From: a bacterium
Lineage (GTDB): Bacteria > Krumholzibacteriota > Krumholzibacteriia > G020349025
Reading direction: 5' to 3'
NCBI GenBank assembly: GCA_031362565.1
Contig: JANLSU010000119.1
Span: forward strand, 9,970 to 73,969
Length of the DNA: 64,000 nucleotides
Every line of letters begins with the position of its first letter. The first letter of the stretch is position 1. A program made the translations under genes and the position numbers. This document shows positions 1 to 64,000 of the stretch, piece by piece. The notes under the pieces were generated by a model, which made no database searches, was not told the DNA's origin, and saw only the letters and a list, made by a program, of their open reading frames with translations.

Positions 1-566
1 CGGTTGCGGCGGCACTGGTTGTGGCCGTGGTCTCCGCCTTCCTGGCGCGCAGCCGGTTCGCACCGCTGCGCGCCGAGGCCACGCTCTATCGCCAAACCGG
101 CGAGAGTGCTGAAATCCTGGTGTCCGACAGTGCGATTCACGCCGGCGATCACCTCTTCGTGATGATCGAGGGTTCGAAGTCCCTGTGTGTCTACGTGCTC
201 TATCAGGATGCGACTGGCAAGCATTTCATCTTGCAGTCGCCGGTCGACGCCAGCGTCTTGGCGGCCGGCGTCCCGCACCGCCTGCCGGCGGAGTCCGTAT
301 CCGGCGCGGCGCCGCGCTCCTGGATCGTGACGAGCGGCGGCGGCACGGAAACCATCGCGGTCATCGCCGCGCCGCACCGGTTGCCGCAGTTGGAAACCGA
401 GATCCAGGACTACGCGCGGCTCGACACCGGCCGGTCCACCGCGGTGCATTCGCGCGGGATCGGTGGGGTCGTGGAGGAAGTGCGGCGGCCGCTCATCGAC
501 GTCGCCCGTCGCTATGAGAACGATGCTTGGGTGTGGAGCCGGCAACTTCGCAATGATTCGCCGTGA
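1..566 (+). CDS. Partial CDS (5' end outside window): TM segment plus DUF4384-like extracytoplasmic domain, paralogous to the C-terminus of the Ser/Thr kinase at 43683-45497
   Basis: The frame is open to the window edge, with no stop from nt 3. A hydrophobic AAALVVAVVSAFLA segment is followed by blocks that align with the kinase tail: AEATLYRQ/AEARLFRD, HLFVMIEGSKSLCVYVLYQDATGKHFIL/QLFLELKMAQPLRVWVLDEDNEGRAYVL, TETIAVIAAP/AETILVVAAR, SRGIGGVV/TRGIDGLV and VWVWSRQL/VWTWRIHL. The stop overlaps the next start (GTGA at 563-566). Confidence 0.7.
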   Translation, partial: VAAALVVAVVSAFLARSRFAPLRAEATLYRQTGESAEILVSDSAIHAGDHLFVMIEGSKSLCVYVLYQDATGKHFILQSPVDASVLAAGVPHRLPAESVSGAAPRSWIVTSGGGTETIAVIAAPHRLPQLETEIQDYARLDTGRSTAVHSRGIGGVVEEVRRPLIDVARRYENDAWVWSRQLRNDSP

Positions 567-2905
567 GCCTGCGGCGCATCGGAGGAGGACAATTCGTGGG
601 GGCGCGGCACTTCATCGCGATCGCAGCCGTAGCGTGTATCGCGTCGCGCAGTTGCGCGGCGGAGACACGGCGCGCGGTGCTCGTCGGGGTCAATACCTAT
701 GAGCGCCCTGCGCCGGCCGGCGGTCCGGCAACCGCGGGCGAACGGCTTCGCGACCGCGGCTGGACGAACCTCGAGGGCAGCCTGAACGACATCGATGCGA
801 TGCAAGCAATGCTCGTCGGCCGTTATGGCTTCGCGCCCCGCAACGTTGCGGTCCTGCGCGACACGGCAGCAACGCGGAGTGCGATCCTGTCGCTGCTGCG
901 GACGCATCTGGTGAAAACGGCGCAGAAAGGCGACGTGTGCGTGTTTTATTACGCCGGACACGGATCGCAAGTCTACAACTCGAAGTCCGCCGAACCCGAC
1001 CGATTCGACGAGACGATCGTCCCGGCCGACGCGAACCAGGCAGCGACGTCGAACCGCGATATTCGCGACAAGGAAATCGCCGCGCTTTTCAACGACATCT
1101 TGGACCGGGGCGCAACTCTCACGGCGTTCTTCGACTGCTGTCACAGCGGTTCGATTGCGCGCGGCATCGGCGGACCCGGAAGGCTCCGGTCATTGCGCCC
1201 CGATCTGAACGACATCGCGCTCGCAGATTCGGATCGCCGCCCCAAGCCCGCAGATCGTGGCGCCCTGGTGATTTCGGCAGCCCAAGAGACGCAGAAGGCG
1301 GCGGAAATCGTCGACCCCGAGGGGCGATGCCACGGGGTCTTCAGTTTCATGCTCGAGAAGACACTGCGCTCGGCATCGACAGCCGAGTCCACCGAGCGCA
1401 TCTTCGCGCGCGTGCGCGCCCTGGTCGCATCCTCGGAGGCCGGGCAGTCGCCGGACGTCGAAGGCTCGGCCGAGCGCCTCGCCGCGCCACTTTTCGGCGG
1501 CAAAGCAACGGCAGGCGACAAGATCGTCTTCGGCATCCAGGCCGTGGATGGCAATCGGTGCCGCGTGCAGGGTGGATACGCTCTCGGTTTGTTGCCGGGA
1601 TGCGAGTTGGTACCGGTGCGTGACTCGAGCCGCGCCGTGCCGGCGACGCGCATTCGCATCGATGCAACCGAAGACCTGAACTACGCGCGCGCCTCCTGCA
1701 TCGGGGGGGATTTGAGCACCGTACGACCGGGCGCCCTGTTCGAAGTCGAGCGTTGGGCCACGGGGCCCGGGGCGCGCCTGCGTGTTTGGATTCCACCCGT
1801 TCTCGAAGAGGCCGCCCTGAAGCGCGCGGCCGCCGAATTCGCGGCGTTACCCCGGTCGAGCAACAGCCGCCTCATCGCGGATCCGACCGAAACGACACCA
1901 ACCCACGTCGTCGCGTGGACGGGCACCGACTGGATGTTGTCCGGACCGGACGGCAAGGCAGTGAAGATTGCCGCGTCCACGGCGCAACTTGCGGCGGCAG
2001 TGAAGAGCGGCACCAAGCCAGAACAGCCTGCGAGCGTTTTTGTCCACCTGCCACCCTGTCCATCCGTCGTGTCGCGCTTGCGAACCAGTGCCGAGGCCGG
2101 CCAGTCGCCGGTGCAAATCGTCGGCAAGGAGTCGGAGGCGCAGTATCTCCTTGTGGGCCGGTGGGCGAACGGGCAAATCGAGTATGCGTGGACGGCCCGT
2201 AACGCGACTCAGTTGGATCTGGCCAGTACGTCGAGCATGCCGGTTCGGACCAACTGGTGCGCCGTGCGCTCGACTTCGACACCGGACCAGGTCGACTTGT
2301 TGCAGGACTCGGCTCTGCGTCTTGCCAAGGTCAATGGTTGGATGCAACTCGACCCGCCACCGGAATCGCAACGATTCCCGTACCACCTCGTGTTGCGCAA
2401 CGTGCAATCCAACCAGAAGGTCGCGAACGGGAACACGGTGCACGACGGCGACACGATCCAGCTCTCGCTGGAGGCATCACCGTCGGATCTGGAGTTCGGG
2501 GTCGCACGCCGCTATGTCTATGTCTTCGTGATCGACAGTTTTGGCAGGAGTACGCTGATCGTCGGTGCGAACAATACCGGCAATTTTCTGCCGGCCGTCA
2601 CTTTAGCCAGCGACAAGATTCCGCCGGAAATCGCGCTGCATAGCGATGCCGGCAGCGATTTGCACGTCTCCGAACCATTCGGCGTCGATACGTATGTCTT
2701 GCTGACGACGAAGGAACCAATCAGCGACCCGAGTCGTGTTCTGGCCTTCGACGGCGTTCGCGCCGTGCCAGTGACGCGCGGCAGCAGCGAGGAATCGGCG
2801 CTCAGCCAGTTGCTGTCGGGGCTCAACGCGCCGACGCGCGGTGCAAGCCTGCCCACCCCCGTGACGTGGTCACTCGACCGGATCGCGCTGCGATCGATGA
2901 AGTGA
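563..2905 (+). CDS. Exported caspase-family (peptidase C14) protein with C-terminal DUF4384-like domain
   Basis: N-terminal signal-like segment HFIAIAAVACIASRSCAAE. Caspase His/Cys dyad motifs FYYAGHGSQ and FFDCCHSGS. The C-terminus GDTIQLSLEAS...RYVYVFVIDSFGRSTLIV...DTYVLLTTKEP is typical of DUF4384. GTG start overlaps the upstream stop. Confidence 0.85.
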   Translation: MSLRRIGGGQFVGARHFIAIAAVACIASRSCAAETRRAVLVGVNTYERPAPAGGPATAGERLRDRGWTNLEGSLNDIDAMQAMLVGRYGFAPRNVAVLRDTAATRSAILSLLRTHLVKTAQKGDVCVFYYAGHGSQVYNSKSAEPDRFDETIVPADANQAATSNRDIRDKEIAALFNDILDRGATLTAFFDCCHSGSIARGIGGPGRLRSLRPDLNDIALADSDRRPKPADRGALVISAAQETQKAAEIVDPEGRCHGVFSFMLEKTLRSASTAESTERIFARVRALVASSEAGQSPDVEGSAERLAAPLFGGKATAGDKIVFGIQAVDGNRCRVQGGYALGLLPGCELVPVRDSSRAVPATRIRIDATEDLNYARASCIGGDLSTVRPGALFEVERWATGPGARLRVWIPPVLEEAALKRAAAEFAALPRSSNSRLIADPTETTPTHVVAWTGTDWMLSGPDGKAVKIAASTAQLAAAVKSGTKPEQPASVFVHLPPCPSVVSRLRTSAEAGQSPVQIVGKESEAQYLLVGRWANGQIEYAWTARNATQLDLASTSSMPVRTNWCAVRSTSTPDQVDLLQDSALRLAKVNGWMQLDPPPESQRFPYHLVLRNVQSNQKVANGNTVHDGDTIQLSLEASPSDLEFGVARRYVYVFVIDSFGRSTLIVGANNTGNFLPAVTLASDKIPPEIALHSDAGSDLHVSEPFGVDTYVLLTTKEPISDPSRVLAFDGVRAVPVTRGSSEESALSQLLSGLNAPTRGASLPTPVTWSLDRIALRSMK

Positions 2906-2933
2906 GCCGCGGGCCCAGGCATGCCTTTGGTAG

Positions 2934-5900
2934 TCAACGTTCCGACTGGGAAACGATCTCTGCGACGAGCCGGGCAGCGAGTGCCAGCGGATCGTCGATG
3001 CGCCCCTCGATACTCGTTGCAGCGATCCGTCGCTTGTCGCGCGTGAGAATGAGCAAGACTCGCACGATTGTCCGGTTGATCGTGTAGGTTCCGCTCGCGC
3101 GGATTGCACCGGGGAGGTCGTCGGCGTCCAGGCAGACAATCCGCCCCGCCGATTGGCCGCGTGCAATCGTATAGCTTTGCTCCCGCAGCAGTTGAAGCAC
3201 CGCACTCGACAGATCCAGCGAATCGAAGCCTTCTCGACCGTCGAGGAAACTCGGTCGCAAGATCATCGGCTTTTCCTGCGCCAGCGGAATCTGTGCCTTG
3301 TCCGTTGATGTGAACTGGCCGATGTCAAAACTTGCACCGTTCGGCGCGGAGATGATTGGCCGTTGAATGCCACCGATGTTTTTCGCGAGAGAAGGCACAC
3401 GGTCCGTGGCGTATTGGAAGAGCCGACTCACGTCGGCGAACTCGCCGTCGCGTAGCGCCGCTCCCCGAAGGCCCTCGAGTAGCGCGTAGGTCAACAACCC
3501 TTGGCCGTACTGCGTCGCTTCATAGCTTGCGGCGTCGGCTGCGCTCCCCATGAGGACATGAAACCCGGTGCGATCCTTGAGGCGCTCAATGGCGCGGATC
3601 TGTCCAGAGGAGACGCTACGGGGCTCGACCAGCTTGTCGGCTGCGGCGCCCGCGGCACACGTGTCGAGAATAAGGACCTGTTTCAACGCCGGAATCGCTT
3701 TCACCCAACTTGTCAACTCTTCGCTCGTGACCGCGTTTTGCTGGCGCACCGCCGGGTCAGTGAGATCCGCGCTTCGTGCTTCTTGTGTGAGGTACGCGTA
3801 CTCGCCGGCTGCCGCAGGAAGCGCCACGCCGTGCCCAGCGAGGTAGACGACCAGCACGTCCGCCGGCCGTGCCTGACGAGCCGCTGCAAAGACAGTTGCA
3901 AAATTTGCCTTCGTCGGCGGGGTGGCGCCCTCCCCACTACTACTCGACAACAGGGTCAAGTGCACTTTGGACGCACCGAACAACCGCATGGCACCGAGTT
4001 GGAGCGCACGCGCTACGTCCGAGGCATCCTTGGCTGCATACCGCAAGCGGAGCGCTGGAGACGCATATTCTGAAATCCCGCCGACGATGACGTAGAGTTC
4101 CGGCACGGTCTTCGATTGTCCATCATCAGGCGGTGTCCACTGCACCGCGACACCGCGGCTCGAGAGATATCCCTCCGCATTCGAGGCCAACACTTCGACG
4201 CGATTCGGCTCTCCAGCAATAAACGGTGCGTCTGCCAGGTCGAGTTGCAGCGATGCTGTGTGCTGAGTGGGCGAAATCACCGTCTGCCCACGTGCATCCG
4301 CCACGACTTCCTTCCCGTTCACAAGCACGCGCACCTTGCCAATGCCCCCTCCTCGGTCAGTGAGCGTGATCGTTGCCTTCGTGCTCCCGGTGGGGGGCGG
4401 GGTGACGGCCACCAACGGATAGAGCGCAACATTCTTGAAGGCGCGGACGTCTCGTAGCGGTTCCTTGCTGTAGCCGAGAACCCTCGCCAGCAGTCCCGGC
4501 TCGAAGTAACGCTCCTTCAGTTGGTACAGGGCGATGGGTTCGTTCTCCACGACCCATGACAACCCGTCGATATCACCCGCCGCAGCGGAATCGTAACGTC
4601 CATCGGGATCAACTACCGCCCAAGTTCCATCCTGAAATGAAAGCAGTCGCACCATTTCTCTGCCGCCTGCGGCATCAAGGATCCGGATAGAACCTTCCTC
4701 GAGCGCAGCCGCTATAAATCGTCCGTTCGCGAGATAGGCCACGGCATGCACGTGGGAGTCGACGTCAACCGTCCATTTTTGTTTTGCAGTCGCGACGTCC
4801 CATGCAGAGACGATTCCGTCCATTCCTCCACTTACAACCTCGCGCCCGTCGGGGGAGAACATCGCCGCGCACACTTGACCCGCATGCGCGCCCGGAAAGG
4901 AACCGACTCTCTGCGTCTCCGTCGAAGGGTCAGGCGGTCCAAGCAGTTGCAGCTCTCCAAAGGCAGCACCCTCCTTCCAGTCTGCCACGCTCCACAAACG
5001 GAGGCCACCAGCCCAGTCACCGAACAAGAGCTCACTTCCGTCAGGCGAAAATGACATCGTTGCAAAGACGGAAGTACCAGGCCATGGCGGGTAATCAAGG
5101 CCCTGGGTGTGGAGCGTTCGAAGCTCGGTGCCGGTCTCCGCATCCCACAGGCTAACGGTACTGTCGCCGGCCGTTGCAACCAAGTGAGTGTCGGCGGACA
5201 GGGCGACGTTCTTGATTGGCTCGCGGTGACGATAGAGTGCTACAAGTTCGAGCTCGCCATCAATGTTCCACAGCCTGCAACGACCGTCCGGCGTTCCAAC
5301 CAGTAGCCGCTTCGCATTCGCCGAAAGGCACAGTGGTGGATGTGCACCAGCACTGAGACGATTGGAGACTCCAGCGGGCGCGCCTGTACCAAATTTCGTG
5401 ATGAGTGCTCCGTGGGCGTTCCAGATTCGGATCGTGTCGTCGCGTGCCATTGTTGCCGCGAATTGACCGTCTGGCGACACAACGCCTGTACCGCGAAGCT
5501 CCGCGTGTGGACTTCCGTCAGACCACAGCGTGACGTTCCCATTGCCCGCGAGGAAGCTAGCCGATTCTTGCGACGTGGAGAGCGCGTTCACGGGCGAGAC
5601 TTTGCCTGCAAGGATTCGCTCTGTCATTCCGGTGACGACATTCGACAGCGTGGCGGTCCGAAACTGTCCCAAGACAAGAAATGTGCCGTCCGCGGAAAGT
5701 GCGAGCCCTGGGGGTGGTCCACGTAGTTGCGTCAACCACAAGGGTTGGGCAGTGCCGTAGCGACGCAGTTCGACGCCCGTGTCGATGTCCCAACAACTTG
5801 CGGTGCCATCCCAGTATCCCGCGAAGACCTCTTTCCCGTTAGGTGAAAACGCCACTGAAGTCACGACCTCGCCGCCACTCGGGTAGGTTCGCTCCCTCTT

Positions 5901-6773
5901 CCCCGACGCCGGATTCCAAAGTTCGAGCATGCTGGCGGCCGGGCGGTACAACCTGCCTGGCGTCATCGTGAACTTTTCGATCTGCCCACCACCCAGGACA
6001 ACGTGCTTTCCGTCGCGCGAAACCGCGACACCAAAGATAGGAGATGCGGCGGCAAGTCTCCGCACGACACACCCTTTGGCGAGGTCCCAGATCGCAGCCG
6101 TGCCATCGAGGCCCGCATAAAGGCAATGTTTCCCATCCGGAAAAACTGCGAGCACCTGACGCATCAACCGAAAATTGACGCCAAGATCGGTGGCGACTAG
6201 ATTACCGACGCGGGTCGCGTTGTCGTGCATCGTGCGAAGGCGCGATCCAGTTCTCACATCCCACACGACGAGTGTTGCGTCGGAGCTCTCGGTGATCAAC
6301 CGGCCCCCATCCGGCGAAAAGACTGCGGCCTTGGTGCTTGGGATGATTTGCAGCTTCCCTCGCCGGGTCACATTTGTAAGGACATGAGTCAGAATGTTTT
6401 TGGAGAGATCCCAAATCTCCGTGCGGCGGTCCCCTGCGATCGCGCAGTGGACACCATCGGGGGACACCGCCACGACCGTTCCGCGCGAGAGAGCGCGCAG
6501 CTGGGTCCCAGTCGACGCTTCCCAAAGAACGACTTCGCCACCGCTGTCTGCGGTGAGAACCCAACGATCGTCAACCGACGTGGCAATCGATACAACTTGT
6601 TCGGTATTGCCGACTTGGGGAATGAGTCGGACTTCATCCTCGTTGTTGACCTGGCTGGCGCCCGCGAATTGTCCGCAGAGTATGGAGCCCGCACACGCAA
6701 GGACAGAGATCACCCGGATCGCATTAACGCGCCTTGGGCGATCGAGCAACGCGAATGAAATGGGTGGGCTCAT
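2934..6773 (-). CDS. Exported WD40-repeat (about two propellers) protein with C-terminal caspase (C14) domain
   Basis: Many WD-like repeats (VLWEASTG, LVVWDVRTG, AAIWDLAKG, IRIWNAHG, CRLWNIDG, VSLWDAETG, VSAWDVATA and others). The caspase part has LYVIVGGISEYA, VVYLAGHGVA and LILDTCAAGAA. Start moved to ATG at 6773 (MSPPISF...ISVLACAGSILCGQFAGA, signal-like), because the 5' extension of the maximal ORF overlaps the upstream gene; ATG at 6857 is an alternative. Confidence 0.85.
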   Translation of the reverse strand: MSPPISFALLDRPRRVNAIRVISVLACAGSILCGQFAGASQVNNEDEVRLIPQVGNTEQVVSIATSVDDRWVLTADSGGEVVLWEASTGTQLRALSRGTVVAVSPDGVHCAIAGDRRTEIWDLSKNILTHVLTNVTRRGKLQIIPSTKAAVFSPDGGRLITESSDATLVVWDVRTGSRLRTMHDNATRVGNLVATDLGVNFRLMRQVLAVFPDGKHCLYAGLDGTAAIWDLAKGCVVRRLAAASPIFGVAVSRDGKHVVLGGGQIEKFTMTPGRLYRPAASMLELWNPASGKRERTYPSGGEVVTSVAFSPNGKEVFAGYWDGTASCWDIDTGVELRRYGTAQPLWLTQLRGPPPGLALSADGTFLVLGQFRTATLSNVVTGMTERILAGKVSPVNALSTSQESASFLAGNGNVTLWSDGSPHAELRGTGVVSPDGQFAATMARDDTIRIWNAHGALITKFGTGAPAGVSNRLSAGAHPPLCLSANAKRLLVGTPDGRCRLWNIDGELELVALYRHREPIKNVALSADTHLVATAGDSTVSLWDAETGTELRTLHTQGLDYPPWPGTSVFATMSFSPDGSELLFGDWAGGLRLWSVADWKEGAAFGELQLLGPPDPSTETQRVGSFPGAHAGQVCAAMFSPDGREVVSGGMDGIVSAWDVATAKQKWTVDVDSHVHAVAYLANGRFIAAALEEGSIRILDAAGGREMVRLLSFQDGTWAVVDPDGRYDSAAAGDIDGLSWVVENEPIALYQLKERYFEPGLLARVLGYSKEPLRDVRAFKNVALYPLVAVTPPPTGSTKATITLTDRGGGIGKVRVLVNGKEVVADARGQTVISPTQHTASLQLDLADAPFIAGEPNRVEVLASNAEGYLSSRGVAVQWTPPDDGQSKTVPELYVIVGGISEYASPALRLRYAAKDASDVARALQLGAMRLFGASKVHLTLLSSSSGEGATPPTKANFATVFAAARQARPADVLVVYLAGHGVALPAAAGEYAYLTQEARSADLTDPAVRQQNAVTSEELTSWVKAIPALKQVLILDTCAAGAAADKLVEPRSVSSGQIRAIERLKDRTGFHVLMGSAADAASYEATQYGQGLLTYALLEGLRGAALRDGEFADVSRLFQYATDRVPSLAKNIGGIQRPIISAPNGASFDIGQFTSTDKAQIPLAQEKPMILRPSFLDGREGFDSLDLSSAVLQLLREQSYTIARGQSAGRIVCLDADDLPGAIRASGTYTINRTIVRVLLILTRDKRRIAATSIEGRIDDPLALAARLVAEIVSQSER

Positions 6774-6976
6774 CTTTTGGTAGGCCGCCTCCCCGAGTCG
6801 AACGATAACCAGCGGTAGGACACTAGCAGAAACAGCACGAATGCTGTGCAAGCGCATGCCATGGCCTGCAGAGATGCGGGCGGCGGTTCGCGGCGAGGGG
6901 AGCCGCGAACCGCCGTGGGTCGAAGAGTCTGGCAGGTTTTTGTGGGACGGTCGTTTCGCGATGCGTTCGGTTTCGA

Positions 6977-7531
6977 CTACGGCGTCACCTCCGGCGCGAT
7001 GATGTGAAGGTCGCGGCGCGACACGATGCCGTCGCCGTCCAGATCGCCGCGGTGGCGCATCCAGGTGAGGCATGCGAGGTCACTCGCGTCCACGCGGCCG
7101 TCTTGAGTCAGGTCCGCCCGGGCGCGGGCCCCGGCAAGAGCGGCGTAGTCCGAGGCATCGATGATTCCCTGAGGCTGGGCCAGATCCGGAACCCCGCCGC
7201 TCATCAGCATCGCGAGCGCTACTTCGTCGAATCCGTCGACCATCTGGTCGTTATTGATGTCGGCGCGCATCAAGAATGCGAACGCTGCCAAGTCGGACGA
7301 GTCGACCTGTCCGTCGCCCGTGATGTCGCCGGTGACCGTCGGGGTCACATTCACCTGGAAGCCTGCCTTCTCCAAACCCTGCAGCTCGACCGGAACCCGG
7401 CGTCCGATGGGTTCGCTGGCGCGAAGCTCCGGACCCGAGACGCTGTTCGAGCAACCCGAGGCGAACATCAAGGCGAAGCCGGAAACGGTCAGGGTGACGG
7501 TGGCGATGAGGGTGCGATTGGTACGGAACAT
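6977..7531 (-). CDS. Lipoprotein with dockerin/EF-hand-like Ca-binding repeats
   Basis: Lipobox LMFASGC. Repeated D-x-D/N-x-D-G-x-V-D-x-x-D-L units (DITGDGQVDSSDL, DINNDQMVDGFD, DLTQDGRVDASDL, DLDGDGIVSRRDL). Lies directly upstream and co-directional with the WD40-caspase gene. Confidence 0.65.
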   Translation of the reverse strand: MFRTNRTLIATVTLTVSGFALMFASGCSNSVSGPELRASEPIGRRVPVELQGLEKAGFQVNVTPTVTGDITGDGQVDSSDLAAFAFLMRADINNDQMVDGFDEVALAMLMSGGVPDLAQPQGIIDASDYAALAGARARADLTQDGRVDASDLACLTWMRHRGDLDGDGIVSRRDLHIIAPEVTP

Positions 7532-7819
7532 GTGCGTTTTCCTCCTGAGCCGGGCGTGGGGCGCGGCTCCTTTTGCAGCGACTCGGGGGCTTCGAATCGG
7601 ACTCTCCAGTTCTCGGCCCGGGAGCCTGTGCTGCTTGGCTCAAAGGAGGACTCGGACACGGCCCAGAAACATGGACATGGATGGGAACCCGTCGCGGGGT
7701 CGTGTTGGGGACGCGCGAGGGGGGGCAATGGGCGGCCCTGGACCGGTTCTCGGCCCGATGTATGATGGCGCATCGACGGCGCCGAGCGGCTCGCAATCGC
7801 CAATTGCCAGGAGGACCCC

Positions 7820-8254
7820 ATGAAAGAAACCACCGACCGTTCCGAAATCATCGAATGCCTGCACCGGGTCTTCCAGGCCGAGATGGCGGGGATCACGCGC
7901 TATCTGCACTACTCGTTCATGATCATGGGCCACAACCGGATTCCCATCCAAAAGTGGCTCCGTGACGAGGCCACCGAAAACATGGCGCACGCGGTCATCA
8001 TCGGCGAAAAAATTACGGCCCTCGGCGGCCATCCACCCGTGACGTGGGGCGACGTCGAGGAGACGAACGTCCACACCGTGGATCAAATTCTGACCGAGAG
8101 CTTGAAGCACGAAGAGCAGGCGCTGGCGCTCTACAAGAAGCTTGCGAGCCTAGCCGGTGACGATATTGCGATCGAGGAATTGGCGCGGCGCTTCGTCATG
8201 ATCGAGACCGATCACATCGAGGAAGTGCGGAAGATGCTCCGCAAGCCGCAGTGA
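7820..8254 (+). CDS. Bacterioferritin-like / ferritin-like di-iron protein
   Basis: 144 aa four-helix-type sequence with Glu/His ligand-like motifs (QAEMAGITRY, EATENMAHA, LKHEEQAL, IETDHIEE) laid out as in bacterioferritin. An exact E-x-x-H is seen only in the last pair. Confidence 0.75.
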   Translation: MKETTDRSEIIECLHRVFQAEMAGITRYLHYSFMIMGHNRIPIQKWLRDEATENMAHAVIIGEKITALGGHPPVTWGDVEETNVHTVDQILTESLKHEEQALALYKKLASLAGDDIAIEELARRFVMIETDHIEEVRKMLRKPQ

Positions 8255-8282
8255 ACGCCGGCAAGCGCGCCGGAAAAGGCCC

Positions 8283-10748
8283 CTACCGCAGGACGGTGAC
8301 GCGCATTCGTGCCGTCTCGCCGCCCGCCTGCAGGTGCAAATAGTAGACGCCCGATCCCACCTGGCGTCCGGCTGTGTCATCGCCATCCCACGTGATGTCA
8401 TGCGGGCCGCCGGCGCGTTCGCCGGCATCGATCCGGCGGACCAGGCGCCCACGGACATCGAACACCGCGACCGTGACCGTGGCAGGGCGCGGCAGCGCGA
8501 ATTCGATCGTCAACAGGCCCCGAGTGGGATTCGGAAAGCCGCGTCCGAGTTCGAGCTGCGCCGGCAGCCTGGTGGCCGCGGCGGGCGTGCCGCCACCGCC
8601 ATTGTCGTCGCGCGCCGCCATCGCCAAGGTCGTGCCCGTCGTCACGATAAGCTCTGGTGGGTGCGCACCTTCCTTTGAACTGTAGTAGGCGCTGTTCCCC
8701 GACGGGCTGTGGATCCCGAAGCTGTAGGTCCCGTTCCCCGTCACCGCCGCAGTCACATCGAACGGCACCCACGCATTGGCAGGAGCCGCGACCGCGGCAT
8801 TGAGCGGCGCGCCGGCAAAAAACGGCGCATTCTTGAAGTTGATGCCGGTTTCGATCCACGGGGTCGTGGTGTTCCGATAGGTATCGGCGACCCGGTAGGC
8901 GAAGCCGGCGTGATCGCTCGCATCGGTGCAATACAACCGGAGCACTGCACTCTGCACGGGTCCCGCCAGACCGCTGATATTGAACTTCAAGAACGAGTCG
9001 TAGGTTTCGCTGTCGGTCTTGACGCGGAGTGTCGTCGCTGCCCCATACGTGCTGGACCCGGACGACGAGTTCACTTTGGAGTCCTGGACCGCCAGGAGCG
9101 TCACGACGCCGGCAGCTGGCGGCGGCGGTGGAGGCGTTCCGGTGTCGTCATTCACGATGGTCCCCACGGCTTGCGCCCGTGCGACGGTCCCCGCCGAAGC
9201 GTGCGTCAGGTTGACCGCAAACGTCTCGTCGAGCTCGACGTCGGTGTCCCCCGTGACCGGGACTCGAATCGTCCGGCTGTCCGACGTGCCGGTGACCTGC
9301 AGGGTCCCGGACACCGGTGTGTAGTCGATACCGGCGGCCGCACTGCCGGCCGATGTCGACCAATCGACGTCGATCGTGCTGCCGTCGCCGTTCGCGAGCG
9401 TGACCGTGAAGACCGCGTCCGTGCTGTTGGAGTTGCCTTCCGTTGTCTGTGCATCGGCGATCGACAGAATCGGGCCGGAGCCAATCACGTTGACCGCAAC
9501 TTCATCCCAGGGATGCGACGGGCCATCGTCGGCGGTCAACCGCAACACGTAGGCGCCGGGAGCGGTGAAGCTGGCGGTCGTTGCCGCCGCGGTTGGATTG
9601 GCGAATACGGCGGGCGCGGGCCCGCTCGTCGTGGTCCAGCCGAGCGTCAAACGACCGGGCGGCGCTGGATCCCCATCGTCGGTGGAACGTGCGTTCAGGC
9701 TCGCCGCGGCCGGCAACGTCACCGCGAGATCTGGGCCGGCATCCACACAGGGTGGCGCATCGTACACCACCGGGCTGCTGCTCCACGGATTGCGCAGGAG
9801 CGTGAACGGATTGCGGCTGTCCAACGTGACCGTCACCTGGACGGGATCTTCCTCACCGCCGTTGTTGACGCAGGCGCGCAAGATGTTCGCCTCCGCGAAC
9901 GGATGGTCGAGCTTCCAGGTGTGGTCGTCGCCGTGCAACAACAGCAACGGTTTGGCGAACGTCGCCGCGGCAGCCCGGAACTGAGTGAAGAATAGATTTT
10001 GATGGCTGTCGCCGGGACCGTCCTGGCTAAAGAGCACGGCCGCACGCACCCCGGCGCCGCGGTCGCGCAGTTGCTGGCTGACCCAGTCGGCATCTTGTTG
10101 GAGCAGCACGTTCCACACCGTCTGGTTCACCGACGACGGTGGTGACGGCAGATCGATGCCGAGGCACAGGACGCCCTTCGTGATGAATGACCAATTTTCG
10201 TGGCGCACGCTCTGATGCGCGGTCACCGGCGCCCCACAGAAGCCGGCGTCGAAGTCGGTGAAATAGCGCGCCCAGTACGTCCAGGCTTGGGACGGGTTCG
10301 AGCAATCCGTGGTCTCGTTGTCGCCCGGCAGAATGTAGGTCGGCACCGCGAGCGCCCGCATCCAACCGGCCATATCACGGCAAAGGGCTTCCGTGCACGA
10401 GCTCGAGCCGCTCTTGATGTCACCGATGTGCACCATGAAATCGGCGGGGCTGTATTTATTGTGATCGCGGATCTGGCGTTGCAGCGTCGGCACTTCGCTC
10501 GAGCCGTAGGGGACGTCGCCCATCGCCGAGAAGATGAGCACTTGATCCTGGGCGTGCGCGTTGCCCCACGGCGCCACGATCCAGGCCGGCAGCACGACCA
10601 GAGCCTTTTTGCATACGGCCCAAACCCTCGCCCCGCGGGGAGATTCGGATCGCTGAAGGTGTCGCACGAGCGCCCCCTGGAAAGATCGCGTCGGGGCGTG
10701 CACGGGGGCGAGCGCGCCTCGAAAACCTGTAGTCCAGAGAGTATACAC
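8283..10748 (-). CDS. Secreted multidomain protein: metallophosphoesterase-like, Ig/PKD-like, Calx-beta, DNRLRE/CBM-like, FlgD-Ig/T9SS-like C-terminal domain
   Basis: Motifs seen:
- Phosphoesterase: GDVPYG, VHIGDIKSG, LLLHGDDHTW.
- Calx-beta block: ADAQTTEGNS...DVDWSTSAGSAAAGIDYTPVSGTLQV...DETFAVNL...GTIVNDD.
- C-terminal tail: FPNPTRGLLTIEFALP...VAVFDVRGRLVRRI...ITWDGDD...GSGVYYLHLQAG.
The exact start is uncertain; an internal GTG before the signal-like VWAVCKKALVVLPAWIVAP is possible. Confidence 0.8.
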   Translation of the reverse strand: MYTLWTTGFRGALAPVHAPTRSFQGALVRHLQRSESPRGARVWAVCKKALVVLPAWIVAPWGNAHAQDQVLIFSAMGDVPYGSSEVPTLQRQIRDHNKYSPADFMVHIGDIKSGSSSCTEALCRDMAGWMRALAVPTYILPGDNETTDCSNPSQAWTYWARYFTDFDAGFCGAPVTAHQSVRHENWSFITKGVLCLGIDLPSPPSSVNQTVWNVLLQQDADWVSQQLRDRGAGVRAAVLFSQDGPGDSHQNLFFTQFRAAAATFAKPLLLLHGDDHTWKLDHPFAEANILRACVNNGGEEDPVQVTVTLDSRNPFTLLRNPWSSSPVVYDAPPCVDAGPDLAVTLPAAASLNARSTDDGDPAPPGRLTLGWTTTSGPAPAVFANPTAAATTASFTAPGAYVLRLTADDGPSHPWDEVAVNVIGSGPILSIADAQTTEGNSNSTDAVFTVTLANGDGSTIDVDWSTSAGSAAAGIDYTPVSGTLQVTGTSDSRTIRVPVTGDTDVELDETFAVNLTHASAGTVARAQAVGTIVNDDTGTPPPPPPAAGVVTLLAVQDSKVNSSSGSSTYGAATTLRVKTDSETYDSFLKFNISGLAGPVQSAVLRLYCTDASDHAGFAYRVADTYRNTTTPWIETGINFKNAPFFAGAPLNAAVAAPANAWVPFDVTAAVTGNGTYSFGIHSPSGNSAYYSSKEGAHPPELIVTTGTTLAMAARDDNGGGGTPAAATRLPAQLELGRGFPNPTRGLLTIEFALPRPATVTVAVFDVRGRLVRRIDAGERAGGPHDITWDGDDTAGRQVGSGVYYLHLQAGGETARMRVTVLR

Positions 10749-10798
10749 AACGGCAAGCGGCGCAGTCCAGCCGCGGATTGTCGCCGGCGATGCCGGGG

Positions 10799-12865
10799 TC
10801 AGTCACCGCCATATTTAAGGCCAAAGAGGAAACTGCGCTCCATGCCCGGTTCGATGAAACGCCCACCCACACCATTGATGAACACCGACCCCACGTAGCG
10901 CGCGTCGAAGATGTTATCGCAGCCGACGAAGGCGTCCAACCGGCCGCCGCCGACCTGCCGGTGCGCCCCCACGGTGATGTCGGCGATCCCGTACGCCGGC
11001 ACCCGGTTGGTGTTCGCATCGTCCGCAAAATACTGGCCCAACGAGTGAACGCCCGCCTCGACAAACGCCCCAAACGGGGCTTCCCAGCCCAGCTTTTCGT
11101 CGAGAATGAAGGGCGCAATCCCGGCGCTCTGGTTGTCGGCGAAATTGCCGAGCTGGTTGCGGTATTCGACGTAGCGATTGCGCGACACGCTGCAGGCCAA
11201 CCGTGTGTAGACGCCACTCGCAAGGCGCAGCTCGCCGCCGACTTCGACGCCAAGCCGGCGCGACTTCCCGGCAGTCGAATAGTACGCACCGTCATCGAAT
11301 GGGATGATGTCGTTGTACACATCCAGCCCGTACAGCGCCAGGTCGTAACGGAAAAACGACTTGCCGTCCGGGCTCAGCGCCTGCGTCCCCTTGGTCCCTA
11401 ACTCCAGGGTGAAACTATGCGCCAGCTTCAAGAATGGATTCAGGCCGGTCAAGGTGTCGAACGGCGCTGGTGGATCGATCTCGTTGTAGGCCGGTGCTTC
11501 GATGCCGCTCGACAAAGCCAGATAGACGCTCTGGCTCGGCCGGATCCGGAACGCCGCAGCGACCCGTGGACTGACTCGATTCATCGACCGCTTGGCGTCG
11601 AGCGCTGGATTCTGGAAATCCTCGAAGATGAAACGCACCAGGTCGTAGTGCGCCCCGGCGGAGACATTCAACTTCGCCGTTGGGTGTGCCTCGAGCTGCG
11701 AGAAGATCCCGAGAGTATTGATCGCTTCACGCTTGTTCGCGAACGGGGCGGGACCGCTGGCGCGCGTCCCGTTCGGACCCAAGTTGTAGAAGAGCACGGT
11801 GCCGTCCTGGTACGCATCGTCCACCCCGTTCGTCCAACGCAGGTCGAGATCCCGCGCTACAGGGACCTGCCAACGGTACGAAACGCCGCCGCCCGTGTGG
11901 ACGCGCGTGAAGTCGCGGAAGCGGTTGCGCTCGGCTCGATGCAGGACCTTTGGCTCCACAAACGCACTCACGGACAACAGGTCGTCCTTCTGCCAGCCAT
12001 GCTGCAGGCGCACGCCGAGACGGCCGATCGAGTTCTCGCGCCGATAGTTGCGAGTCACGAACGTCGGATCTGCCAGACGAGGGTCGGCGGCGAATTCGTC
12101 GGTGGTAAGCGCTCCGGGTTGCTCGTTCTTGTTGCGCGTCGCCGCGAGAAACACGCCCAAGTCCGTTGAACGCGACAGTTGTGTCAAGATGGATGTCTGC
12201 AACGTGGTTGTGGTGCTTCGACTGTGACGCCGCCAACCATCAAAACGTGTGTTGGACACGGAAAGACGCGCATCGGCGCTGCCGAGGGGCAATGTGCCGA
12301 TGGCGTGCTGCCGCTGCAAGCCGAAGCTGCCGAAGGCGGTCCGCAGTTGGAACGAGCGCGGGCCGATCCGCGAATGCGTGAAAAGATCCACCAGCCCGCC
12401 CGACGCGGAGCCAAAGAGCGCCGAGGCGTTCGAGCGCACGACACGCACGCGCTCGATCGAGCCCATGTCGGCAAAGTCGAGGCTGGTGCGTCCATCGGGC
12501 TCGGTCAGCGGGAACCCGTCGAGCTGAATGCGGATGCCGCGCGTGGTGCCGGCGTTCGAACGCTCCCCGGCGCCGCGCGCCCCGAAACCGCGGATTGTGA
12601 TGCGCACGTCTTGCCCGCCCGAACGGCTCTGGGCAATGACACCAGGCACGGTGTCCAACGCCTCATCCAGGCCGATCTGCCTCTCGGTCTGCAGATCCGC
12701 CGCCAGCACTTCGCTGATCGCGACCGGGCTCGAGAGGCCGCGCCCCGGCAGGCGATCGCCAGTGACCCGCACGGTGTCCGTCATTGCGGTGGCGCTTCCG
12801 GCCTCCGAAAAGGCCCGCACCGGCACTAGGAACGCCGCGAGCAAGATCGTGAAAACGGCGGCCAT
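10799..12865 (-). CDS. TonB-dependent outer-membrane receptor
   Basis: Start reset to ATG at 12865 (MAAVFTILLAAFLVPVRAFS signal). Plug-domain motifs: DEALDTVPGVIAQSRSGGQDVRITIRGFG and IRIQLDGFPLTEPDG. A long beta-barrel with alternating aromatic pattern follows. Confidence 0.85.
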   Translation of the reverse strand: MAAVFTILLAAFLVPVRAFSEAGSATAMTDTVRVTGDRLPGRGLSSPVAISEVLAADLQTERQIGLDEALDTVPGVIAQSRSGGQDVRITIRGFGARGAGERSNAGTTRGIRIQLDGFPLTEPDGRTSLDFADMGSIERVRVVRSNASALFGSASGGLVDLFTHSRIGPRSFQLRTAFGSFGLQRQHAIGTLPLGSADARLSVSNTRFDGWRRHSRSTTTTLQTSILTQLSRSTDLGVFLAATRNKNEQPGALTTDEFAADPRLADPTFVTRNYRRENSIGRLGVRLQHGWQKDDLLSVSAFVEPKVLHRAERNRFRDFTRVHTGGGVSYRWQVPVARDLDLRWTNGVDDAYQDGTVLFYNLGPNGTRASGPAPFANKREAINTLGIFSQLEAHPTAKLNVSAGAHYDLVRFIFEDFQNPALDAKRSMNRVSPRVAAAFRIRPSQSVYLALSSGIEAPAYNEIDPPAPFDTLTGLNPFLKLAHSFTLELGTKGTQALSPDGKSFFRYDLALYGLDVYNDIIPFDDGAYYSTAGKSRRLGVEVGGELRLASGVYTRLACSVSRNRYVEYRNQLGNFADNQSAGIAPFILDEKLGWEAPFGAFVEAGVHSLGQYFADDANTNRVPAYGIADITVGAHRQVGGGRLDAFVGCDNIFDARYVGSVFINGVGGRFIEPGMERSFLFGLKYGGD

Positions 12866-13029
12866 TCGGCGCTCCACGCGAGACCCTCCCAAAAGATGAC
12901 ACGCTATGAACTGCGCGCGCGGTGCAAGGACACCGCTGCAGATCGTGAAGTGGGGCGATCGACTCAGAACGATTGAATCATACAGGTCAAGTCGACATTG
13001 CGGCAAGGCGTCCGCCGCCGCCGGTGCCG

Positions 13030-13452
13030 CTACTCACCGATAATCTTCACCAAGACCCGTTTCTGGCGCCGGCCATCGAATTCGCCGTAGAAGATCTGCT
13101 CCCACCGGCCGAAGTCGAGTTTGCCGTTGGTGACTGCGACGACGACCTCACGGCCCATGACCTGGCGCTTGTGATGCGCGTCGCCGTTGTCCTCGCCGGT
13201 ACGGTTGTGGTGATAGCGTTCGGGTGAAGCATCATACGGCGCCAGCCTTTCGAGCCAGCGTTTGTAGTCTTCGTGCAGTCCGGGTTCGTCGTCGTTGATG
13301 AACACCGAGGACGTGATGTGCATGGAATTCACGAGGCAGAGGCCCTCGCGGATTCCACTCGTACGTAGCGCGGCTTCGACCCGGTCCGTGATGTTTACGA
13401 AGTCCATGCGGACCGGAATCTCGAGCTTCAGGTATTCGGTATGCGATTTCAG
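13030..13452 (-). CDS. YjbQ/UPF0047 family protein (secondary thiamine-phosphate synthase family)
   Basis: Family-typical motifs: [67 protein letters not shown]. The ATG at 13407 would delete the conserved first strand. The in-frame upstream codons read [15 protein letters not shown], and the only start-like codon is CTG at 13452, preceded by GAAAGGGG. The start is therefore uncertain. Confidence 0.75.
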
Positions 13453-13470
13453 CCGGGGACCCCTTTCGGG

Positions 13471-14247
13471 TTAGGCCGTGTCCAAACCCCAACGGGCGCG
13501 AATGCCTTTTTCGATGCGGCCGAACAGGAACCGGTCGAGCGCCAACCCGAACAGGATCGTCAGCACCATGATCGCCAACACCTGCGACGCGTCGTTCAGC
13601 TCGCGCCCCATGTACAGCAGGTAGCCCAGCCCGACGCTCGACTTGATGAGTTCCGCGGACACTACGCCGTGCCATCCCAAGGTCCAGCCGAGTTTGATGC
13701 CGGTCACAATGCTGGGCAGCGCCGCCGGAATGATGACGCGATACGGCATGGCATAGGCCGGGGTGCCCAGAGTGCGGGCGGCGCGCAGATACAACGGCGG
13801 AATATTGAGGATGCCGCTCGAGGTGGCAATGGCCACCGCCGCGACCGAACTCATGATGATCACGAAGTAGATTCCGCGATCGCTGAGCCCGAACAACAGC
13901 AATGCGATGGGCACCCACGCCGCGGTCGGCAGAGTCTGCAGGCCCAGAAACAAGGACCGCAGGCAGCCGTTGATGACACGGCTGACGCCCATCAGCAAGC
14001 CCATCGTGAGCCCGATCGCCGCTGAGATACTGAACCCCAGCGCCATCCGTGCCAGCGTGGCGCGGATGCTGGGCCACAGCATGCCGTCGACACCCAGCTC
14101 CCATAGGCGCCGGGCAACGTGCACTGGCGACGGGAACAGGTACTCGCGAACCAGCCCCAGGCTGAAGATCAATTGCCACACCGCGATCAGCGTCAAATAG
14201 AACGCGAGAATCACGAAGTTAAGCGCGTGGTTCGTTTTCTTTGTCAT
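13471..14247 (-). CDS. ABC transporter permease, NitT/TauT (nitrate/sulfonate/taurine-type) family
   Basis: Six-TM BPD-type permease (LQTLPTAAWVPIALLLFG, ARTLGTPAYAMPYRVIIPAALPSIVTGIKLGW). Start reset to ATG at 14247 (MTKKTNHALNFVILAF), which overlaps the ATPase gene's 3' end by 29 nt. Confidence 0.85.
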   Translation of the reverse strand: MTKKTNHALNFVILAFYLTLIAVWQLIFSLGLVREYLFPSPVHVARRLWELGVDGMLWPSIRATLARMALGFSISAAIGLTMGLLMGVSRVINGCLRSLFLGLQTLPTAAWVPIALLLFGLSDRGIYFVIIMSSVAAVAIATSSGILNIPPLYLRAARTLGTPAYAMPYRVIIPAALPSIVTGIKLGWTLGWHGVVSAELIKSSVGLGYLLYMGRELNDASQVLAIMVLTILFGLALDRFLFGRIEKGIRARWGLDTA

Positions 14248-15055
14248 GCGTCTCTTCCAGCTGTGCTGCAATACGGTTGGCGTAGTCCGCCACTTGCGGG
14301 TCGTTGATGTCGCGCGGCCGCGGCAAATCGATCGCGATCTCGGCCTCGACGCGCCCGGGGCGGCCGGTGAAGACCAGGACGCGGTCCCCCAGGCAGGCGG
14401 CTTCGCGTGCATCGTGTGTCACCGCGACGATGGTCTTGCCGGTCCGTACCAGGATCTCCTGGAGTTCCGTGTAGAGCTTGGCGCGTACCAGAGCGTCGAG
14501 CGCGGCGAAGGGCTCGTCGATCAGCAACAGTTGCGGATCGGGTGCCAGCGCTCGCGCCAGCGCCACCCGTTGCTTCATGCCGCCTGAAAGTTCATGCACT
14601 GCAGACTTGGAAAACTCGGAGAGATGCACCAGTTCAAGCAACTCGAGCGCCCGCTCCCGCTGCTTCCGGCGCCGGAATCTGTAGCCAGGCTCCCAGCGCA
14701 ATCCGTACACGACGTTGTCGAGCACGTTCAGCCACGGAAACAGCGCGTGCTCCTGAAACATCATCAGGCGATCGTTGCCGGGGCGTCGAATGGGCTTGCC
14801 GTCGAGGAGAATCTGGCCGGTCGTCGGCGCCGCGAATCCGGCGATAAGGTTGAGGAGCGTGGTCTTGCCGCAGCCCGAGGGGCCGAATAACACCAGGAAT
14901 TCACCGGCTAGGATGTCCACATTGACCTCTTGCAAGACCTCCACCGTCTGCGAAGTGGTCTCGAACGACTTCGAAACCGCGGTGATCCGCAGCTTGACGG
15001 CTCCCGGACGGCGGGCCGGTGGGGCTTCGTTGTCGGTGGCCGGCACGCGTATCAT
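14219..15055 (-). CDS. ABC transporter ATP-binding protein, NitT/TauT family
   Basis: Walker A GPSGCGKTT, signature LSGGMKQRVALARAL, Walker B LLLIDEPF. ATG at 15055 lies 1 nt after the binding-protein stop; TTG at 15067 is an alternative. Confidence 0.9.
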   Translation of the reverse strand: MIRVPATDNEAPPARRPGAVKLRITAVSKSFETTSQTVEVLQEVNVDILAGEFLVLFGPSGCGKTTLLNLIAGFAAPTTGQILLDGKPIRRPGNDRLMMFQEHALFPWLNVLDNVVYGLRWEPGYRFRRRKQRERALELLELVHLSEFSKSAVHELSGGMKQRVALARALAPDPQLLLIDEPFAALDALVRAKLYTELQEILVRTGKTIVAVTHDAREAACLGDRVLVFTGRPGRVEAEIAIDLPRPRDINDPQVADYANRIAAQLEETHDKENEPRA

Positions 15056-15056
15056 C

Positions 15057-16085
15057 TCAATCCGCAATGGGTGGCAGGCGTCGCGCCCGCAGCACCTTGT
15101 TCAAGATTCCCAGCCCATAGATCCCGTGCAGATCCGGCGGCTCACGCAGAAAGCCGACCTGGTGTGCAGATGCAGCCGATTGGCGCAGGGCTACGGGTAA
15201 CGGATCCCACGTGAGTTCGACGCGTCCCAAGGCGCGCTCCACGACCTCGGGCAGCAAGGCCTTGCCGCTCTCCTTCTTGATTTCGGCGTTCAGAATGCGG
15301 GCGGCTGCCGGCTTGTCGGCATTGATCTGTTGGGTGACATCGATGAGCGCGCCCAGCAGCTTCTCCACGAGTTGCGGGTTCGTGGCAAGGAACTCGCGGT
15401 TGACGATGAGATGCGTGGTGACGTATTTGCCGCCCGGCCAGAGGGTTTTCTCGTCCAGGAACAGCTGGCCGCCGCCTTCCAGTTCCAATCGCGACACCCA
15501 AGGTTCCACGGTCCAGGCGCCGTCGATTTCCTTCTTTTGAAACAGCGTCAGCTGGTCGGGATTGGAAAGCGCCAGAAGCGCCAAGTTGCCGCCCTTTTCC
15601 TTCAACTTGTAGCCGTGCGCCGCGAACCACATGCGCGCCGCCACGTCCTGCGTGTTGCCGAGTTGCGGCGTCGCAATCGTCTTGCCGCCGAAGTCGCGGT
15701 CGGTGTGAATTCCCGCGTCCTTGCGCAGGACCAAGCCTGTACCGCCGCTCGCCGCTCCGGCGACGATGACGAACTCCTGCCCCTGCGACTTCATGAAACC
15801 GTTGATGGCGGGATTCGGTCCCACGAACGTCGCATCGATGGCGTGCGAGAACATTGCTTCGATCGCGCTCGGCCCGGCGTTGAACGACGTCCACTCGATC
15901 GGTACGCCGATGGCTTTCTCGAACTGCCCGCCGGCGCGGGCGTAGAGTGCCTGCGCGTGCGTGATGTTGGGACAATGGCCCAACCGCAATACCCGCGCCT
16001 CGGCGGCTGCTGGACATGGCGCGGTAGCAAGCGTTCCGGCAATGCAGGCGAGAAGAAGCGCGAAGCGCGTGCGGCTGGCTCTCAT
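15057..16085 (-). CDS. ABC substrate-binding protein, NMT1/THI5-like (SsuA/TauA-type) fold
   Basis: Start reset to ATG at 16085 (MRASRTRFALLLACIAGTLATAPCPAAA signal). LRLGHCPNITHAQALYA and TPQLGNTQDVAARMWF are typical of this binding-protein class. Confidence 0.8.
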   Translation of the reverse strand: MRASRTRFALLLACIAGTLATAPCPAAAEARVLRLGHCPNITHAQALYARAGGQFEKAIGVPIEWTSFNAGPSAIEAMFSHAIDATFVGPNPAINGFMKSQGQEFVIVAGAASGGTGLVLRKDAGIHTDRDFGGKTIATPQLGNTQDVAARMWFAAHGYKLKEKGGNLALLALSNPDQLTLFQKKEIDGAWTVEPWVSRLELEGGGQLFLDEKTLWPGGKYVTTHLIVNREFLATNPQLVEKLLGALIDVTQQINADKPAAARILNAEIKKESGKALLPEVVERALGRVELTWDPLPVALRQSAASAHQVGFLREPPDLHGIYGLGILNKVLRARRLPPIAD

Positions 16086-16215
16086 GGATGCACCTTTCGG
16101 TGACGTCGCTCGATCGCCGCGCACAGTGTGGCACACGGATGGCGCTCGAGTCCACCCGGGGAACGACATGACGCTGCTGTAACGTTGCGCACCAAAGGTG
16201 TCCGAGTCGAGCCGT

Positions 16216-17274
16216 TTATCGTTGCGGACGGTAGAGATCCTTGACCGAACCCCACGAGCGCTGTTGAACCGCCGTCGGCCCGCCCAAAGTAACGATCTGC
16301 GTCTGAAACTGGGTCATCGTGAGGCCGGTGATCGTGTCCAAATTCAACCGCTCGCGCTCGAAGGCTAACGTCGAAGCCAGGCCTGGACTACCGGCGTCCT
16401 GCAGCGTTTGAAGGATATCGAGCAAGTTGTCTTGCATTGATTGCGACACTGTCGCGGCCCCGCCCGATCCATTCACGAGGGCGCTCAGAGCGGCAATCCA
16501 ATCGTCCTGGGCTTTGAGAATGCGGATCGCCAGCGACGGTGCAGCGACGATGGCCTGCACTGCGCTGCCTCCGAGTTGGTCATACAGCGCAATGTAGTAT
16601 TGCCCACTGGTGGTCGAAGACAAGACTTCATCACGATAGCGTTGCAACGTCACCGTCGGCGGATCGCTGCCGGGACCTTGCGCGGCGCCTTGCCGGCTCC
16701 GCCCTTGCTCGGGGCAGAACCCGGGAATTTGCAGCGCGCAGAGCAGTGCGCCGTAGAACTCCCATGCGCACACATCCCCCTTCGCGCTGACGCCCGTCTG
16801 CGAAACCCAAGCAATGTACAGCGTCCCTGGCGTGCCGACGGCGGCGTTCGGCGCCGCGCCGGTCAGAGAGAAGTAGCCCCATCGCCCGATCCAACCTGGA
16901 TAGAACTGCACCGGTGCTTCGTCCCCGAAAGTGCGCGTGGCGGTGCGCGCCGTCGCGCCGGGTGGAAAGAGAACCGCGCCGAGCGGTGGAGACAAGCTGC
17001 TCACGGTACTCACGCTGAGACCGTCTCCGATCGCGGCTTGGTCGAGCACGAGCGGGAGTTGCACCGTCGGACTGGTGACGACCCAGTACGAACCCTCGTT
17101 CGACGGTAAATAGGCGTCGGCCGCATCGATGGTCACGGTCGTGACTCGGGCCGGGCGCGGTGCGGCGGCGGATTGGCTGGCGCCGGCCACAAGAGCCCCG
17201 GAGGTCAACACGACAACGGCAAACAATCCGATGCGGGTTTGTGACGCGGCGTGCAAGGCGTTACGTTGTGACAT
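16216..17274 (-). CDS. Secreted hypothetical protein ending in W-G-S-V-K-D-L-Y-R-P-Q-R
   Basis: Start reset to ATG at 17274, with GGGAGG 7 nt upstream and signal IGLFAVVVLTSGALVAGASQSAAA. Good GC3. No family recognised. Confidence 0.6.
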   Translation of the reverse strand: MSQRNALHAASQTRIGLFAVVVLTSGALVAGASQSAAAPRPARVTTVTIDAADAYLPSNEGSYWVVTSPTVQLPLVLDQAAIGDGLSVSTVSSLSPPLGAVLFPPGATARTATRTFGDEAPVQFYPGWIGRWGYFSLTGAAPNAAVGTPGTLYIAWVSQTGVSAKGDVCAWEFYGALLCALQIPGFCPEQGRSRQGAAQGPGSDPPTVTLQRYRDEVLSSTTSGQYYIALYDQLGGSAVQAIVAAPSLAIRILKAQDDWIAALSALVNGSGGAATVSQSMQDNLLDILQTLQDAGSPGLASTLAFERERLNLDTITGLTMTQFQTQIVTLGGPTAVQQRSWGSVKDLYRPQR

Positions 17275-17454
17275 GAATGAACCTCCCGCACGATCGATGT
17301 CGAAGATCGAAAAGCTCCGCGGACCTGCGACCTGGCAGTAACGAGGATGTGACGCGACGGTATACATTTGAGGATCGGGTTGCAAGCGTGTCCCCGGCGG
17401 AGCGATCGCGACGCGTGGAGATCGCAAAAACACGGAGCGTAGCAGTTGATGTTG

Positions 17455-19488
17455 CTATCGAGTCGTACCGATCTCGATGCCGAGGGCCATTTGGCCGTCG
17501 CGCGCCCCGCGGGCAACATCCAGCCGGAGAAGTTCGTTCCGCCCCGGGAGCTGCAGCCGGAGTCCGGCGCCAAAGTCGGCCTGTGTGGCGGCCGAGGCGC
17601 GTTCGAACGGCGAACCGGGTCGCATGCCATCGACGAACGCGGCGAATCCGAGCGACAAGAGGCGGCGCGGCCAGGGCCAAACTTGCGTCTCGAGTCCGCC
17701 GTGCACGAGCTGGCGCGCGAACCCCTTGCCCGTCACAACCCCGCCGTCGAGCAGTGGATGGGCGCGCAACAGGAAGGTGCCGACCGGGCCCGAGCCCGCA
17801 TTGGGCCAGAGCAGAAGCGGCGCATTCGAGCTGGCGGCGGCTTCGCCCGCACGACAGAGAATCCGCACCGTTCGGCGTTCAGCGCTGGTGCTCGAGCACC
17901 AACTGGCGAACAGATTACCGGTGGCATAAGGTTCGCGGCCGTGGGTATTCCAGGCGCGCGACACGCTGCCGCGCAACACCAATCGCTCGTTCGCGGCGCG
18001 CCGTTCGAGTCCGGCCTCGGCGACGACATCTTTGCCACGGCCGCTCCAGTGTTCAAGCGCACCGGTCACATCCAAGTGCCAATCTGCGGTGGCCCATTGG
18101 CCGCAACCGATGGCACTGCGACGGCGAGTCACCAGGTCGAGTTCGCCTGGGGTTGCGTCCGCCAACCGATACGACTGGCGTTCCCAAAGCGCGTCGACGT
18201 GCCAGATCCCGAACGTACTCCAAGTCGACGGCACGTCGAGTCGCGCGGTGAACGCCGGCCGCTCTTTCCACCAGCGCCAGCTTGCACTCCACAGCTCGCC
18301 GTTGCCGGTTGGGGCGGCGAGTTCGAGGCGCAGCGTGCGCTCCGTGAGCGCGTGCACGGCGGCGGCGGGCAGAAAGGAATTGCCAGCGTTCCAACGCGGG
18401 CGCTCGAGCACGTTGACATTCACCTGCGCGGTGCCGCCGGGCTGTGGCACGTAGTCGATGTGGGCGATCTCTTGGCTTGGAAGCGACGCCAGCCGGCGGC
18501 GCGAACGGCGCAGAGACGCATCGGTCAACAGCGTGCCGGCCGGTTGATCGAGAAGACGCGTCACGACGTCGTAACGAGTCCGATCGAGCCCGTCGATGCG
18601 GGTCAGATCAACGCGCGGTTCGCGGATCTCGTTCCACGCCTCGAGCGCTGCAGCCGCATCGCCTTGCACGAAGCGCGCGGCAGCAAGAAGTTCGTACGTA
18701 TATGTGTCACCGGGCTGCAAGCGGGCGGCGCGCGCTGCCAGATCTCCAGCCTCGCGCCAACGCTTCTGACGGAACCGCACGCCCGCCAATTCAACGAGCG
18801 GCAGAGCTGCGACGGGGTCGGCCTCGACGGCTGTCGTGAGCCGTTGTGCCGCGGATTGGAGTTCGTCGTCTGGCACCAGGTACGCGTCGAGCGAGGATTC
18901 GCCGGAGGGGCGCTCGGGCGGCAGGATCAAGAGGCCCCAGCTCCCTGCATCGCGCCACGTACGCTGCAACTGCCCGGCATCGACAACGCGAAATGGTCCG
19001 CGCCCCGGGTCGTGCAACGCGAAACGATTGGAGCTCGCCCCGACCAGCACGACGTAGTGGTTGCCGCCGCCACTTTCACGCACGAGCGCCACGACCGGCC
19101 GGCCGCGCTGCAGTTGCACGCGGGCTTCGGCGAGTCCGCCGCTGAAGCGGAACGCCCGCCAACCGTGCTCGCGCACGGCACGTTCCAATGCGTTCGCCTC
19201 GATGCCGGTGCCTTTGGCATCCACCAGCGCGGCGAAATCCTCGGCGCGAACCGCAGGTTCACCCCAAAAGCGCATGACCATTGCCAGCGCTGCTCCACCG
19301 CAAAGCGCCGGACTCTGAGGCACGAACGGAACATCGAGCCAATGCACTCGCGCCGCCGTTGCGGCTTCTTTCGCCGTGGGCGCGTTCGCGGTTGCCGAGG
19401 ATTCCACCGGAGAGAGCGCCATCGGTCCGGCGTGGACCGCCGGCGCGAGAAGCCAGGCGGCCACGGCGAAGCGCCAGCATCGCCTCAT
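17455..19488 (-). CDS. Fusion protein: C39-like (papain-fold) cysteine peptidase, TPR, POTRA-like and Omp85-type beta-barrel
   Basis: - Start at ATG 19488 (MRRCWRFAVAAWLLAPAVHA signal), in an ATGA overlap with the upstream gene.
- C39-like block: VPQSPALCGGAALAMVMRFWG...GNHYVVLVGA...ALHDPGRGP.
- TPR-like block: RWREAGDLAARAARLQPGDTYTYELLAAARFVQGDAAAALEAWNE.
- POTRA-like block: LTRIDGLDRTRYDVVTRLL...IDYVPQPGGTAQVNVNVLERP.
- Barrel end: ADFGAGLRLQLPGRNELLRLDVARG, resembling the Omp85 surface-antigen motif. Confidence 0.7.
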   Translation of the reverse strand: MRRCWRFAVAAWLLAPAVHAGPMALSPVESSATANAPTAKEAATAARVHWLDVPFVPQSPALCGGAALAMVMRFWGEPAVRAEDFAALVDAKGTGIEANALERAVREHGWRAFRFSGGLAEARVQLQRGRPVVALVRESGGGNHYVVLVGASSNRFALHDPGRGPFRVVDAGQLQRTWRDAGSWGLLILPPERPSGESSLDAYLVPDDELQSAAQRLTTAVEADPVAALPLVELAGVRFRQKRWREAGDLAARAARLQPGDTYTYELLAAARFVQGDAAAALEAWNEIREPRVDLTRIDGLDRTRYDVVTRLLDQPAGTLLTDASLRRSRRRLASLPSQEIAHIDYVPQPGGTAQVNVNVLERPRWNAGNSFLPAAAVHALTERTLRLELAAPTGNGELWSASWRWWKERPAFTARLDVPSTWSTFGIWHVDALWERQSYRLADATPGELDLVTRRRSAIGCGQWATADWHLDVTGALEHWSGRGKDVVAEAGLERRAANERLVLRGSVSRAWNTHGREPYATGNLFASWCSSTSAERRTVRILCRAGEAAASSNAPLLLWPNAGSGPVGTFLLRAHPLLDGGVVTGKGFARQLVHGGLETQVWPWPRRLLSLGFAAFVDGMRPGSPFERASAATQADFGAGLRLQLPGRNELLRLDVARGARDGQMALGIEIGTTR

Positions 19489-19871
19489 CCCGCGAGCAGG
19501 ATCACGATAAGCAGGATGACGATCAGAGCCCCGGTCGTCAGATAGATCGTCGTGGCTCCACCGGCGAGCTGTGCTTGAGCACTCGCCGCCTGCGCTGCCA
19601 AGCGCTCGAGCTCCGGACCTTCGAGAGTCGTAGCTGCCGCTTTGGCGCGGGTCAGATCCAGGCCCGAGTTCGCCGCCAGATCGCGCACTTCCGGCCGTGA
19701 CAAGAGGCTTTGAATCGCGGCGCGCTGTGATGCTTGGTCGCTGACCCGGGTGGCGATCGCCACCTGCATCTCGGCGCGGCCGACCGTGGGCGCGATCTGG
19801 GCCGTGGCACGCCCGGCGCACAGGGTCGAGGCCAGAACGAGAGTCACCGAAAGAACCGATTGAATTCGCAT
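19485..19871 (-). CDS. Small exported protein with C-terminal membrane anchor, PA2779-like
   Basis: Signal MRIQSVLSVTLVLASTLCAGRATA. Helical Ala-rich middle (LTRAKAAATTLEGPELERLAAQAA). An A-G-G motif lies immediately before the C-terminal hydrophobic segment TTIYLTTGALIVILLIVILLAG. The layout matches my recollection of the PA2779 family, which pairs with a C39-like peptidase. Confidence 0.55.
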   Translation of the reverse strand: MRIQSVLSVTLVLASTLCAGRATAQIAPTVGRAEMQVAIATRVSDQASQRAAIQSLLSRPEVRDLAANSGLDLTRAKAAATTLEGPELERLAAQAASAQAQLAGGATTIYLTTGALIVILLIVILLAG

Positions 19872-19967
19872 TGCAAGGCTCCTTTGTTTCGAAGTCGCGC
19901 CGTCCCGAAGTCCTTTCGAGACCTCCGAGCGGATAGGGCAGTCGTTTCGTTCAGCCAGCCGCCTGCC

Positions 19968-20114
19968 TTACAGCGGCTTGCGTCCGGCAATGATGCGAAG
20001 CAAAACCACGACGACGGCGATCACGAGCAACAGATGGATGAGGCCACCGCCCACGTGGCCGATGAACCCGAGCAGCCAGAGAATGACTAGGACGACTGCA
20101 ATCGTGTACAGCAT
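19968..20114 (-). CDS. 48-aa two-TM membrane protein, lmo0937-like
   Basis: Not in the ORF track because it is under 60 aa. Reverse strand reads MLYTIAVVLVILWLLGFIGHVGGGLIHLLLVIAVVVVLLRIIAGRKPL with GGAGGTG 8 nt upstream of the ATG. The WLLGF...GGLIHLLLVIA pattern is typical of the lmo0937 family as I recall it. Confidence 0.6.
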   Translation of the reverse strand: MLYTIAVVLVILWLLGFIGHVGGGLIHLLLVIAVVVVLLRIIAGRKPL

Positions 20115-20168
20115 TTGAAATTCACCTCCGTCGCAACGTGCGTGACAACCACGCAGTTGGCTCGCGGC

Positions 20169-20381
20169 TTAGGCGCGGCGGCGGCCGGACGCCAGGAGCG
20201 CCACACCGCCGATGAGCGCGATCGCGCCGACGACCGGCGGAATCGGCACGCTCTTGTGCTCTGTTGCGGTGGCTTTGATCCCACCGACCTCGACGAGGGT
20301 GTGCTGGCGGTTGTATCCGAAACCGCCATACACGAGCGCCACAATTCCCACGATCACGAGTACGATGCCGAGAGTTTTCAT
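20169..20381 (-). CDS. 70-aa two-TM membrane protein
   Basis: AAGGAG 8 nt upstream of the ATG. Two hydrophobic helices (LGIVLVIVGIVALVYGGFGY and IPPVVGAIALIGGVALLA). ATGA overlap with the upstream XRE gene. Confidence 0.55.
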   Translation of the reverse strand: MKTLGIVLVIVGIVALVYGGFGYNRQHTLVEVGGIKATATEHKSVPIPPVVGAIALIGGVALLASGRRRA

Positions 20382-20752
20382 CCTGCACGCTCCTTTGATT
20401 GTTGTCGCCGCTCGAGAACTTTCTCGACAGTGCGCAGAATCTCGCGTGGATCTGCGCCGGATTGGCGCACGGTGCGCAGCAACGCCCCTGCTCCAGGTGT
20501 CGCGGCGGCCCAGGCGCGCGTCTTGGGATCGATCCCGGTGACGAGGCGCTCGAGGGATGCGAATGTCGCCCCGGCGCCGCGCAACTCGCGGGCGAGCTTC
20601 CGGAGTAGTTTCTCGGAGGGGCGGCGGCGGTCGTGTTCGACGTCGGACAGGTGCGCTGCCGAAATTCCGAGTTGGATCGCAAGCCCTCGTAAACTGATGT
20701 CGGACTGCAACCGGAGCCTGCGAAGTTCTTCACCGAGGAGCGGGGCGTTCAT
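20378..20752 (-). CDS. XRE-family helix-turn-helix transcriptional regulator
   Basis: LRRLRLQSDISLRGLAIQLGISAAHLSDVEHDRRRPS is a canonical Cro/C1-type HTH. Confidence 0.8.
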   Translation of the reverse strand: MNAPLLGEELRRLRLQSDISLRGLAIQLGISAAHLSDVEHDRRRPSEKLLRKLARELRGAGATFASLERLVTGIDPKTRAWAAATPGAGALLRTVRQSGADPREILRTVEKVLERRQQSKERAG

Positions 20753-20892
20753 GCCTGGACGTTAGCTTACATGGCGAACAGAAGCAAGATTTCGCGGTGT
20801 TACAAGTGATATTTGCGATTGCGGAAACGTCATGAATAGAAGTTCACACTGCGTTCACGCCGTCGGTTTCGTGAGCAACGCGTGACATTGGG

Positions 20893-20908
20893 ATGACAAA
20901 GTCGTCAT
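20893..20908. promoter_or_regulatory. Inverted repeat ATGAC-N6-GTCAT in the divergent, relatively AT-rich intergenic region; candidate operator
   Basis: ATGACAAAGTCGTCAT read directly from the sequence. It lies between the XRE gene (start 20752) and the TPR-phosphatase gene (start 20997). There is no evidence of binding. Confidence 0.2.
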
Positions 20909-20996
20909 AATTCAAAAGCGTTTGGACACCAAGCGGTGGTTTGCCGACAATGATGAGTTCCAGAGCACTACAGATCTCAGAACGAGGAACCACAGC

Positions 20997-23258
20997 ATGA
21001 AAACCATCCGCAGTGCCATGACGCGATTCGTCGTCGCAACCCTTGCCGGCCTGGCGTTGCTGGCACCTTTCAACCCGACCGCCGCTCACGGCCCGCTCGA
21101 AGAGCAGATTGCGACGGTCTCACAGGCGATCCTCGCACATCCGCAAGACGCCGCACTCTATTTGCAGCGCGGTGAATTGCGGCGGTTGGCGCACGACTGG
21201 GACGGCGCGCAAGGCGACTACGACCACGCCTCTCAGCTCGAGCCACACCGCTCCGAGACAGCGCTGTGCCGCGCGGCCTTGGCGCTCGACAGGGGTGACA
21301 ACGCGGCGGCGCTGCAAGAATTAAACGCGTTCCTCGCCGAACACCCCGGTCATGCCGAGGGATTCCTCCTTCGCAGCCGCGCCTGGCGCGCAGCGAGCCG
21401 CCTGGCCGAAGCCGTTGCCGATTTGGATCGGGCGATTGCGCTGCTGCCGAACCCGCGTCCGGAGCAGTATCTGGAGCGCGCGCGGCTGGTCGCGGGTGCG
21501 AATGGAATGGGCGTCGACGCAGCACTTCGCGGCCTCGACGCCGGAATTGAGCGGCTCGGGCCAATCGTGTCGCTGGAGTCGTACGCGATCGATCTCGAGA
21601 CTGCCGCCGGCAGGCCCGGTGCGGCGCGAGCGCGATTGACGCGGATCGAAACGCCGGCCGCTCCGCAACAGTCGCAGCGCGCCGCGATTGTCGCGGCATC
21701 CGGCACCGGTGCGGGCATCGCGGTCACGACTCTGACGCGCGCGCCCTATCTACAAGTCGGTACACCGACGAGCGTCGTTGTGCGATGGCGCACCGCCCTG
21801 CCTTCGGACAGCCGCATCCGCTACGGTGATGCCCCCGGAAGTCTTGGCAACTCTGTCGACGACCCGGCGCTCGTCACCGAGCACGAACTGATGCTCACCG
21901 CTCTCACGTCCGGCACCCAGTACTACTATTCCGTCGGCACCAGCACCGAGACTCTCGCCGGTGACGACGCGTCCCACTTCGTAGTCACGTCGCCGGTTCC
22001 CGGCGAGCGCACACCGTTACGCATTTGGGCGATTGGCGATTCGGGCCAGCCCGGCTCTTCGCAGCTCGCGGTGCGCGACGCCTACAGCACCTATACCGGC
22101 ACCCGCGGCACCGACGTGTGGCTCATGCTGGGCGACAATGCCTACAACACCGGCACCGACGCCGAGTATCAAGCGGGTGCCTTCGACCCCTACAAGACCA
22201 TGCTTGGCCAGTGCGTCCTGTGGCCGACGCGGGGCAACCACGATCTCGTCTTTGCGGGCGCCAACAACGACTACTACGACATCTTCACACTGCCGGCGTC
22301 GGGCGAGGCCGGCGGCATTGCCTCGGGCACCGAGGCTTACTACTCGTTCGATCACGGCAATGTTCACTTTGTCTGTCTCGACTCGGAAGGCTCGAGCCGT
22401 TTACCAACAGGCGCCATGGCGGTGTGGCTGTGTGCGGATCTCACGGCCAACCATCGTGATTGGACAATCGCCTACTGGCATCATCCGCCTTACACCAAAG
22501 GCTCGCACGATTCCGACAACAACAGCGACAGCGGCGCCCGCATGCGGGACATGCGCGCCACGTTCGTGCCCATCCTCGACTCGCTCGGCGTGGACCTGAC
22601 GCTGACCGGCCATAGCCACTCCTACGAGCGTTCGTTTCTTCTCGACCGCCACTACGGCGTGTCGACCACCCTCACACCGGCGATGATCTTGAACCAGGGC
22701 AGCGGCAATCCCGCCACCGACGGTGCTTATGCCAAGGCCACTCTGGGCTCCGCGTTCCATGAGGGCGCCGTGCACGTGGTCGCCGGCAGCAGCTCCCATA
22801 CGAGCGGCGGATTGCTCAACCATCCAGCGATGTTTACGTCGATGAACATTCTGGGATCGATGGTCGTGGACGTCGACGGACCGGCGTTGACGGCCCGCTT
22901 CGTGGACAACGCCGGCGCGGTCCGCGACTACTTCTCCATCGTCAAAACCACGGCCACGAGCACAGAGAGCGACTTGCGCGTCGATCTGCGTCTCGCGGCG
23001 GCGCACCCCAATCCGTTCATGGAACGGACGTATCTTTCGTACTCGCTGCCGGCCGCCGGATCGGTACGCCTCACGGTGCACGATGCCGCCGGACACCGGG
23101 TCGCGACGATCGTCGACGGTCACCGTCCAGCGGGCCCGCATGCTGTCGACTGGAACGGCCGCGACGAACGCGGCCGGCGTGTGGCTGCGGGTGTGTACTT
23201 CGCGCGCCTGCAGTTCGCGGGGGCGTCGCGCCTCGGCAAGATCGTCTTGTCGCAGTAG
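20997..23258 (+). CDS. Secreted TPR plus purple-acid-phosphatase-like metallophosphoesterase with FlgD-Ig/T9SS-like C-terminal domain
   Basis: Start reset to ATG at 20997 (MKTIRSAMTRFVVATLAGLALLAPFNPTAAHG). PAP N-terminal-like TRAPYLQVGTPTSVVVRWRT...TQYYYSVG. Phosphoesterase motifs IGDSGQPG, LGDNAYNTG, PTRGNHD, VCLDSE, YWHHPPYT and GHSHSYERS. Tail: HPNPFMERTYLSYSLP...LTVHDAAGHRVATI...VDWNGRDERGRRVAAGVYFARLQ. Confidence 0.85.
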   Translation: MKTIRSAMTRFVVATLAGLALLAPFNPTAAHGPLEEQIATVSQAILAHPQDAALYLQRGELRRLAHDWDGAQGDYDHASQLEPHRSETALCRAALALDRGDNAAALQELNAFLAEHPGHAEGFLLRSRAWRAASRLAEAVADLDRAIALLPNPRPEQYLERARLVAGANGMGVDAALRGLDAGIERLGPIVSLESYAIDLETAAGRPGAARARLTRIETPAAPQQSQRAAIVAASGTGAGIAVTTLTRAPYLQVGTPTSVVVRWRTALPSDSRIRYGDAPGSLGNSVDDPALVTEHELMLTALTSGTQYYYSVGTSTETLAGDDASHFVVTSPVPGERTPLRIWAIGDSGQPGSSQLAVRDAYSTYTGTRGTDVWLMLGDNAYNTGTDAEYQAGAFDPYKTMLGQCVLWPTRGNHDLVFAGANNDYYDIFTLPASGEAGGIASGTEAYYSFDHGNVHFVCLDSEGSSRLPTGAMAVWLCADLTANHRDWTIAYWHHPPYTKGSHDSDNNSDSGARMRDMRATFVPILDSLGVDLTLTGHSHSYERSFLLDRHYGVSTTLTPAMILNQGSGNPATDGAYAKATLGSAFHEGAVHVVAGSSSHTSGGLLNHPAMFTSMNILGSMVVDVDGPALTARFVDNAGAVRDYFSIVKTTATSTESDLRVDLRLAAAHPNPFMERTYLSYSLPAAGSVRLTVHDAAGHRVATIVDGHRPAGPHAVDWNGRDERGRRVAAGVYFARLQFAGASRLGKIVLSQ

Positions 23259-23273
23259 TCTCAGGCCAGAGAG

Positions 23274-23303
23274 TGCCCAAGGAGGCTCGTGCCTCCTTGG
23301 GCA
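23274..23303. terminator. Perfect 13-bp stem / 4-nt loop hairpin between convergent genes (bidirectional terminator candidate)
   Basis: TGCCCAAGGAGGC-TCGT-GCCTCCTTGGGCA lies between stops at 23258 (+) and 23315 (-). There is no U-tract on either side. Confidence 0.6.
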
Positions 23304-23314
23304 AGGCCGTCCGG

Positions 23315-24601
23315 TCAGATGAACCCGAGAAATGCCAGCAGATCCGAGCGCTGCTGCGGGGCCAGCCGTTCGAAGAGATCGCGCGCTCGCGCCGCCTCGC
23401 CGTCGTGAGCCTGGATGGCGTCGGCGATGCCGACGGCGCGTCCGTCATGCAAGTACGGTCCGCTCACCCTCAATCCCCACAGCGGTGCCGTCCGCATCTC
23501 GCGTCCCTTTGCCTGCCCCTGCTCGATCCCGTCGCCAAGTGACCCCATGTCATGCAGAAGAAGATCCGAGAACGGGAAGATGCGGCGGAAGGAGAGCGCC
23601 GCGACACCGCGCACTTCGCCGGTGATGAACGACGGCTGATGACAACGCGCGCACTGGACGCCGGCGAAAACGCGCGAGCCACGCACGACCGCATCGGTGG
23701 GTGGTCCAGCGACGGGTGGTGGTGCCAGAAAGCGCATGAAGTCCGCGAACTTCTCGACCCCGTCGCTCATACCGTTGCCGTCAAGATCCGCGTCCTCCAT
23801 TTCACTTCCAGGTGCGCCGTCATCACAGACGATCGCGCCACCTTGCGGGGCGCTTTCGTTCGGGAACAGGTTGTTGGTGATTCCCATTTCATTCAAGTAT
23901 GCGTCGCCGGCAAACGCCAACACCGAAGGCACCTGAGCCTTCCAGCCGAAGCGCCCGATTGCCAGGCGATTCGTGACCGGATTTGTGACCATGTTCGGCC
24001 TTCCCGAGATTCCGTCGCGATTCCGATCGTTCGGATCCGCCAGCGCACGCAGGGCGAAATCAGGGATCGCATCGAGCAAACCCAACCCGAAGAGCGGCGT
24101 CGTTTGGCGGCCCGCGACGATGTTCGCCTCGAAGGGCACGTGTTCGGTGGGCTGAGCACAGTCACCGTTCTTGATGCCTTGGGCTTGGATGAGTGAGCCA
24201 CCGAATTGCGACAGTGGGTTGAAGCTACCGTCGGCGTTGCGTTTGCCGAAGCGGGTTTCGATACCAGTGCCGGCGCCGCCGATCCCACCTTGGATGTGGC
24301 ATGCGACGCAACTCACATCGTTGAATACCGGCCCGAGACCGTCTTCCGGTAGTTCGATTTCTTCGAATTCGTCTTTGCCGGCGCCAAAACGCGATAGAAG
24401 TGCGGCTGGCAATCCCGGCAGTGGATTGCCAAAGTCCAAAGACGACGATTCGATCACCGCTTTTTCGCAGTCTTGGACGAGCAGAGCCTCGTCCGTGACG
24501 CCGGGCGTGTCGGCCTGTGGGTCGGGGGACACGGCGTCTTCGCCACATCCGGTACACCACAGGACCATCACGACCGCGACGCCAAAGCGCACGCGATGCA
24601 T
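23315..24601 (-). CDS. DUF1111-type di-heme oxidoreductase lipoprotein (cytochrome c peroxidase-like)
   Basis: Lipobox VLWCTGC. Two CxxCH heme motifs (CVACH, CARCH). Family-like blocks RFGWKAQVPSVLAFAGDAYLNEMGITN and TAPLWGLRVSGPYLHDGRA. Confidence 0.85.
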   Translation of the reverse strand: MHRVRFGVAVVMVLWCTGCGEDAVSPDPQADTPGVTDEALLVQDCEKAVIESSSLDFGNPLPGLPAALLSRFGAGKDEFEEIELPEDGLGPVFNDVSCVACHIQGGIGGAGTGIETRFGKRNADGSFNPLSQFGGSLIQAQGIKNGDCAQPTEHVPFEANIVAGRQTTPLFGLGLLDAIPDFALRALADPNDRNRDGISGRPNMVTNPVTNRLAIGRFGWKAQVPSVLAFAGDAYLNEMGITNNLFPNESAPQGGAIVCDDGAPGSEMEDADLDGNGMSDGVEKFADFMRFLAPPPVAGPPTDAVVRGSRVFAGVQCARCHQPSFITGEVRGVAALSFRRIFPFSDLLLHDMGSLGDGIEQGQAKGREMRTAPLWGLRVSGPYLHDGRAVGIADAIQAHDGEAARARDLFERLAPQQRSDLLAFLGFI

Positions 24602-25021
24602 GGCTTTCTCCTCGCAGTTGTTTCGCTACAGAGACACGTCGGCCATGCATTCTGCGCATGCTTCTGCGCTGGGGCACGGAAGCACGAGCGGTCACACCGG
24701 GGGCTTGGGGTTCGTGACGATTTGTTCATGTGCATGGGGCGTACCGCGGCGGCGGCAGACCGGGCGTTTCCGGCGCTCGTCGGTTCGAATTCATGACGTT
24801 GCGATGGAACAGCGAAGTCGCGACAGGCATAGAGCGCAGAACATCCGGTGGACTCGAACCTCGCCGCAGAAGCACGACAAAGAATCGCCGGTAAAGCATG
24901 TGTCGTGAATGACGCTGCCGCAGCGCCGGTGTGTCCCGATACACCCGGTGGATCACCCGAGAACGGCCTTCTGTGCGCAATCCGACCCGTGTCGTTCCGA
25001 CGCAACGATTTCAGACGCCGG

Positions 25022-25930
25022 TCAGCGGTACAGCGCCTTTACGGCATCCCAGCCGACGTGATTCGCGCTCAGCACATTGGAGGTCGTGAAGCTCCACACC
25101 GGACTCGTCGCCATGCCACAGTCGAAATCCGGCGTTTCGGAGACGCTCCAGTAGTACGTCGTTTCCGGCAACAGCGGCCCTGGATCGAACTGGAGTGGTG
25201 CTTCGAAATTGAGATACACGAGCGGCGGCGCGGGATCCGTGCCGAAGTGGATCGCGGCGTTCGCCGTCCCAATACCGCAGCACACGAAGCGCCCGACGAG
25301 TTCCCATGCGAGTTGCGCGTCCATCTCGACGTTCGTGGCATGGTCCGGCGGGCTTGGATTCGCGGGGCTCGGAATCCGTGGTCCAGGCGAGTAGTCGCCC
25401 CCGCCGACGCATTGTTTCGTGAACGTCGGCGCGTCGCAGAGTGTCACCAGCGGGCAATTGAAGTTCGGATTCCCCGGCGGAATGCGCCCATTCACGTGCA
25501 GCGTGAAGTCCGTCGGCGCGCCGGGAAGCGGTAGCAGGCTGACGGAGAACAGAGTCAGAAAGGCGCCATCGGCGGACTGACAGCCGGAGAAGGCCGTTTG
25601 ACAACCGTCTCCAAAGGGATCACCGATGGTGACATTCGCGAGCGGATTCGGCGTCGACGTGTGAAGATACTCCGGCGGAAGTCCGCTGATGGAAAACTCC
25701 GCACCCGAGATCCCGGCCGGCGAGCCGAGCTGGACGACGATGTAGTTCGATTGGCCGGGGCCGGTATTGACGTAGCAGTTGGTGCCATCGGCTGCACCGA
25801 AGACCGAAATCGCGACGCCGGAAGCCTGGGTTGGAACGGTGGCAGACACGAACAGAGCCACGCCGCATACGAGCCACGCACTCCGTTGTGAAACGTGCAG
25901 AATGGTGCGGCGAATGCGCCATCGGGTCAT
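25022..25930 (-). CDS. Secreted hypothetical protein with FN3-like domain, ending in W-D-A-V-K-A-L-Y-R
   Basis: Start reset to ATG at 25930 (GAGGTG upstream; signal SAWLVCGVALFVSATVPTQASG). FN3-like block: PSPPDHATNVEMDAQLAWE...IHFGTDPAPPLV...ETTYYWSVSE...SPVWSFTT. Confidence 0.6.
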   Translation of the reverse strand: MTRWRIRRTILHVSQRSAWLVCGVALFVSATVPTQASGVAISVFGAADGTNCYVNTGPGQSNYIVVQLGSPAGISGAEFSISGLPPEYLHTSTPNPLANVTIGDPFGDGCQTAFSGCQSADGAFLTLFSVSLLPLPGAPTDFTLHVNGRIPPGNPNFNCPLVTLCDAPTFTKQCVGGGDYSPGPRIPSPANPSPPDHATNVEMDAQLAWELVGRFVCCGIGTANAAIHFGTDPAPPLVYLNFEAPLQFDPGPLLPETTYYWSVSETPDFDCGMATSPVWSFTTSNVLSANHVGWDAVKALYR

Positions 25931-26074
25931 GACGACACCTCGCTTTACAACAGCGCCGGGGCGCCGGGGTGATGCAGGTGGGTGAATTGTACTCCCGCCG
26001 CCGGGTCGCAGCAAGACGGCGCGAAGCCGATGGTACTTCGTGGAGCGTTGGGCCTGGCCCGTGCGGTGATCGCT

Positions 26075-27337
26075 CTAACGGCGGGCGCGTCGCCAAGCGA
26101 AGCCCAACGACACCGTGCTGATAAGGTCTTCGCGCGACCGGGTGGGACTGCTGGCGGCAAGCGCATCCAATTCCTCGACGAAACCGAGGCTCATGGAGAA
26201 CTCACCGAGCCGCAACGGCCACACGTACGCCAACCATGCCCCCGAGTAGGCGAGAGATTTCTTGAACCGCTCGTCGTAGACCGCCTGCAGTTCGAGATGC
26301 AGGCGCGGCACGAGCCTCTGGTCGAACCGCACGTCGTAGTGGTCGTAGCTGATGAGCTGGCGGTGGGCGGCGTGAACCCGCGAACCGAACCCGGCATACT
26401 CGAGCCGCGCCCAGGCGCCGCTCCACGGCCGTGCATCGACATCGAATCCGATGAGATAGTTGGGGTCGGCGCGATTCAAGAACGTCGCGCGCGCGTCGCG
26501 GTCGTCGCCGTAGTGAGCGCGAATGCCCCAGTCGTACCAACGCAACGCCGGCGTGATGCCGAAGCGCTCCACACCGATGCGGAAGAGATCGAGCCTGGTG
26601 GTGATCTCGAGCGGCTGATACGACGGCGTGCCGTTGGCGATGCGGAGCGTCGCACCGGTTCGATGTCCGGTCCGCTCCGGCGTCACGCGCAAGATTCCAA
26701 GTTCGATTCCGCCCTGCGACTCCCACCACTGCCGGTCCACCCATTTGTCGGAGCGTTCGAAAAGTTCCTCGAGACGCGCGACGGCGAGCACCGTTTCGGC
26801 CGGCGCAAAGGCGCGCGGCGCGGTGGATGGCGGTAGTGCCGTGCCGGGCGATTGCGCGCCGATCGCCTGCCGCAGCGCGTCGATTTCGCGGCGCAAGGTC
26901 GCCAGCGAATCCTCGAGCACCTTCGAGCGCGGTTCGACGTAGACTCGTACCTCGGCACGACCGGTCGTACGCACGAATCCGAGCGGCGACACGCCGAGAT
27001 ACTGCGCCACATTCTGCCAGCGCGTTTCGCCAAGCCGTTCACTCAAACGCTCGGACGCCTTCGGCGTGACCTTGAAATACCGGCTCGGGTCGTGATCGCC
27101 CTCGAAGGAATAGATGTAGCCGGCCGGCGGATAGCGTCGCAGGAGATCGTCAAGAACGGCGCGGTGTTCTGGGAGAAGTTCAGCCAGGCCAGGATCGAAA
27201 GCCAGAGTCGCAACCGAGGCCCGAACCTGGGCGACGGCCGCGGCCGGCGGGTCGAACAGGGCGAACAGCCCCACGAATACGAGCCCACGGCGCAAGGCGC
27301 GACGAACCGCGCGGCACACTTCGAAACGAGTGGCCAT
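26075..27337 (-). CDS. Hypothetical exported protein, C-terminal half beta-barrel-like
   Basis: Signal-like GLVFVGLFALFDPPAAAVAQ. A short coiled segment (LATLRREIDALRQAIG). The C-terminal half has alternating aromatic/hydrophobic strands (WSGAWARLEYAGFG, LHLELQAVYDE, GAWLAYVWPLRLGEFSMSLGF). No family recognised. Confidence 0.5.
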   Translation of the reverse strand: MATRFEVCRAVRRALRRGLVFVGLFALFDPPAAAVAQVRASVATLAFDPGLAELLPEHRAVLDDLLRRYPPAGYIYSFEGDHDPSRYFKVTPKASERLSERLGETRWQNVAQYLGVSPLGFVRTTGRAEVRVYVEPRSKVLEDSLATLRREIDALRQAIGAQSPGTALPPSTAPRAFAPAETVLAVARLEELFERSDKWVDRQWWESQGGIELGILRVTPERTGHRTGATLRIANGTPSYQPLEITTRLDLFRIGVERFGITPALRWYDWGIRAHYGDDRDARATFLNRADPNYLIGFDVDARPWSGAWARLEYAGFGSRVHAAHRQLISYDHYDVRFDQRLVPRLHLELQAVYDERFKKSLAYSGAWLAYVWPLRLGEFSMSLGFVEELDALAASSPTRSREDLISTVSLGFAWRRARR

Positions 27338-27486
27338 GTCGGAAGCGTGGGCGTCTTTCGACCAGCAGACAAGACTTTTCGGCGCGAAATTACATGCTCG
27401 CGTGTGGAATCACACCAGAGCGGCGGTAGTGAACGTCGTGCGAATCACTCCAGCCAGCAGAGTCTGGATTGCGGTGACTGGAAGGC

Positions 27487-28164
27487 TCAGTTTCGATAGA
27501 GGAGTTTGACGTCCGACCAGGAGCGGTCTTCGATTCCCGCCACGCCTCCCGGTTTGTGCGCTCCAAGATCCGCCCACTGATACAACTGGAACTTGGCGGG
27601 ATCACCGGCGGGCTTGGAGAGATCCACCGCGATCACGAAGTAACCGCGCCCGCCGATCAGGTAGTCGGATTCACCCGACGTCTTGAAAAATACCGTCGTG
27701 TTCCAATCGCCGGCAAAGCACTGCCAGTGCGTGTCGTCGAGTCCGGTCGGATTGCTCCTGGAGCGGTAGAACTCGTGCCGTTCTTCGAGTTCGCTGCCCG
27801 CCGACAGCGTCGCGTCGACGGACACGATCCACAGGCTTGGATCGAGAGGCGGCTCGTTGGCCGGAACGTGCTCCGGGTCGAACATGCGGCGGTGAATACG
27901 CAGTTCTTCGTCCCGGCCCCAAGAGTCCACGCCATCCGGCGTGGGCCGGTCCAACACGAACCGGAAGTCGGGGTGCAGCAATGCCGCGAACGCCGCATAG
28001 TCGCGGTGCATGTACGCGACCTTCAGTGCTTCGACGGCGTTCGTGGGTTGCGGTGTGCCGCCCGAATTCTTTGGCCCTGCCGGCCCGGACCCTGCACCGC
28101 ACGACAAGCCAGCGACTGCAAGCAAGGCCGCGAACAACACGATCCAGCGTTGCGACAATTTCAT
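27487..28164 (-). CDS. Lipoprotein, hypothetical (NTF2/SnoaL-like feel), ending in W-S-D-V-K-L-L-Y-R-N
   Basis: AAGGAG upstream. Lipobox LAVAGLSCG. VEALKVAYMHRDYAAFAALLHPDFRFVL resembles NTF2-like starts. The fold assignment is weak. Confidence 0.6.
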   Translation of the reverse strand: MKLSQRWIVLFAALLAVAGLSCGAGSGPAGPKNSGGTPQPTNAVEALKVAYMHRDYAAFAALLHPDFRFVLDRPTPDGVDSWGRDEELRIHRRMFDPEHVPANEPPLDPSLWIVSVDATLSAGSELEERHEFYRSRSNPTGLDDTHWQCFAGDWNTTVFFKTSGESDYLIGGRGYFVIAVDLSKPAGDPAKFQLYQWADLGAHKPGGVAGIEDRSWSDVKLLYRN

Positions 28165-28182
28165 GATTTGTCACTCCTTCAG

Positions 28183-29103
28183 TCAGCGGCGCACGATGCG
28201 GGCCACCGGCGCCGGCGCCGCGGCACTCGCACCACCGCTCATCATCCGCACATAGTAGACCGCGGCGGGAACCGGCCGCGCCTGCGAGTCGCGGCCATCC
28301 CACACGACATGGAAAGGCCCGGAGCCCGTGAGACCGGCCGGGAGCGAGCGCACCAAGCGCCCGGCAACATCGAAAATACCGGCGCGATCACGGCCCGGTT
28401 CGACAGTGAATTCAATCAACTGGTCTCCGCGCCCGGGATTCGGGTAGACGCGGACCCAGGGCTGCGGTGTCGCGTTGGTCTGCGCCGGTGCGTCGGTCGG
28501 TGGGTTGGCGCGAAGTTGTACGCCGTTCAGCCCCGACAACAAGATTCCGCCGTACAGGCCCGAGTGCAGACCGATGTATCCGTTGCTCGTGAAGACATGG
28601 AAGCGGACGAACGTCACGCCGTCCTGGTGGAACCCGGCCCAAGCACCACCACACATCATCGGACCTGGCGAGCCCGAATCGACGCGCAAGCGGTTCTGAT
28701 GCGCCGCGTCGCCGGGTGTCATCGCATACAGGATGACCTCGTAGTCGCCGGCCGCCACGTGTTCGAACCAAATGCAAACGTCCGTCGGATTGTTGTCACC
28801 GATCAGCATGTCGTCGAGCAACGCTGCGTCGTTGGCGGTTGTGGTGGGATCATCCACCGCGAGGATCGCGTCGCCACCCGCCATGTAGATGTTGATTCCG
28901 GACGGGGAGCCATTGACTTGAGTCAGAGCCAGGCGCTGGTACTCGGGCAGCGCACCCACGGAGTTCCAGTATCCGGCCAGACCACGCGCCGCGTAGGTCG
29001 CCTGCGGCTTGGATGCCGGATCACCAAAGTCCACATTGATGGATTGTGCCGCGCAGCAAACGGGAACAGCGAGCGCGCTGAACACGAGCGCTAGCTTCCG
29101 CAT
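28183..29103 (-). CDS. Secreted hypothetical protein with FlgD-Ig/T9SS-like C-terminal domain
   Basis: Start reset to ATG at 29103 (GGAGGG upstream; signal MRKLALVFSALAVPVCCAAQS). Tail: VYPNPGRGDQLIEFTV...GIFDVAGRLVRSL...VVWDGRDSQARPVPAAVYYVRM. Confidence 0.65.
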   Translation of the reverse strand: MRKLALVFSALAVPVCCAAQSINVDFGDPASKPQATYAARGLAGYWNSVGALPEYQRLALTQVNGSPSGINIYMAGGDAILAVDDPTTTANDAALLDDMLIGDNNPTDVCIWFEHVAAGDYEVILYAMTPGDAAHQNRLRVDSGSPGPMMCGGAWAGFHQDGVTFVRFHVFTSNGYIGLHSGLYGGILLSGLNGVQLRANPPTDAPAQTNATPQPWVRVYPNPGRGDQLIEFTVEPGRDRAGIFDVAGRLVRSLPAGLTGSGPFHVVWDGRDSQARPVPAAVYYVRMMSGGASAAAPAPVARIVRR

Positions 29104-29205
29104 GGGTCCCTCCGATCGCGATGCGAGTCCTCCTAGAGCACGCGGGAATGGGCGCTGGCATCCAGGCCCCTCGCGCCGCCCGGCGGCGGCCTGGTTCATG
29201 GCGCG

Positions 29206-32200
29206 CTACCGCACGAGCGTCATGCGCCGCTGCCGCATCCCAGCCGGAGTTTCGAGGCGATACAGATATGTACCGCTCGCAACTGCCACGCCGCGGTCAT
29301 CGCGTCCGTTCCACTGCGCGGAATGCTCACCGGCCGTTTCGACTCCGCTGACGAGCCCGCGGACGAGCCGGCCGCGAACGTCATAGATGCCCAGCGTCAC
29401 CTTGCCCGCCGTGGGCAATGCGTAGTCGATCTTCGTAGTTGGATTGAACGGATTCGGCACGTTCTGCGCGAGCACGACATCGCGCGCCGGCGGCAGGTCG
29501 CCCGGATCCGACGTCGGTGCGTTCGGCTGAATGCGCAGGTTGTCGATGATCCATCCCCAACCGTTCGCGCCCGGATCCGCGAACAAGCGGAAGCGCAGCA
29601 GAACGATGTCGCCGGGTGCGAAGACGTTCAGCAAATTCATGTCGTGGGCGCGCAGCATTGCGGCGGTACCACTCGCTCCGTTGTTGAATGCAGTTTCCCA
29701 TTCCGGATAGAGCCGGGCATCGTAGCCCGCCTCGATCGGTGTCCAGGTAATGCCATCTTTGGTGCCTTCGACGACGACATAGTCGTAGAAACTCGGGTCA
29801 CCGAAGACCGTGCCCGGTTCCCCGGGTTCGACGATCGCCACGTCGTCGAAAAGCACATCGGCGTGCGCGCTGGCGACACGAATCGGCACCGTCAACATGT
29901 AGGTCAGGGTCGTGTTGTCGGCGTAGTTGTGCGGCGAATGGATGGCTTTGCCGACAAAGCCGGCATTGGTCGTCACCGTAAAGCCGTTGCCGACGAAATC
30001 GTTGCCCGCGGCTTCGAAATCATTGTTGTACTGGACGCGTGCCGCTTGGAACGTGAACACATTGATGGTTCGCGAGACGGACGGGTATTGAACGCCGCCG
30101 CGATAGCCCACTGCCATCACAACGCGGATCCCGGGCGTGGTGACCGGGATTTGTATGAGCGCCGGGGCCTGCGCGACGTTCGCGGGCAGGGTGGTGACTC
30201 TTACGCCGTTCATCTGCACCTGCGTCGAATCGTACGCTGACCGCAGGTTGAGCGCGATGTCGAGCTGGCCGTCGGGTCCCTGGTACAGATTGTCGATGAG
30301 CGGCTTGAAGGTCTTGCCGGCGATCAACGACGGAATCTTCACGCTCCAGATTCCACGCCCATGGGTGCCGGCGACGACTTCGTCCTCCGATTCGGCCAGA
30401 TCCCACACGCTGACGCTCGACAACCCATTGTTCGCGAGCGCCCAGGTCGTGCCGCCGTTCGTCGACTCCACCAAGCCGATTTCGGTGGCCGCCCAAAGGT
30501 GCGTCGGATCGTCCGAGAATACGAGAAGATCGTAGACTGCGACGTCGGGGAACCCATTGGTGCTCGGACTGCCGCCCTCGAAGCCGGTGATGTCGGACCA
30601 GGTGCTGCCCAGATTCGTCGTCTTCAGAATCTTGGGGCGCCCGGCAAAGCTGAACAAAACGTACGCCGTGTTCTGATCCGTGGGATGCGTCGCGAGGCCC
30701 GAGATGCCGCCCATGGTCACGGTCGTATAATTAGGAACCGCCGCAAACGTCGCCGCGCCGTTCGTCGACACATGAATGCGCGCTGTGGCGTCCATCCGCG
30801 CCCCGCCCCAGACGATACTCGGGTTGGCGCGCGAGATCTTCACGTCATGGAAGCTGCCGATCGCGCCCCAAGTCCCGACAGCGACCGGCGCCAGCGCCCA
30901 GCTCGCGCCAAAATTCGTCGAGCGCCAAACACCCTGCCGGCCGACGGCACACAAGAAATCCGGCGATTGGTTGGTCTTGGCGATCTTGGTGATGAACGGC
31001 GCGTTGGCCGATCCAACGTCGGAGAGTCCCGAGGTCGCGGACGTCCAGGTGGCGCCGCCGTCCAAAGACCGCGCCAGGCCGTTGTACTGCGACCCGCCGA
31101 TCATCTTGAGCGGGTCGTCGAAGTGCCACGACGTCTCGTAGCCGTCGCCGCCGATGGCGTTGGTCCACGGCGTCAAACTGCTGGATCCGACCGGCGAGAA
31201 CCACGTGCCGTTGTCCTGCATGCCGCCGAAGTAGGCCTGCGCGCCCGGCCGTTTGTCCGCGCCGTAGAACTGCGTCGTCGTCAGTCCGACGATCGGGTTC
31301 GACCAGTTGGTCGATGTGCTCGCAGAAACCCCGATGCCGCCATCGTTGGTATTCAGCAAGCGCCAATTGGGACCCACCTGCAGAACGGCGAGTCCGTGGT
31401 GGTCGACGTGTACCGAGCCCGTCGAGAGCTGCGCCGTGGTGCGATTCGTGCCGCTCAGAGTGATCTTCCAGAGGCGAATGCCGCCCACGTACACAATGTT
31501 CGTGTTGGTTGGGTCACAAACGATCGTGTTGTCATACCAGCCTTGCGCGCCGAGCCAGTTGGGTTCGGTGCCCGTCTCGACGGTTCTGGACCAGCTCGTT
31601 CCGCCGTTCGTCGAGATCCACAACTCCGAATGCGCCGTGCCCTCGGCGGCGGCGTACAGGCGGTTCGGATCGAGGGGCGAGATCGCAATCTCGAAGCGCC
31701 CGGAGAGATCGGTAATCCCGGTGTTGATATAACTCCAGGTTTCGCCGGCATTGACCGACTTGACGATCCCCGCCTCGTCCACCGTGCCGTATTGAATATT
31801 GAAATTGGCCGGGTTCTCGACGATCTGCAAAATCTTCTTCACACGCCCGGCGGAGATGTCGGTCACCGCGAATTTCTCGACCCAGCTCAGCCCACCATCG
31901 ACGGACTTGTAGATGCTCGAGCGCGGCAATCCCGCCTCTTTGTAACGTCCAACGGTGCAGGCTGCAAGAACGATGTTCGGATCGGTGGGATCGACGATGA
32001 TGCGCGCCACATTGTTAAAGGCGGGATTGTTGATCGTGGCCGCCAGATGCGTCCAGGTCGCGCCGCGGTCGATGGACTTGAGAATGCCGTTGCCGTTGAT
32101 GACGTCGACGCTGTAGAAGCTCTCGCCCGTACCCACATACATCACGTTGTGGTTGCTTGCCGCCATCGCCAGCGACTGGCATGACAGGACGGGGAAATTC

Positions 32201-32709
32201 GCCGTCAATTCGGTCCAGGTTGCCCCGGTGTTGGTGGTTTTCCAAACGCCGCCACCCGCCGTGCCAATGAACCAGGTGTTGCGGTTCGGGTCATCCGGGT
32301 CGACGACGATCGCCAGCGCCCGGCCCGAGACGTTGCCGGGCCCGCGCGATAGCCAGGGAAGCGCCGTCGTGACCTTTTGCGTGGCGCGCGCCCGCGTCAG
32401 TTCGCGCACCCGGTAGCCCGCCGTGTATTCGGGTTCTTGACGGTCAGCCGGAATCCGCATTTGCATCAAGATGCGCGCGAACTGATCCGGTTCGTCGAAG
32501 CCGGGACGGTTGTCCTCGTCCTCTTCCTCGCGGTCCGCCTGGTGCTTGGACCGAGGTTGGGCGTCGGCGTCGCGCTTGGACTCGAGAACCTGGGCCGCCG
32601 AACGCAGTGGCTCCGGCACGACTTGGCGGTCGAGCGCCACGCGCAGCACCAGAACCAATCCCAAGAGACTCGAGCTCGCGACCAGGGTTCCACGCCAGAG
32701 GTTTCGCAT
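29206..32709 (-). CDS. Large secreted BNR/Asp-box (sortilin/VPS10-like) repeat protein with FlgD-Ig/T9SS-like C-terminal domain
   Basis: Repeated S/T-x-D-x-G-x-T-W units: TNTGATWTEL, SIDRGATWTHL, SVDGGLSWVE, SVNAGETWSY, STNGGTSWSR, SLDGGATWTS, STNFGASWAL, TTNLGSTWSD, STNGGTTWAL. Tail: VPNPFNPTTKIDYALP...GIYDVRGRLVRGL...AQWNGRDDRGVAVASGTYLYRL. Confidence 0.8.
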   Translation of the reverse strand: MRNLWRGTLVASSSLLGLVLVLRVALDRQVVPEPLRSAAQVLESKRDADAQPRSKHQADREEEDEDNRPGFDEPDQFARILMQMRIPADRQEPEYTAGYRVRELTRARATQKVTTALPWLSRGPGNVSGRALAIVVDPDDPNRNTWFIGTAGGGVWKTTNTGATWTELTANFPVLSCQSLAMAASNHNVMYVGTGESFYSVDVINGNGILKSIDRGATWTHLAATINNPAFNNVARIIVDPTDPNIVLAACTVGRYKEAGLPRSSIYKSVDGGLSWVEKFAVTDISAGRVKKILQIVENPANFNIQYGTVDEAGIVKSVNAGETWSYINTGITDLSGRFEIAISPLDPNRLYAAAEGTAHSELWISTNGGTSWSRTVETGTEPNWLGAQGWYDNTIVCDPTNTNIVYVGGIRLWKITLSGTNRTTAQLSTGSVHVDHHGLAVLQVGPNWRLLNTNDGGIGVSASTSTNWSNPIVGLTTTQFYGADKRPGAQAYFGGMQDNGTWFSPVGSSSLTPWTNAIGGDGYETSWHFDDPLKMIGGSQYNGLARSLDGGATWTSATSGLSDVGSANAPFITKIAKTNQSPDFLCAVGRQGVWRSTNFGASWALAPVAVGTWGAIGSFHDVKISRANPSIVWGGARMDATARIHVSTNGAATFAAVPNYTTVTMGGISGLATHPTDQNTAYVLFSFAGRPKILKTTNLGSTWSDITGFEGGSPSTNGFPDVAVYDLLVFSDDPTHLWAATEIGLVESTNGGTTWALANNGLSSVSVWDLAESEDEVVAGTHGRGIWSVKIPSLIAGKTFKPLIDNLYQGPDGQLDIALNLRSAYDSTQVQMNGVRVTTLPANVAQAPALIQIPVTTPGIRVVMAVGYRGGVQYPSVSRTINVFTFQAARVQYNNDFEAAGNDFVGNGFTVTTNAGFVGKAIHSPHNYADNTTLTYMLTVPIRVASAHADVLFDDVAIVEPGEPGTVFGDPSFYDYVVVEGTKDGITWTPIEAGYDARLYPEWETAFNNGASGTAAMLRAHDMNLLNVFAPGDIVLLRFRLFADPGANGWGWIIDNLRIQPNAPTSDPGDLPPARDVVLAQNVPNPFNPTTKIDYALPTAGKVTLGIYDVRGRLVRGLVSGVETAGEHSAQWNGRDDRGVAVASGTYLYRLETPAGMRQRRMTLVR

Positions 32710-32752
32710 CGCGACGCTTCCTTCGGTTGAGATTTAGTGCCGGTGGCCGCGG

Positions 32753-33301
32753 CTATTCTACCATGGGAGCGTATTTTGCCGCAATTTTTACGATCGTGTT
32801 CATGTTGCGAACCGTGGCCGGGAGACCCAGCGCCTTCTCCAGGCCCACCTTGAAGAACGGCGACTCGCTCTGCTGGGCGTGGCAGAGCCAATAGGCTTCA
32901 CGGCCGTGGACGTGGAAGGCATCGACTTTGGTCTCGCGGGCGAGCAGCGATTGCTTGGCCTTGGCCGGGACCGGGTCGTCGAGCAAGGCGACAAGAAGTG
33001 CCCGGGCCGATGCGCGCTCCGGTTCCGGGAACGCTTCGTACTGCGCAAGGGCCGCGAGTTCCGCTCCCGAGCGGATGAAAGTCTTGACCTCATAGCCAAG
33101 AGACTTGCGCAGGTGCGCTTCGATCTTCGTCTGCAGTGCCGGCATGCTCTTCGACGGTGAATCGAAAATCACATTGCCGCTCGCAATGAACGTCTCGACG
33201 TTCTTGAAAGACAGCCCTTCGAAGAGCCGGCACAATTCCTTCATCGTCACCGTGTGGCCACCGACGTTGATGGCGCGAAGGAACGCAAAGCATGTCGACA
33301 T
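32753..33301 (-). CDS. DUF1697 family protein
   Basis: MSTCFAFLRAINVGGHTVTMKELCRLFEGLSFKNVETFIASGNVIF is the characteristic DUF1697 N-terminus. The longer track ORF (to 33898) is a run-on across the upstream gene. Confidence 0.8.
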   Translation of the reverse strand: MSTCFAFLRAINVGGHTVTMKELCRLFEGLSFKNVETFIASGNVIFDSPSKSMPALQTKIEAHLRKSLGYEVKTFIRSGAELAALAQYEAFPEPERASARALLVALLDDPVPAKAKQSLLARETKVDAFHVHGREAYWLCHAQQSESPFFKVGLEKALGLPATVRNMNTIVKIAAKYAPMVE

Positions 33302-33312
33302 GAGATCCCGTT

Positions 33313-33744
33313 TCAGCGCTTGAAACCCAAGACGAGAACACCGGCTCCGACCATGGCGATTCCGGCCCACTCGCGGACGGATGGCCGCTCGTTCAAGAAC
33401 AGGACGGCGAAGAGAGCGACTAGCACCACGCTCAACTTGTCGACCGGTGCCACCTTGGATGCATCGCCAGCCTTTAAGGCGCGAAAATAGCAGACCCATG
33501 ACGCCCCGGTTGCCAAGCCCGACAAGGTGAGGAAGAGCCAGGTCCGTGGTGCGAGGTGCAGCGGGTTGGTCCATTTTCCGGTCGCAGACACGAATGCGGC
33601 CAGCACCACAAGAATGACCATCGTTCGGATGAGCGTCGCGAGATCCGAATCGACGCCCTCGAGGCCGATTTTGGCGAAAATGGCGGTCAGCGACGCGAAC
33701 GCCGCCGACATGAGAGCCCATTGAAACCAAGTCGATGATGCCAT
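33313..33744 (-). CDS. EamA-like (DMT superfamily) small transporter, single EamA domain
   Basis: 143 aa with 4-5 hydrophobic helices; the ASWVCYFRALKAGDASKVAPVDKLSVVLVALFAVLFLNE pattern is typical. Confidence 0.75.
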   Translation of the reverse strand: MASSTWFQWALMSAAFASLTAIFAKIGLEGVDSDLATLIRTMVILVVLAAFVSATGKWTNPLHLAPRTWLFLTLSGLATGASWVCYFRALKAGDASKVAPVDKLSVVLVALFAVLFLNERPSVREWAGIAMVGAGVLVLGFKR

Positions 33745-33759
33745 CGCGGCTTCCCTTCT

Positions 33760-34617
33760 CTAGCCCGCAAACTCGTAAACAATTTCCGTGATCCGGCCAC
33801 GCCAGTACGGCCATGGTCCTTCCGGAAGGTCCCACTCCACTTCGCCGTCCAGTGGGATGCGCATGCCATGCTGCACTTCGTACGCCCCGAAGCGGCATTG
33901 CCAGGGCGTCGCGACCGGCTTTCCATCCACGAGCCGGTAGCGGCGCGGCGCGCGCACGCGATGGATCAATCCTTGCGCATCGAAGTGGAATTCGAGCGAC
34001 GCGGTGGTCGTGCCGTCCGTAAGCGTGCCGCGCGCCGAGTTCTCGTCCATTGCTTCCCAGCGAACGCCCTGGCTCGGCAGTAACACGGTTGGATACCAGG
34101 CGCCTTCGGCCAGGAATCGTAGCAACTCACCCTCGGCCACCTCGGCGGTGCCGCGAGTGTCCGCGACCGTCACGAGGCCGAGCACGGCCGCATGCAGAAC
34201 GCCTTCTCCCGCCACATACGAATCGTGCACGAACACCTTCAAACCGGGCGCGATCCGGATTCGCGCCTCCCAGTCGAAGCCGGCACGCCGGGTCACCACC
34301 ATCTGCGAGGAAGTGAACCGGTTCCACTTGTCCTTGGCCGTTCCCATATTGAACTCGCCGGCGTGCGAAAGATGCGCCGTGGCGACGATCGCTTGGCCGT
34401 CCGTGAGAACAGCGCGAAGGTAACGTTGCACCGGCGCCGGCAGCCCGGCGAGTTCGCGCGCGTCATAGATCGCCGGCTGGATCGCCAGGCGTCCAGCCTG
34501 CAACGTGGCGCGCCGCTCTACGGTTCGGGACCGCCACCGCGCGGCGCCAAAGGCGCCCGCGGCGGCAACGACGCCCACCAGCACCAGGAGAATCGCAACC
34601 GCGACCTTGATCCACAT
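33760..34617 (-). CDS. Membrane-anchored hypothetical protein (DUF6544-like as far as I recall)
   Basis: N-terminal TM IKVAVAILLVLVGVVAAAGAFGAA, then LPAPVQRYLRAVL...HAGEFNMG...FDWEARI. Good GC3. Confidence 0.6.
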   Translation of the reverse strand: MWIKVAVAILLVLVGVVAAAGAFGAARWRSRTVERRATLQAGRLAIQPAIYDARELAGLPAPVQRYLRAVLTDGQAIVATAHLSHAGEFNMGTAKDKWNRFTSSQMVVTRRAGFDWEARIRIAPGLKVFVHDSYVAGEGVLHAAVLGLVTVADTRGTAEVAEGELLRFLAEGAWYPTVLLPSQGVRWEAMDENSARGTLTDGTTTASLEFHFDAQGLIHRVRAPRRYRLVDGKPVATPWQCRFGAYEVQHGMRIPLDGEVEWDLPEGPWPYWRGRITEIVYEFAG

Positions 34618-34635
34618 TGCATCCGGCTCGCGCTG

Positions 34636-35799
34636 CTACGGCTGGACCACGAACGCGGCCGAAGCACGCGTCGTATCCCAGTCGAGGTTCAACACCCCGC
34701 CTAAATCATCCGAATCCACGTGGATGGTGAAAGTCTCGACGGGCTGCGGCGGCGCACTCATCTTCATGTCGATCGTGTAGAGATCCTTGTCGGCTTTGTG
34801 CTCGGTACCCCATTGGCCGGTTTCGCCATTGAAGACGAGCTTCCAGCCCTCGGCCGACGGGATCGTCCAGAGTGTGTAGAACCCGGCCGGCACGACCGTG
34901 CCGCCGAAGTCGAGGGCCTTGTCGGTCTTGAACTGCGTCGCAGCGTTGGCGCCCGTGCGCCATACTTCGCCGAACGGCACCACATCGCCGAAGACGGTGC
35001 GGCCGCGCTTGTGTGGCCGGCCGTAGTCGATCCAAAGGGTGGCTTTCGCCTTGTTGACCACGACCACGGTATCGCGCGGTGAGAGCATTCCCAGGCCCTT
35101 GCCGGCTTTTTCACGGGCCGCGAACGCCGCTGCCATCGCGTTCAAATCGAGGCTCGCAACCCGCGTGACGGTGAACTTGCCCGTACCGCGAACCGGCGTT
35201 ACGGCGAGCACGTGGCCCGCCTTATCGATGCGTACGTGGAACACGTCTCCATGCTCGTTGTTGATTTCGACCATGTCGTCGCCGCGTTTGTGCAGGCTCA
35301 ACCAACTTGTGGTCGGGGCGCCGAAGAAGTACATCGTAGAGCGCAGACTGTCTTTTTTGCTCTGCACGAACTTCATGATCTGTCCCTCGTAGCCTGCCCA
35401 CGGGCTCGAGCTGGCGACAACCAGAGTTCCCTTCGGCATCGCGAGGTTGATTTTCTGCATCGGTGCACTGCCGTTCTGAACTTGCATGTGCATCGAGTCG
35501 GCGGAAAGGGTGGCGTCGACGGTTTGGGTCGGTGCGGGGGCGCCGGCAGGCGTGACGACAAACGCCATGTGCGACATGGAGCCCTTGGCGAAGTCGTAGG
35601 TGAAGTGGCGCCGCAGCACGCGCGGCGCGCGGCCGACCTGATCGACTTCGAGACGCGAGCCCGTGCGGGTGTACGTCTCGACACTGGTCGTATCTTGGCC
35701 CAGCTGGACAACGAAGTTGCCGGTGTCGTTCGCGGCGGCGGCACGGCCGGCAAGCGCACAAAGAGCGAGTGCAACGAGGGCGCGGCGGACGAACAGCAT
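34636..35799 (-). CDS. Secreted protein with C-terminal DUF2911 domain
   Basis: ATG at 35799 (GGAG upstream; signal MLFVRRALVALALCALAGRAAAA). DUF2911-like block: WIDYGRPHKRGRTVFGDVVPFGEVWRTGANAATQFKTDKALDFGGTVVPAGFYTLWTIP. Confidence 0.7.
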   Translation of the reverse strand: MLFVRRALVALALCALAGRAAAANDTGNFVVQLGQDTTSVETYTRTGSRLEVDQVGRAPRVLRRHFTYDFAKGSMSHMAFVVTPAGAPAPTQTVDATLSADSMHMQVQNGSAPMQKINLAMPKGTLVVASSSPWAGYEGQIMKFVQSKKDSLRSTMYFFGAPTTSWLSLHKRGDDMVEINNEHGDVFHVRIDKAGHVLAVTPVRGTGKFTVTRVASLDLNAMAAAFAAREKAGKGLGMLSPRDTVVVVNKAKATLWIDYGRPHKRGRTVFGDVVPFGEVWRTGANAATQFKTDKALDFGGTVVPAGFYTLWTIPSAEGWKLVFNGETGQWGTEHKADKDLYTIDMKMSAPPQPVETFTIHVDSDDLGGVLNLDWDTTRASAAFVVQP

Positions 35800-35933
35800 G
35801 CGGGGCTCCAAGGGCGGAAGACAGGTTCAAGCACGGCCGGCGCGCGAGCCGGAATGCGCGCGCGTCGGCCACGGCGGCATCGAGACTGCCGCAACTGTCC
35901 CCTGCTCCGCTACGGGGCAGGCCGGCGTAACCG

Positions 35934-37358
35934 TCACACCGATGGCCGGATGTTCTGATTCATCCGGAAGAGATTCGTGGGATCGAATTTCTTCTTGAGC
36001 GTGACGAGCCGGTCGTAGTTGCTGCCGTAGGCTGTCTTGACGCGCTCGCCCTCGTCCTGCGTCAAGAAGTTCACGTAGACGCCACCGGTCGCGAACGGCG
36101 CCGCCGCTTGGAAGAGTTCGCGCGCCCAGGCGATGCACTTGGTGTCGTTGGCCGGATCGGCCCAGCGGCCGTGCACGTTCATCACGAATTGCGCGTCGCG
36201 GTGCGTATAGGCGGTCGCTTCCGGCGCCACCCGGCTGACTGCGCCACCCAACTGCGCGACCGCGATCTCGGTCTGCGGATCGGGGATCTTGCGCGCGTGG
36301 GCAATCAGCACGTCGATCAGGCCGTCGCTCACTTCCAGGAAATCGTGCGACTTCCAGTAGTTACGTGCCCCGGGAGTCAAGAGCGGATCGAGAATCGTCT
36401 GCCAAGCCGTGAACGGATGCGGTGCGATGACGTCGGCGAGCGGCTTCCCGAAGTCGCGCAGTGGTTTCGCCATGCGCTCGCCATCTTCGATCGTGCCGTT
36501 GTAACAGACGGCGAGGGCGAGGATGCCCTTGCCGTGCCATTCCACCGGCAGGAAGGGCAAAGGCGGCGCCAGCCGCAGCACGAACCAGCAGACGAATTCC
36601 TCGGGCGTCGTGGCGATGAAGCTGCGGTAGAAGCGCAGCACATCCTTGGCCGCAGCGAGTGGATGGACGATGAGTCCCGAGAGCACCTCGGGCCCGACCG
36701 GATGGAGTTTGAATTCGAAGGACGTGACGACACCGAAATTGCCGCCGCCGCCACGAATGGCCCAGAAGAGATCCGCGTTCTCGGTGGCGCTCGCCTTCAC
36801 CAATTCACCGTTCGCCGTGACGACATCGACCGAATTGAGGTTGTCGATCGACAGCCCGTACTTGCGGCTCAACCAACCGAAGCCGCCACCGAGCGTCAAC
36901 CCGGCGACGCCGGTCGTGGAGTTGATTCCGAGTGGTGTCGCGAGTCCGAAGGCCTGCGCCGCCGTGTCGAATTCGCCGAGCGTCACACCTGCTTCGACGT
37001 GCGCGATGCGTTTTCCAGAATCGATGCGAACGCTCTTCATGGGCGACAGGTCGATCATGAGACCGCCATCGCAGACAGCATTACCGGCGATGTTGTGGCC
37101 GCCGCCGCGTACCGCCAGGACAAAGTCGTTCTCGCGCGCCAAGCTCACTGCCTGCACGACATCGTCGGCCGAAGCGCAACGCGCAATGAGCGCCGGCCGC
37201 CGATCGATCATCGCATTCCAAATCGTCCGCGCTTCGTCGTACTCCGACGACCCGGGCATCACGATGCGCCCGCGCAGCGCGCCTTTGAAATTCTGCAGGG
37301 CCGTTTCGGGCAGCGGCTTGTCGCCACCGGAGCGCGTTTTGATCTTCAGGTCGGGCAT
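35934..37358 (-). CDS. FAD-linked oxidase with berberine-bridge-like C-terminus
   Basis: GGAGGAA SD. FAD_binding_4-like RPALIARCASADDVVQAVSLARENDFVLAVRGGGHNIAGNAV...GGLMIDLSPM. The C-terminal YVNF...YGSNYDRLVTLKKKFDPTNLFRMNQNI is BBE-like. Confidence 0.9.
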   Translation of the reverse strand: MPDLKIKTRSGGDKPLPETALQNFKGALRGRIVMPGSSEYDEARTIWNAMIDRRPALIARCASADDVVQAVSLARENDFVLAVRGGGHNIAGNAVCDGGLMIDLSPMKSVRIDSGKRIAHVEAGVTLGEFDTAAQAFGLATPLGINSTTGVAGLTLGGGFGWLSRKYGLSIDNLNSVDVVTANGELVKASATENADLFWAIRGGGGNFGVVTSFEFKLHPVGPEVLSGLIVHPLAAAKDVLRFYRSFIATTPEEFVCWFVLRLAPPLPFLPVEWHGKGILALAVCYNGTIEDGERMAKPLRDFGKPLADVIAPHPFTAWQTILDPLLTPGARNYWKSHDFLEVSDGLIDVLIAHARKIPDPQTEIAVAQLGGAVSRVAPEATAYTHRDAQFVMNVHGRWADPANDTKCIAWARELFQAAAPFATGGVYVNFLTQDEGERVKTAYGSNYDRLVTLKKKFDPTNLFRMNQNIRPSV

Positions 37359-37435
37359 TGTTCCTCCAACGGGCCTCGAACAACTCCGGCGGCGCCTCGA
37401 CTGTAATGCGGGCGAGTCGGTGGCGGAAACCCCCG

Positions 37436-37930
37436 ATCGGCACCCCGCATGTTCATGCAGGCCGCGACCCTGGCACTCGGAACGGGCGGCTGTCGCGTGT
37501 GCTCACCACGCTGCTGCTCTTGCGCGCGGGATACGTATACGCACCGTATGCATCTTTGGAGCGGGTGAACGAGGAAAACAAGGACCTGTACTACAAGGCT
37601 TTGCGCCGCACGCAAACGACACTCCAGAGCGATGCACCGGACTGGGAGCCTTGGATCGGGTTCTTCCTGCGCTGCGTCAAGAAACAGAAGGACACCCTCG
37701 CGGCGCGGCTCGATCGCGAGTGGACCGCTCAGGGCGGTGAGGATGAATTAACGCAGCTCTCCCGCCAAGTGCTCAAAGCCCTGCGCGAACAAGACCGCCT
37801 GACCATCGCCCAGCTCATCTCGATCACCGGCGCCAATCGCAATACCCTCAAAGTGCGGCTCCGCGAGCTCGTGGCGGCCGGCCAAGTCCGCCGGCATGGC
37901 AGGGCGCGCGCGACTTGGTATTCGCTCTGA
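37436..37930 (+). pseudogene. 5'-truncated Fic/DOC-family gene remnant (C-terminal half with winged-helix tail)
   Basis: The post-motif Fic region is well conserved: NGRLSRVLTTLLLLRAGYVYAPYASLERVNEENKDLYYKALRRTQ...WEPWIGFFLRCVKKQ, plus an HTH-like LTIAQLISITGANRNTLKVRLRELVAAGQVRRHG. The catalytic HPFx[D/E]GNGR motif reads PHVHAGRDPGTRNGR (degenerate). The roughly 150-200 aa that normally precede it are absent: the FAD-oxidase start and SD occupy 37356-37375. Confidence 0.55.
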
Positions 37931-38175
37931 TTGCGGAAAAGAAGTCGGGCGCGAAGCGCGAACAAGAGGGCAGCCTGCTGCTCTCCGGTATCGATCACCG
38001 CGGCAAAGCCTCCGGCCCTGTGCCCCGCCCCCAGGCGACAGCGCACACGTCAGCAGCCACAGCGCATAGGCCAAGAACGACGCCACCAACAGGGTCCAGC
38101 AGACGAGGCGCCACGGATCACGGATCATGGGTCACGACCAATGCTCCCGATCTTGCGACGCCCCGCCGGACAGTG

Positions 38176-38793
38176 CTAGATCAGCGCGGCGGCGCATTCG
38201 ATCGCAGCGAGAATCTCCATCCGGTCCCACGTGGCGACCGGGGCACCGATGGCGTGAAGGATTTCCGGCGTCCGGCCGCGCGCCCGCGGGTGGCGCACCA
38301 CACAAACGCCCTTCCGCAGTTCAAGCCCGGTGCGGAGCTCCCAGTCGACCCAGTCCTGCCAGCGGGACCCGCTGCCAACGACGCAGACGACAATTGCGGC
38401 GCGCGCAATCTTTTCTTGGATGATCTCTTGCGCCAGCACCGCCGCTGGACTCTGGAACGGCGCCCGCAGGCTGCACTCGTAGAAGTCGAGTGCAATCTTG
38501 GGATGGCGTGTCAGCTTGTGAAGGTCGAGCACCTTCGCATGATCTTCCGCGTGCACGCTCACGAACACCCGGCGCGACTGGGCAACTTCGCGGGCTTCGC
38601 CGTGAAACGCGCGGCGCAGTTGCCGCAAGGAGCGGAATCCACGTGCGGCGAGGAAGGCGGCGATTCGCATGTCAGGCGGTGCGTTGAGGCGAAGGCCGTA
38701 CCACGCCTCGATGTCCGCCACGCAGACCCCGGGGAGGGCGCGGCCAAACGCGGCGCGGACTCGCGGGCAGAACTTGCGAATCTTCGTGCTCAT
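38176..38793 (-). CDS. TIR-like domain protein (DUF1863 / ThsB-like) with about 70-aa N-terminal extension
   Basis: RRVFVSVHAEDHAKVLDL...DFYECSLRAPFQS...IQEKIARAAIVVCVVGSGSRWQDWVDWELRTGLELRKGVCVVR...ATWDRMEILAAIECA matches the strand-helix pattern and W-V-x-W-E motif of the MTH538/ThsB TIR-like family. Start chosen at ATG 38793, where GC3 rises sharply; GTG at 38964 is an alternative. Confidence 0.7.
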   Translation of the reverse strand: MSTKIRKFCPRVRAAFGRALPGVCVADIEAWYGLRLNAPPDMRIAAFLAARGFRSLRQLRRAFHGEAREVAQSRRVFVSVHAEDHAKVLDLHKLTRHPKIALDFYECSLRAPFQSPAAVLAQEIIQEKIARAAIVVCVVGSGSRWQDWVDWELRTGLELRKGVCVVRHPRARGRTPEILHAIGAPVATWDRMEILAAIECAAALI

Positions 38794-38974
38794 CGGCTTT
38801 CCCCCACCAATGGCTCCCGGAGGTCGAAATCGCACCCTCGGGCAAAAATCGCGGTGACGCGCCGGATCCGTCGTCCTTGAACCAACGCGGGGAGTCCATC
38901 CGCCGGGCACGCCACCGCAACACGGCGCTTCGCCGCCGCGGCGGCCCCCGTTTGCGCTCGCCACAAGTAGGCGC

Positions 38975-39000
38975 GGGCGGCAGTACCCTCACTGCCGCCC
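38975..39000. terminator. 9-bp stem / 8-nt loop GC hairpin in the 288-nt spacer between the radical SAM and TIR-like genes
   Basis: GGGCGGCAG-TACCCTCA-CTGCCGCCC read directly from the sequence. It lies about 80 nt downstream of the radical SAM stop on the minus strand, with no U-tract. It could be a terminator or attenuator. Confidence 0.35.
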
Positions 39001-39081
39001 GCTCCGCCCTTGGGGGGGGACTTGTCCGCGTCCTATGATTGACAACGTCCCGAGGCAAGAATCTGCACGCGCCTGGAAGAA

Positions 39082-40236
39082 CTAATTTCCAACGCCCGCC
39101 CGCTGCGGCGACCGAACCCAGCGAACCGCGGTCGAGTTCGCCGCCACACCGCTGCCGGCGCTGCCCGCGCTGCCACCCCTGCCGGCCCCGCCCGCGCCCG
39201 CCCGCCGCAGCTCTCCATCACCGCCCTCCGCGAGTCCCTTCATTGGACAAACGAGCGTCGCCCGGTCGCCGGAAAAGAGCCCCCGCATCCAACGGCGCAT
39301 GTCGGGCCCCGAAAGCTCCATTCGCCCGCCGGGTCGCAAGCGCCCGACTTGATTGGCGGGGTGGTCGAGTGCCACCGTGCACTTGCCGATGCGGCCATCG
39401 GATCGCACCACGAGCGAGTTGCCGCGCGACGCGTAACAGACGGTCTCGAGATCGTCCGGGGTCACCAGTTCGACACCCAGTTCATCCGCCCGCTCGCGCA
39501 GGCGCACGAACACATCGGCCATGCGTTCCGCGGCGAGATAGCCGAACGTCGCGTCCGCCGGTCCGCCGAGCGGCGACAGCGGCCGCAAGAAAACCGCGAA
39601 GCGCGGGTCACCGCCGAACTCCGCTGCGAAGGCCTCGAGGAACGACCCGAGCGATGCTTCATTGTCGGCGCTCGCATGCAGTCGCATCAGCATCCGAAAC
39701 GTCGCATCGCGGCGCCGCATCGCGCTCAGGTTGCCCCAAATACGCTCGAACGTCGCGCCACCGCCGGCCCGCCGCCGCGTCCGATCGTGTTCCGCGGCCG
39801 GACCATCGAATGACACTTGATAGCGTCTAACACCAAGCTCGAGAAGCCGCCCGGCGACATCGGGCGTCAAGAACCAGCCGTTCGTTGTGATGTCGCCGCT
39901 GACCCGCAGCTTGGGATTCGCAACCGCCAGCCGTTGTACCGCGCCCATCACGTCGTCGATCACCGCGCGCGCCAGGAGCGGTTCACCGCCAAACCAAGCG
40001 ATGGCGAGTGAATCCAGCTCCGGGGCCCGGATTTCCAACCATTCGACGAGCGCACGCACGATCCACGGCCGCATGCGCCCCGATTCGAATGTCTCGTAGC
40101 AGTAGGTGCACCGGAAATTGCATTTCTCCGTCGGCATGACGATGACGTGCAACTCGCGGGCGTCGAGGCCGCGGTACACCTCTCGCAGCGGAACTGCGAG
40201 AGGTGTTGCCGCGCCGGCTCGTGGAGCCTTCAGCAA
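39082..40236 (-). CDS. Radical SAM enzyme with C-terminal twitch/partial-SPASM auxiliary-cluster domain (peptide-maturase-like)
   Basis: CxxxCxxC = CNFRCTYC in LHVIVMPTEKCNFRCTYCYETFESGRM. Also GGEPLL and VSFDGPAAEHDRTR. C-terminal CYASRGNSLVVRSDGRIGKC (G-x4-C) plus a single later Cys (LVCPMKG). There is no ATG upstream of the cluster motif. Candidate starts are TTG 40236 (overlaps the stop of the upstream small gene) or GTG 40179. The track start at 40377 gives an implausible Arg-rich extension. Confidence 0.85.
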   Translation of the reverse strand: MLKAPRAGAATPLAVPLREVYRGLDARELHVIVMPTEKCNFRCTYCYETFESGRMRPWIVRALVEWLEIRAPELDSLAIAWFGGEPLLARAVIDDVMGAVQRLAVANPKLRVSGDITTNGWFLTPDVAGRLLELGVRRYQVSFDGPAAEHDRTRRRAGGGATFERIWGNLSAMRRRDATFRMLMRLHASADNEASLGSFLEAFAAEFGGDPRFAVFLRPLSPLGGPADATFGYLAAERMADVFVRLRERADELGVELVTPDDLETVCYASRGNSLVVRSDGRIGKCTVALDHPANQVGRLRPGGRMELSGPDMRRWMRGLFSGDRATLVCPMKGLAEGGDGELRRAGAGGAGRGGSAGSAGSGVAANSTAVRWVRSPQRAGVGN

Positions 40237-40625
40237 CGCGCATCCACGACGACGGGTGCATCGTCGTCGTCTTCGGCGAAAATGGCGCCGCCCTTTGCCT
40301 TTGCCCTTGCCCTCGCGCTCGCATTGGCTGCCGCAGGCATCGCGAGCGGCCCAACGCGAAACAGTCCCGAAAAACACCCCTCAACGGGGTTGTCCAGGAA
40401 CTGAAGGACAGCGCCTCTCAGATCGGCGTTCTTGAGAGTGATCCGCCCGGTCGCTGCGTCGAATGCGACTTCGTCGCCCTCGAAGTTGCCGAGGGCGGCT
40501 GCATTGATGCCCCGCGGCTTGGCCTTCGGGGCACGCGCTCCGGGTGCGGCGCGCTTGGCGCCACGTGCTGGCGGAATCGGGCTCTTCTTGCTCTTGGGAT
40601 TCGATTTCCGAGGTTCGATTGGCAT
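40230..40625 (-). CDS. 131-aa K/P-rich hypothetical protein; candidate substrate or partner of the adjacent radical SAM enzyme
   Basis: AAGGAG 7 nt upstream of the ATG at 40625. GC3 is high over the first roughly 85 codons and weaker over the last roughly 45, where another frame is also open. Sequence: MPIEPRKSNPKSKKSPIPPARGAKRAAPGARAPKAKPRGINAAALGNFEGDEVAFDAATGRITLKNADLRGAVLQFLDNPVEGCFSGLFRVGPLAMPAAANASARARAKAKGGAIFAEDDDDAPVVVDARC. Confidence 0.5.
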   Translation of the reverse strand: MPIEPRKSNPKSKKSPIPPARGAKRAAPGARAPKAKPRGINAAALGNFEGDEVAFDAATGRITLKNADLRGAVLQFLDNPVEGCFSGLFRVGPLAMPAAANASARARAKAKGGAIFAEDDDDAPVVVDARC

Positions 40626-40666
40626 GTGGTTCTCCTTCAAGGTTTATATCGATCCATCGATCCGGT

Positions 40667-43636
40667 TTAACGCCAGTCTCCAACTGCTACGAATCCTGCC
40701 CAGTGATACGGATGTCCGCCCGCACCGCGGGCCCGCGCTGCTTGCAGCGCACCAAGGCTCGCGGCGCGCACTGCCGCCGCCGTATCCATTTTCTTCTGGA
40801 AGTGATTCTCGTACAGCGAATGCATCCATGCCCCTGCATCCTCGTCGGCGACAGACCAAAGGCTCGCGATGACCGTTCGAGCGCCCGCCTGTTGAAAGAC
40901 GCGGCGGAGCCCCATGACACCCTCGCGGGCGCGAAGCTCACCCAGCCCGGTATCGCAAGCCGACAACACCACCCACTCGACGCCTTCCAGGTCGAGTGAG
41001 GAAACTTCGTCCACCGTCAGAATGCCGTCGTCGCCTTCGACGGCGCCGGCCGCGGCGCGCCGGTTGGCGCCCGCGAATGCGAGTCCCGCAAAGGGCACAT
41101 CACGCGCGGGATCGGCCAAGAACCCGTGGGTCGAGAGGTGAATCACGCGCCGGCCGGCGGCCGCAGCTTTGAAGCCGCGTTCGGTCGCCTTCTGGCCCAA
41201 GAGACAAAGCGTGTCGGCCGACACGGCGCGCGCCCACAACACCTTGATGTCCAACGCTTCGCGCCCCGAAGCCGGCAGCGGCCGGAATCGCAACCCGCTG
41301 GCCACGCGCCGCGAGTGCGCTGCTTGGGCCATTTCGGGTGGACCGAAATCCGGATTGCCGACCGCGAGCAGTCCGACATTCCGCTGCTGCGTTCTCTGCG
41401 GCACGAGATCGCGTTCGGCGGTCAGAAGATGCACCACGGTTTCGCCTTCAACGAGATAGCGCTGGCCGTCCAACGGCAGCGCCATGAAATTGACGAGGTG
41501 GATGGCCCCGTCGGGCACGACGAACACCCGGCGCGCCGCCCGGAGCGCCGTCGCAAGTGGATCCCAGAGCGCCCGGCGCACGCGCTCGCCGTCGGCGCGA
41601 CACGCGGTTTCGCCGGCAGCGAGCACCGCGTCCGTTTGATTCGCACCCGCTTGCAGATCACGCGACCATGCAGCGATCCCGGTGTCTATCGCCCCGGCGC
41701 TTCCGAGGTCGTAGGCCGCGACCGTGTGTTTGTCGCCACTGACGACGAATGCGGCGTACGCCTGTACGGGCTTCGCATTGAGCCCGCCGGCGGCGCTGGC
41801 GGTGGGAATGCGCGTGTACCGCACGTACACAACGAGCGCCTCACCGGCATGCAGGTGGGCGGCAACCGCCTCGAAGTCGATGCGCTGCCGTTGCTGCTCG
41901 GTGTGATAGGCAGCGCTCTGTGCCGCCAGTTGTGCTTCCACGGCATCCTTGGCGGCGAGCGTCGCGTCGAGGCTGTGCTGATAGTCGGCATTCGACGCGC
42001 CGCCGGGCCCGCGCACGGCGAGCGACGCATAGCGTGTCCGCGCCCGGTCGAGCTCGCGGTCGAGACGGATGACCAGCGAGTCCTTGGAAGCGGCAACAGC
42101 GCGCCGCTCCGCCGCCACCTCGTCGAACACCAGGAGACGCGATTGCACGATGGCATCCACAACCTGGCGCGCGGTTGCCGGGTCGGGGTGCTGCGTGGCA
42201 ATCGAAACGGCGCAGTCGAGACCCGAGGTCCGAATGGCCCCGTAGTCGGTCGCCTGGCGTTCCGGCGCGTGCCGCGCCATGCGCCGCAGTTGTTCGCGGC
42301 CCACAGCTTCCGCATGCAGCGCCTCTGCCAACGCCGGCCCGATGGCGCCGGACTGGGCCGTGGCCCGCGCCAGAACCGCTTCGCAATCCATGGTGCGCGG
42401 GTGCTCGCGGCCAAACGCGTGCTCGTAGATCCGCTCGGCGGCGGCGCTCTTCGTTTGCGCCGCTTCGACGTGTCCCTCGGCGAGATCCAATTCCGCGAGT
42501 TCGATCTGACAGCTCGCCACATCCGGATGTTCCGCCCCGAGCAAATCGGTCCGCAGGTGGAGCACTTCTTCGTACCCGCGCCGTGCCGCCGGCAAGTCTT
42601 GGAGGTTCATTTGCAACTCCGCCGCGCCGAGCAGGTACGCCGCCAAGTCGAGCGGCGAAGTGCCCGGCTGCGACCGCAGGATCTTCAAAGCCTGCTCATA
42701 CTTGGCCTGCGCGTCCCCGAAACGCCCTTGTTTGCGATCCAAGTCCGCGAGGTTGTCGAGAACGTTGGCGATGAGTGGATTGGTGGGCTCGAGCTTGCGG
42801 GTGCGAATCGCAAGGGCGCGGTCGAAGCACTGGCGCGCTTCCACGTAGCTGCCCGTTTCCATCAACAGGGCACCCAGGTTGTTCAGCACGCCTGCTACGG
42901 AGAGATTGTCGGTGCCCAGAGCCTTCTCGCGAATCGCCAACGCGCGGTCGTAGGCGTCGCGGGCGGATGGGAAATCGCTCGTCCACCAATACAAGATCGC
43001 CAGGCCCATGAGCGTGCGGCTCACGTTCATAGGGTCTTTGTCGAAGTTCCGCTCGCGAATGGTGAGTGATTGCTTGAGGCTCGTCTCCGCCGCATCGTAG
43101 TCGCCGAGCTTAGTAAGCAGAATGCCGAGGTCCTTGAGCGTTTCCGCGACCTCCGGGCTCGCGACGCCGAAGGCGGTGCGGCGGATCGCGAGCGCGCGCT
43201 CGTAGCAACCGCGGGCGCCGGAGAAACGTCCCGTATCTTCATACACGATCGCCAAATTGTTCAGGCTGGTGGCCACGTCCGGGTGCGTGGGGCCGGAGAG
43301 TTTCTCGTGCAGATGCACGGCGCGTTCCGCGAACTCCCGCACGTCCGCCACGCCCGAGTGCGCTGCACGCGTCGCGGCTTCGACCAAGAGATCGAGCACT
43401 GCCGCGGTCTCGGAGGAGTTTTTGCCGGACGACGCTTCGACACGGCGGAGCGCGCTCCGCGCGTGTTGCTCGGCGCCGGTGAAGTTGGTGCTGTCGATTT
43501 GGGCCCGAATGGCGGTGATCTCGGGTGCGGCCGGCAAATCGGCTGCGCCCGACGCGCGGGGCACCGGCAACGCCCACCAACCCAACCAAGCGACGATGAG
43601 CGTCCGGCTGAAGTACGGTCGGGGCTTCCGCATCAA
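40667..43636 (-). CDS. Signal-peptide-bearing TPR (TPR_10/12-type) plus CHAT caspase-like protease
   Basis: Signal-like MMRKPRPYFSRTLIVAWLGWWALPVPRASGA. At least 8 kinesin-light-chain-type TPRs (LNNLAIVYEDTGRFSGARGCYERALAIR, LNNLGALLMETGSYVEARQCFDRALAIR and others). CHAT dyad IHLSTHGF and VVLSACDTGLG, plus ASLWSVAD. Confidence 0.9.
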   Translation of the reverse strand: MMRKPRPYFSRTLIVAWLGWWALPVPRASGAADLPAAPEITAIRAQIDSTNFTGAEQHARSALRRVEASSGKNSSETAAVLDLLVEAATRAAHSGVADVREFAERAVHLHEKLSGPTHPDVATSLNNLAIVYEDTGRFSGARGCYERALAIRRTAFGVASPEVAETLKDLGILLTKLGDYDAAETSLKQSLTIRERNFDKDPMNVSRTLMGLAILYWWTSDFPSARDAYDRALAIREKALGTDNLSVAGVLNNLGALLMETGSYVEARQCFDRALAIRTRKLEPTNPLIANVLDNLADLDRKQGRFGDAQAKYEQALKILRSQPGTSPLDLAAYLLGAAELQMNLQDLPAARRGYEEVLHLRTDLLGAEHPDVASCQIELAELDLAEGHVEAAQTKSAAAERIYEHAFGREHPRTMDCEAVLARATAQSGAIGPALAEALHAEAVGREQLRRMARHAPERQATDYGAIRTSGLDCAVSIATQHPDPATARQVVDAIVQSRLLVFDEVAAERRAVAASKDSLVIRLDRELDRARTRYASLAVRGPGGASNADYQHSLDATLAAKDAVEAQLAAQSAAYHTEQQRQRIDFEAVAAHLHAGEALVVYVRYTRIPTASAAGGLNAKPVQAYAAFVVSGDKHTVAAYDLGSAGAIDTGIAAWSRDLQAGANQTDAVLAAGETACRADGERVRRALWDPLATALRAARRVFVVPDGAIHLVNFMALPLDGQRYLVEGETVVHLLTAERDLVPQRTQQRNVGLLAVGNPDFGPPEMAQAAHSRRVASGLRFRPLPASGREALDIKVLWARAVSADTLCLLGQKATERGFKAAAAGRRVIHLSTHGFLADPARDVPFAGLAFAGANRRAAAGAVEGDDGILTVDEVSSLDLEGVEWVVLSACDTGLGELRAREGVMGLRRVFQQAGARTVIASLWSVADEDAGAWMHSLYENHFQKKMDTAAAVRAASLGALQAARARGAGGHPYHWAGFVAVGDWR

Positions 43637-43682
43637 CGTCCTCTTCGGTTCGCGGCGCGGAGCTCCTCTCCTTGGGCACCTT

Positions 43683-45497
43683 CTACGGTTCGCGCTTCAC
43701 CAAGTGAATCCGCCACGTCCAAACTCCCGGCGCACGTTCCAAGTCGCGGATCAGTCCGGCGATCGTGCCGGCGTGATCCGCGGGTTTGGGCCGCGACACC
43801 AGTCCATCGATGCCGCGTGTCAGGCGCGCTGCGCCGACGGCGGCAAAGTCATTGGCGCCTTCTGAATTGACGCGCGGTAATGCCGCCAGAGTCGTTTCCA
43901 ATGCCTCGATCGGTTGGCGGGCCGCGACCACGAGAATCGTTTCGGCGGCGCCATCGCGCGCCACCGACCAGTTGGCTTCTTCGCCCTGCAAACCGGTTGG
44001 CAGCCGCAGCGCTTGTTTGCCCGGCAAGCGTGGCGCAGCACCTGGCTGGGTCGGATGCAAGACGTAGGCACGGCCTTCGTTGTCCTCGTCCAAAACCCAA
44101 ACACGCAACGGTTGCGCCATCTTCAGCTCGAGAAACAACTGATCGAAGGCTTGCACCGTATCGCCGTCCGCGAGTTGTTGGCCTTTGCCGCTACGGTCGC
44201 GGAAGAGCCGGGCTTCGGCGTGGGCGGGCAAGCGGGCGGGCAGCAGAACCAATGCCGCGGCGGCAGCGCCCGCCGCGGCGACACCGAGAGCGACACGCCA
44301 CGGGTGGCGAGTGAACGCGTGCCACCACGGTGTGGACGGTGGTGAATCAGGGACTGGCACCAAGTCGAGGCTCGCCAGCAGTGCCGACTGCATCTGGCCG
44401 GCACTTCCGAAGCGTTGCGCCGGATCCGATGCAAGAGCGCGCTCGACGGCGCGCGTGAACTCCGGTAGAACGTCCGTCCGCTTTTCGGCAAGCGACGCGC
44501 GCTCGCCGCGCGCCTGGCGCGTCATGAGTTCGTCGATGTCGTCGGTGTCGATCGGATAGGAACCCGTGACCAACCAGAACAGCAACCCTCCGAGCGCGTA
44601 GATGTCGGCTGCTGCCGTCGGGCGGCCGCCGCGCAGGACCTCGGGGGCGACAGAAAGCGCCGTGACCGGTCGCGCTCCGGCGTCGGCGTCGGATTCAAGA
44701 TCCAATGCCGAACCGAAGTCGGTGAGCACGATGCGCCCACCTTTCTCACGCATGACGTTCGCGGGCTTGATGTCGCCATGGACGAGGTTCGTGCGGTGCA
44801 ACTCTGCCAGCGCACCACAAAGGTCGATGCCGATCGCGGCGGCTTCGCGCGCACTGAGCGGGCCGCGCGTTTCGACGCAATGTTGCAGGGTCTCGCCGCG
44901 AATGAGATCGGTCCAAATTCCCGCCCTGCCATCGTGCACAGCACAGTCGAAGACCGTGACGATGTTGGGATGACGGACACGCGCCTGGTTGCGGGCTTCA
45001 TCGAGAGACTTCTCGAGCCCGGCGGAGTCGCCGGCACGGCGCAATTTGAGCGCCACGTCGCGCTTGAGGTTGGGGTCGTAGGCGCGATACACCTCGCCGA
45101 ATCCACCGGTGCCGATTCTTTCGTGAACCACCAGCCGCCCCCAGTGCCACGCTGGACTGGGGGCCGGCATCTGCCCCGGCGGCGCATCCTCGGCCGGCTC
45201 GTCCGCATCCGGCGCGGCCGCCGATGTCCCGGCCGCCACGGGTGGCGACGGTGTGGTTCCCGTCGCTGTCGCGGCGCGTTCCTGCGCCGCACGCGCGACG
45301 TTGTGCCAGTCGGCTTGATAGGCGTCCGCCAACCGCGCGATGTCGGCGAGACGATCGAGGCCGGCTTGAGCGTCAACGTCGCCGGCGCCCGCACGCTCGC
45401 GGTCCCAATCGACTGTCCGGTGGTCGGCGAGCGCCTCGGCAACGCGCTGCAGCCGATCGTCGCCGCGCGCCTGCTTATTTTTCCCCATTCTTCCCAT
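43683..45497 (-). CDS. Hanks-type Ser/Thr protein kinase: cytoplasmic N-extension, kinase, one TM, DUF4384-like outer domain
   Basis: GTGGFGEVY, VALK, LVHGDIKPANV (a non-RD kinase, H-G-D), DFGSA, VAPEV. TM segment VALGVAAAGAAAAALVLL. The C-terminal domain is paralogous to ORF 1-566. The start (45497 or 45488) overlaps the sigma gene's 3' end. Confidence 0.9.
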   Translation of the reverse strand: MGRMGKNKQARGDDRLQRVAEALADHRTVDWDRERAGAGDVDAQAGLDRLADIARLADAYQADWHNVARAAQERAATATGTTPSPPVAAGTSAAAPDADEPAEDAPPGQMPAPSPAWHWGRLVVHERIGTGGFGEVYRAYDPNLKRDVALKLRRAGDSAGLEKSLDEARNQARVRHPNIVTVFDCAVHDGRAGIWTDLIRGETLQHCVETRGPLSAREAAAIGIDLCGALAELHRTNLVHGDIKPANVMREKGGRIVLTDFGSALDLESDADAGARPVTALSVAPEVLRGGRPTAAADIYALGGLLFWLVTGSYPIDTDDIDELMTRQARGERASLAEKRTDVLPEFTRAVERALASDPAQRFGSAGQMQSALLASLDLVPVPDSPPSTPWWHAFTRHPWRVALGVAAAGAAAAALVLLPARLPAHAEARLFRDRSGKGQQLADGDTVQAFDQLFLELKMAQPLRVWVLDEDNEGRAYVLHPTQPGAAPRLPGKQALRLPTGLQGEEANWSVARDGAAETILVVAARQPIEALETTLAALPRVNSEGANDFAAVGAARLTRGIDGLVSRPKPADHAGTIAGLIRDLERAPGVWTWRIHLVKREP

Positions 45498-46176
45498 TCT
45501 TGCCGTTCTTGAGCCCCATCTCCTTGGCCAAGTTGACGAGGCCGCGGCTCAAGACCATGCGGGCGGCGTTTCGCGTCCGCTTCCCGAGCGCCTCCATGAT
45601 GACGGCGGCACTCGCGCCCCATTCGACGTGCAGCGCGACCGCGATTTGCTGGTCCTCGTCGAGCCGTCCCAATGCCGCCCGGTAGCGGGCCTCGAATTCG
45701 GAGCCCAAGACTCCGTCCAATGGCGTCGCGGCGCCGTCTACCATGTCTGGATCCAACACCGAGAATTCCGGCTTGCCGTCCGCCCACCGGTATTCGGTCG
45801 CCACGAGATTGCGGACGATGGTGCGCAGGTACGCCAGGAACGCGCCCGGACCTCGCGGCTCGAAGCCGTTCATCTTGTTGAACGCTTTCGTGAAGGCGAT
45901 CTGCACGAGGTCTTCGGTCACGAGCCGGGCTCGGGCTCGCCCGGCCAGCTTGCCGTGCGCCGCCCGGCGGAGGGCCGGAGTGAACCGGCGCATGAGATCG
46001 GTAATGGCGCGTTCGTCCCCGCTCCGCGCCCGGATGATCAGAATGGCCGTCGTTTCGAGTGGGCGAGGTGGTTCTCCCCCCCCGCCCGTCGGGTGGTCTG
46101 GTCCGTCCAACACAAAAACCTCGCTCGGGGTCCCCGATCCGGTTTCGGCCTGGCGTGACGATTTGGGCTGGCACAT
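45475..46176 (-). CDS. ECF-type RNA polymerase sigma-70 family factor (kinase-associated type)
   Basis: Region 2-like ITDLMRRFTPALRRAAHGKL...EDLVQIAFTKAF and AFLAYLRTIVRNLVATEYR. Region 4-like LDEDQQIAVALHVEWGASAAVIMEALGKRTRNAARMVLSRGLVNLAKEM. No anti-sigma gene follows; a kinase follows instead. The exact start is uncertain. Confidence 0.8.
   Translation of the reverse strand: MCQPKSSRQAETGSGTPSEVFVLDGPDHPTGGGGEPPRPLETTAILIIRARSGDERAITDLMRRFTPALRRAAHGKLAGRARARLVTEDLVQIAFTKAFNKMNGFEPRGPGAFLAYLRTIVRNLVATEYRWADGKPEFSVLDPDMVDGAATPLDGVLGSEFEARYRAALGRLDEDQQIAVALHVEWGASAAVIMEALGKRTRNAARMVLSRGLVNLAKEMGLKNGKNGKNGEK
45484..45510. repeat. 9-bp tandem repeat x3 (minus strand AAG-AAY-GGS, encoding K-N-G x3) at the sigma/kinase gene overlap
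   Basis: Plus strand reads cccattctt cccattctt gccgttctt. It encodes the sigma C-terminus LKNGKNGKNGEK. In the other frame it supplies both candidate ATGs of the kinase (MGRMGKNKQ). Confidence 0.8.
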
Positions 46177-46207
46177 TCAGTATGGAGGGGGGCCCGGCCG
46201 CTGTCCA

Positions 46208-47284
46208 TCACCCACGGCGGCGTGAGGCGATGTCGGCGGCGACGGCCGCGACCAGGATTCCGCCCTTCAGGACCGGCTGCCAAAAGGCTTCGGTGTTGAG
46301 CAGGCTCATCCCGTTGTCGAGCGACGCCATGACGAGGGCCCCGACGAGGGCGCCGCGGATCGTGCCTTGGCCGCCGAGGAGTGACGTGCCGCCAATCACC
46401 GCGGCAGCGATCGCGTCCAGCTCCATCATGCGCCCGGCTTCCGACGTTGCAGCCCCGACACGCGCCGTCAATACGACACCCGCGACACCGCACATGGCAC
46501 CCATGATGGTGAACACCCCGGCCAGGTGCCGTTTGATGTCGATGCCGGAATAGAACGCCGCCTCGCGGTTGCCGCCGATGGCATACAAATGGCGGCCGAA
46601 CGGTGTGTGCCGCGCGACCGCCGACAGCACGGCGCCGAGGGCCAAGACGAGCAACACCGGAATTGGAATCCCCTCGTAGGCGTTCATGACCGCCGTGAAG
46701 GCAAGCCCAAGCGCTGCCGCCGCGAGACCTTTCCAGGGCAGGCGCGTGTGCCGTTGCTGAGCGTCGCGGCCAATGAACAGCGCTGCCGCCAGTAGTGCCA
46801 CGATCCAACCGATGGCGCGCGGCACGTACGCCTGGCCGACGAGAAGATAGGCGCGTGTGGGGGAAGTCGACACGCCACCCGTCATGCCGAGCAATGCACC
46901 TTGAAACACGAGCATGCCGCCCAGCGTCACGATGAACGGCGGGATTCGCAGCCGCGCGACGAGTTGTCCTTGCATGAAGCCGAGTCCGGCGCCGAGTCCG
47001 ATGGGCAAAGCAAGGGCGGCCGCCAGAGGCCAGCCGTGATGCACGAGCGCCATCGCCGAGAGCGCTCCGAGGAGGCCCGTCATGGCGCCCACCGAGAGAT
47101 CGATTTGTCCGGCAACAATGACCAGCACCATGGCCATTGCCAGGAGCGATGTCACCGACATTTGGCGCGCCAACAAGGCCAGGTTGCGCGGCACGAGAAA
47201 TGTGCCGTGCGTCGCCACCGCGAACACGATCCAGATCACAACGAGCGCGCCCAGCATGGTGAACGCGCGCCAGCGTGCGGTCAT
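46208..47284 (-). CDS. xylH: D-xylose-type sugar ABC transporter permease
   Basis: Strong resemblance to E. coli XylH blocks (RNLALLARQMSVTSLLAMAMVLVIVAGQIDLSVGAM, IPPFIVTLGGMLVFQGALLGMTGG). ATGA overlap with xylG. Confidence 0.85.
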   Translation of the reverse strand: MTARWRAFTMLGALVVIWIVFAVATHGTFLVPRNLALLARQMSVTSLLAMAMVLVIVAGQIDLSVGAMTGLLGALSAMALVHHGWPLAAALALPIGLGAGLGFMQGQLVARLRIPPFIVTLGGMLVFQGALLGMTGGVSTSPTRAYLLVGQAYVPRAIGWIVALLAAALFIGRDAQQRHTRLPWKGLAAAALGLAFTAVMNAYEGIPIPVLLVLALGAVLSAVARHTPFGRHLYAIGGNREAAFYSGIDIKRHLAGVFTIMGAMCGVAGVVLTARVGAATSEAGRMMELDAIAAAVIGGTSLLGGQGTIRGALVGALVMASLDNGMSLLNTEAFWQPVLKGGILVAAVAADIASRRRG

Positions 47285-48795
47285 AAGCGCACCACCCGGG
47301 TTGCGGCCGCCAGGACGGCTTCGGGGTGTGCGTCCCGGGCGGCAAAGACCGCCGTTTGATGTCCTTGATTCAAGACCACGACCCGGTGGCTCAAGCCGAG
47401 CAACTCGGGCAGGTCCGATGACACGAGCACGACACCCAGGCCCGCGGCTGCTTGCGCCGCGATCCAGCGATACAGTTCTGCCTTGGCGCCGACATCGATG
47501 CCGCGGGTCGGCTCGTCAAGAAGCAAGAGGCGGGGGCGTGCGAGCAGCCATTTGCCGAGCACGACCTTCTGCTGATTGCCGCCGGAGAGTTCCGCGGTGC
47601 GCTGGTCGAGCGAGGTCGTGCGCGTCTGCAGCGCCGCAACTTGCTCGGCGGCGCCGCGGCGCCGCAACGCGTCATCGAGGAACCCGTGGCGAACGAAGTT
47701 CCGGAGCGTCGCGAGCGTCAAGTTCTCGAGCACCGAAGCTTCCAGCACGAGGCCGAATTGCTTGCGGTCCTCGCTCACCAATGCCACGCCGGCGGCGATC
47801 GCTTCCGTGGGGGATCGGAACGGGGTGTCGGTGGCGCGATCCGCGACGGTCAGTTGCCCGGACACCGGTCCGCGGGCGGCGCCGAAGAGCGATGCCAGAA
47901 GCGCCGTTCGTCCGGCGCCCATCAAGCCGGCGATGCCGACGATTTCACCGGCATGCACGGTGAAGGCGGCGTTGTGGATGACCTCGGCCGCCCCGTCGCG
48001 CACGTTCCAATTCTCGATCGCCAAAAGCGGCGGACCGGGCTGAACATCTGGACGCGGGTAAAGATCGCGCACGTCACGGCCGACCATCTGCCGAATGATT
48101 CCGGCGGGCGTCGTGGCGGTGCAGCGCTCGGTGCCCACACTCTGTCCGTCGCGCAGAACCGTGATGCGGTCGGCGATCGCGAACACCTCTTCGAGACGAT
48201 GGCTCACATACAGACTCGAGACGCCCGCGGCCCGCAACTCGCCCAGAAGGCGCAAGAGCCGGTTTGCATCGGCTTCGGGAAGTGCGGCGGTGGGCTCGTC
48301 GAGGACGAGAATGACGGCGTTCTTCGCCAACGCTTTGGCGATTTCCACCAGTTGCTGTTGGCCGATGCCGAGCCGCCGCACCGGTGTCCGCGGATCGATG
48401 TCGAGGCCGACGCGCTCTAGCGCTTGTTGTGCTTCTGCATGGACGCGATCCCAACGCACGAGTCCGCGCTCGGTAGGCAAGCGCCCGAGGAGGACGTTTT
48501 CAGCTACGGATAGGTCCGGCACGAGTGCTAGTTCCTGGGCGATGAGTGCGATGCCACGCGCTTCTGCATCGCGTAATCCACGCCAGCGGACTTCCGTTTC
48601 ACGGAGCCGCATCGTGCCGCCATACGTCCCCGCCGGGTAGTAGCCGCACAACACCTTGATGAGAGTCGATTTGCCGGCGCCGTTTTCGCCGCAGAGAGCG
48701 TGCACCTCGCCCGGCTCGAGCGCGAATGACACGCCGTCCAGCGCCCGCACGCCGGGGAAGTCCTTGCGGATGGACTGCAGTTCGAGGAGCGGCAT
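47281..48795 (-). CDS. xylG: Sugar ABC transporter ATP-binding protein (duplicated ATPase)
   Basis: Two ATPase halves (GENGAGKST / LGIGQQQLVEIAKAL / LVLDEPT and a second LSGGNQQKVVLGKWL / LLLDEPTRGID). ATG at 48795 with GAGAGGG upstream; TTG 48813 is an alternative. Confidence 0.9.
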   Translation of the reverse strand: MPLLELQSIRKDFPGVRALDGVSFALEPGEVHALCGENGAGKSTLIKVLCGYYPAGTYGGTMRLRETEVRWRGLRDAEARGIALIAQELALVPDLSVAENVLLGRLPTERGLVRWDRVHAEAQQALERVGLDIDPRTPVRRLGIGQQQLVEIAKALAKNAVILVLDEPTAALPEADANRLLRLLGELRAAGVSSLYVSHRLEEVFAIADRITVLRDGQSVGTERCTATTPAGIIRQMVGRDVRDLYPRPDVQPGPPLLAIENWNVRDGAAEVIHNAAFTVHAGEIVGIAGLMGAGRTALLASLFGAARGPVSGQLTVADRATDTPFRSPTEAIAAGVALVSEDRKQFGLVLEASVLENLTLATLRNFVRHGFLDDALRRRGAAEQVAALQTRTTSLDQRTAELSGGNQQKVVLGKWLLARPRLLLLDEPTRGIDVGAKAELYRWIAAQAAAGLGVVLVSSDLPELLGLSHRVVVLNQGHQTAVFAARDAHPEAVLAAATRVVRL

Positions 48796-48819
48796 TCGCG
48801 CCCTCTCAGGCAATTCGCC

Positions 48820-49911
48820 TCACGGAGTGGGAGTCGCGGCCGGCACGACCGGGCGTTGATCGGCGGGTACATCGCGGTAGATCTCGTCGCGCGTATGAAA
48901 CCCATCGCCGACGATCACGGCCGCCATGTTGTCGCGATCGACGGCAACGCAATCGACGAGAATACTGGGTACGTCGATCTTGCCGTTCGGCACCGGGCGA
49001 GTCGGCTGGCCGTGCGGTTCTTTGCGTGCCAGGTGGACGGCGACCTCCGCAGCCGTCCGCGCCAGGCGTGCGAGCGGTTTGTACACGGTCATCGTCTGCG
49101 TTCCTGCCACGATCCGTTGACAGGCGGTGAGTTCCGCGTCTTGGCCCGTGACGAGCACCTTGCCCGCCAGTTTTTGCTCGGCCAAGGCTTGGATCGCGCC
49201 GCCGGCCATGCCGTCATTGCTCGACACGACCACGTCAATGCGGTTGTGGGTGCGCGTCAGCGCGTTCTCGGTAATCTGCAGAGCTTCGATGGGCAGCCAC
49301 TCGCGCGCCCACTGGTCGCCGACGATCTTGATATCACCGCGATCGATGGCCGGCTGCAGGACGTTCAACTGTCCCTTGCGAAAGAGATGCGCATTGTTGT
49401 CGGTCGGAGCCCCGGCGATCAGGAGGTAGTTGCCCTTGGGCACCCGCTGCAAGACGTACTCGGCTTGCAACTCGCCGACCCGCTCGCCGTCGAAGGACAT
49501 GTAGAGATCGAGATCGGAGTCTTGGATCAGCCGGTCATAGGCAATGACGGGGACGTTCATCTTGTGCGCCGCCTCGACAATGGAAGCCGCGGTCTTGCCG
49601 TTGTGGGCCGCGACCACGAGCACGTCGATACCCTGGGTCAGCAGATTGTCGGCTTGGGAGTTTTGCAGCGCGTCGTCGCTGTTGGCCGCCTGCACCAACA
49701 CCTTGGCGCCCAACTCTTCGCCGCGTGCCACGAACAAATCGCGGTCGCGTTGCCAGCGCTCTTCGCGGAGGGTGTCCATGGAAAAGCCGATGACGACGGG
49801 TAAGTCACCGGCGCCGCCAGGCGCCGGTTTCTTGCTGCAGCCGAGCATCGCGCCGGCCAGGGCGGCGACGGCAAGAATCGAAATCAGCGTAGCGCGAATG
49901 CCGATGCGCAC
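48820..49911 (-). CDS. xylF: D-xylose ABC transporter substrate-binding lipoprotein
   Basis: Near-colinear with E. coli XylF blocks: IGFSMDTLREERWQRDRDLFV, VIAYDRLI, YMSFDGERVGELQAEY, DNNAHLFRKGQ, IVGDQWAREWLPIEAL, SSNDGMAGGAIQAL, TGQDAEL, AGTQTMTVYKP. GTG at 49911 gives the lipoprotein signal RIGIRATLISILAVAALAGAMLGC. The rest of the track ORF (to 50469) is run-on. Confidence 0.9.
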   Translation of the reverse strand: MRIGIRATLISILAVAALAGAMLGCSKKPAPGGAGDLPVVIGFSMDTLREERWQRDRDLFVARGEELGAKVLVQAANSDDALQNSQADNLLTQGIDVLVVAAHNGKTAASIVEAAHKMNVPVIAYDRLIQDSDLDLYMSFDGERVGELQAEYVLQRVPKGNYLLIAGAPTDNNAHLFRKGQLNVLQPAIDRGDIKIVGDQWAREWLPIEALQITENALTRTHNRIDVVVSSNDGMAGGAIQALAEQKLAGKVLVTGQDAELTACQRIVAGTQTMTVYKPLARLARTAAEVAVHLARKEPHGQPTRPVPNGKIDVPSILVDCVAVDRDNMAAVIVGDGFHTRDEIYRDVPADQRPVVPAATPTP

Positions 49912-50052
49912 CGGCGTGCCCCCGTCCCAAGGGTGAAGTCCGGAGGCTACGGGCGCCTCGGATGCCCCGTCAACTGGTGCCGAGAACGTGTGGTAAGGTC
50001 CGCGACACGCGCGCAGCGAACCCACCGTCTTCATCGCCGCGGAGGTCATGAC

Positions 50053-52989
50053 ATCACGAAGCTTGGAGGGCGCTGGCTTTGCGCCGTGACCTTTGCGTTG
50101 GGCGTTGCGGTCGCGGTTCCCGCGACCGCGACTAAGCTCACCGCCGAAGTCGATCCCTTCATCGGCACCGGTGGCACCGGCCACACCTATCCCGGCGCCA
50201 CAACGCCGTTCGGAATGGTCCAGGTCAGTCCGGACACGCGGCTCGACGGCTGGGAGGGTTGTAGCGGCTATTGGTACCCCGAGAAATACATCTACGGTTT
50301 CTCGCACACCCACCTCTCCGGAACCGGCGTCGGCGATTACTGCGACATCCTCTTGATGCCCGGTGTGGGCGAGGTGCGGTTCGACAACGGGGCCGGCGGC
50401 AAGCCCGGATACCGGAGTGCGTTCCACCATGAGGAAGAATGGGCCACTCCTGGATACTATGCGGTGCACCTGCTCGACTCGGATGTGCGCGTGGAGCTGA
50501 CGGCCACGCCGCGGACCGGACTACATCTATATACATTCCCAGGCGATGGGGCCGGCCACGTCCTCCTCGACCTCGTGCACCGCGACGAGGTTCTGGATAG
50601 CAGTGTGCGGATCGTGAGTGATCGCGAGGTGCGGGGCTTCCGCCGCTCGCGCGGCTGGGCCCAGGACCAACGGGTGTATTTCGCCCTGCGCTTCTCCCGG
50701 CCGCTCGTCTCGCATGTCATCCAACAGGACGGCGTGCGCTCCGCCGATATCACGGCAGCGGCGGGCAAGGCGATTCGCGCCGCGTTCGAGTTTGGCCGCG
50801 GTGCGCCGCTCCGTGTCCAGGTCGCACTCTCGGCCGTCGATGAGGCGGGCGCGGTGCGCAACCTGCAGGCAGAAGAGGCGGGCGCCGGTTTCGAAGCCGC
50901 GCGCCGCCGCGCCGAACAATCTTGGGAGAAGGAACTCGGGCGCATCCGCATCGACGGCGGCACGCCCACCCAGCGCCGGGTGTTCTATACGGCTCTCTAT
51001 CACGCCTTCTTGCAGCCGAATCTCTACAGCGATGTCGACGGGCGCTATCGTGGCCGCGATCTGCAGATTCATCACGCCGATGCCGGTAATCAGTACACGG
51101 TGTTTTCACTCTGGGACACGTTTCGTGCCGCGCACCCGCTGTACACGTTGCTTCTCTGGGATCGCACCCGCGACTTCGCCCGCACCTTCCTGCGCCAATA
51201 TCAGGAGGGCGGTTTGCTGCCGGTTTGGGAACTGGCTGCCAACGAGACGAACTGCATGATCGGCTATCACGCCGTGCCCGTCCTCGCCGAGGCGATCTTG
51301 AAAGGCATCCCGGGCATCGATGCGGAGAAGGCGTTCGAGGCGATGTGCACGAGTGCCGCCCAAGACCGGCGCGGCCTCGACGCCTACCGGCGCCACGGCT
51401 TCATCCCCGCCGACGAAGAAGGCGAGTCGGTGAGCCAGACGCTCGAGTACGCCTACGACGACGCCTGTATTGCGCGCGTCGCTGCCAAGCTGGGCAAAGA
51501 CGCCGGCGAACGCGAGTTCCTGCGCCGGGCGCGCGCCTACCGGCATCTCTACGATCCGGCAACCGGGTTCATGCGCGCCCGTCTGCACGGCCATTGGTTC
51601 GACCCCTTCGACCCGGCGGAGGTCAACTTCCACTACACCGAGGCCAACGCCTGGCAATACACCTTTTGCGTGCCGCAGGATGTCGGTGGACTCATCCGCT
51701 TGCACGGCGGTGAACGGCGCTTCGCGGCGCAGCTCGACTCGCTCTTTGCGACGCAGTCGCAGCTCCACGGCACCCAGCAGGCCGACATCACGGGCCTGAT
51801 CGGCCTATATGCCCAAGGCAACGAACCCAGCCATCACATGGCGTACTTGTATGCGTACGCCGGGCAACCGTGGAAGACGCAGGCGCTCGTCCGGCGCATC
51901 GCCGACGATATGTATCGCGACGGACCGGAAGGCTTGCCCGGCAACGAGGACTGCGGACAAATGTCAGCTTGGTATGTTTGGTCGGCACTCGGCCTGTATC
52001 CGGTCGACCCGGCGTCCGGCGATTACATTCTCGGCAGCCCACGCTTCCCACGTGCGACGCTGCAACTCGGCAACGGGCGGCGGTTGGTCATTCGCGCTAC
52101 GCCGAACGTCGCCACGGATCCCTACGTGCAGGCGGTACGGTTCGACAACGAACGGCTCGATCGTGTCTCGGTGACCTGGGATGAACTCATCGCCGGCGGC
52201 GAACTCGCATTCACGATGGGGCCAGGGCCGGCCGCTGCGCCCACTTCCCGGCCGCCGGAGCGCTTGCCGCCGTCCGATGTGTTGCCGGCGCCGTTCGTGG
52301 CGCAAGGCGCGCGCCTCTTCACCGGCAGCACCACCGTGACGCTGGGCTGTGCGGATGCGGCCGCGGCCATCCACTACACGATAGATGGCTCGGTGCCGAT
52401 CCTCGCTTCACCGGTTTTCGAAACCGCGGTGCAAGTCGATCGAACCACGACCATCCGCGCCGTTGCGGTGCATGATGCCGCCCGCAGTCCGGTGATCGAC
52501 TTGTCATTCTTCCGCAAGATCCCCGGCCGGCATGTCGAGCTGCACGCGCACTACACGCCACGCTACGGTGCGGGCGGCGACGACGCACTGATCGACGGCC
52601 TGCGCGGCAAAGCCAACTTCCGCCTCGGCGCCTGGCAGGGGTTCCAAGGCCAAGACCTCGAAGCCCGCGTCGACCTGGGCGCCGCGCCAGAACTCCAACG
52701 CCTGACGCTCGGCTGCCTTCAAGACACCCGTTCGTGGATTCTGCTGCCGCTGGCGGTCGATTTTGCGGTTTCCACCGACGGAGTGCACTACGAGTCCGTT
52801 GGCACCGCGACACACGATGTCCCCGACCGCAACCTGGACGTCCTGGTGCGCGATCTCCAGGTGAGCTTTCCGCCGCGGCGGGCGCGATTCGTCCGCATCC
52901 GGGTGCATTCTTACGGCCCGCTTCCCGCCTGGCATCCGGGCGCCGGCAGCCCGTCGTTCATTTTTGTGGATGAGCTCGTCGCCGAGTAG
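50053..52989 (+). CDS. GH92-family alpha-mannosidase with C-terminal accessory domains (chitobiase/FN3-like plus discoidin-like)
   Basis: VDPFIGTGGTGHTYPGATTPFGMVQVSPDT, TANETNCMIGYHAVPVL, GNEPSHHMAYLY and PGNEDCGQMSAWYV are GH92 hallmarks. The start is problematic: the only SD-supported in-frame codon is ATC at 50053. GTG at 50086 is the first canonical start, but it truncates the signal peptide. Confidence 0.9.
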   Translation: MTKLGGRWLCAVTFALGVAVAVPATATKLTAEVDPFIGTGGTGHTYPGATTPFGMVQVSPDTRLDGWEGCSGYWYPEKYIYGFSHTHLSGTGVGDYCDILLMPGVGEVRFDNGAGGKPGYRSAFHHEEEWATPGYYAVHLLDSDVRVELTATPRTGLHLYTFPGDGAGHVLLDLVHRDEVLDSSVRIVSDREVRGFRRSRGWAQDQRVYFALRFSRPLVSHVIQQDGVRSADITAAAGKAIRAAFEFGRGAPLRVQVALSAVDEAGAVRNLQAEEAGAGFEAARRRAEQSWEKELGRIRIDGGTPTQRRVFYTALYHAFLQPNLYSDVDGRYRGRDLQIHHADAGNQYTVFSLWDTFRAAHPLYTLLLWDRTRDFARTFLRQYQEGGLLPVWELAANETNCMIGYHAVPVLAEAILKGIPGIDAEKAFEAMCTSAAQDRRGLDAYRRHGFIPADEEGESVSQTLEYAYDDACIARVAAKLGKDAGEREFLRRARAYRHLYDPATGFMRARLHGHWFDPFDPAEVNFHYTEANAWQYTFCVPQDVGGLIRLHGGERRFAAQLDSLFATQSQLHGTQQADITGLIGLYAQGNEPSHHMAYLYAYAGQPWKTQALVRRIADDMYRDGPEGLPGNEDCGQMSAWYVWSALGLYPVDPASGDYILGSPRFPRATLQLGNGRRLVIRATPNVATDPYVQAVRFDNERLDRVSVTWDELIAGGELAFTMGPGPAAAPTSRPPERLPPSDVLPAPFVAQGARLFTGSTTVTLGCADAAAAIHYTIDGSVPILASPVFETAVQVDRTTTIRAVAVHDAARSPVIDLSFFRKIPGRHVELHAHYTPRYGAGGDDALIDGLRGKANFRLGAWQGFQGQDLEARVDLGAAPELQRLTLGCLQDTRSWILLPLAVDFAVSTDGVHYESVGTATHDVPDRNLDVLVRDLQVSFPPRRARFVRIRVHSYGPLPAWHPGAGSPSFIFVDELVAE

Positions 52990-53055
52990 GCAGGGTGGCC
53001 GCGGGCATCTTTCTCGAACGCCGGTGTATCATTATTGGCATCGGGGAGGCGCGCC

Positions 53056-53286
53056 GTGCAAGTACTGATCGGGATTCTGGTCCTTGCCGCCATCGCCGCC
53101 GTCGTTCTGCGGGGGAAGGGTTCCCGCTTCAAGCGCGGCCGGCGTATCAAATGCGACGGTTGCCGCCACCTGCGCCGCAAGTTCGACGATGGCGTGATGT
53201 GCGGCTACGGTTCACGCGAAGTCTTCAAGACCTCGGCGCACATTCGCATGTGCGGCGATTGGCAAGCGGCCGAGCGCCGGCGTTAG
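53056..53286 (+). CDS. 76-aa membrane-anchored Cys-rich hypothetical protein
   Basis: GGGAGG 6 nt upstream of the GTG. TM VQVLIGILVLAAIAAVVL, then KCDGCRHL...VMCGYG...RMCGDW (possible zinc ribbon). Short, so weakly supported. Confidence 0.4.
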   Translation: MQVLIGILVLAAIAAVVLRGKGSRFKRGRRIKCDGCRHLRRKFDDGVMCGYGSREVFKTSAHIRMCGDWQAAERRR

Positions 53287-53288
53287 CC

Positions 53289-53307
53289 GCGGCGCCCGGG
53301 CCGCCGC
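53289..53307. terminator. Short GC hairpin between convergent genes
   Basis: GCGGCG-CCCGGGC-CGCCGC lies between stops at 53286 (+) and 53312 (-). No U-tract. Confidence 0.3.
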
Positions 53308-53311
53308 ACGA

Positions 53312-53836
53312 TTAGAACGACCAGTTGACGATCGGCAGCACCGGCAGGCTCTTCTTGTCCTGAATCACATTCACGAGGCCGATCTGCAGGCCGTTCATTT
53401 TCTGGGTGATGTTGAGCAGCCCCAACTGAAACCCACGCATCGACTTCGTGTTGTTGATGACGCCCCACTGGAAGCCGTGCGCCGCGTCGGAGCCGTTATA
53501 CAGCCCGGTCGCCAAGCCTTCGAACGTCTTCGAGATGTTGATGTAGCTGCCCTGCCAACCGGTGAATTTGCCGTCGACCAGGCCAATAATTGTCCACTGC
53601 ACGCCAGTGAAATCTCCCGTCGTGCGGCTGGCGATCCCGTAGTCGAGACCCACCATGTCGTGATTGACACCATAGATCACGTCGAGTCGCAGTCCATGAA
53701 CATCGGTTGCGGGCTTGAAAATTTGCACCGGGCTGAACAATGCGATCTGAATCGGTTTGGCATCGCCCGCTTGCACGGTGGTCGCAGCCACACTCAGCGC
53801 GAGGGTCAACACGGTTGCGATGGCTGTACAGCGCAT
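53312..53836 (-). CDS. Outer-membrane/surface repeat protein with G-[FLV]-Q-x-G-x-x-N repeats
   Basis: Start reset to ATG at 53836 (GGAG upstream; signal MRCTAIATVLTLALSVAATTVQA). Repeats GVQWTIIG, GFQWGVIN, GFQLGLLN and GLQIGLVN. The C-terminal W-S-F is typical of beta-barrel OMPs. Confidence 0.65.
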   Translation of the reverse strand: MRCTAIATVLTLALSVAATTVQAGDAKPIQIALFSPVQIFKPATDVHGLRLDVIYGVNHDMVGLDYGIASRTTGDFTGVQWTIIGLVDGKFTGWQGSYINISKTFEGLATGLYNGSDAAHGFQWGVINNTKSMRGFQLGLLNITQKMNGLQIGLVNVIQDKKSLPVLPIVNWSF

Positions 53837-53937
53837 TCTCGTCTCCAGGGTGGGGTCGTAGGGTTCAGGTTGTCTCGTCCGCAGTGGCGAGACGGCGTAG
53901 TTTCGTCGATTGCGGCGCACGCGTCAAGCAAGGCGTC

Positions 53938-54447
53938 TTACATGTTGCCCTCATCCGCCGACGGGCCATAGAGGGACGGCACCGCAACATCGTTCAAGCG
54001 CAGATAGACACCGAGCTGCGCCCGATGGTGGATCCCATGGTTGAGAACCGGGCTGCGCATGACGGCGATTTTCGGCATCGTAAAGAGCGCCTTGCCGGCG
54101 GCCTTCAACGTCCAGGGACGCACGAACACCTCGTCGGACGCCGCCAGAATTGCCGCCCGCATTTTGACGAGATTCGCATCGAACGCCGCAACCAGCTCGG
54201 CTGCCGTCTTGTATTGCGATGGCGTGTAGCTCGGTCCGTCGACGGGCGCGATGTCGAGCTCGTCGACTTCCATCGTCACCGCGCCCCAGTTGGGAATGTC
54301 CGCCAGGTGGTTCGCAAGACGGCCGAGCGCCATCGACTTTGCGTGCGGTTTCCAGTCGAACTTGCCTTCGGGCACCCGCTCGAGCACCTTGCGGGTGCCG
54401 CTCATCTCCTGGTCCACTTCCGGCAGGATAGCTTGGCTCAAGGCCAC
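53938..54447 (-). CDS. DinB-family (DinB_2-like) four-helix metalloprotein
   Basis: VLERVPEGKFDWKPHAKSMALGRLANHLADIP and VLNHGIHHRAQLGVYLRL are characteristic. Confidence 0.85.
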   Translation of the reverse strand: MALSQAILPEVDQEMSGTRKVLERVPEGKFDWKPHAKSMALGRLANHLADIPNWGAVTMEVDELDIAPVDGPSYTPSQYKTAAELVAAFDANLVKMRAAILAASDEVFVRPWTLKAAGKALFTMPKIAVMRSPVLNHGIHHRAQLGVYLRLNDVAVPSLYGPSADEGNM

Positions 54448-54592
54448 GGGATTCCTCCTTCAAGAGACGACGATTGCCGGCGAGGGCTTGGGCGGTATTC
54501 TAGCCCGAAGCCCGCCCCGCTTGGCATGCCGGTTTGCGCCGCCGGATTCCGTGACGCGCCGCGCTTGCAATGCAGGATGGGGTCCGCGCATC

Positions 54593-55165
54593 ATGGGCGG
54601 CGCGCTGGACGCCACGGATCCAGCAAACGTGCATGCCACCCTGGTTGCGTTGGGAGAACTCGTGTCGCGTGCAAAGTCATCGGCCTCAGGATCGTCGCGG
54701 CGCAAGCCGGCCAAGTCCAAGCCGCGTTCGGCCACCCCACGCGCCAAGGCGTCCCGCGCCCCGGCACGGCCAGCGCCTGCCGGACGGAAGCGGGCGCGGC
54801 GCAAGGCGAAGGACCCGCACGAACGCGCCGCACATCTTGTCGGCTCAGCGCGCGACGCCGGACAGCATGCCCGACCGCACGAATCGCCACGGCGCGACGA
54901 CTGCGGCCGCGACTGGACCCGCGGCGAAGTCGAACGCGAGGTGCGCGACATCGTCGGCACGCTGGCACAACTTCCCGCCGGCACCGTGACGCTCGCAACG
55001 CGCTTCTCCGAAGATCTCGATTGGGACAGTTGGTTCGTGCTGGCCGTCGTCAAACCGATCGCCCGCCGGCTGCACGAAGAGCTTACCGACTTCGTCATCC
55101 TGCAACTCGAGACGGTCGGTGATCTGGTCAACTACGTTTGGGCGCGCATGGAGATCGCGGCATGA
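54593..55165 (+). CDS. Hypothetical protein: basic low-complexity N-terminus plus acyl-carrier-protein-like C-terminal domain
   Basis: The C-terminal 80 aa (VEREVRDIVGTLAQLPAGTVTLATRFSEDLDWDSWFVLAVVKPIARRLHEELTDFVILQLETVGDLVNYV) have the ACP layout with a D-S motif (DWDSW) where ACPs have DSL. The start is uncertain. Confidence 0.45.
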   Translation: MGGALDATDPANVHATLVALGELVSRAKSSASGSSRRKPAKSKPRSATPRAKASRAPARPAPAGRKRARRKAKDPHERAAHLVGSARDAGQHARPHESPRRDDCGRDWTRGEVEREVRDIVGTLAQLPAGTVTLATRFSEDLDWDSWFVLAVVKPIARRLHEELTDFVILQLETVGDLVNYVWARMEIAA

Positions 55166-55956
55166 AACTGCGGTTGATGTTGGGCGTGTGGTGCGCGGGC
55201 AGCGTGACCTCCAGCGCCGCGGCGGACGAAATCCCCGGCTGGGCGTGGCGCGTCGGACATTCGTACTCGTCGATTTCGGCGCTACGGCAACCGGCGACGT
55301 TCGTCGTCAGCTCCGATCTCGGCCGCCCGACTCTGACCGTGCTCGATGTCGGCGGACTCGTGTCGGGGCCGGTCGGCATCCACAGCGGCATCGACCTCGG
55401 CGCGCGGTATGCGGGCGGCTCGGCGCGCGGCCGGAGCCGGCGCGCGTTCGATGCGACACTGCGCGGTTGGCATCGCTCGGAGCGGCTCATCGTCGCGACC
55501 AACACCGGCTTCGAAGCCGACGGCGGTTTCGACGTCCGGAAGGGCACGATGGGTGCCGAAGCGACGATCACCCACGGGCCACGCGGCTTGGGCCAGCCAT
55601 GGAGTCCCACGGTGCGCCTGCGCTGGCGGCCTTGGATCGGCGTGGCGCGCGGCACGGTTTTCGCGGGCGACGAAACCAGCACCGACGGCGAAGAGGGTGC
55701 TTTCTGGCGCGGGCACGCGCGGCTCGAATTGCACTATGCAGCCGGGGGTGGTGCGAGCCCGAGCGCCGAGCTGGATGTCGAAGCCACCGGCTGGTTGATC
55801 TTTGACGATTCGCGCCCCGAGGGGTTCATCAAGACAGCGCTTGCAGTGCCACTGGCGCGGGGTTTGTCGATCACCGCCAGTGCCGATGCCGGTCGCGAAC
55901 CACCGCGCTTCGAACTCGCCCGCCGCCTTGGCATCGGGATCGGCTACCGGCATTGA
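55162..55956 (+). CDS. Exported hypothetical protein, beta-barrel-like
   Basis: ATGA overlap with the upstream gene. Signal MKLRLMLGVWCAGSVTSSAAA. Alternating strand pattern. The C-terminal GIGIGYRH resembles OMP termini. Confidence 0.5.
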   Translation: MKLRLMLGVWCAGSVTSSAAADEIPGWAWRVGHSYSSISALRQPATFVVSSDLGRPTLTVLDVGGLVSGPVGIHSGIDLGARYAGGSARGRSRRAFDATLRGWHRSERLIVATNTGFEADGGFDVRKGTMGAEATITHGPRGLGQPWSPTVRLRWRPWIGVARGTVFAGDETSTDGEEGAFWRGHARLELHYAAGGGASPSAELDVEATGWLIFDDSRPEGFIKTALAVPLARGLSITASADAGREPPRFELARRLGIGIGYRH

Positions 55957-55986
55957 GAACTGAACGGCGTGCGTGTTCCTGTCCGC

Positions 55987-58900
55987 CTACGCCAACGGCC
56001 GGCTTCGGCCTCGCGCCAGCGATTCGACCGCCAGGAGGAGTTCCGCCGGTTCGACCGGCTTTGCCAGGTGCAGATCGAAACCGGCGCGCAGAGCGCGGGT
56101 GCGATCGCCCGGCGACGCAAATGCCGTGAGCGCAATGATCGGAATCAGGCCGCCGCGCCCCGGCGGCAGAGCGCGAATCGAACGGACCAGGTCGTAACCG
56201 TCGCGCTCGGGCATGCCGATATCGCTGACCAGCACCTCGGGGCGTTGCTGCTGCATGATTTCCATCGCCTCGTCCGCGGACCCGGCGGTGATCACTTCCG
56301 CCCCCGCGCCTTCCAAGACGCGCCGCAGCGGTTCACGTGCGTCCATGTCGTTGTCCACGACCAGCACCACGACACCGCCCAGCGACACCATCGTTGCATC
56401 TGCCACTTGCTCCGACAGCGTTTTTGGCGCGCCGATCGCTCGCAACGGAAGCGTCACGGTAAAGGTCGCACCCTGTCCCTTGCCGGCGCTTTGAGCGGCC
56501 AACCTCCCGCCGTGCAGTTCCACGAGCTGCTTTGCGATCGCCAGGCCGAGACCTAAGCCGCCGTGCCCGCGGCTCGTCAACGGGTCGGCCTGGCGGAATC
56601 TCTCGAAGAGATACGGCAAGGCTTCGGGGTTGATGCCGGCGCCGGTGTCACTCACGGTCACCTCCACCCGCGTGTCGATGCAGCGCAACGCGAGGCGAAT
56701 CTCGCCCTGGCGCGGTGTGAACTTGATGGCGTTGGCGAGCAGATTTCCGAAGACCTGCTGCAAGCGGTTCCCGTCTCCGGAGACCACGGCGGCGGTCGCC
56801 GGTTCGATGTCGCGAATAATACCGATTCCCTTCGCAGTTGCATCCGGCAACACACCCTCGATCGTCGCGTTGATGACGGCACCCAGATCGAGTTCAACGA
56901 CGTCGAGCTGGATCTTGCCCGAGGTCAGCCGGTTCACATCCAAAAGGTCGCCGATGAGATCGGATTGCATTCGGCCGTTGCGGTCGATCACTGCGAGACC
57001 CTGGCGGAGGTCCTCGGCGCTCACGTCCGGACGCTGGAGGAGCTGAGTCCAGCCGCGGATGGCGTTGAGCGGCGTACGGAGCTCGTGGGAGAGAACCGCG
57101 AGAAAATCGGTCCTGCCCCTGTCGATTGCCGCCAGCTCCTCGACGCGCTTGGACAATTCTTCCTGCAGCCGCTTCTGATTGTCGATGTCGACGCAGGTGC
57201 CAAACCAGCGCAAGATCTCGCCTGCCTCGTTCTTGATCGGCAACGCCCGGCCCATGAACCAGCGATAGCCACCACGGACGCGGTCCTTGAAGCGATATTC
57301 GATGTGGTAGGGCTCGCCCGTTCGCACACATCCGAAGTAGCTGTCGAGACGGCGCTGCACGTCGTCCGGGTGGAGAATCGCCTCCCAGACTTCCTGCTCG
57401 TAGCTCTCCGCAAAGCCCGTGTATTCGTACCAGCGCTGATTGAAGTAGTCGATGCGGCCATCGGGCCGGGCCGCCCAGACAATCTGCGGCATGGCATCGG
57501 CAAGTTCCCGGAATCGGACCTCGCTCTGGTGGAGCGCTTCCTCGGCCCGCTTGTGCTCCGTGATATCGATGATCGAAACGAGCCAGACGCGTTTTCCGGC
57601 CAGGGTGATTTCGCTGCCGCGGACCTCGACATCGATGACCTCGCCGCTTTTCTTGCGATGCTGGCAGAGTTCCAGTTCGGGTGGGCAGTGCGACGGCCCC
57701 GTCAGCGCCGCCCGGAGCGCGGCGCCGGTCTCGGGTGTGTACACGTCCAAGATGTTCATGCGCAGGAACGCTTCGTGGCTGTAGCCGTAGTGCTCGACCG
57801 CCGCCTCGTTGGCATCGACAAACCGCAGCGTCTCCAACTCGAACGCCCACTTTGGCAGTGGGCTGCGGTCGAAAAGCAGCTTGAATTTTTCGGCGCTTTC
57901 CCGCACTGCGACCTGAAACTGCAATTTTTCGGTCACGTCTTCGATCCCCAGGAGAATGCGCGCTGGCTGGCCGCTGGGGTCGCTGAGGCGTCGCGCGTTG
58001 AGCAGCATGGTGCGCCGGCCCAGGCCGACAAAATCGTGCGTGACCTCGACGTTGTTGAAAACGCTTTCCATCGGCAAGATGTTCTCGAGCAGTTCCCGCA
58101 GTTTCGGAATGTCCCACTGGCGATTGCCTATTTCATAGATCAGCTTGCCCTCTGCCTCCGCCGGCGAGACCTTGAAGGTCTTGTAAAACGCTTCATTGGC
58201 CGTATGGACGCGGAGGTCGACGCTGAGAATCAACAGCGGGTCGCGGGCCGTGCGCACGATGGCTTCGGCGTAATCGCGGGCGGCGGCGACGGCTTGTCCG
58301 CTGCGTTTGAGGTCCGTGATGTCCACCAGCACCAACACCGCGCCATCGACCTTGTTATCGAGGGTGAAATAGGGGCGTACTCGCAGGGAGAACCAGCGTC
58401 CATCGCCATCGCTTACTTCGTGCTCATCCTCGCGCACGGTATCGATGACGCCGGCGGCCAAGGCCCCGAGCGTGGCGGCGGTCTTCTGGCGGCGTGCCTC
58501 GAACACAAGATTGTGCCGGACGCTGCCGATGGGGCGGCCGACGTCGACGGCGAGGAGGTTGAAGAGTTTCGCTGCTTCCGTACTGAAGCGCCGAATCGTC
58601 AGGTCGCGCCCGAGGAGCACGATGGCCAGACGGGTGGAAGTCTGCAAGTTGACGAGATCGCTGTTGAGGAGGCTTAACTCGGTGTTCCGGCCCGCCATTT
58701 CCTCGTTGACGGTGGTCAACTCTTCGTTTGCCGACTCGAGTTCTTCCTTCGAGGTCTCCAACTCTTCGTTGGTGCTCTGCAACTCTTCGTTGGCGGACTG
58801 GACCTCTTCGTTGGAGGCTTGAAGCTCCTCGTTGACCGCTTCGTGTTGTTCCTGAATCGCTTGAACGAAGTCGCGCATCTCCGCGAGATCCGCTTCCAAA

Positions 58901-61035
58901 TCCTCGAGCCGGCGGGATTCGACCTTCCTGCCGGCCGGGCCTGCGGACTTCGGCACTCGCCCCGGCCCGCGCTTGGGAGCACTGAGGACACCACGGCCGG
59001 CCTCTTCCGCCTCCTGGAATAGAATCAAGAAACAGCGTTCTCGGAGGTTCTTCAGTGGAATCACTTCGATATGAGTTGCCCGCGTCTCTCCATGTCGTTT
59101 CACCCGGACGTTTTCTTGGCGCGCGGTCTTGTTTTCCCTTTTCGCCTTGTTGATGGCGCTGCGCAACGGCAACATCAACCCCTCGCGCGCCATCTTCAGC
59201 ACATCGAAACTCGCCTTACCGGTGGGCGGCTCGAGATACGCATCGGTCGCGCCGCGGAATTGTAGAATTTGCAGTTCGGAGTTGATGAGCACTCCGGCCG
59301 GCGCGAATTGATTGACGGTGACCCGGTCGGCTTCCCGCTCGGCGGTGAGTTCGCTGCGATAGCCGGCCGGGGCTTCGACGGGGGCGCCTTCCGGTGGAAA
59401 AAGCCCGTGGGGCTGTGACCGGCCGGGCACGGGACGCTCGTCGCGTCCCTCCTTCGCCGGCAGGTGAAGCGCCGGGGTCTGCGTCGGTTTCCGAGAATAG
59501 ATCTTATGCTTCTTGTCGACCGGCTCGAACAGCGCGGTGAACCCGCCGATGGATTCCGACGCACCCAGGAATAGGAAGCCCCCCATCTTGAGCGCATAGT
59601 GGAAAACGGGGAAGGCCCGCTTCTGCAAACTCGCGTCGAGATAGATCAGCAAATTCCGGCAACTGATGAGATTGATGCGCGAAAACGGCGGGTCGCTGAT
59701 GAGATTCTGACGCGCAAAGACCACCATCTCGCGCAGTGGCTTCACGACCCGGTAGCCGCCCTCTTCCTCGACAAAGAACCGCCGCAAGCGTTCCGGCGAT
59801 ACCTCTTGCGCGATGCTCTTGGGGTAAAGGGCGTGGCGGGCTTTGTCCAATAGCGCGTCGTTGAGGTCGGTGGCAAACACCTGGAGCCGTCGCTTGCGGG
59901 AACTCTTTTCCCCGGCTTCCACGAACACCATGGCCATCGAATACGCCTCCTGCCCGGTCGAGCAGCCAAGCACCCAGATGCGCAGCGGATCGTCGCCGCG
60001 CTGTTGGAGAAGCTTTGGAAAAACCTTGCGCTTCAAGACGTCGAACGCTTCCGGGTTGCGGAAAAAACTCGTCACACCGATGAGCACATCGGAGTAGAGG
60101 GCATCGAGTTCCTTGGAATTGTCCCCGAGGAAATCGGCGTAGTCCTCCACAGAGTTCGATTTGTTCAACACCACGCGCCGGGTGATGCGCCGCCGGATGG
60201 TGGAGGACTTGTAGAGCGAGAAATCGACGCGACGGTGGTTGCGCAGGAGAAGCAGGACTTTCTTGAATCCGCTCTCCGCGTCCCGCTCGTCCGGGGCGGG
60301 CTCGGGTTGGGCACGTGGGGCCGAGGGGTCGGCCGGGTGCGCAACCACATAGGGGTGCTTTGCAATGCGCGCCAGTTCGATCGCAATGCTTTGCGGCGAG
60401 AGAACGAAATCGACGCACCCTGCCGCCACCGCGCTGCGCGGCATCGAGTCGTACCGGGCCGACTCGTCCTGCGCGAACGTAATGCCGCCCTCGGCTTTGA
60501 TTGCTTCCAGGCCCAGCGTGCCATCGGTCGCGGTGCCGGACAGGATCACGCCGATCGCCCGGTCGCGCTGGTCGAGCGCCAGGGCCTCGAAAAATGCATC
60601 GATCGACCGATGCGGCGTTCGCGCCGCCTTCCGCGGCAGAAGCTTCAGAACACTCTGCGCGATGCCCAGGCTCGCATTCGGGGGAATGACGTAGATGTGG
60701 TTGGCCTCCACCCGCAGATTGTTCGTGACCTCACGCACCGGCATCGAAGTGGCTCGCGCCAGAAGCTGCGTGAGGGCGCTTTCATGCATCGGGTCGAGAT
60801 GCTGCACAAGCACGAAGCCCATGCCGGTGTCGGTCGGCAAATGCTTGAGCAGTTCGGTGAACGCCTCGAGCCCGCCGGCCGAGGCACCGACACCGACGAT
60901 CAGCAGCGAATGTGACTCTCGCTTTGGGGCCCGGGCAGGCACGGCACGCGTCTTCGGTTCACGTCGAGGGGCTCGACGTGACCCTCGCGGCGCCGGAGTC
61001 GCCCGGACGGGGACTCTTTTGGTTTTGATCACCAT
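55987..61035 (-). CDS. 1682-aa hybrid signalling protein: CheB methylesterase, CheR methyltransferase, coiled coil, multiple PAS, HisKA/HATPase, receiver
   Basis: - CheB: LLIVGVGASAGGLEAF...VLVQHLDP...IYVIPPN.
- CheR: RIWVLGCSTGQEAYSMAMV...ISCRNLLIYL.
- NEEL heptad coiled coil.
- PAS blocks.
- H-box: LAVLSHELRTPLNAIRGW.
- G-boxes: DTGAGI, GGLGLGLAIAKQLVELHGG.
- REC: VLVVDNDMD...VSDIGMPERDGYDL...ALTAFA...HLAKP. Confidence 0.95.
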   Translation of the reverse strand: MVIKTKRVPVRATPAPRGSRRAPRREPKTRAVPARAPKRESHSLLIVGVGASAGGLEAFTELLKHLPTDTGMGFVLVQHLDPMHESALTQLLARATSMPVREVTNNLRVEANHIYVIPPNASLGIAQSVLKLLPRKAARTPHRSIDAFFEALALDQRDRAIGVILSGTATDGTLGLEAIKAEGGITFAQDESARYDSMPRSAVAAGCVDFVLSPQSIAIELARIAKHPYVVAHPADPSAPRAQPEPAPDERDAESGFKKVLLLLRNHRRVDFSLYKSSTIRRRITRRVVLNKSNSVEDYADFLGDNSKELDALYSDVLIGVTSFFRNPEAFDVLKRKVFPKLLQQRGDDPLRIWVLGCSTGQEAYSMAMVFVEAGEKSSRKRRLQVFATDLNDALLDKARHALYPKSIAQEVSPERLRRFFVEEEGGYRVVKPLREMVVFARQNLISDPPFSRINLISCRNLLIYLDASLQKRAFPVFHYALKMGGFLFLGASESIGGFTALFEPVDKKHKIYSRKPTQTPALHLPAKEGRDERPVPGRSQPHGLFPPEGAPVEAPAGYRSELTAEREADRVTVNQFAPAGVLINSELQILQFRGATDAYLEPPTGKASFDVLKMAREGLMLPLRSAINKAKRENKTARQENVRVKRHGETRATHIEVIPLKNLRERCFLILFQEAEEAGRGVLSAPKRGPGRVPKSAGPAGRKVESRRLEDLEADLAEMRDFVQAIQEQHEAVNEELQASNEEVQSANEELQSTNEELETSKEELESANEELTTVNEEMAGRNTELSLLNSDLVNLQTSTRLAIVLLGRDLTIRRFSTEAAKLFNLLAVDVGRPIGSVRHNLVFEARRQKTAATLGALAAGVIDTVREDEHEVSDGDGRWFSLRVRPYFTLDNKVDGAVLVLVDITDLKRSGQAVAAARDYAEAIVRTARDPLLILSVDLRVHTANEAFYKTFKVSPAEAEGKLIYEIGNRQWDIPKLRELLENILPMESVFNNVEVTHDFVGLGRRTMLLNARRLSDPSGQPARILLGIEDVTEKLQFQVAVRESAEKFKLLFDRSPLPKWAFELETLRFVDANEAAVEHYGYSHEAFLRMNILDVYTPETGAALRAALTGPSHCPPELELCQHRKKSGEVIDVEVRGSEITLAGKRVWLVSIIDITEHKRAEEALHQSEVRFRELADAMPQIVWAARPDGRIDYFNQRWYEYTGFAESYEQEVWEAILHPDDVQRRLDSYFGCVRTGEPYHIEYRFKDRVRGGYRWFMGRALPIKNEAGEILRWFGTCVDIDNQKRLQEELSKRVEELAAIDRGRTDFLAVLSHELRTPLNAIRGWTQLLQRPDVSAEDLRQGLAVIDRNGRMQSDLIGDLLDVNRLTSGKIQLDVVELDLGAVINATIEGVLPDATAKGIGIIRDIEPATAAVVSGDGNRLQQVFGNLLANAIKFTPRQGEIRLALRCIDTRVEVTVSDTGAGINPEALPYLFERFRQADPLTSRGHGGLGLGLAIAKQLVELHGGRLAAQSAGKGQGATFTVTLPLRAIGAPKTLSEQVADATMVSLGGVVVLVVDNDMDAREPLRRVLEGAGAEVITAGSADEAMEIMQQQRPEVLVSDIGMPERDGYDLVRSIRALPPGRGGLIPIIALTAFASPGDRTRALRAGFDLHLAKPVEPAELLLAVESLARGRSRPLA
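58700..58835. repeat. 21-bp periodic DNA repeat encoding the N-E-E-L/V-Q-S-x heptad coiled coil of the hybrid kinase
   Basis: Protein: NEELQASNEEVQSANEELQSTNEELETSKEELESANEELTTVNEEM. The plus strand shows recurring ctcttcgtt / ctcctcgtt units at 21-nt spacing. Confidence 0.6.
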
Positions 61036-61479
61036 TTGACCTTCGACAGTAGCCGTTTACCCCGCCCAAGACAATGCACAGCGCAGGGCTTGAGCCCGTG
61101 GAACCGCTGTGGGATCAGCTTGCGCTCACCGCCAGCCGCGCGTTTGGATCGTGCCACACCATTGGAGCCCGCAACGCCATGCGCCGCACCCCGCACGAAA
61201 CCTCGCGCCGCGGGCTCGCCGGCTTCCGAAGCACGTTGACCGGGCTCGCGACCGTCCTCTTGAGCACAACCTTCGCTGCCGCGCACGGCGTCGGCTCGTG
61301 AGGCCGGTTGGAATCATTTGCGGACCCATGAAGCGACATTACGCAGCGTTCTTCTGCACGACCTCGGGTTGGCGTCGAACGGCGATTCGTGTGCCGTCGA
61401 GATCGCGTCCGTGCCCATGGCGTGGGAAGCCGCGCAAGGCGTGGTGCTCCGCTTCACCATTCTCGGTGCAGAACAGCGG

Positions 61480-62022
61480 TCAGGGGGAGCCGGGCGTGGG
61501 AGTCTCGGAGTCCGAGGTGCCGGACGTTGCCACCGGCGGCGCCGCCGCTTTGGCATCGCCATGACCCACCGTCAACGCGAAGGCCAAGGTGCCGATTACG
61601 ACGCACATGTCCGCGACGTTGAACACCGGCCATTTCATGAAGCCCAGGTCGTACGGGCCGATGAAGTCGACCACGCCGCGGGTACTCGACACGCGGTCCA
61701 GGAGATTCCCGAGCGCTCCCGCGAACATGAGCGACAGGGCCACCTGGCGCAACCGTTCCGCGGCCGCGGTACCGCGATACAACATCACCACGACCGGAAG
61801 GACCGCGACCGCCACGATGGCGAACACGATGCGCGACGCACCGCCGACGTTCAGGCCGAAAGCAATGCCGCGATTGTAACCCAGCGTCAACGGCAACCAG
61901 GCGCCCCACGGGTGCACCGTGGCGCCGGGCGGCAAATTCGCCGCCGCCCAGCGCTTCGCGAGCACATCCGCCACCACGGCCGTCAGCGCGATGCCGAAGA
62001 ACACCCACCACTTGCGCTGCAT
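61480..62022 (-). CDS. lspA: Lipoprotein signal peptidase II
   Basis: LTLGYNRGIAFG, GALGNLLDR and WPVFNVADMCVVIG are LspA hallmarks, including the two catalytic Asp contexts. It carries an unusual Ala/Pro/Ser/Thr-rich C-terminal tail. Confidence 0.9.
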   Translation of the reverse strand: MQRKWWVFFGIALTAVVADVLAKRWAAANLPPGATVHPWGAWLPLTLGYNRGIAFGLNVGGASRIVFAIVAVAVLPVVVMLYRGTAAAERLRQVALSLMFAGALGNLLDRVSSTRGVVDFIGPYDLGFMKWPVFNVADMCVVIGTLAFALTVGHGDAKAAAPPVATSGTSDSETPTPGSP

Positions 62023-62783
62023 CAGTTGCCCTGCATGAGTTTAATCTGCGCTTCCAGGACCTGCTTGCGGCGCTTCGCGAAGTCCACTTCCTTGGCGGCC
62101 AGATCCTTCTTGCGGTTCGCGGCATCGATTTCGGCGTCGAGCGTGCGCCGCTCCATGTCGGCGGCCTCGCGATCGGCGCGCGCCATGGCGGCAATCACTT
62201 CCGCTGTCAGCGACCGCGTCATGAAGTCCCGGCGCTGATCGCGCTTGCCGGCGAGTGCGAGTTCCAGGTCGTAGACCTTGGAGCTGGCGTCCGCGAAAGC
62301 ACGTGATGCTTCCGCCAACTCGATCTCCTTGGAGCGCAGCGCTTCACGCCGCTGGAGCAGGTCCTTTTCCAATTGTGCGAGCCGCTTCCGGCTTTCCCAT
62401 TCTCTCTTCTGGACCTCGTCTTTTTCTTTTTTCGCCAAGTCGAGACTCGCGTCGATCGTCTGCAGCTGCGACTCTTTGAGTTTGATCTCGGTCTCGGCGC
62501 GTACCTGCATCATCTTGGCGTTGGTGATATCGGCTACCGCCATGATCTGGCGGGTTTTCTGGGTTTCCAAGTCGCGGCGAATGTCGTCCGAGGGACGCAT
62601 CGGCACGAGGACGAGCAGGCTGTCCGTCATGCTCATTGCCGGCCTCAGGTTCGGAACGGGCGCGCTCACCGCCGCGGCGGGTGCGTCTGGAGCCGTCGGC
62701 GTCGACTGCGCGGCGGCCGGGCGCGCGAACGCGAACAGGGCCGCTCCAAGCACGGTGACGCTCCGAATGGCGAACGTACGCAT
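62022..62783 (-). CDS. Secreted coiled-coil protein, hypothetical
   Basis: Start reset to ATG at 62783 (GGAGG upstream; signal MRTFAIRSVTVLGAALFAFARPAAAQ). A long K/E/R/L-rich heptad region follows. The stop overlaps the lspA start by 1 nt. Confidence 0.65.
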   Translation of the reverse strand: MRTFAIRSVTVLGAALFAFARPAAAQSTPTAPDAPAAAVSAPVPNLRPAMSMTDSLLVLVPMRPSDDIRRDLETQKTRQIMAVADITNAKMMQVRAETEIKLKESQLQTIDASLDLAKKEKDEVQKREWESRKRLAQLEKDLLQRREALRSKEIELAEASRAFADASSKVYDLELALAGKRDQRRDFMTRSLTAEVIAAMARADREAADMERRTLDAEIDAANRKKDLAAKEVDFAKRRKQVLEAQIKLMQGN

Positions 62784-62933
62784 GGTCTGAACCTCCGTCG
62801 AATACATCGCGCTGCCCAAAGCACCAAGCGGGTGCGCGCCAGAGTACCAGACGGCCGGACCTGTCGTATACTCGCGCCCAGAGCGGCTTTGCCGCTTGAA
62901 CTGACTTCGGGCCGTCGTTCCCAATGGAGCCGC

Positions 62934-64000
62934 ATGTCGAGACCGGCCGTACCCGCGCCATCCGAATCGCCGTCGAAGCGCTTCGAGATCGAGGCCAAGT
63001 ACGCCATCCCGGACGACCGCACCTTCGAACGCCTGCGCACCTTGGAATCCCTCGCCGCCTACACCTTCCATTTTCAAGTGCAACAGGACATCGACGATGT
63101 CTATCTCGACACCGCCGGGCGAGAGCTGTTGCGGGCCGGTTGGGCCTGCCGCGTCCGCAGTGGGATGGCCCCCGGCCGTCAGGTCGTGACGTTGAAGGGA
63201 CTCGGGCGGTCGCGTGGCGCGATCCATCGCCGCGAAGAAAACGAGGTCGAGATCACCGCCGGTCTGCCGCCTGGCGAGTGGCCGGCGGGTCCGGTGCACG
63301 ACACGGTCCTCACTCTGACGCAAGGCGCGGCGCTCGAAACTCTTTTGGAACTGCATCAAGTCCGAATCTTGCACGATGTGCGCCGCGATGGGCGGGTCGC
63401 AGCAGTACGCTTTCTCGACCGCGTCGCGGTGACGGCAGGCGACCGCCAACTGACGACGCTCGAGATGGAGATCGAACTCGCGGCCGACGGCAACTTGGCC
63501 GATCTCTGGGAATTGGAACGCCTGCTGCGACGCTTCCGGCTCCAAGCCGAGTCGCGCTCGAAGCTCGAACGCGCGCTTGCTTGGGTGGAGTCGACGCACG
63601 CGGCCGGTAGCACGGTGCCGATCCCGCCGGTTGCCGCTCCTGCCGCGGCCGCGGAACCAGCCCCGGCCAAGCGTAAAACCGCGACGCCGTCGCAACAACG
63701 CGTGGCGCCGCCGGAGCCCAAGCGCGCTGCACCGGCACCGGCCGCGCCCGAGCGCGCGCCGAAGAAGCGTCGCAAGGGCCCCGCGGTCCGTGCCGATGAA
63801 CCCCTCGCCGAAGCCGGGCGCACCATCCTGGCGTTTCACTGCGAACGCATGCTGGCGCACGAAGAGGGCACGCGCGCCGGTGCCGATCTCGAGGAATTGC
63901 ACGATATGCGGGTTGCGACCCGCCGCCAGCGTGCGGCGCTGCGCATCGTCGAGCCCTATTTCCGGCGCAAGGCAATCGACCCGGTGCGCAATGGACTGCG
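62934..64000 (+). CDS. CYTH (triphosphate tunnel metalloenzyme) plus CHAD domain protein, 3' end outside window
   Basis: Not in the ORF track because it has no stop in the window. ATG at 62934. RFEIEAKY (ExExK), then LTTLEMEIEL, an Ala/Pro/Lys linker, then the CHAD start EELHDMRVATRRQRAALRIVEPYF. The frame stays open to nt 64000. Confidence 0.85.
   Translation, partial: MSRPAVPAPSESPSKRFEIEAKYAIPDDRTFERLRTLESLAAYTFHFQVQQDIDDVYLDTAGRELLRAGWACRVRSGMAPGRQVVTLKGLGRSRGAIHRREENEVEITAGLPPGEWPAGPVHDTVLTLTQGAALETLLELHQVRILHDVRRDGRVAAVRFLDRVAVTAGDRQLTTLEMEIELAADGNLADLWELERLLRRFRLQAESRSKLERALAWVESTHAAGSTVPIPPVAAPAAAAEPAPAKRKTATPSQQRVAPPEPKRAAPAPAAPERAPKKRRKGPAVRADEPLAEAGRTILAFHCERMLAHEEGTRAGADLEELHDMRVATRRQRAALRIVEPYFRRKAIDPVRNGL

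Follow-up and report, generated by a model that had tools for sequence, protein, structure and literature searches.

A candidate radical SAM RiPP-type cassette with a putatively exported TPR-CHAT protein and ECF sigma factor/kinase genes

In the NxxC ranthipeptide system of streptococci (NxxcA/NxxcB), the radical SAM (rSAM) enzyme NxxcB links the Cys sulfur to the Asn β-carbon, making a Cys-Asn β-thioether in NxxC; the enzyme also accepts Asp, and an auxiliary Fe-S cluster is proposed to bind the Cys thiol (PMC9389541). PapB joins Cys to Asp or Glu (PMC9413430). FxSxx-COOH systems consist of FxsA, FxsB and FxsC plus a TPR protein (Haft and Basu 2011; Kaur et al. 2020, PMC7159879). Regulation by an ECF sigma factor paired with a kinase is established (PMC7826278, PMC13147305).

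The window analyzed here, a stretch of 64,000 nucleotides from a Krumholzibacteriota contig (JANLSU010000119.1), carries six closely spaced minus-strand genes. Judged from sequence comparison, five of them (ECF sigma factor, Ser/Thr kinase, TPR-CHAT protein, small protein and rSAM enzyme) are a conserved, undescribed cassette. No described system with the full gene set was found, in agreement with the preliminary description of the locus, and none of the papers searched combines "CHAT domain" and "radical SAM." The reading favored, with moderate confidence, is a RiPP-type rSAM cassette with an exported CHAT partner and sigma/kinase regulators.

Layout and recurrence of the cassette

The preliminary description had placed six minus-strand ORFs almost without gaps and had regarded their catalytic motifs as intact. 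All six ORFs lie where it had put them (Table 1), with the spacing it had given: the sigma factor and kinase genes overlap by 23 nt, and the gaps that follow are 46, 41, 50, and 288 nt. Present, too, are the CHAT dyad motifs HLSTHG (His837) and LSACDTG (Cys894), both kept in relatives, CNFRCTYC in the rSAM enzyme, and WVDWE in the TIR-like protein, which thus retains the WxxWE motif. HMM searches upheld the domain assignments for the sigma factor (Sigma70_r2, 31.1 bits; TIGR02937, 41.4 bits), the Hanks-type kinase (Pkinase, 2.5e-37; weak DUF4384 match, 1.1e-4), the TPR-CHAT protein (CHAT, 6.9e-58; TPR_12, 1.9e-54), the rSAM enzyme (Radical_SAM, 2e-17), and the TIR-like protein (ThsB_TIR, 34.9 bits; gathering cutoff, 21.2). 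The small gene has a Shine-Dalgarno sequence (GGAG) 8 nt upstream of its 131-aa start; an alternative 136-aa form would begin at 40640. The high-GC DNA of this region gives many spurious ORFs.

Table 1. Positions of the cassette genes and neighboring features in the window.
Feature	Position	Strand	Remarks
ECF sigma factor	45475-46176	minus	ORF call; start possibly near 46050
Ser/Thr kinase	43683-45497	minus	604 aa
Kinase domain	about 44394-45128	minus	Pkinase match
Kinase TM helix	about 44226-44300	minus	single hydrophobic segment, aa 400-424
Kinase DUF4384-like tail (predicted extracytoplasmic)	about 43911-44144, on to C-terminus	minus	
TPR-CHAT protein	40667-43636	minus	989 aa
CHAT domain	about 40676-41593	minus	His837, Cys894
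Precursor (small gene)	40230-40625	minus	131 aa
Precursor C-terminal core	40233-40253	minus	VVVDARC-COOH
rSAM enzyme	39082-40179	minus	365 aa as gene-called; P0001
Hairpin	38970-39005	minus	between rSAM and TIR-like genes
TIR-like protein	38176-38793	minus	205 aa; P0129; ThsB-type
Fic (SoFic-like) C-terminal remnant	37358-37930	plus	convergent with TIR-like gene; context only

The ECF sigma factor, the kinase with its DUF4384 tail, the TPR-CHAT protein, the small protein and the rSAM enzyme, which has more than 1080 homologues, recur together in other loci. In 12 independent loci a TPR-CHAT gene is found no more than 6 kb from the rSAM and precursor genes, and at least four gene orders occur among such loci (sigma-kinase-CHAT-precursor-rSAM; precursor-rSAM-sigma-kinase-CHAT; sigma-kinase-rSAM-CHAT-precursor; CHAT-precursor-rSAM-x-sigma-kinase). 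The co-localization of CHAT, sigma factor and kinase genes with the rSAM gene, on which the preliminary description had staked its claim, is found in other genomes; the recurrence puts the adjacency of the five genes far beyond chance, and the precursor/rSAM pair is evolutionarily linked to TPR-CHAT and to the sigma/kinase pair. The CHAT-linked rSAM enzymes share 42-60% mutual identity and form one clade (NJ), to which the CHAT association is confined; sister clades have C39-peptidase ABC exporters instead of TPR-CHAT. At L003, L004, L040, and L083, CHAT accompanies the precursor and rSAM genes with no sigma factor or kinase gene within the sequence available, so that CHAT is associated more closely with the precursor/rSAM pair than with the sigma factor.

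The recurrence does not extend to the TIR-like gene, which had been counted as a cassette member. None of the 12 related loci has it, it stands behind a hairpin, and among 5.8 billion proteins its product found only two homologues, one of them on a short contig without cassette genes; the gene beside one homologue looks nucleoside phosphorylase-like (sequence judged by eye). The hairpin, a GC-rich inverted repeat whose 15-nt arms are 93% complementary and flank a 6-nt loop, is a possible terminator closing the cassette; a strong T tract is lacking, and a terminator scan made no call. The TIR-like protein matches PADLOC ThsB1 (2.4e-9) and PDB TIR entry 8fz9 (2.3e-6). The Fic remnant matches PADLOC SoFic (5.4e-22) at profile positions 200-347 of 361 only, and NCBIfam SoFic at 36.7 bits (cutoff, 550). 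Neither the TIR-like gene nor the Fic remnant is related to the cassette; they are neighbors only.

The earlier proposal of a RiPP pathway coupled to cell fate (abortive infection) through a caspase/TIR module, in which the TIR-like protein would be an NADase effector encoded in the same operon, is accordingly very improbable: the TIR-like domain is real, with its WxxWE motif kept, and the adjoining SoFic-like remnant hints at a defense island, but the gene's distribution and its position 288 nt and a hairpin beyond the rSAM gene speak against it, as does the predicted extracytoplasmic location of CHAT. An anti-phage role fares no better: ThsA, Cas and STAND genes are all missing from the window, as are CRISPR arrays. 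Membership in Thoeris or type III-E systems fails. PADLOC found no complete defense system.

The precursor and the radical SAM enzyme

The small protein falls outside every NCBIfam and Pfam model; its N-terminus is basic and rich in K, R, and P, and a leader motif, EVAFDAATGRITLKNADLRGAVLQF, lies at aa ~53-78. In an AF2 model this motif forms a hairpin and a helix within a largely disordered chain. A leader HMM detects the same motif in small ORFs adjoining rSAM genes in about 27 loci, including non-seed ORFs immediately upstream of distant rSAM homologues, and the motif is common to small ORFs beside such homologues in Nostoc, Rhodopseudomonas, and Labrenzia. Because the ORF remains beside the rSAM gene despite rearrangements of gene order, the leader HMM matches recur, and the Nostoc members have both a GG site and an exporter of the PCAT/HlyD type, the 131-aa protein is, on these sequence criteria, the conserved precursor of the rSAM enzyme, which bears out the RiPP-like modification pathway suggested earlier.

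The C-terminus of most precursors in the CHAT-linked clade reads h-h-[D/N]-x-R-C-COOH; this conserved motif, different in kind from FxSxx, had been overlooked in the preliminary description. The D-x-R-C end is missing in 5 of the 13 loci of the clade, and cores vary among CHAT-linked loci. Family-wide, Asp or Asn stands at Cys-3 for 37 of 60 core Cys residues (7.0 expected), a count reached by none of 5000 shuffles.

The rSAM enzyme has SAM-cluster Cys20/24/27 and auxiliary-cluster Cys248/267/311. These six residues are invariant across 144 rSAM sequences, and since exactly three lie beyond the SAM cluster, the enzyme is of the twitch type; of the twitch/SPASM-like character first assigned to it, the full SPASM Cys set is lacking. 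It has no leader-binding RRE domain, and its last ~45 aa form a disordered tail rich in Gly, Ala, and Ser. Foldseek with an AF2 model (pLDDT 88) gave the thioether synthase CteB as the top match (5why, TM 0.63), followed by anSME, ChlB, and SkfB. It does not group with the anaerobic sulfatase maturases, an outcome named beforehand as fatal to the proposal: the anSME model gives only 45 bits (cutoff, 349), the best matches are peptide maturases, and none of the adjoining genes encodes a sulfatase.

The [D/N] enrichment at Cys-3, the three extra Cys residues, the CteB fold match and the NxxcB and PapB precedents together tilt the balance slightly toward thioether chemistry. Against it counts that by sequence the enzyme is equally close to the cyclophane synthase ChlB, anSME and CteB, and that no NCBIfam model reaches its cutoff, the best matches all being peptide maturases. 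In the proposed mechanism, the leader motif, a β-hairpin and helix around D-x-x-G-R-I, would be recognized by the cytoplasmic twitch-type enzyme without an RRE; the three-Cys auxiliary cluster would most likely hold the terminal Cys131, whose sulfur would most likely be joined to a side-chain carbon of Asp128, which would close a small thioether ring within the tail D-A-R-C-COOH, like that made by NxxcB on N-x-x-C.

Chance adjacency of a housekeeping rSAM gene and unrelated regulators, the small ORF being a high-G+C artifact, would fit the abundance of spurious ORFs and the weak anSME and MoaA matches of the enzyme, but the genes co-occur repeatedly in changing order, leader and C-terminal motifs show conservation of the small ORF as a protein, and the anSME score is far below cutoff. 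This scarcely credible reading is refuted by the recurring loci, the leader HMM, the [D/N]-x-x-C enrichment, and the single rSAM clade.

The TPR-CHAT protein and the sigma factor/kinase pair

The TPRs (aa ~40-460) are of the kinesin-light-chain type, resembling those of PDB entries for that protein. The N-terminus of the protein is signal-like, and lipoboxes or signal sequences occur on the CHAT proteins of L001, L081, L004, L078, L083, and L084; these hydrophobic or lipobox sequences suggest that TPR-CHAT is exported and extracytoplasmic, in line with which some related precursors are themselves lipoproteins or Tat-lipoproteins. Made with a signal peptide, it would work outside the cytoplasm as a clade-specific partner of the precursor/rSAM pair, its TPRs most likely binding the modified precursor and its CHAT domain cleaving it, and would take the role of the C39-peptidase ABC exporters of sister clades. 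Action of CHAT on the precursor is put forward tentatively, at somewhat less than an even chance. The confinement of CHAT to one rSAM clade is easier to explain if it acts on the product of that clade. However, several related loci encode extra proteases (S41, HExxH-type, trypsin-like), to which precursor processing could belong instead; the varying cores mean that a simple model in which the TPRs read the C-terminal tail fails for some loci; and the precursor in the window, like several others, has no recognizable export signal and the cassette encodes no exporter, which counts against an encounter between a cytoplasmically modified peptide and a periplasmic CHAT protease.

A sigma factor homologue adjoins a kinase of identical architecture in L001, L077, L078, L084, L085, and L087, and the C-terminal 180 aa of the kinase are conserved across six loci. 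Given that ECF-kinase pairing is established elsewhere, sigma/kinase control of the cassette is reasonably likely. The sigma factor and the membrane kinase, with its predicted extracytoplasmic DUF4384 tail, would be the usual cassette regulators, the kinase probably activating the sigma factor through phosphorylation. The Thr in sigma region 2.2 (VTEDLVQ) is conserved in all kinase-linked homologues; the retention of acidic residues in this region, unlike in the phosphorylation-dependent ECF43, counts against this explanation, as does the failure of a search for a promoter motif shared among loci.

CHAT might instead belong, with the sigma factor and the kinase (or an anti-sigma factor), to a trans-envelope switch of the DdvA/DdvS kind, cleaving or remodeling the DUF4384 tail or the anti-sigma factor on an outside cue and so turning the sigma factor on; the precursor and rSAM enzyme would then be regulon output (e.g., an antimicrobial or protective peptide) never touched by CHAT. 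The periplasmic TPR-CHAT sensor of the anti-sigma factor DdvA is a proposed site-1 protease (PMC11506125), and the type III-E TPR-CHAT protein Csx29 cleaves Csx30, which partners an ECF sigma factor and some C-terminal domains of which are DUF4384 (bioRxiv 2022.08.17.504292). For both CHAT and the kinase tail an extracytoplasmic location is predicted, and L081 has a zf-HC2 anti-sigma factor in place of the kinase yet retains CHAT. But no similarity was found between the periplasmic part of this anti-sigma factor and the kinase tails, the four loci above keep CHAT next to the precursor and rSAM genes with no sigma factor or kinase gene in the available sequence, and the restriction of CHAT to one rSAM clade is again adverse. 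Such a switch is possible but rather unlikely.

Comparison with described systems

The locus resembles FxSxx-COOH systems in its rapidly diverging small protein with a conserved C-terminal peptide, its rSAM enzyme, TPR protein, peptidase, and downstream TIR gene, a resemblance already raised in the preliminary description. These shared parts, the proteases of related loci (cf. PMC7159879), a sub-threshold score of 127 bits between the TPR region and the FxSxx_TPR model, and the TIR-like gene, present in this window only, could suggest a similar conflict system, in which the rSAM-modified protein is cleaved and its C-terminal peptide binds the TPRs and activates CHAT as a toxin or alarm signal. 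Membership is not upheld, however: every Fxs model is far below cutoff, with no FxsA or FxsC match; the C-terminal motif is h-h-[D/N]-x-R-C rather than F-x-S-x-x; the TPRs are fused to a putatively exported CHAT domain, not to vWA or AP-ATPase, whereas FxSxx-COOH systems are cytoplasmic; no vWA-MoxR core, AP-ATPase, STAND or, within the window, zincin peptidase gene is present; the TIR gene is unconserved; and no complete defense system was detected. The conflict reading is improbable.

Like DdvA/DdvS, the cassette couples an ECF sigma factor to an extracytoplasmic TPR-CHAT domain (PMC11506125), but here TPR-CHAT is a separate, putatively secreted protein or lipoprotein that lacks a zinc anti-sigma domain, a Ser/Thr kinase usually serves as the regulator, and the linked genes are rSAM and precursor rather than CBASS or CRISPR. 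Type III-E craspase (Cas7-11/Csx29/Csx30/RpoE) likewise links TPR-CHAT to an ECF sigma factor and DUF4384 partners; there CHAT is cytoplasmic, whereas here it is predicted to be exported, with no cas gene or CRISPR array. As in ECF43 (EcfP-PknT, EcfK-PknS), the sigma factor gene overlaps that of a single-pass Ser/Thr kinase with an extracytoplasmic sensor, and region 2.2 has a conserved Thr; the motif is x-T-x-D with acidic residues, not QTTA, and the sensor is DUF4384-like.

With the NxxC and PapB-type systems the family shares an rSAM peptide maturase and a precursor core with Cys three residues after Asn or Asp. Close kinship in sequence was not detectable (84 bits with the PapB model; cutoff, 340), and the rSAM enzyme differs from both in lacking an RRE and having three auxiliary Cys only, as do the precursors in their length (80-205 aa) and leader. 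NxxC systems have Rgg/SHP quorum-sensing regulators (PMC9389541, PMC13361665), whereas the partners here are CHAT and an ECF sigma factor/kinase pair, and the hosts belong to Gram-negative soil, water, and cyanobacterial lineages.

Gene organization and its conservation

The cassette is a minus-strand run of genes for an ECF sigma factor, a Ser/Thr kinase, a TPR-CHAT protein, a small protein and a radical SAM (rSAM) enzyme, with a TIR-like gene downstream. The preliminary description of six co-directional genes was confirmed on the sequence in position and spacing (from sigma to TIR-like gene, a 23-nt overlap and then gaps of 46, 41, 50, and 288 nt), and HMM searches bore out all of the domains it had named, CHAT and TIR-like included. 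Scans of the window for sigma-70 promoters and terminators were uninformative, a shared bipartite ECF-type promoter, sought in the regions preceding sigma genes and operon starts, did not rise above shuffled sequence, and searches of the 64 kb for CRISPR arrays, RNA families and tRNAs came back empty.

Coordinates of the cassette, of other window features and of genes in loci fetched around rSAM homologues (L numbers)
Feature	Source	Position	Strand	Support or remark
ECF sigma factor	window	45475-46176	-	Sigma70_r2 HMM match
Ser/Thr kinase	window	43683-45497	-	Pkinase 2.5e-37; weak DUF4384 match
TPR-CHAT protein	window	40667-43636	-	CHAT 6.9e-58; TPR_12
Small protein, 131 aa	window	40230-40625	-	GGAG 8 nt upstream of ATG
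rSAM enzyme (P0001), 365 aa as gene-called	window	39082-40179	-	Radical_SAM 2e-17
rSAM tail, ~45 aa	window	39082-39216	-	Gly/Ala/Ser-rich; disordered in model (pLDDT <50)
GC-rich hairpin, 15 bp	window	38970-39005		inside rSAM/TIR-like gap
TIR-like protein (P0129)	window	38176-38793	-	ThsB_TIR (PF08937) 34.9 bits, cutoff 21.2; PADLOC ThsB1 2.4e-9
Fic (SoFic-like) remnant	window	37358-37930	+	match restricted to C-terminal 40% of SoFic
Long ORF	window	35934-37358		abuts Fic remnant
Peptidase_C14 protein, 780 aa	window	563-2905	+
WD40/Peptidase_C14 protein, 1379 aa	window	2934-7073	-	many WD40 repeats
Peptidase_C39-like protein, 788 aa	window	17455-19821	-	~20 kb from cassette
Large, probably secreted proteins	window	8283-10748, 20922-23258, 29206-32709		C-terminal FlgD Ig-like domain
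Hybrid protein, 1682 aa	window	55987-61035	-	CheB methylesterase, CheR methyltransferase, several PAS, histidine kinase, receiver
Trypsin-like GDSG proteins, ~500-560 aa	L001; L084	11008-12501; 9175-10869		gene after rSAM
S41 C-terminal processing peptidase with PDZ; HExxH-type proteins	L004; L040	1851-3542, 7398-9509; 2658-4397
HExxH-type protein	L078	12700-13836
Repeat-array precursors	L005; L057; L041; L055	8707-9321;; 1-564; 3-434
Signal-bearing precursors	L076; L087; L078; P0133-P0135, P0140 (database)	7558-7899; 7595-7930; 12244-12675;

A database search returned more than 1080 unnamed homologues of the window rSAM, and neighbourhoods were read for those located on long contigs. The adjacency of CHAT, rSAM and small ORF, first described from this contig, proved not to be unique to it: a TPR-CHAT gene lies at most 6 kb from the rSAM gene in 12 independent loci, window included, and a sigma gene is found in 8 of these. 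Sigma, kinase (with DUF4384), TPR-CHAT, small ORF, and rSAM follow one another in L001 and L084; small ORF and rSAM precede sigma, kinase and TPR-CHAT in L076/L077 and L087; L085 runs TPR-CHAT, small ORF, rSAM, one further gene, sigma, kinase; and L078 runs sigma, kinase, an IS fragment, rSAM, TPR-CHAT, small ORF. A zf-HC2 anti-sigma gene stands between sigma and TPR-CHAT in L081, followed by small ORF and rSAM, and L080 retains only CHAT remnants upstream. The rSAMs of the CHAT-linked loci share only 42–60% identity with one another but form one clade in a neighbour-joining tree, apart from homologues in Nostoc, Stenotrophomonas, Labrenzia, Rhodopseudomonas palustris BisB18, Acidobacteria and others. 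Linkage kept across such divergence and despite reshuffled gene order is strong evidence for a functional link.

The TIR-like gene, counted as the sixth member in the preliminary description, does not belong to this unit. No TIR homologue was found in the rSAM-related loci, and among 5.8 billion sequences the protein has just two homologues, both on contigs shorter than 1.4 kb, one of which carries no cassette gene. The neighbouring Fic gene is truncated, with the C-terminal winged-helix part left.

Other genes were observed in passing. The loci with the precursor-first order (L076/L077 and L087) carry a gene for a GerE/LuxR-type regulator ahead of the precursor and, close by, one for a histidine kinase, upstream in L076/L077 and after CHAT in L087, possibly a second layer of control. 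The window also encodes a large CheB/CheR hybrid with a histidine kinase domain, and three large, probably secreted proteins that end in an FlgD Ig-like domain, as does a neighbour protein in L084; this terminal domain may be a sorting tag and a clue to the host lineage.

The radical SAM enzyme and its precursor peptides

The CxxxCxxC motif starts about 20 residues from the N-terminus of the rSAM, and so near the terminus that there is no RRE domain in the enzyme. Exactly six cysteines are invariant across 144 sequences: Cys 20, 24, and 27, and Cys 248, 267, and 311, the latter three being the predicted protein ligands of a single auxiliary cluster, an arrangement that is twitch-like and not a full SPASM. 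All NCBIfam matches of the window enzyme are peptide maturases and all fall far under cutoff (TIGR04463, the best, 102 of 525 bits; PapB NF047865, 84.1 of 340; FxsB TIGR04269, 41.3 of 370), and distant family members behave likewise, as in the L017 homologue with SCIFF (TIGR03974, 63 bits, cutoff 425). The AlphaFold2 (AF2) model is confident (pLDDT 88); its best PDB match is the thioether synthase CteB (TM 0.63), followed by anSME, the cyclophane synthase ChlB and SkfB. The disordered tail of the window enzyme is missing from most homologues (~335–350 aa). Assignment as an anaerobic sulfatase maturase, which would have told against the preliminary description, was rejected: the enzyme reaches 45.1 of 349 bits with TIGR03942, and its neighbour is a precursor peptide and not a sulfatase.

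The small ORFs beside the rSAM genes share a mid-sequence motif, [VF]-x-[FV]-D-x-x-G-R-[IV]-x-[IL]-x-x-x-x-L-x-x-x-[ILV]. When a seed HMM of this motif was searched against all 15,992 ORFs from the fetched loci, the non-seed matches (L009, L034, L036 and L037 with two copies each, L041, L045, L048, L050, L055) all lay near an rSAM gene, nearly all directly upstream, in distant lineages, which marks the motif as a leader common to the whole family. Profile searches with the small protein gave just 8 and 14 matches. The family diverges too quickly to be collected by sequence similarity, and members were therefore gathered through gene neighbourhoods. The AF2 model of the window precursor, mostly disordered (pLDDT 53) and used only for secondary-structure hints, forms a hairpin and a helix where the leader motif lies, and VVVD falls in a short strand.

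C-termini are of one kind in most CHAT-linked loci: VVVDARC in the window, VIVDVRC in L001, VVVDVRC in both copies of L003, TIVNLRC in L076, MIVD[IV]RC in L080 and L084, TVVDYRC in L087, and MILNYRC, MVVDVRC and VILDARC in database members. Across 27 cores with 60 cysteines, Asp or Asn stands at −3 of 37 cysteines (7.0 expected) and at −4 of 21, values equalled by 0 of 5000 within-core shuffles in either case, and no enrichment was seen at −1, −2, −5, or −6. The resulting [D/N]-x-x-C motif is present in 25 of the 27 precursors. Sister-clade precursors reach 205 aa and carry arrays of 5–10 [D/E/N]-x-x-C repeats, often D-x-x-C-P, as well as Lys/Ala-rich spacers. Those of Nostoc have a Gly-Gly site and adjoin genes for a C39-peptidase ABC exporter and HlyD, and the same exporter occurs in the Stenotrophomonas loci. 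With leader, Cys-bearing core and, in Nostoc, Gly-Gly site and exporter, the small ORFs bear the hallmarks of RiPP precursors.

Precedents for the chemistry are at hand. NxxcB forms a beta-thioether between Cys and an Asn three residues upstream, also works on Asp, and is proposed to bind the Cys at an auxiliary cluster (PMC9389541); PapB joins Cys to Asp or Glu (PMC9413430). Together with the core rule and the open auxiliary site, they lead us, with moderate confidence, to propose a thioether ring between Cys131 and Asp128 in the window precursor.

One precursor sub-clade (L076, L087, and database members P0126–P0128 and P0133–P0135) carries lipoprotein signal peptides (VLAC, VFGC) and another (L078 and P0140) Tat-type lipoprotein signals (RREFLR...GC), which argues that the modified product ends outside the cytoplasm. 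The N-terminus of the window precursor has only a basic K/R/P-rich stretch.

The TPR-CHAT protein, sigma factor and kinase

The TPR-CHAT proteins of this clade retain the His and Cys dyad motifs. Their N-termini have a lipobox in L001 (ALSAC) and L081 (LISC) and are hydrophobic or signal-like in L004, L078, L083, L084, and the window, and in every kinase the kinase domain leads into a single TM helix and then into ~180 conserved residues with a DUF4384 match; on these features protease and kinase sensor are both predicted to be extracytoplasmic. In the sister clades C39-peptidase exporters take the place that CHAT holds here, which speaks for a role of CHAT in processing what this clade makes. 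Double-glycine leader peptides are the substrates of C39 peptidases; the window has a C39-like protein of its own, outside the cassette.

Further proteases were recorded beside the cassettes. HExxH-type proteins in CHAT-linked loci give weak M10 or M64 matches. The GDSG proteins of L001 and L084 are homologous to each other, have a repeat-rich C-terminal half, had no match in Pfam, and occupy the slot of the window's TIR-like gene. The window encodes two Peptidase_C14 proteins as well, and caspase-like proteases seem to abound in this genome.

The pairing of sigma and kinase genes is kept in six loci besides the window, and regulation by a pair of ECF sigma factor and Hanks kinase is established elsewhere (PMC7826278, PMC13147305). 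Region 2.2 of the kinase-linked sigmas reads [EDV]-T-x-D-[LI]-V-Q, with the Thr conserved and acidic residues retained; in the anti-sigma-linked sigma of L081 the Thr position is Ala, a difference that is suggestive only. A CHAT-receiver domain shared by the kinase tails and the L081 anti-sigma was considered and dropped, since profile comparison of the two detected no similarity (probability 0.1).

CHAT could instead belong to a signalling arm that controls sigma, the peptide being mere output. Periplasmic TPR-CHAT serves as anti-sigma sensor or site-1 protease in DdvA (PMC11506125), and the ECF-sigma-binding Csx30 of type III-E systems, which sometimes ends in DUF4384, is the target of a TPR-CHAT protease (bioRxiv 2022.08.17.504292). 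However, four loci (L003, L083, L004, L040) keep CHAT, precursor and rSAM with sigma and kinase absent within reach, which suggests that CHAT is tied more tightly to the peptide pair, and we regard the signalling arm as possible but the less probable assignment. A novel kind of peptide signalling circuit, in the form of a self-contained, caspase-gated RiPP-based autoinducing or envelope-alarm loop, appears unlikely at present. In it, the cytoplasmic rSAM would close a ring in the D-x-R-C tail of the small protein, and the product would reach the envelope, as a lipoprotein in some lineages, where the periplasmic caspase-like TPR-CHAT would read and cut it; either the fragment released or the CHAT protein would then target the kinase's DUF4384 tail, and the kinase in turn would phosphorylate the ECF sigma factor. 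Such a circuit would provide the first defined small-peptide substrate for bacterial CHAT proteases.

Significance and comparison with known systems

We rate the cassette as RiPP-type. Its twitch maturase, without an RRE, is unusual, its precursor family is new, and it has a caspase-like partner, predicted to be exported, and probable ECF sigma/kinase control. Pfam and NCBIfam contain no model covering the rSAM family or its precursors, and the precursors have no match in either library. In the literature searched, no paper had "CHAT domain" and "radical SAM" together, and no relevant link between CHAT and RiPPs was found. If the reading of CHAT as processing protease of a ring-bearing peptide is right, an rSAM family of more than 1000 members, twitch-type, without RRE and with no NCBIfam match at cutoff, would gain precursors, a leader motif and a [D/N]-x-x-C rule, and a RiPP class would be opened that spans Proteobacteria, Cyanobacteria, Acidobacteria and soil lineages not yet cultured. 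To our knowledge, few substrates of bacterial CHAT or caspase-like proteases have been described, and the conserved genetic partner would be a direct candidate. The link of TPR-CHAT, DUF4384 and ECF sigma, present also in DdvA and type III-E, would suggest a common protease-to-sigma logic, open to study here without CRISPR.

The kinships with defence raised in the preliminary description did not hold. The window shares with Thoeris a ThsB-type TIR-domain protein, but a PADLOC scan of seven proteins gave no match to ThsA (SIR2/SLOG or Macro) beside it, its neighbours being the rSAM gene, the Fic remnant and, beyond that, a long ORF. In type III-E (craspase), the TPR-CHAT protein Csx29 accompanies Cas7-11 and a CRISPR array, whereas the window CHAT has a signal-like N-terminus, the 64 kb hold no repeat array and the cassette gave no cas-like PADLOC match. 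PADLOC matches to PD-T4-6 and mad6 (kinase) and pVip (rSAM) are generic domain matches and no evidence of a defence system. The tempting label "TIR/caspase defence system" is unsupported and has been dropped.

Among regulatory systems, DdvA unites a zinc anti-sigma domain, a TM helix and a periplasmic TPR-CHAT in one protein, whereas no zf-HC2 domain or internal TM segment was found in the window TPR-CHAT, and in L081 the zf-HC2 protein is separate. ECF43-like systems likewise pair an ECF sigma gene with a membrane Ser/Thr kinase gene; their sigmas have lost the acidic DxxD and have a phospho-acceptor Thr (QTTA). The kinase-linked sigmas described here keep acidic residues together with a conserved Thr.

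Membership in the FxSxx-COOH systems, the other kinship proposed, was not upheld by any comparison: the small protein ends in VVVDARC and has no NCBIfam match at E<=0.01, FxsB is under cutoff, TPR-CHAT reaches 127.3 bits with FxSxx_TPR (NF040586, cutoff 300), and the TIR-like protein matches no NCBIfam model, FxsC included. Those systems combine an rSAM, a peptidase, TPRs and TIR with a small protein that diverges quickly and whose C-terminal peptide is conserved (PMC7159879); they operate in the cytoplasm, in association with vWA-MoxR and STAND proteins. Conceptually they are the nearest analogue of the cassette. At the level of the proposed chemistry the closest likeness is to ranthipeptide/NxxC-type maturation: the window enzyme reaches no curated-family cutoff (PapB, TIGR04463), but like those maturases it is an SPASM/twitch-group rSAM with an auxiliary Fe-S site, marked by three extra invariant cysteines, and its precursors, like theirs, place a core Cys at a fixed distance from an Asn or Asp as putative acceptor.
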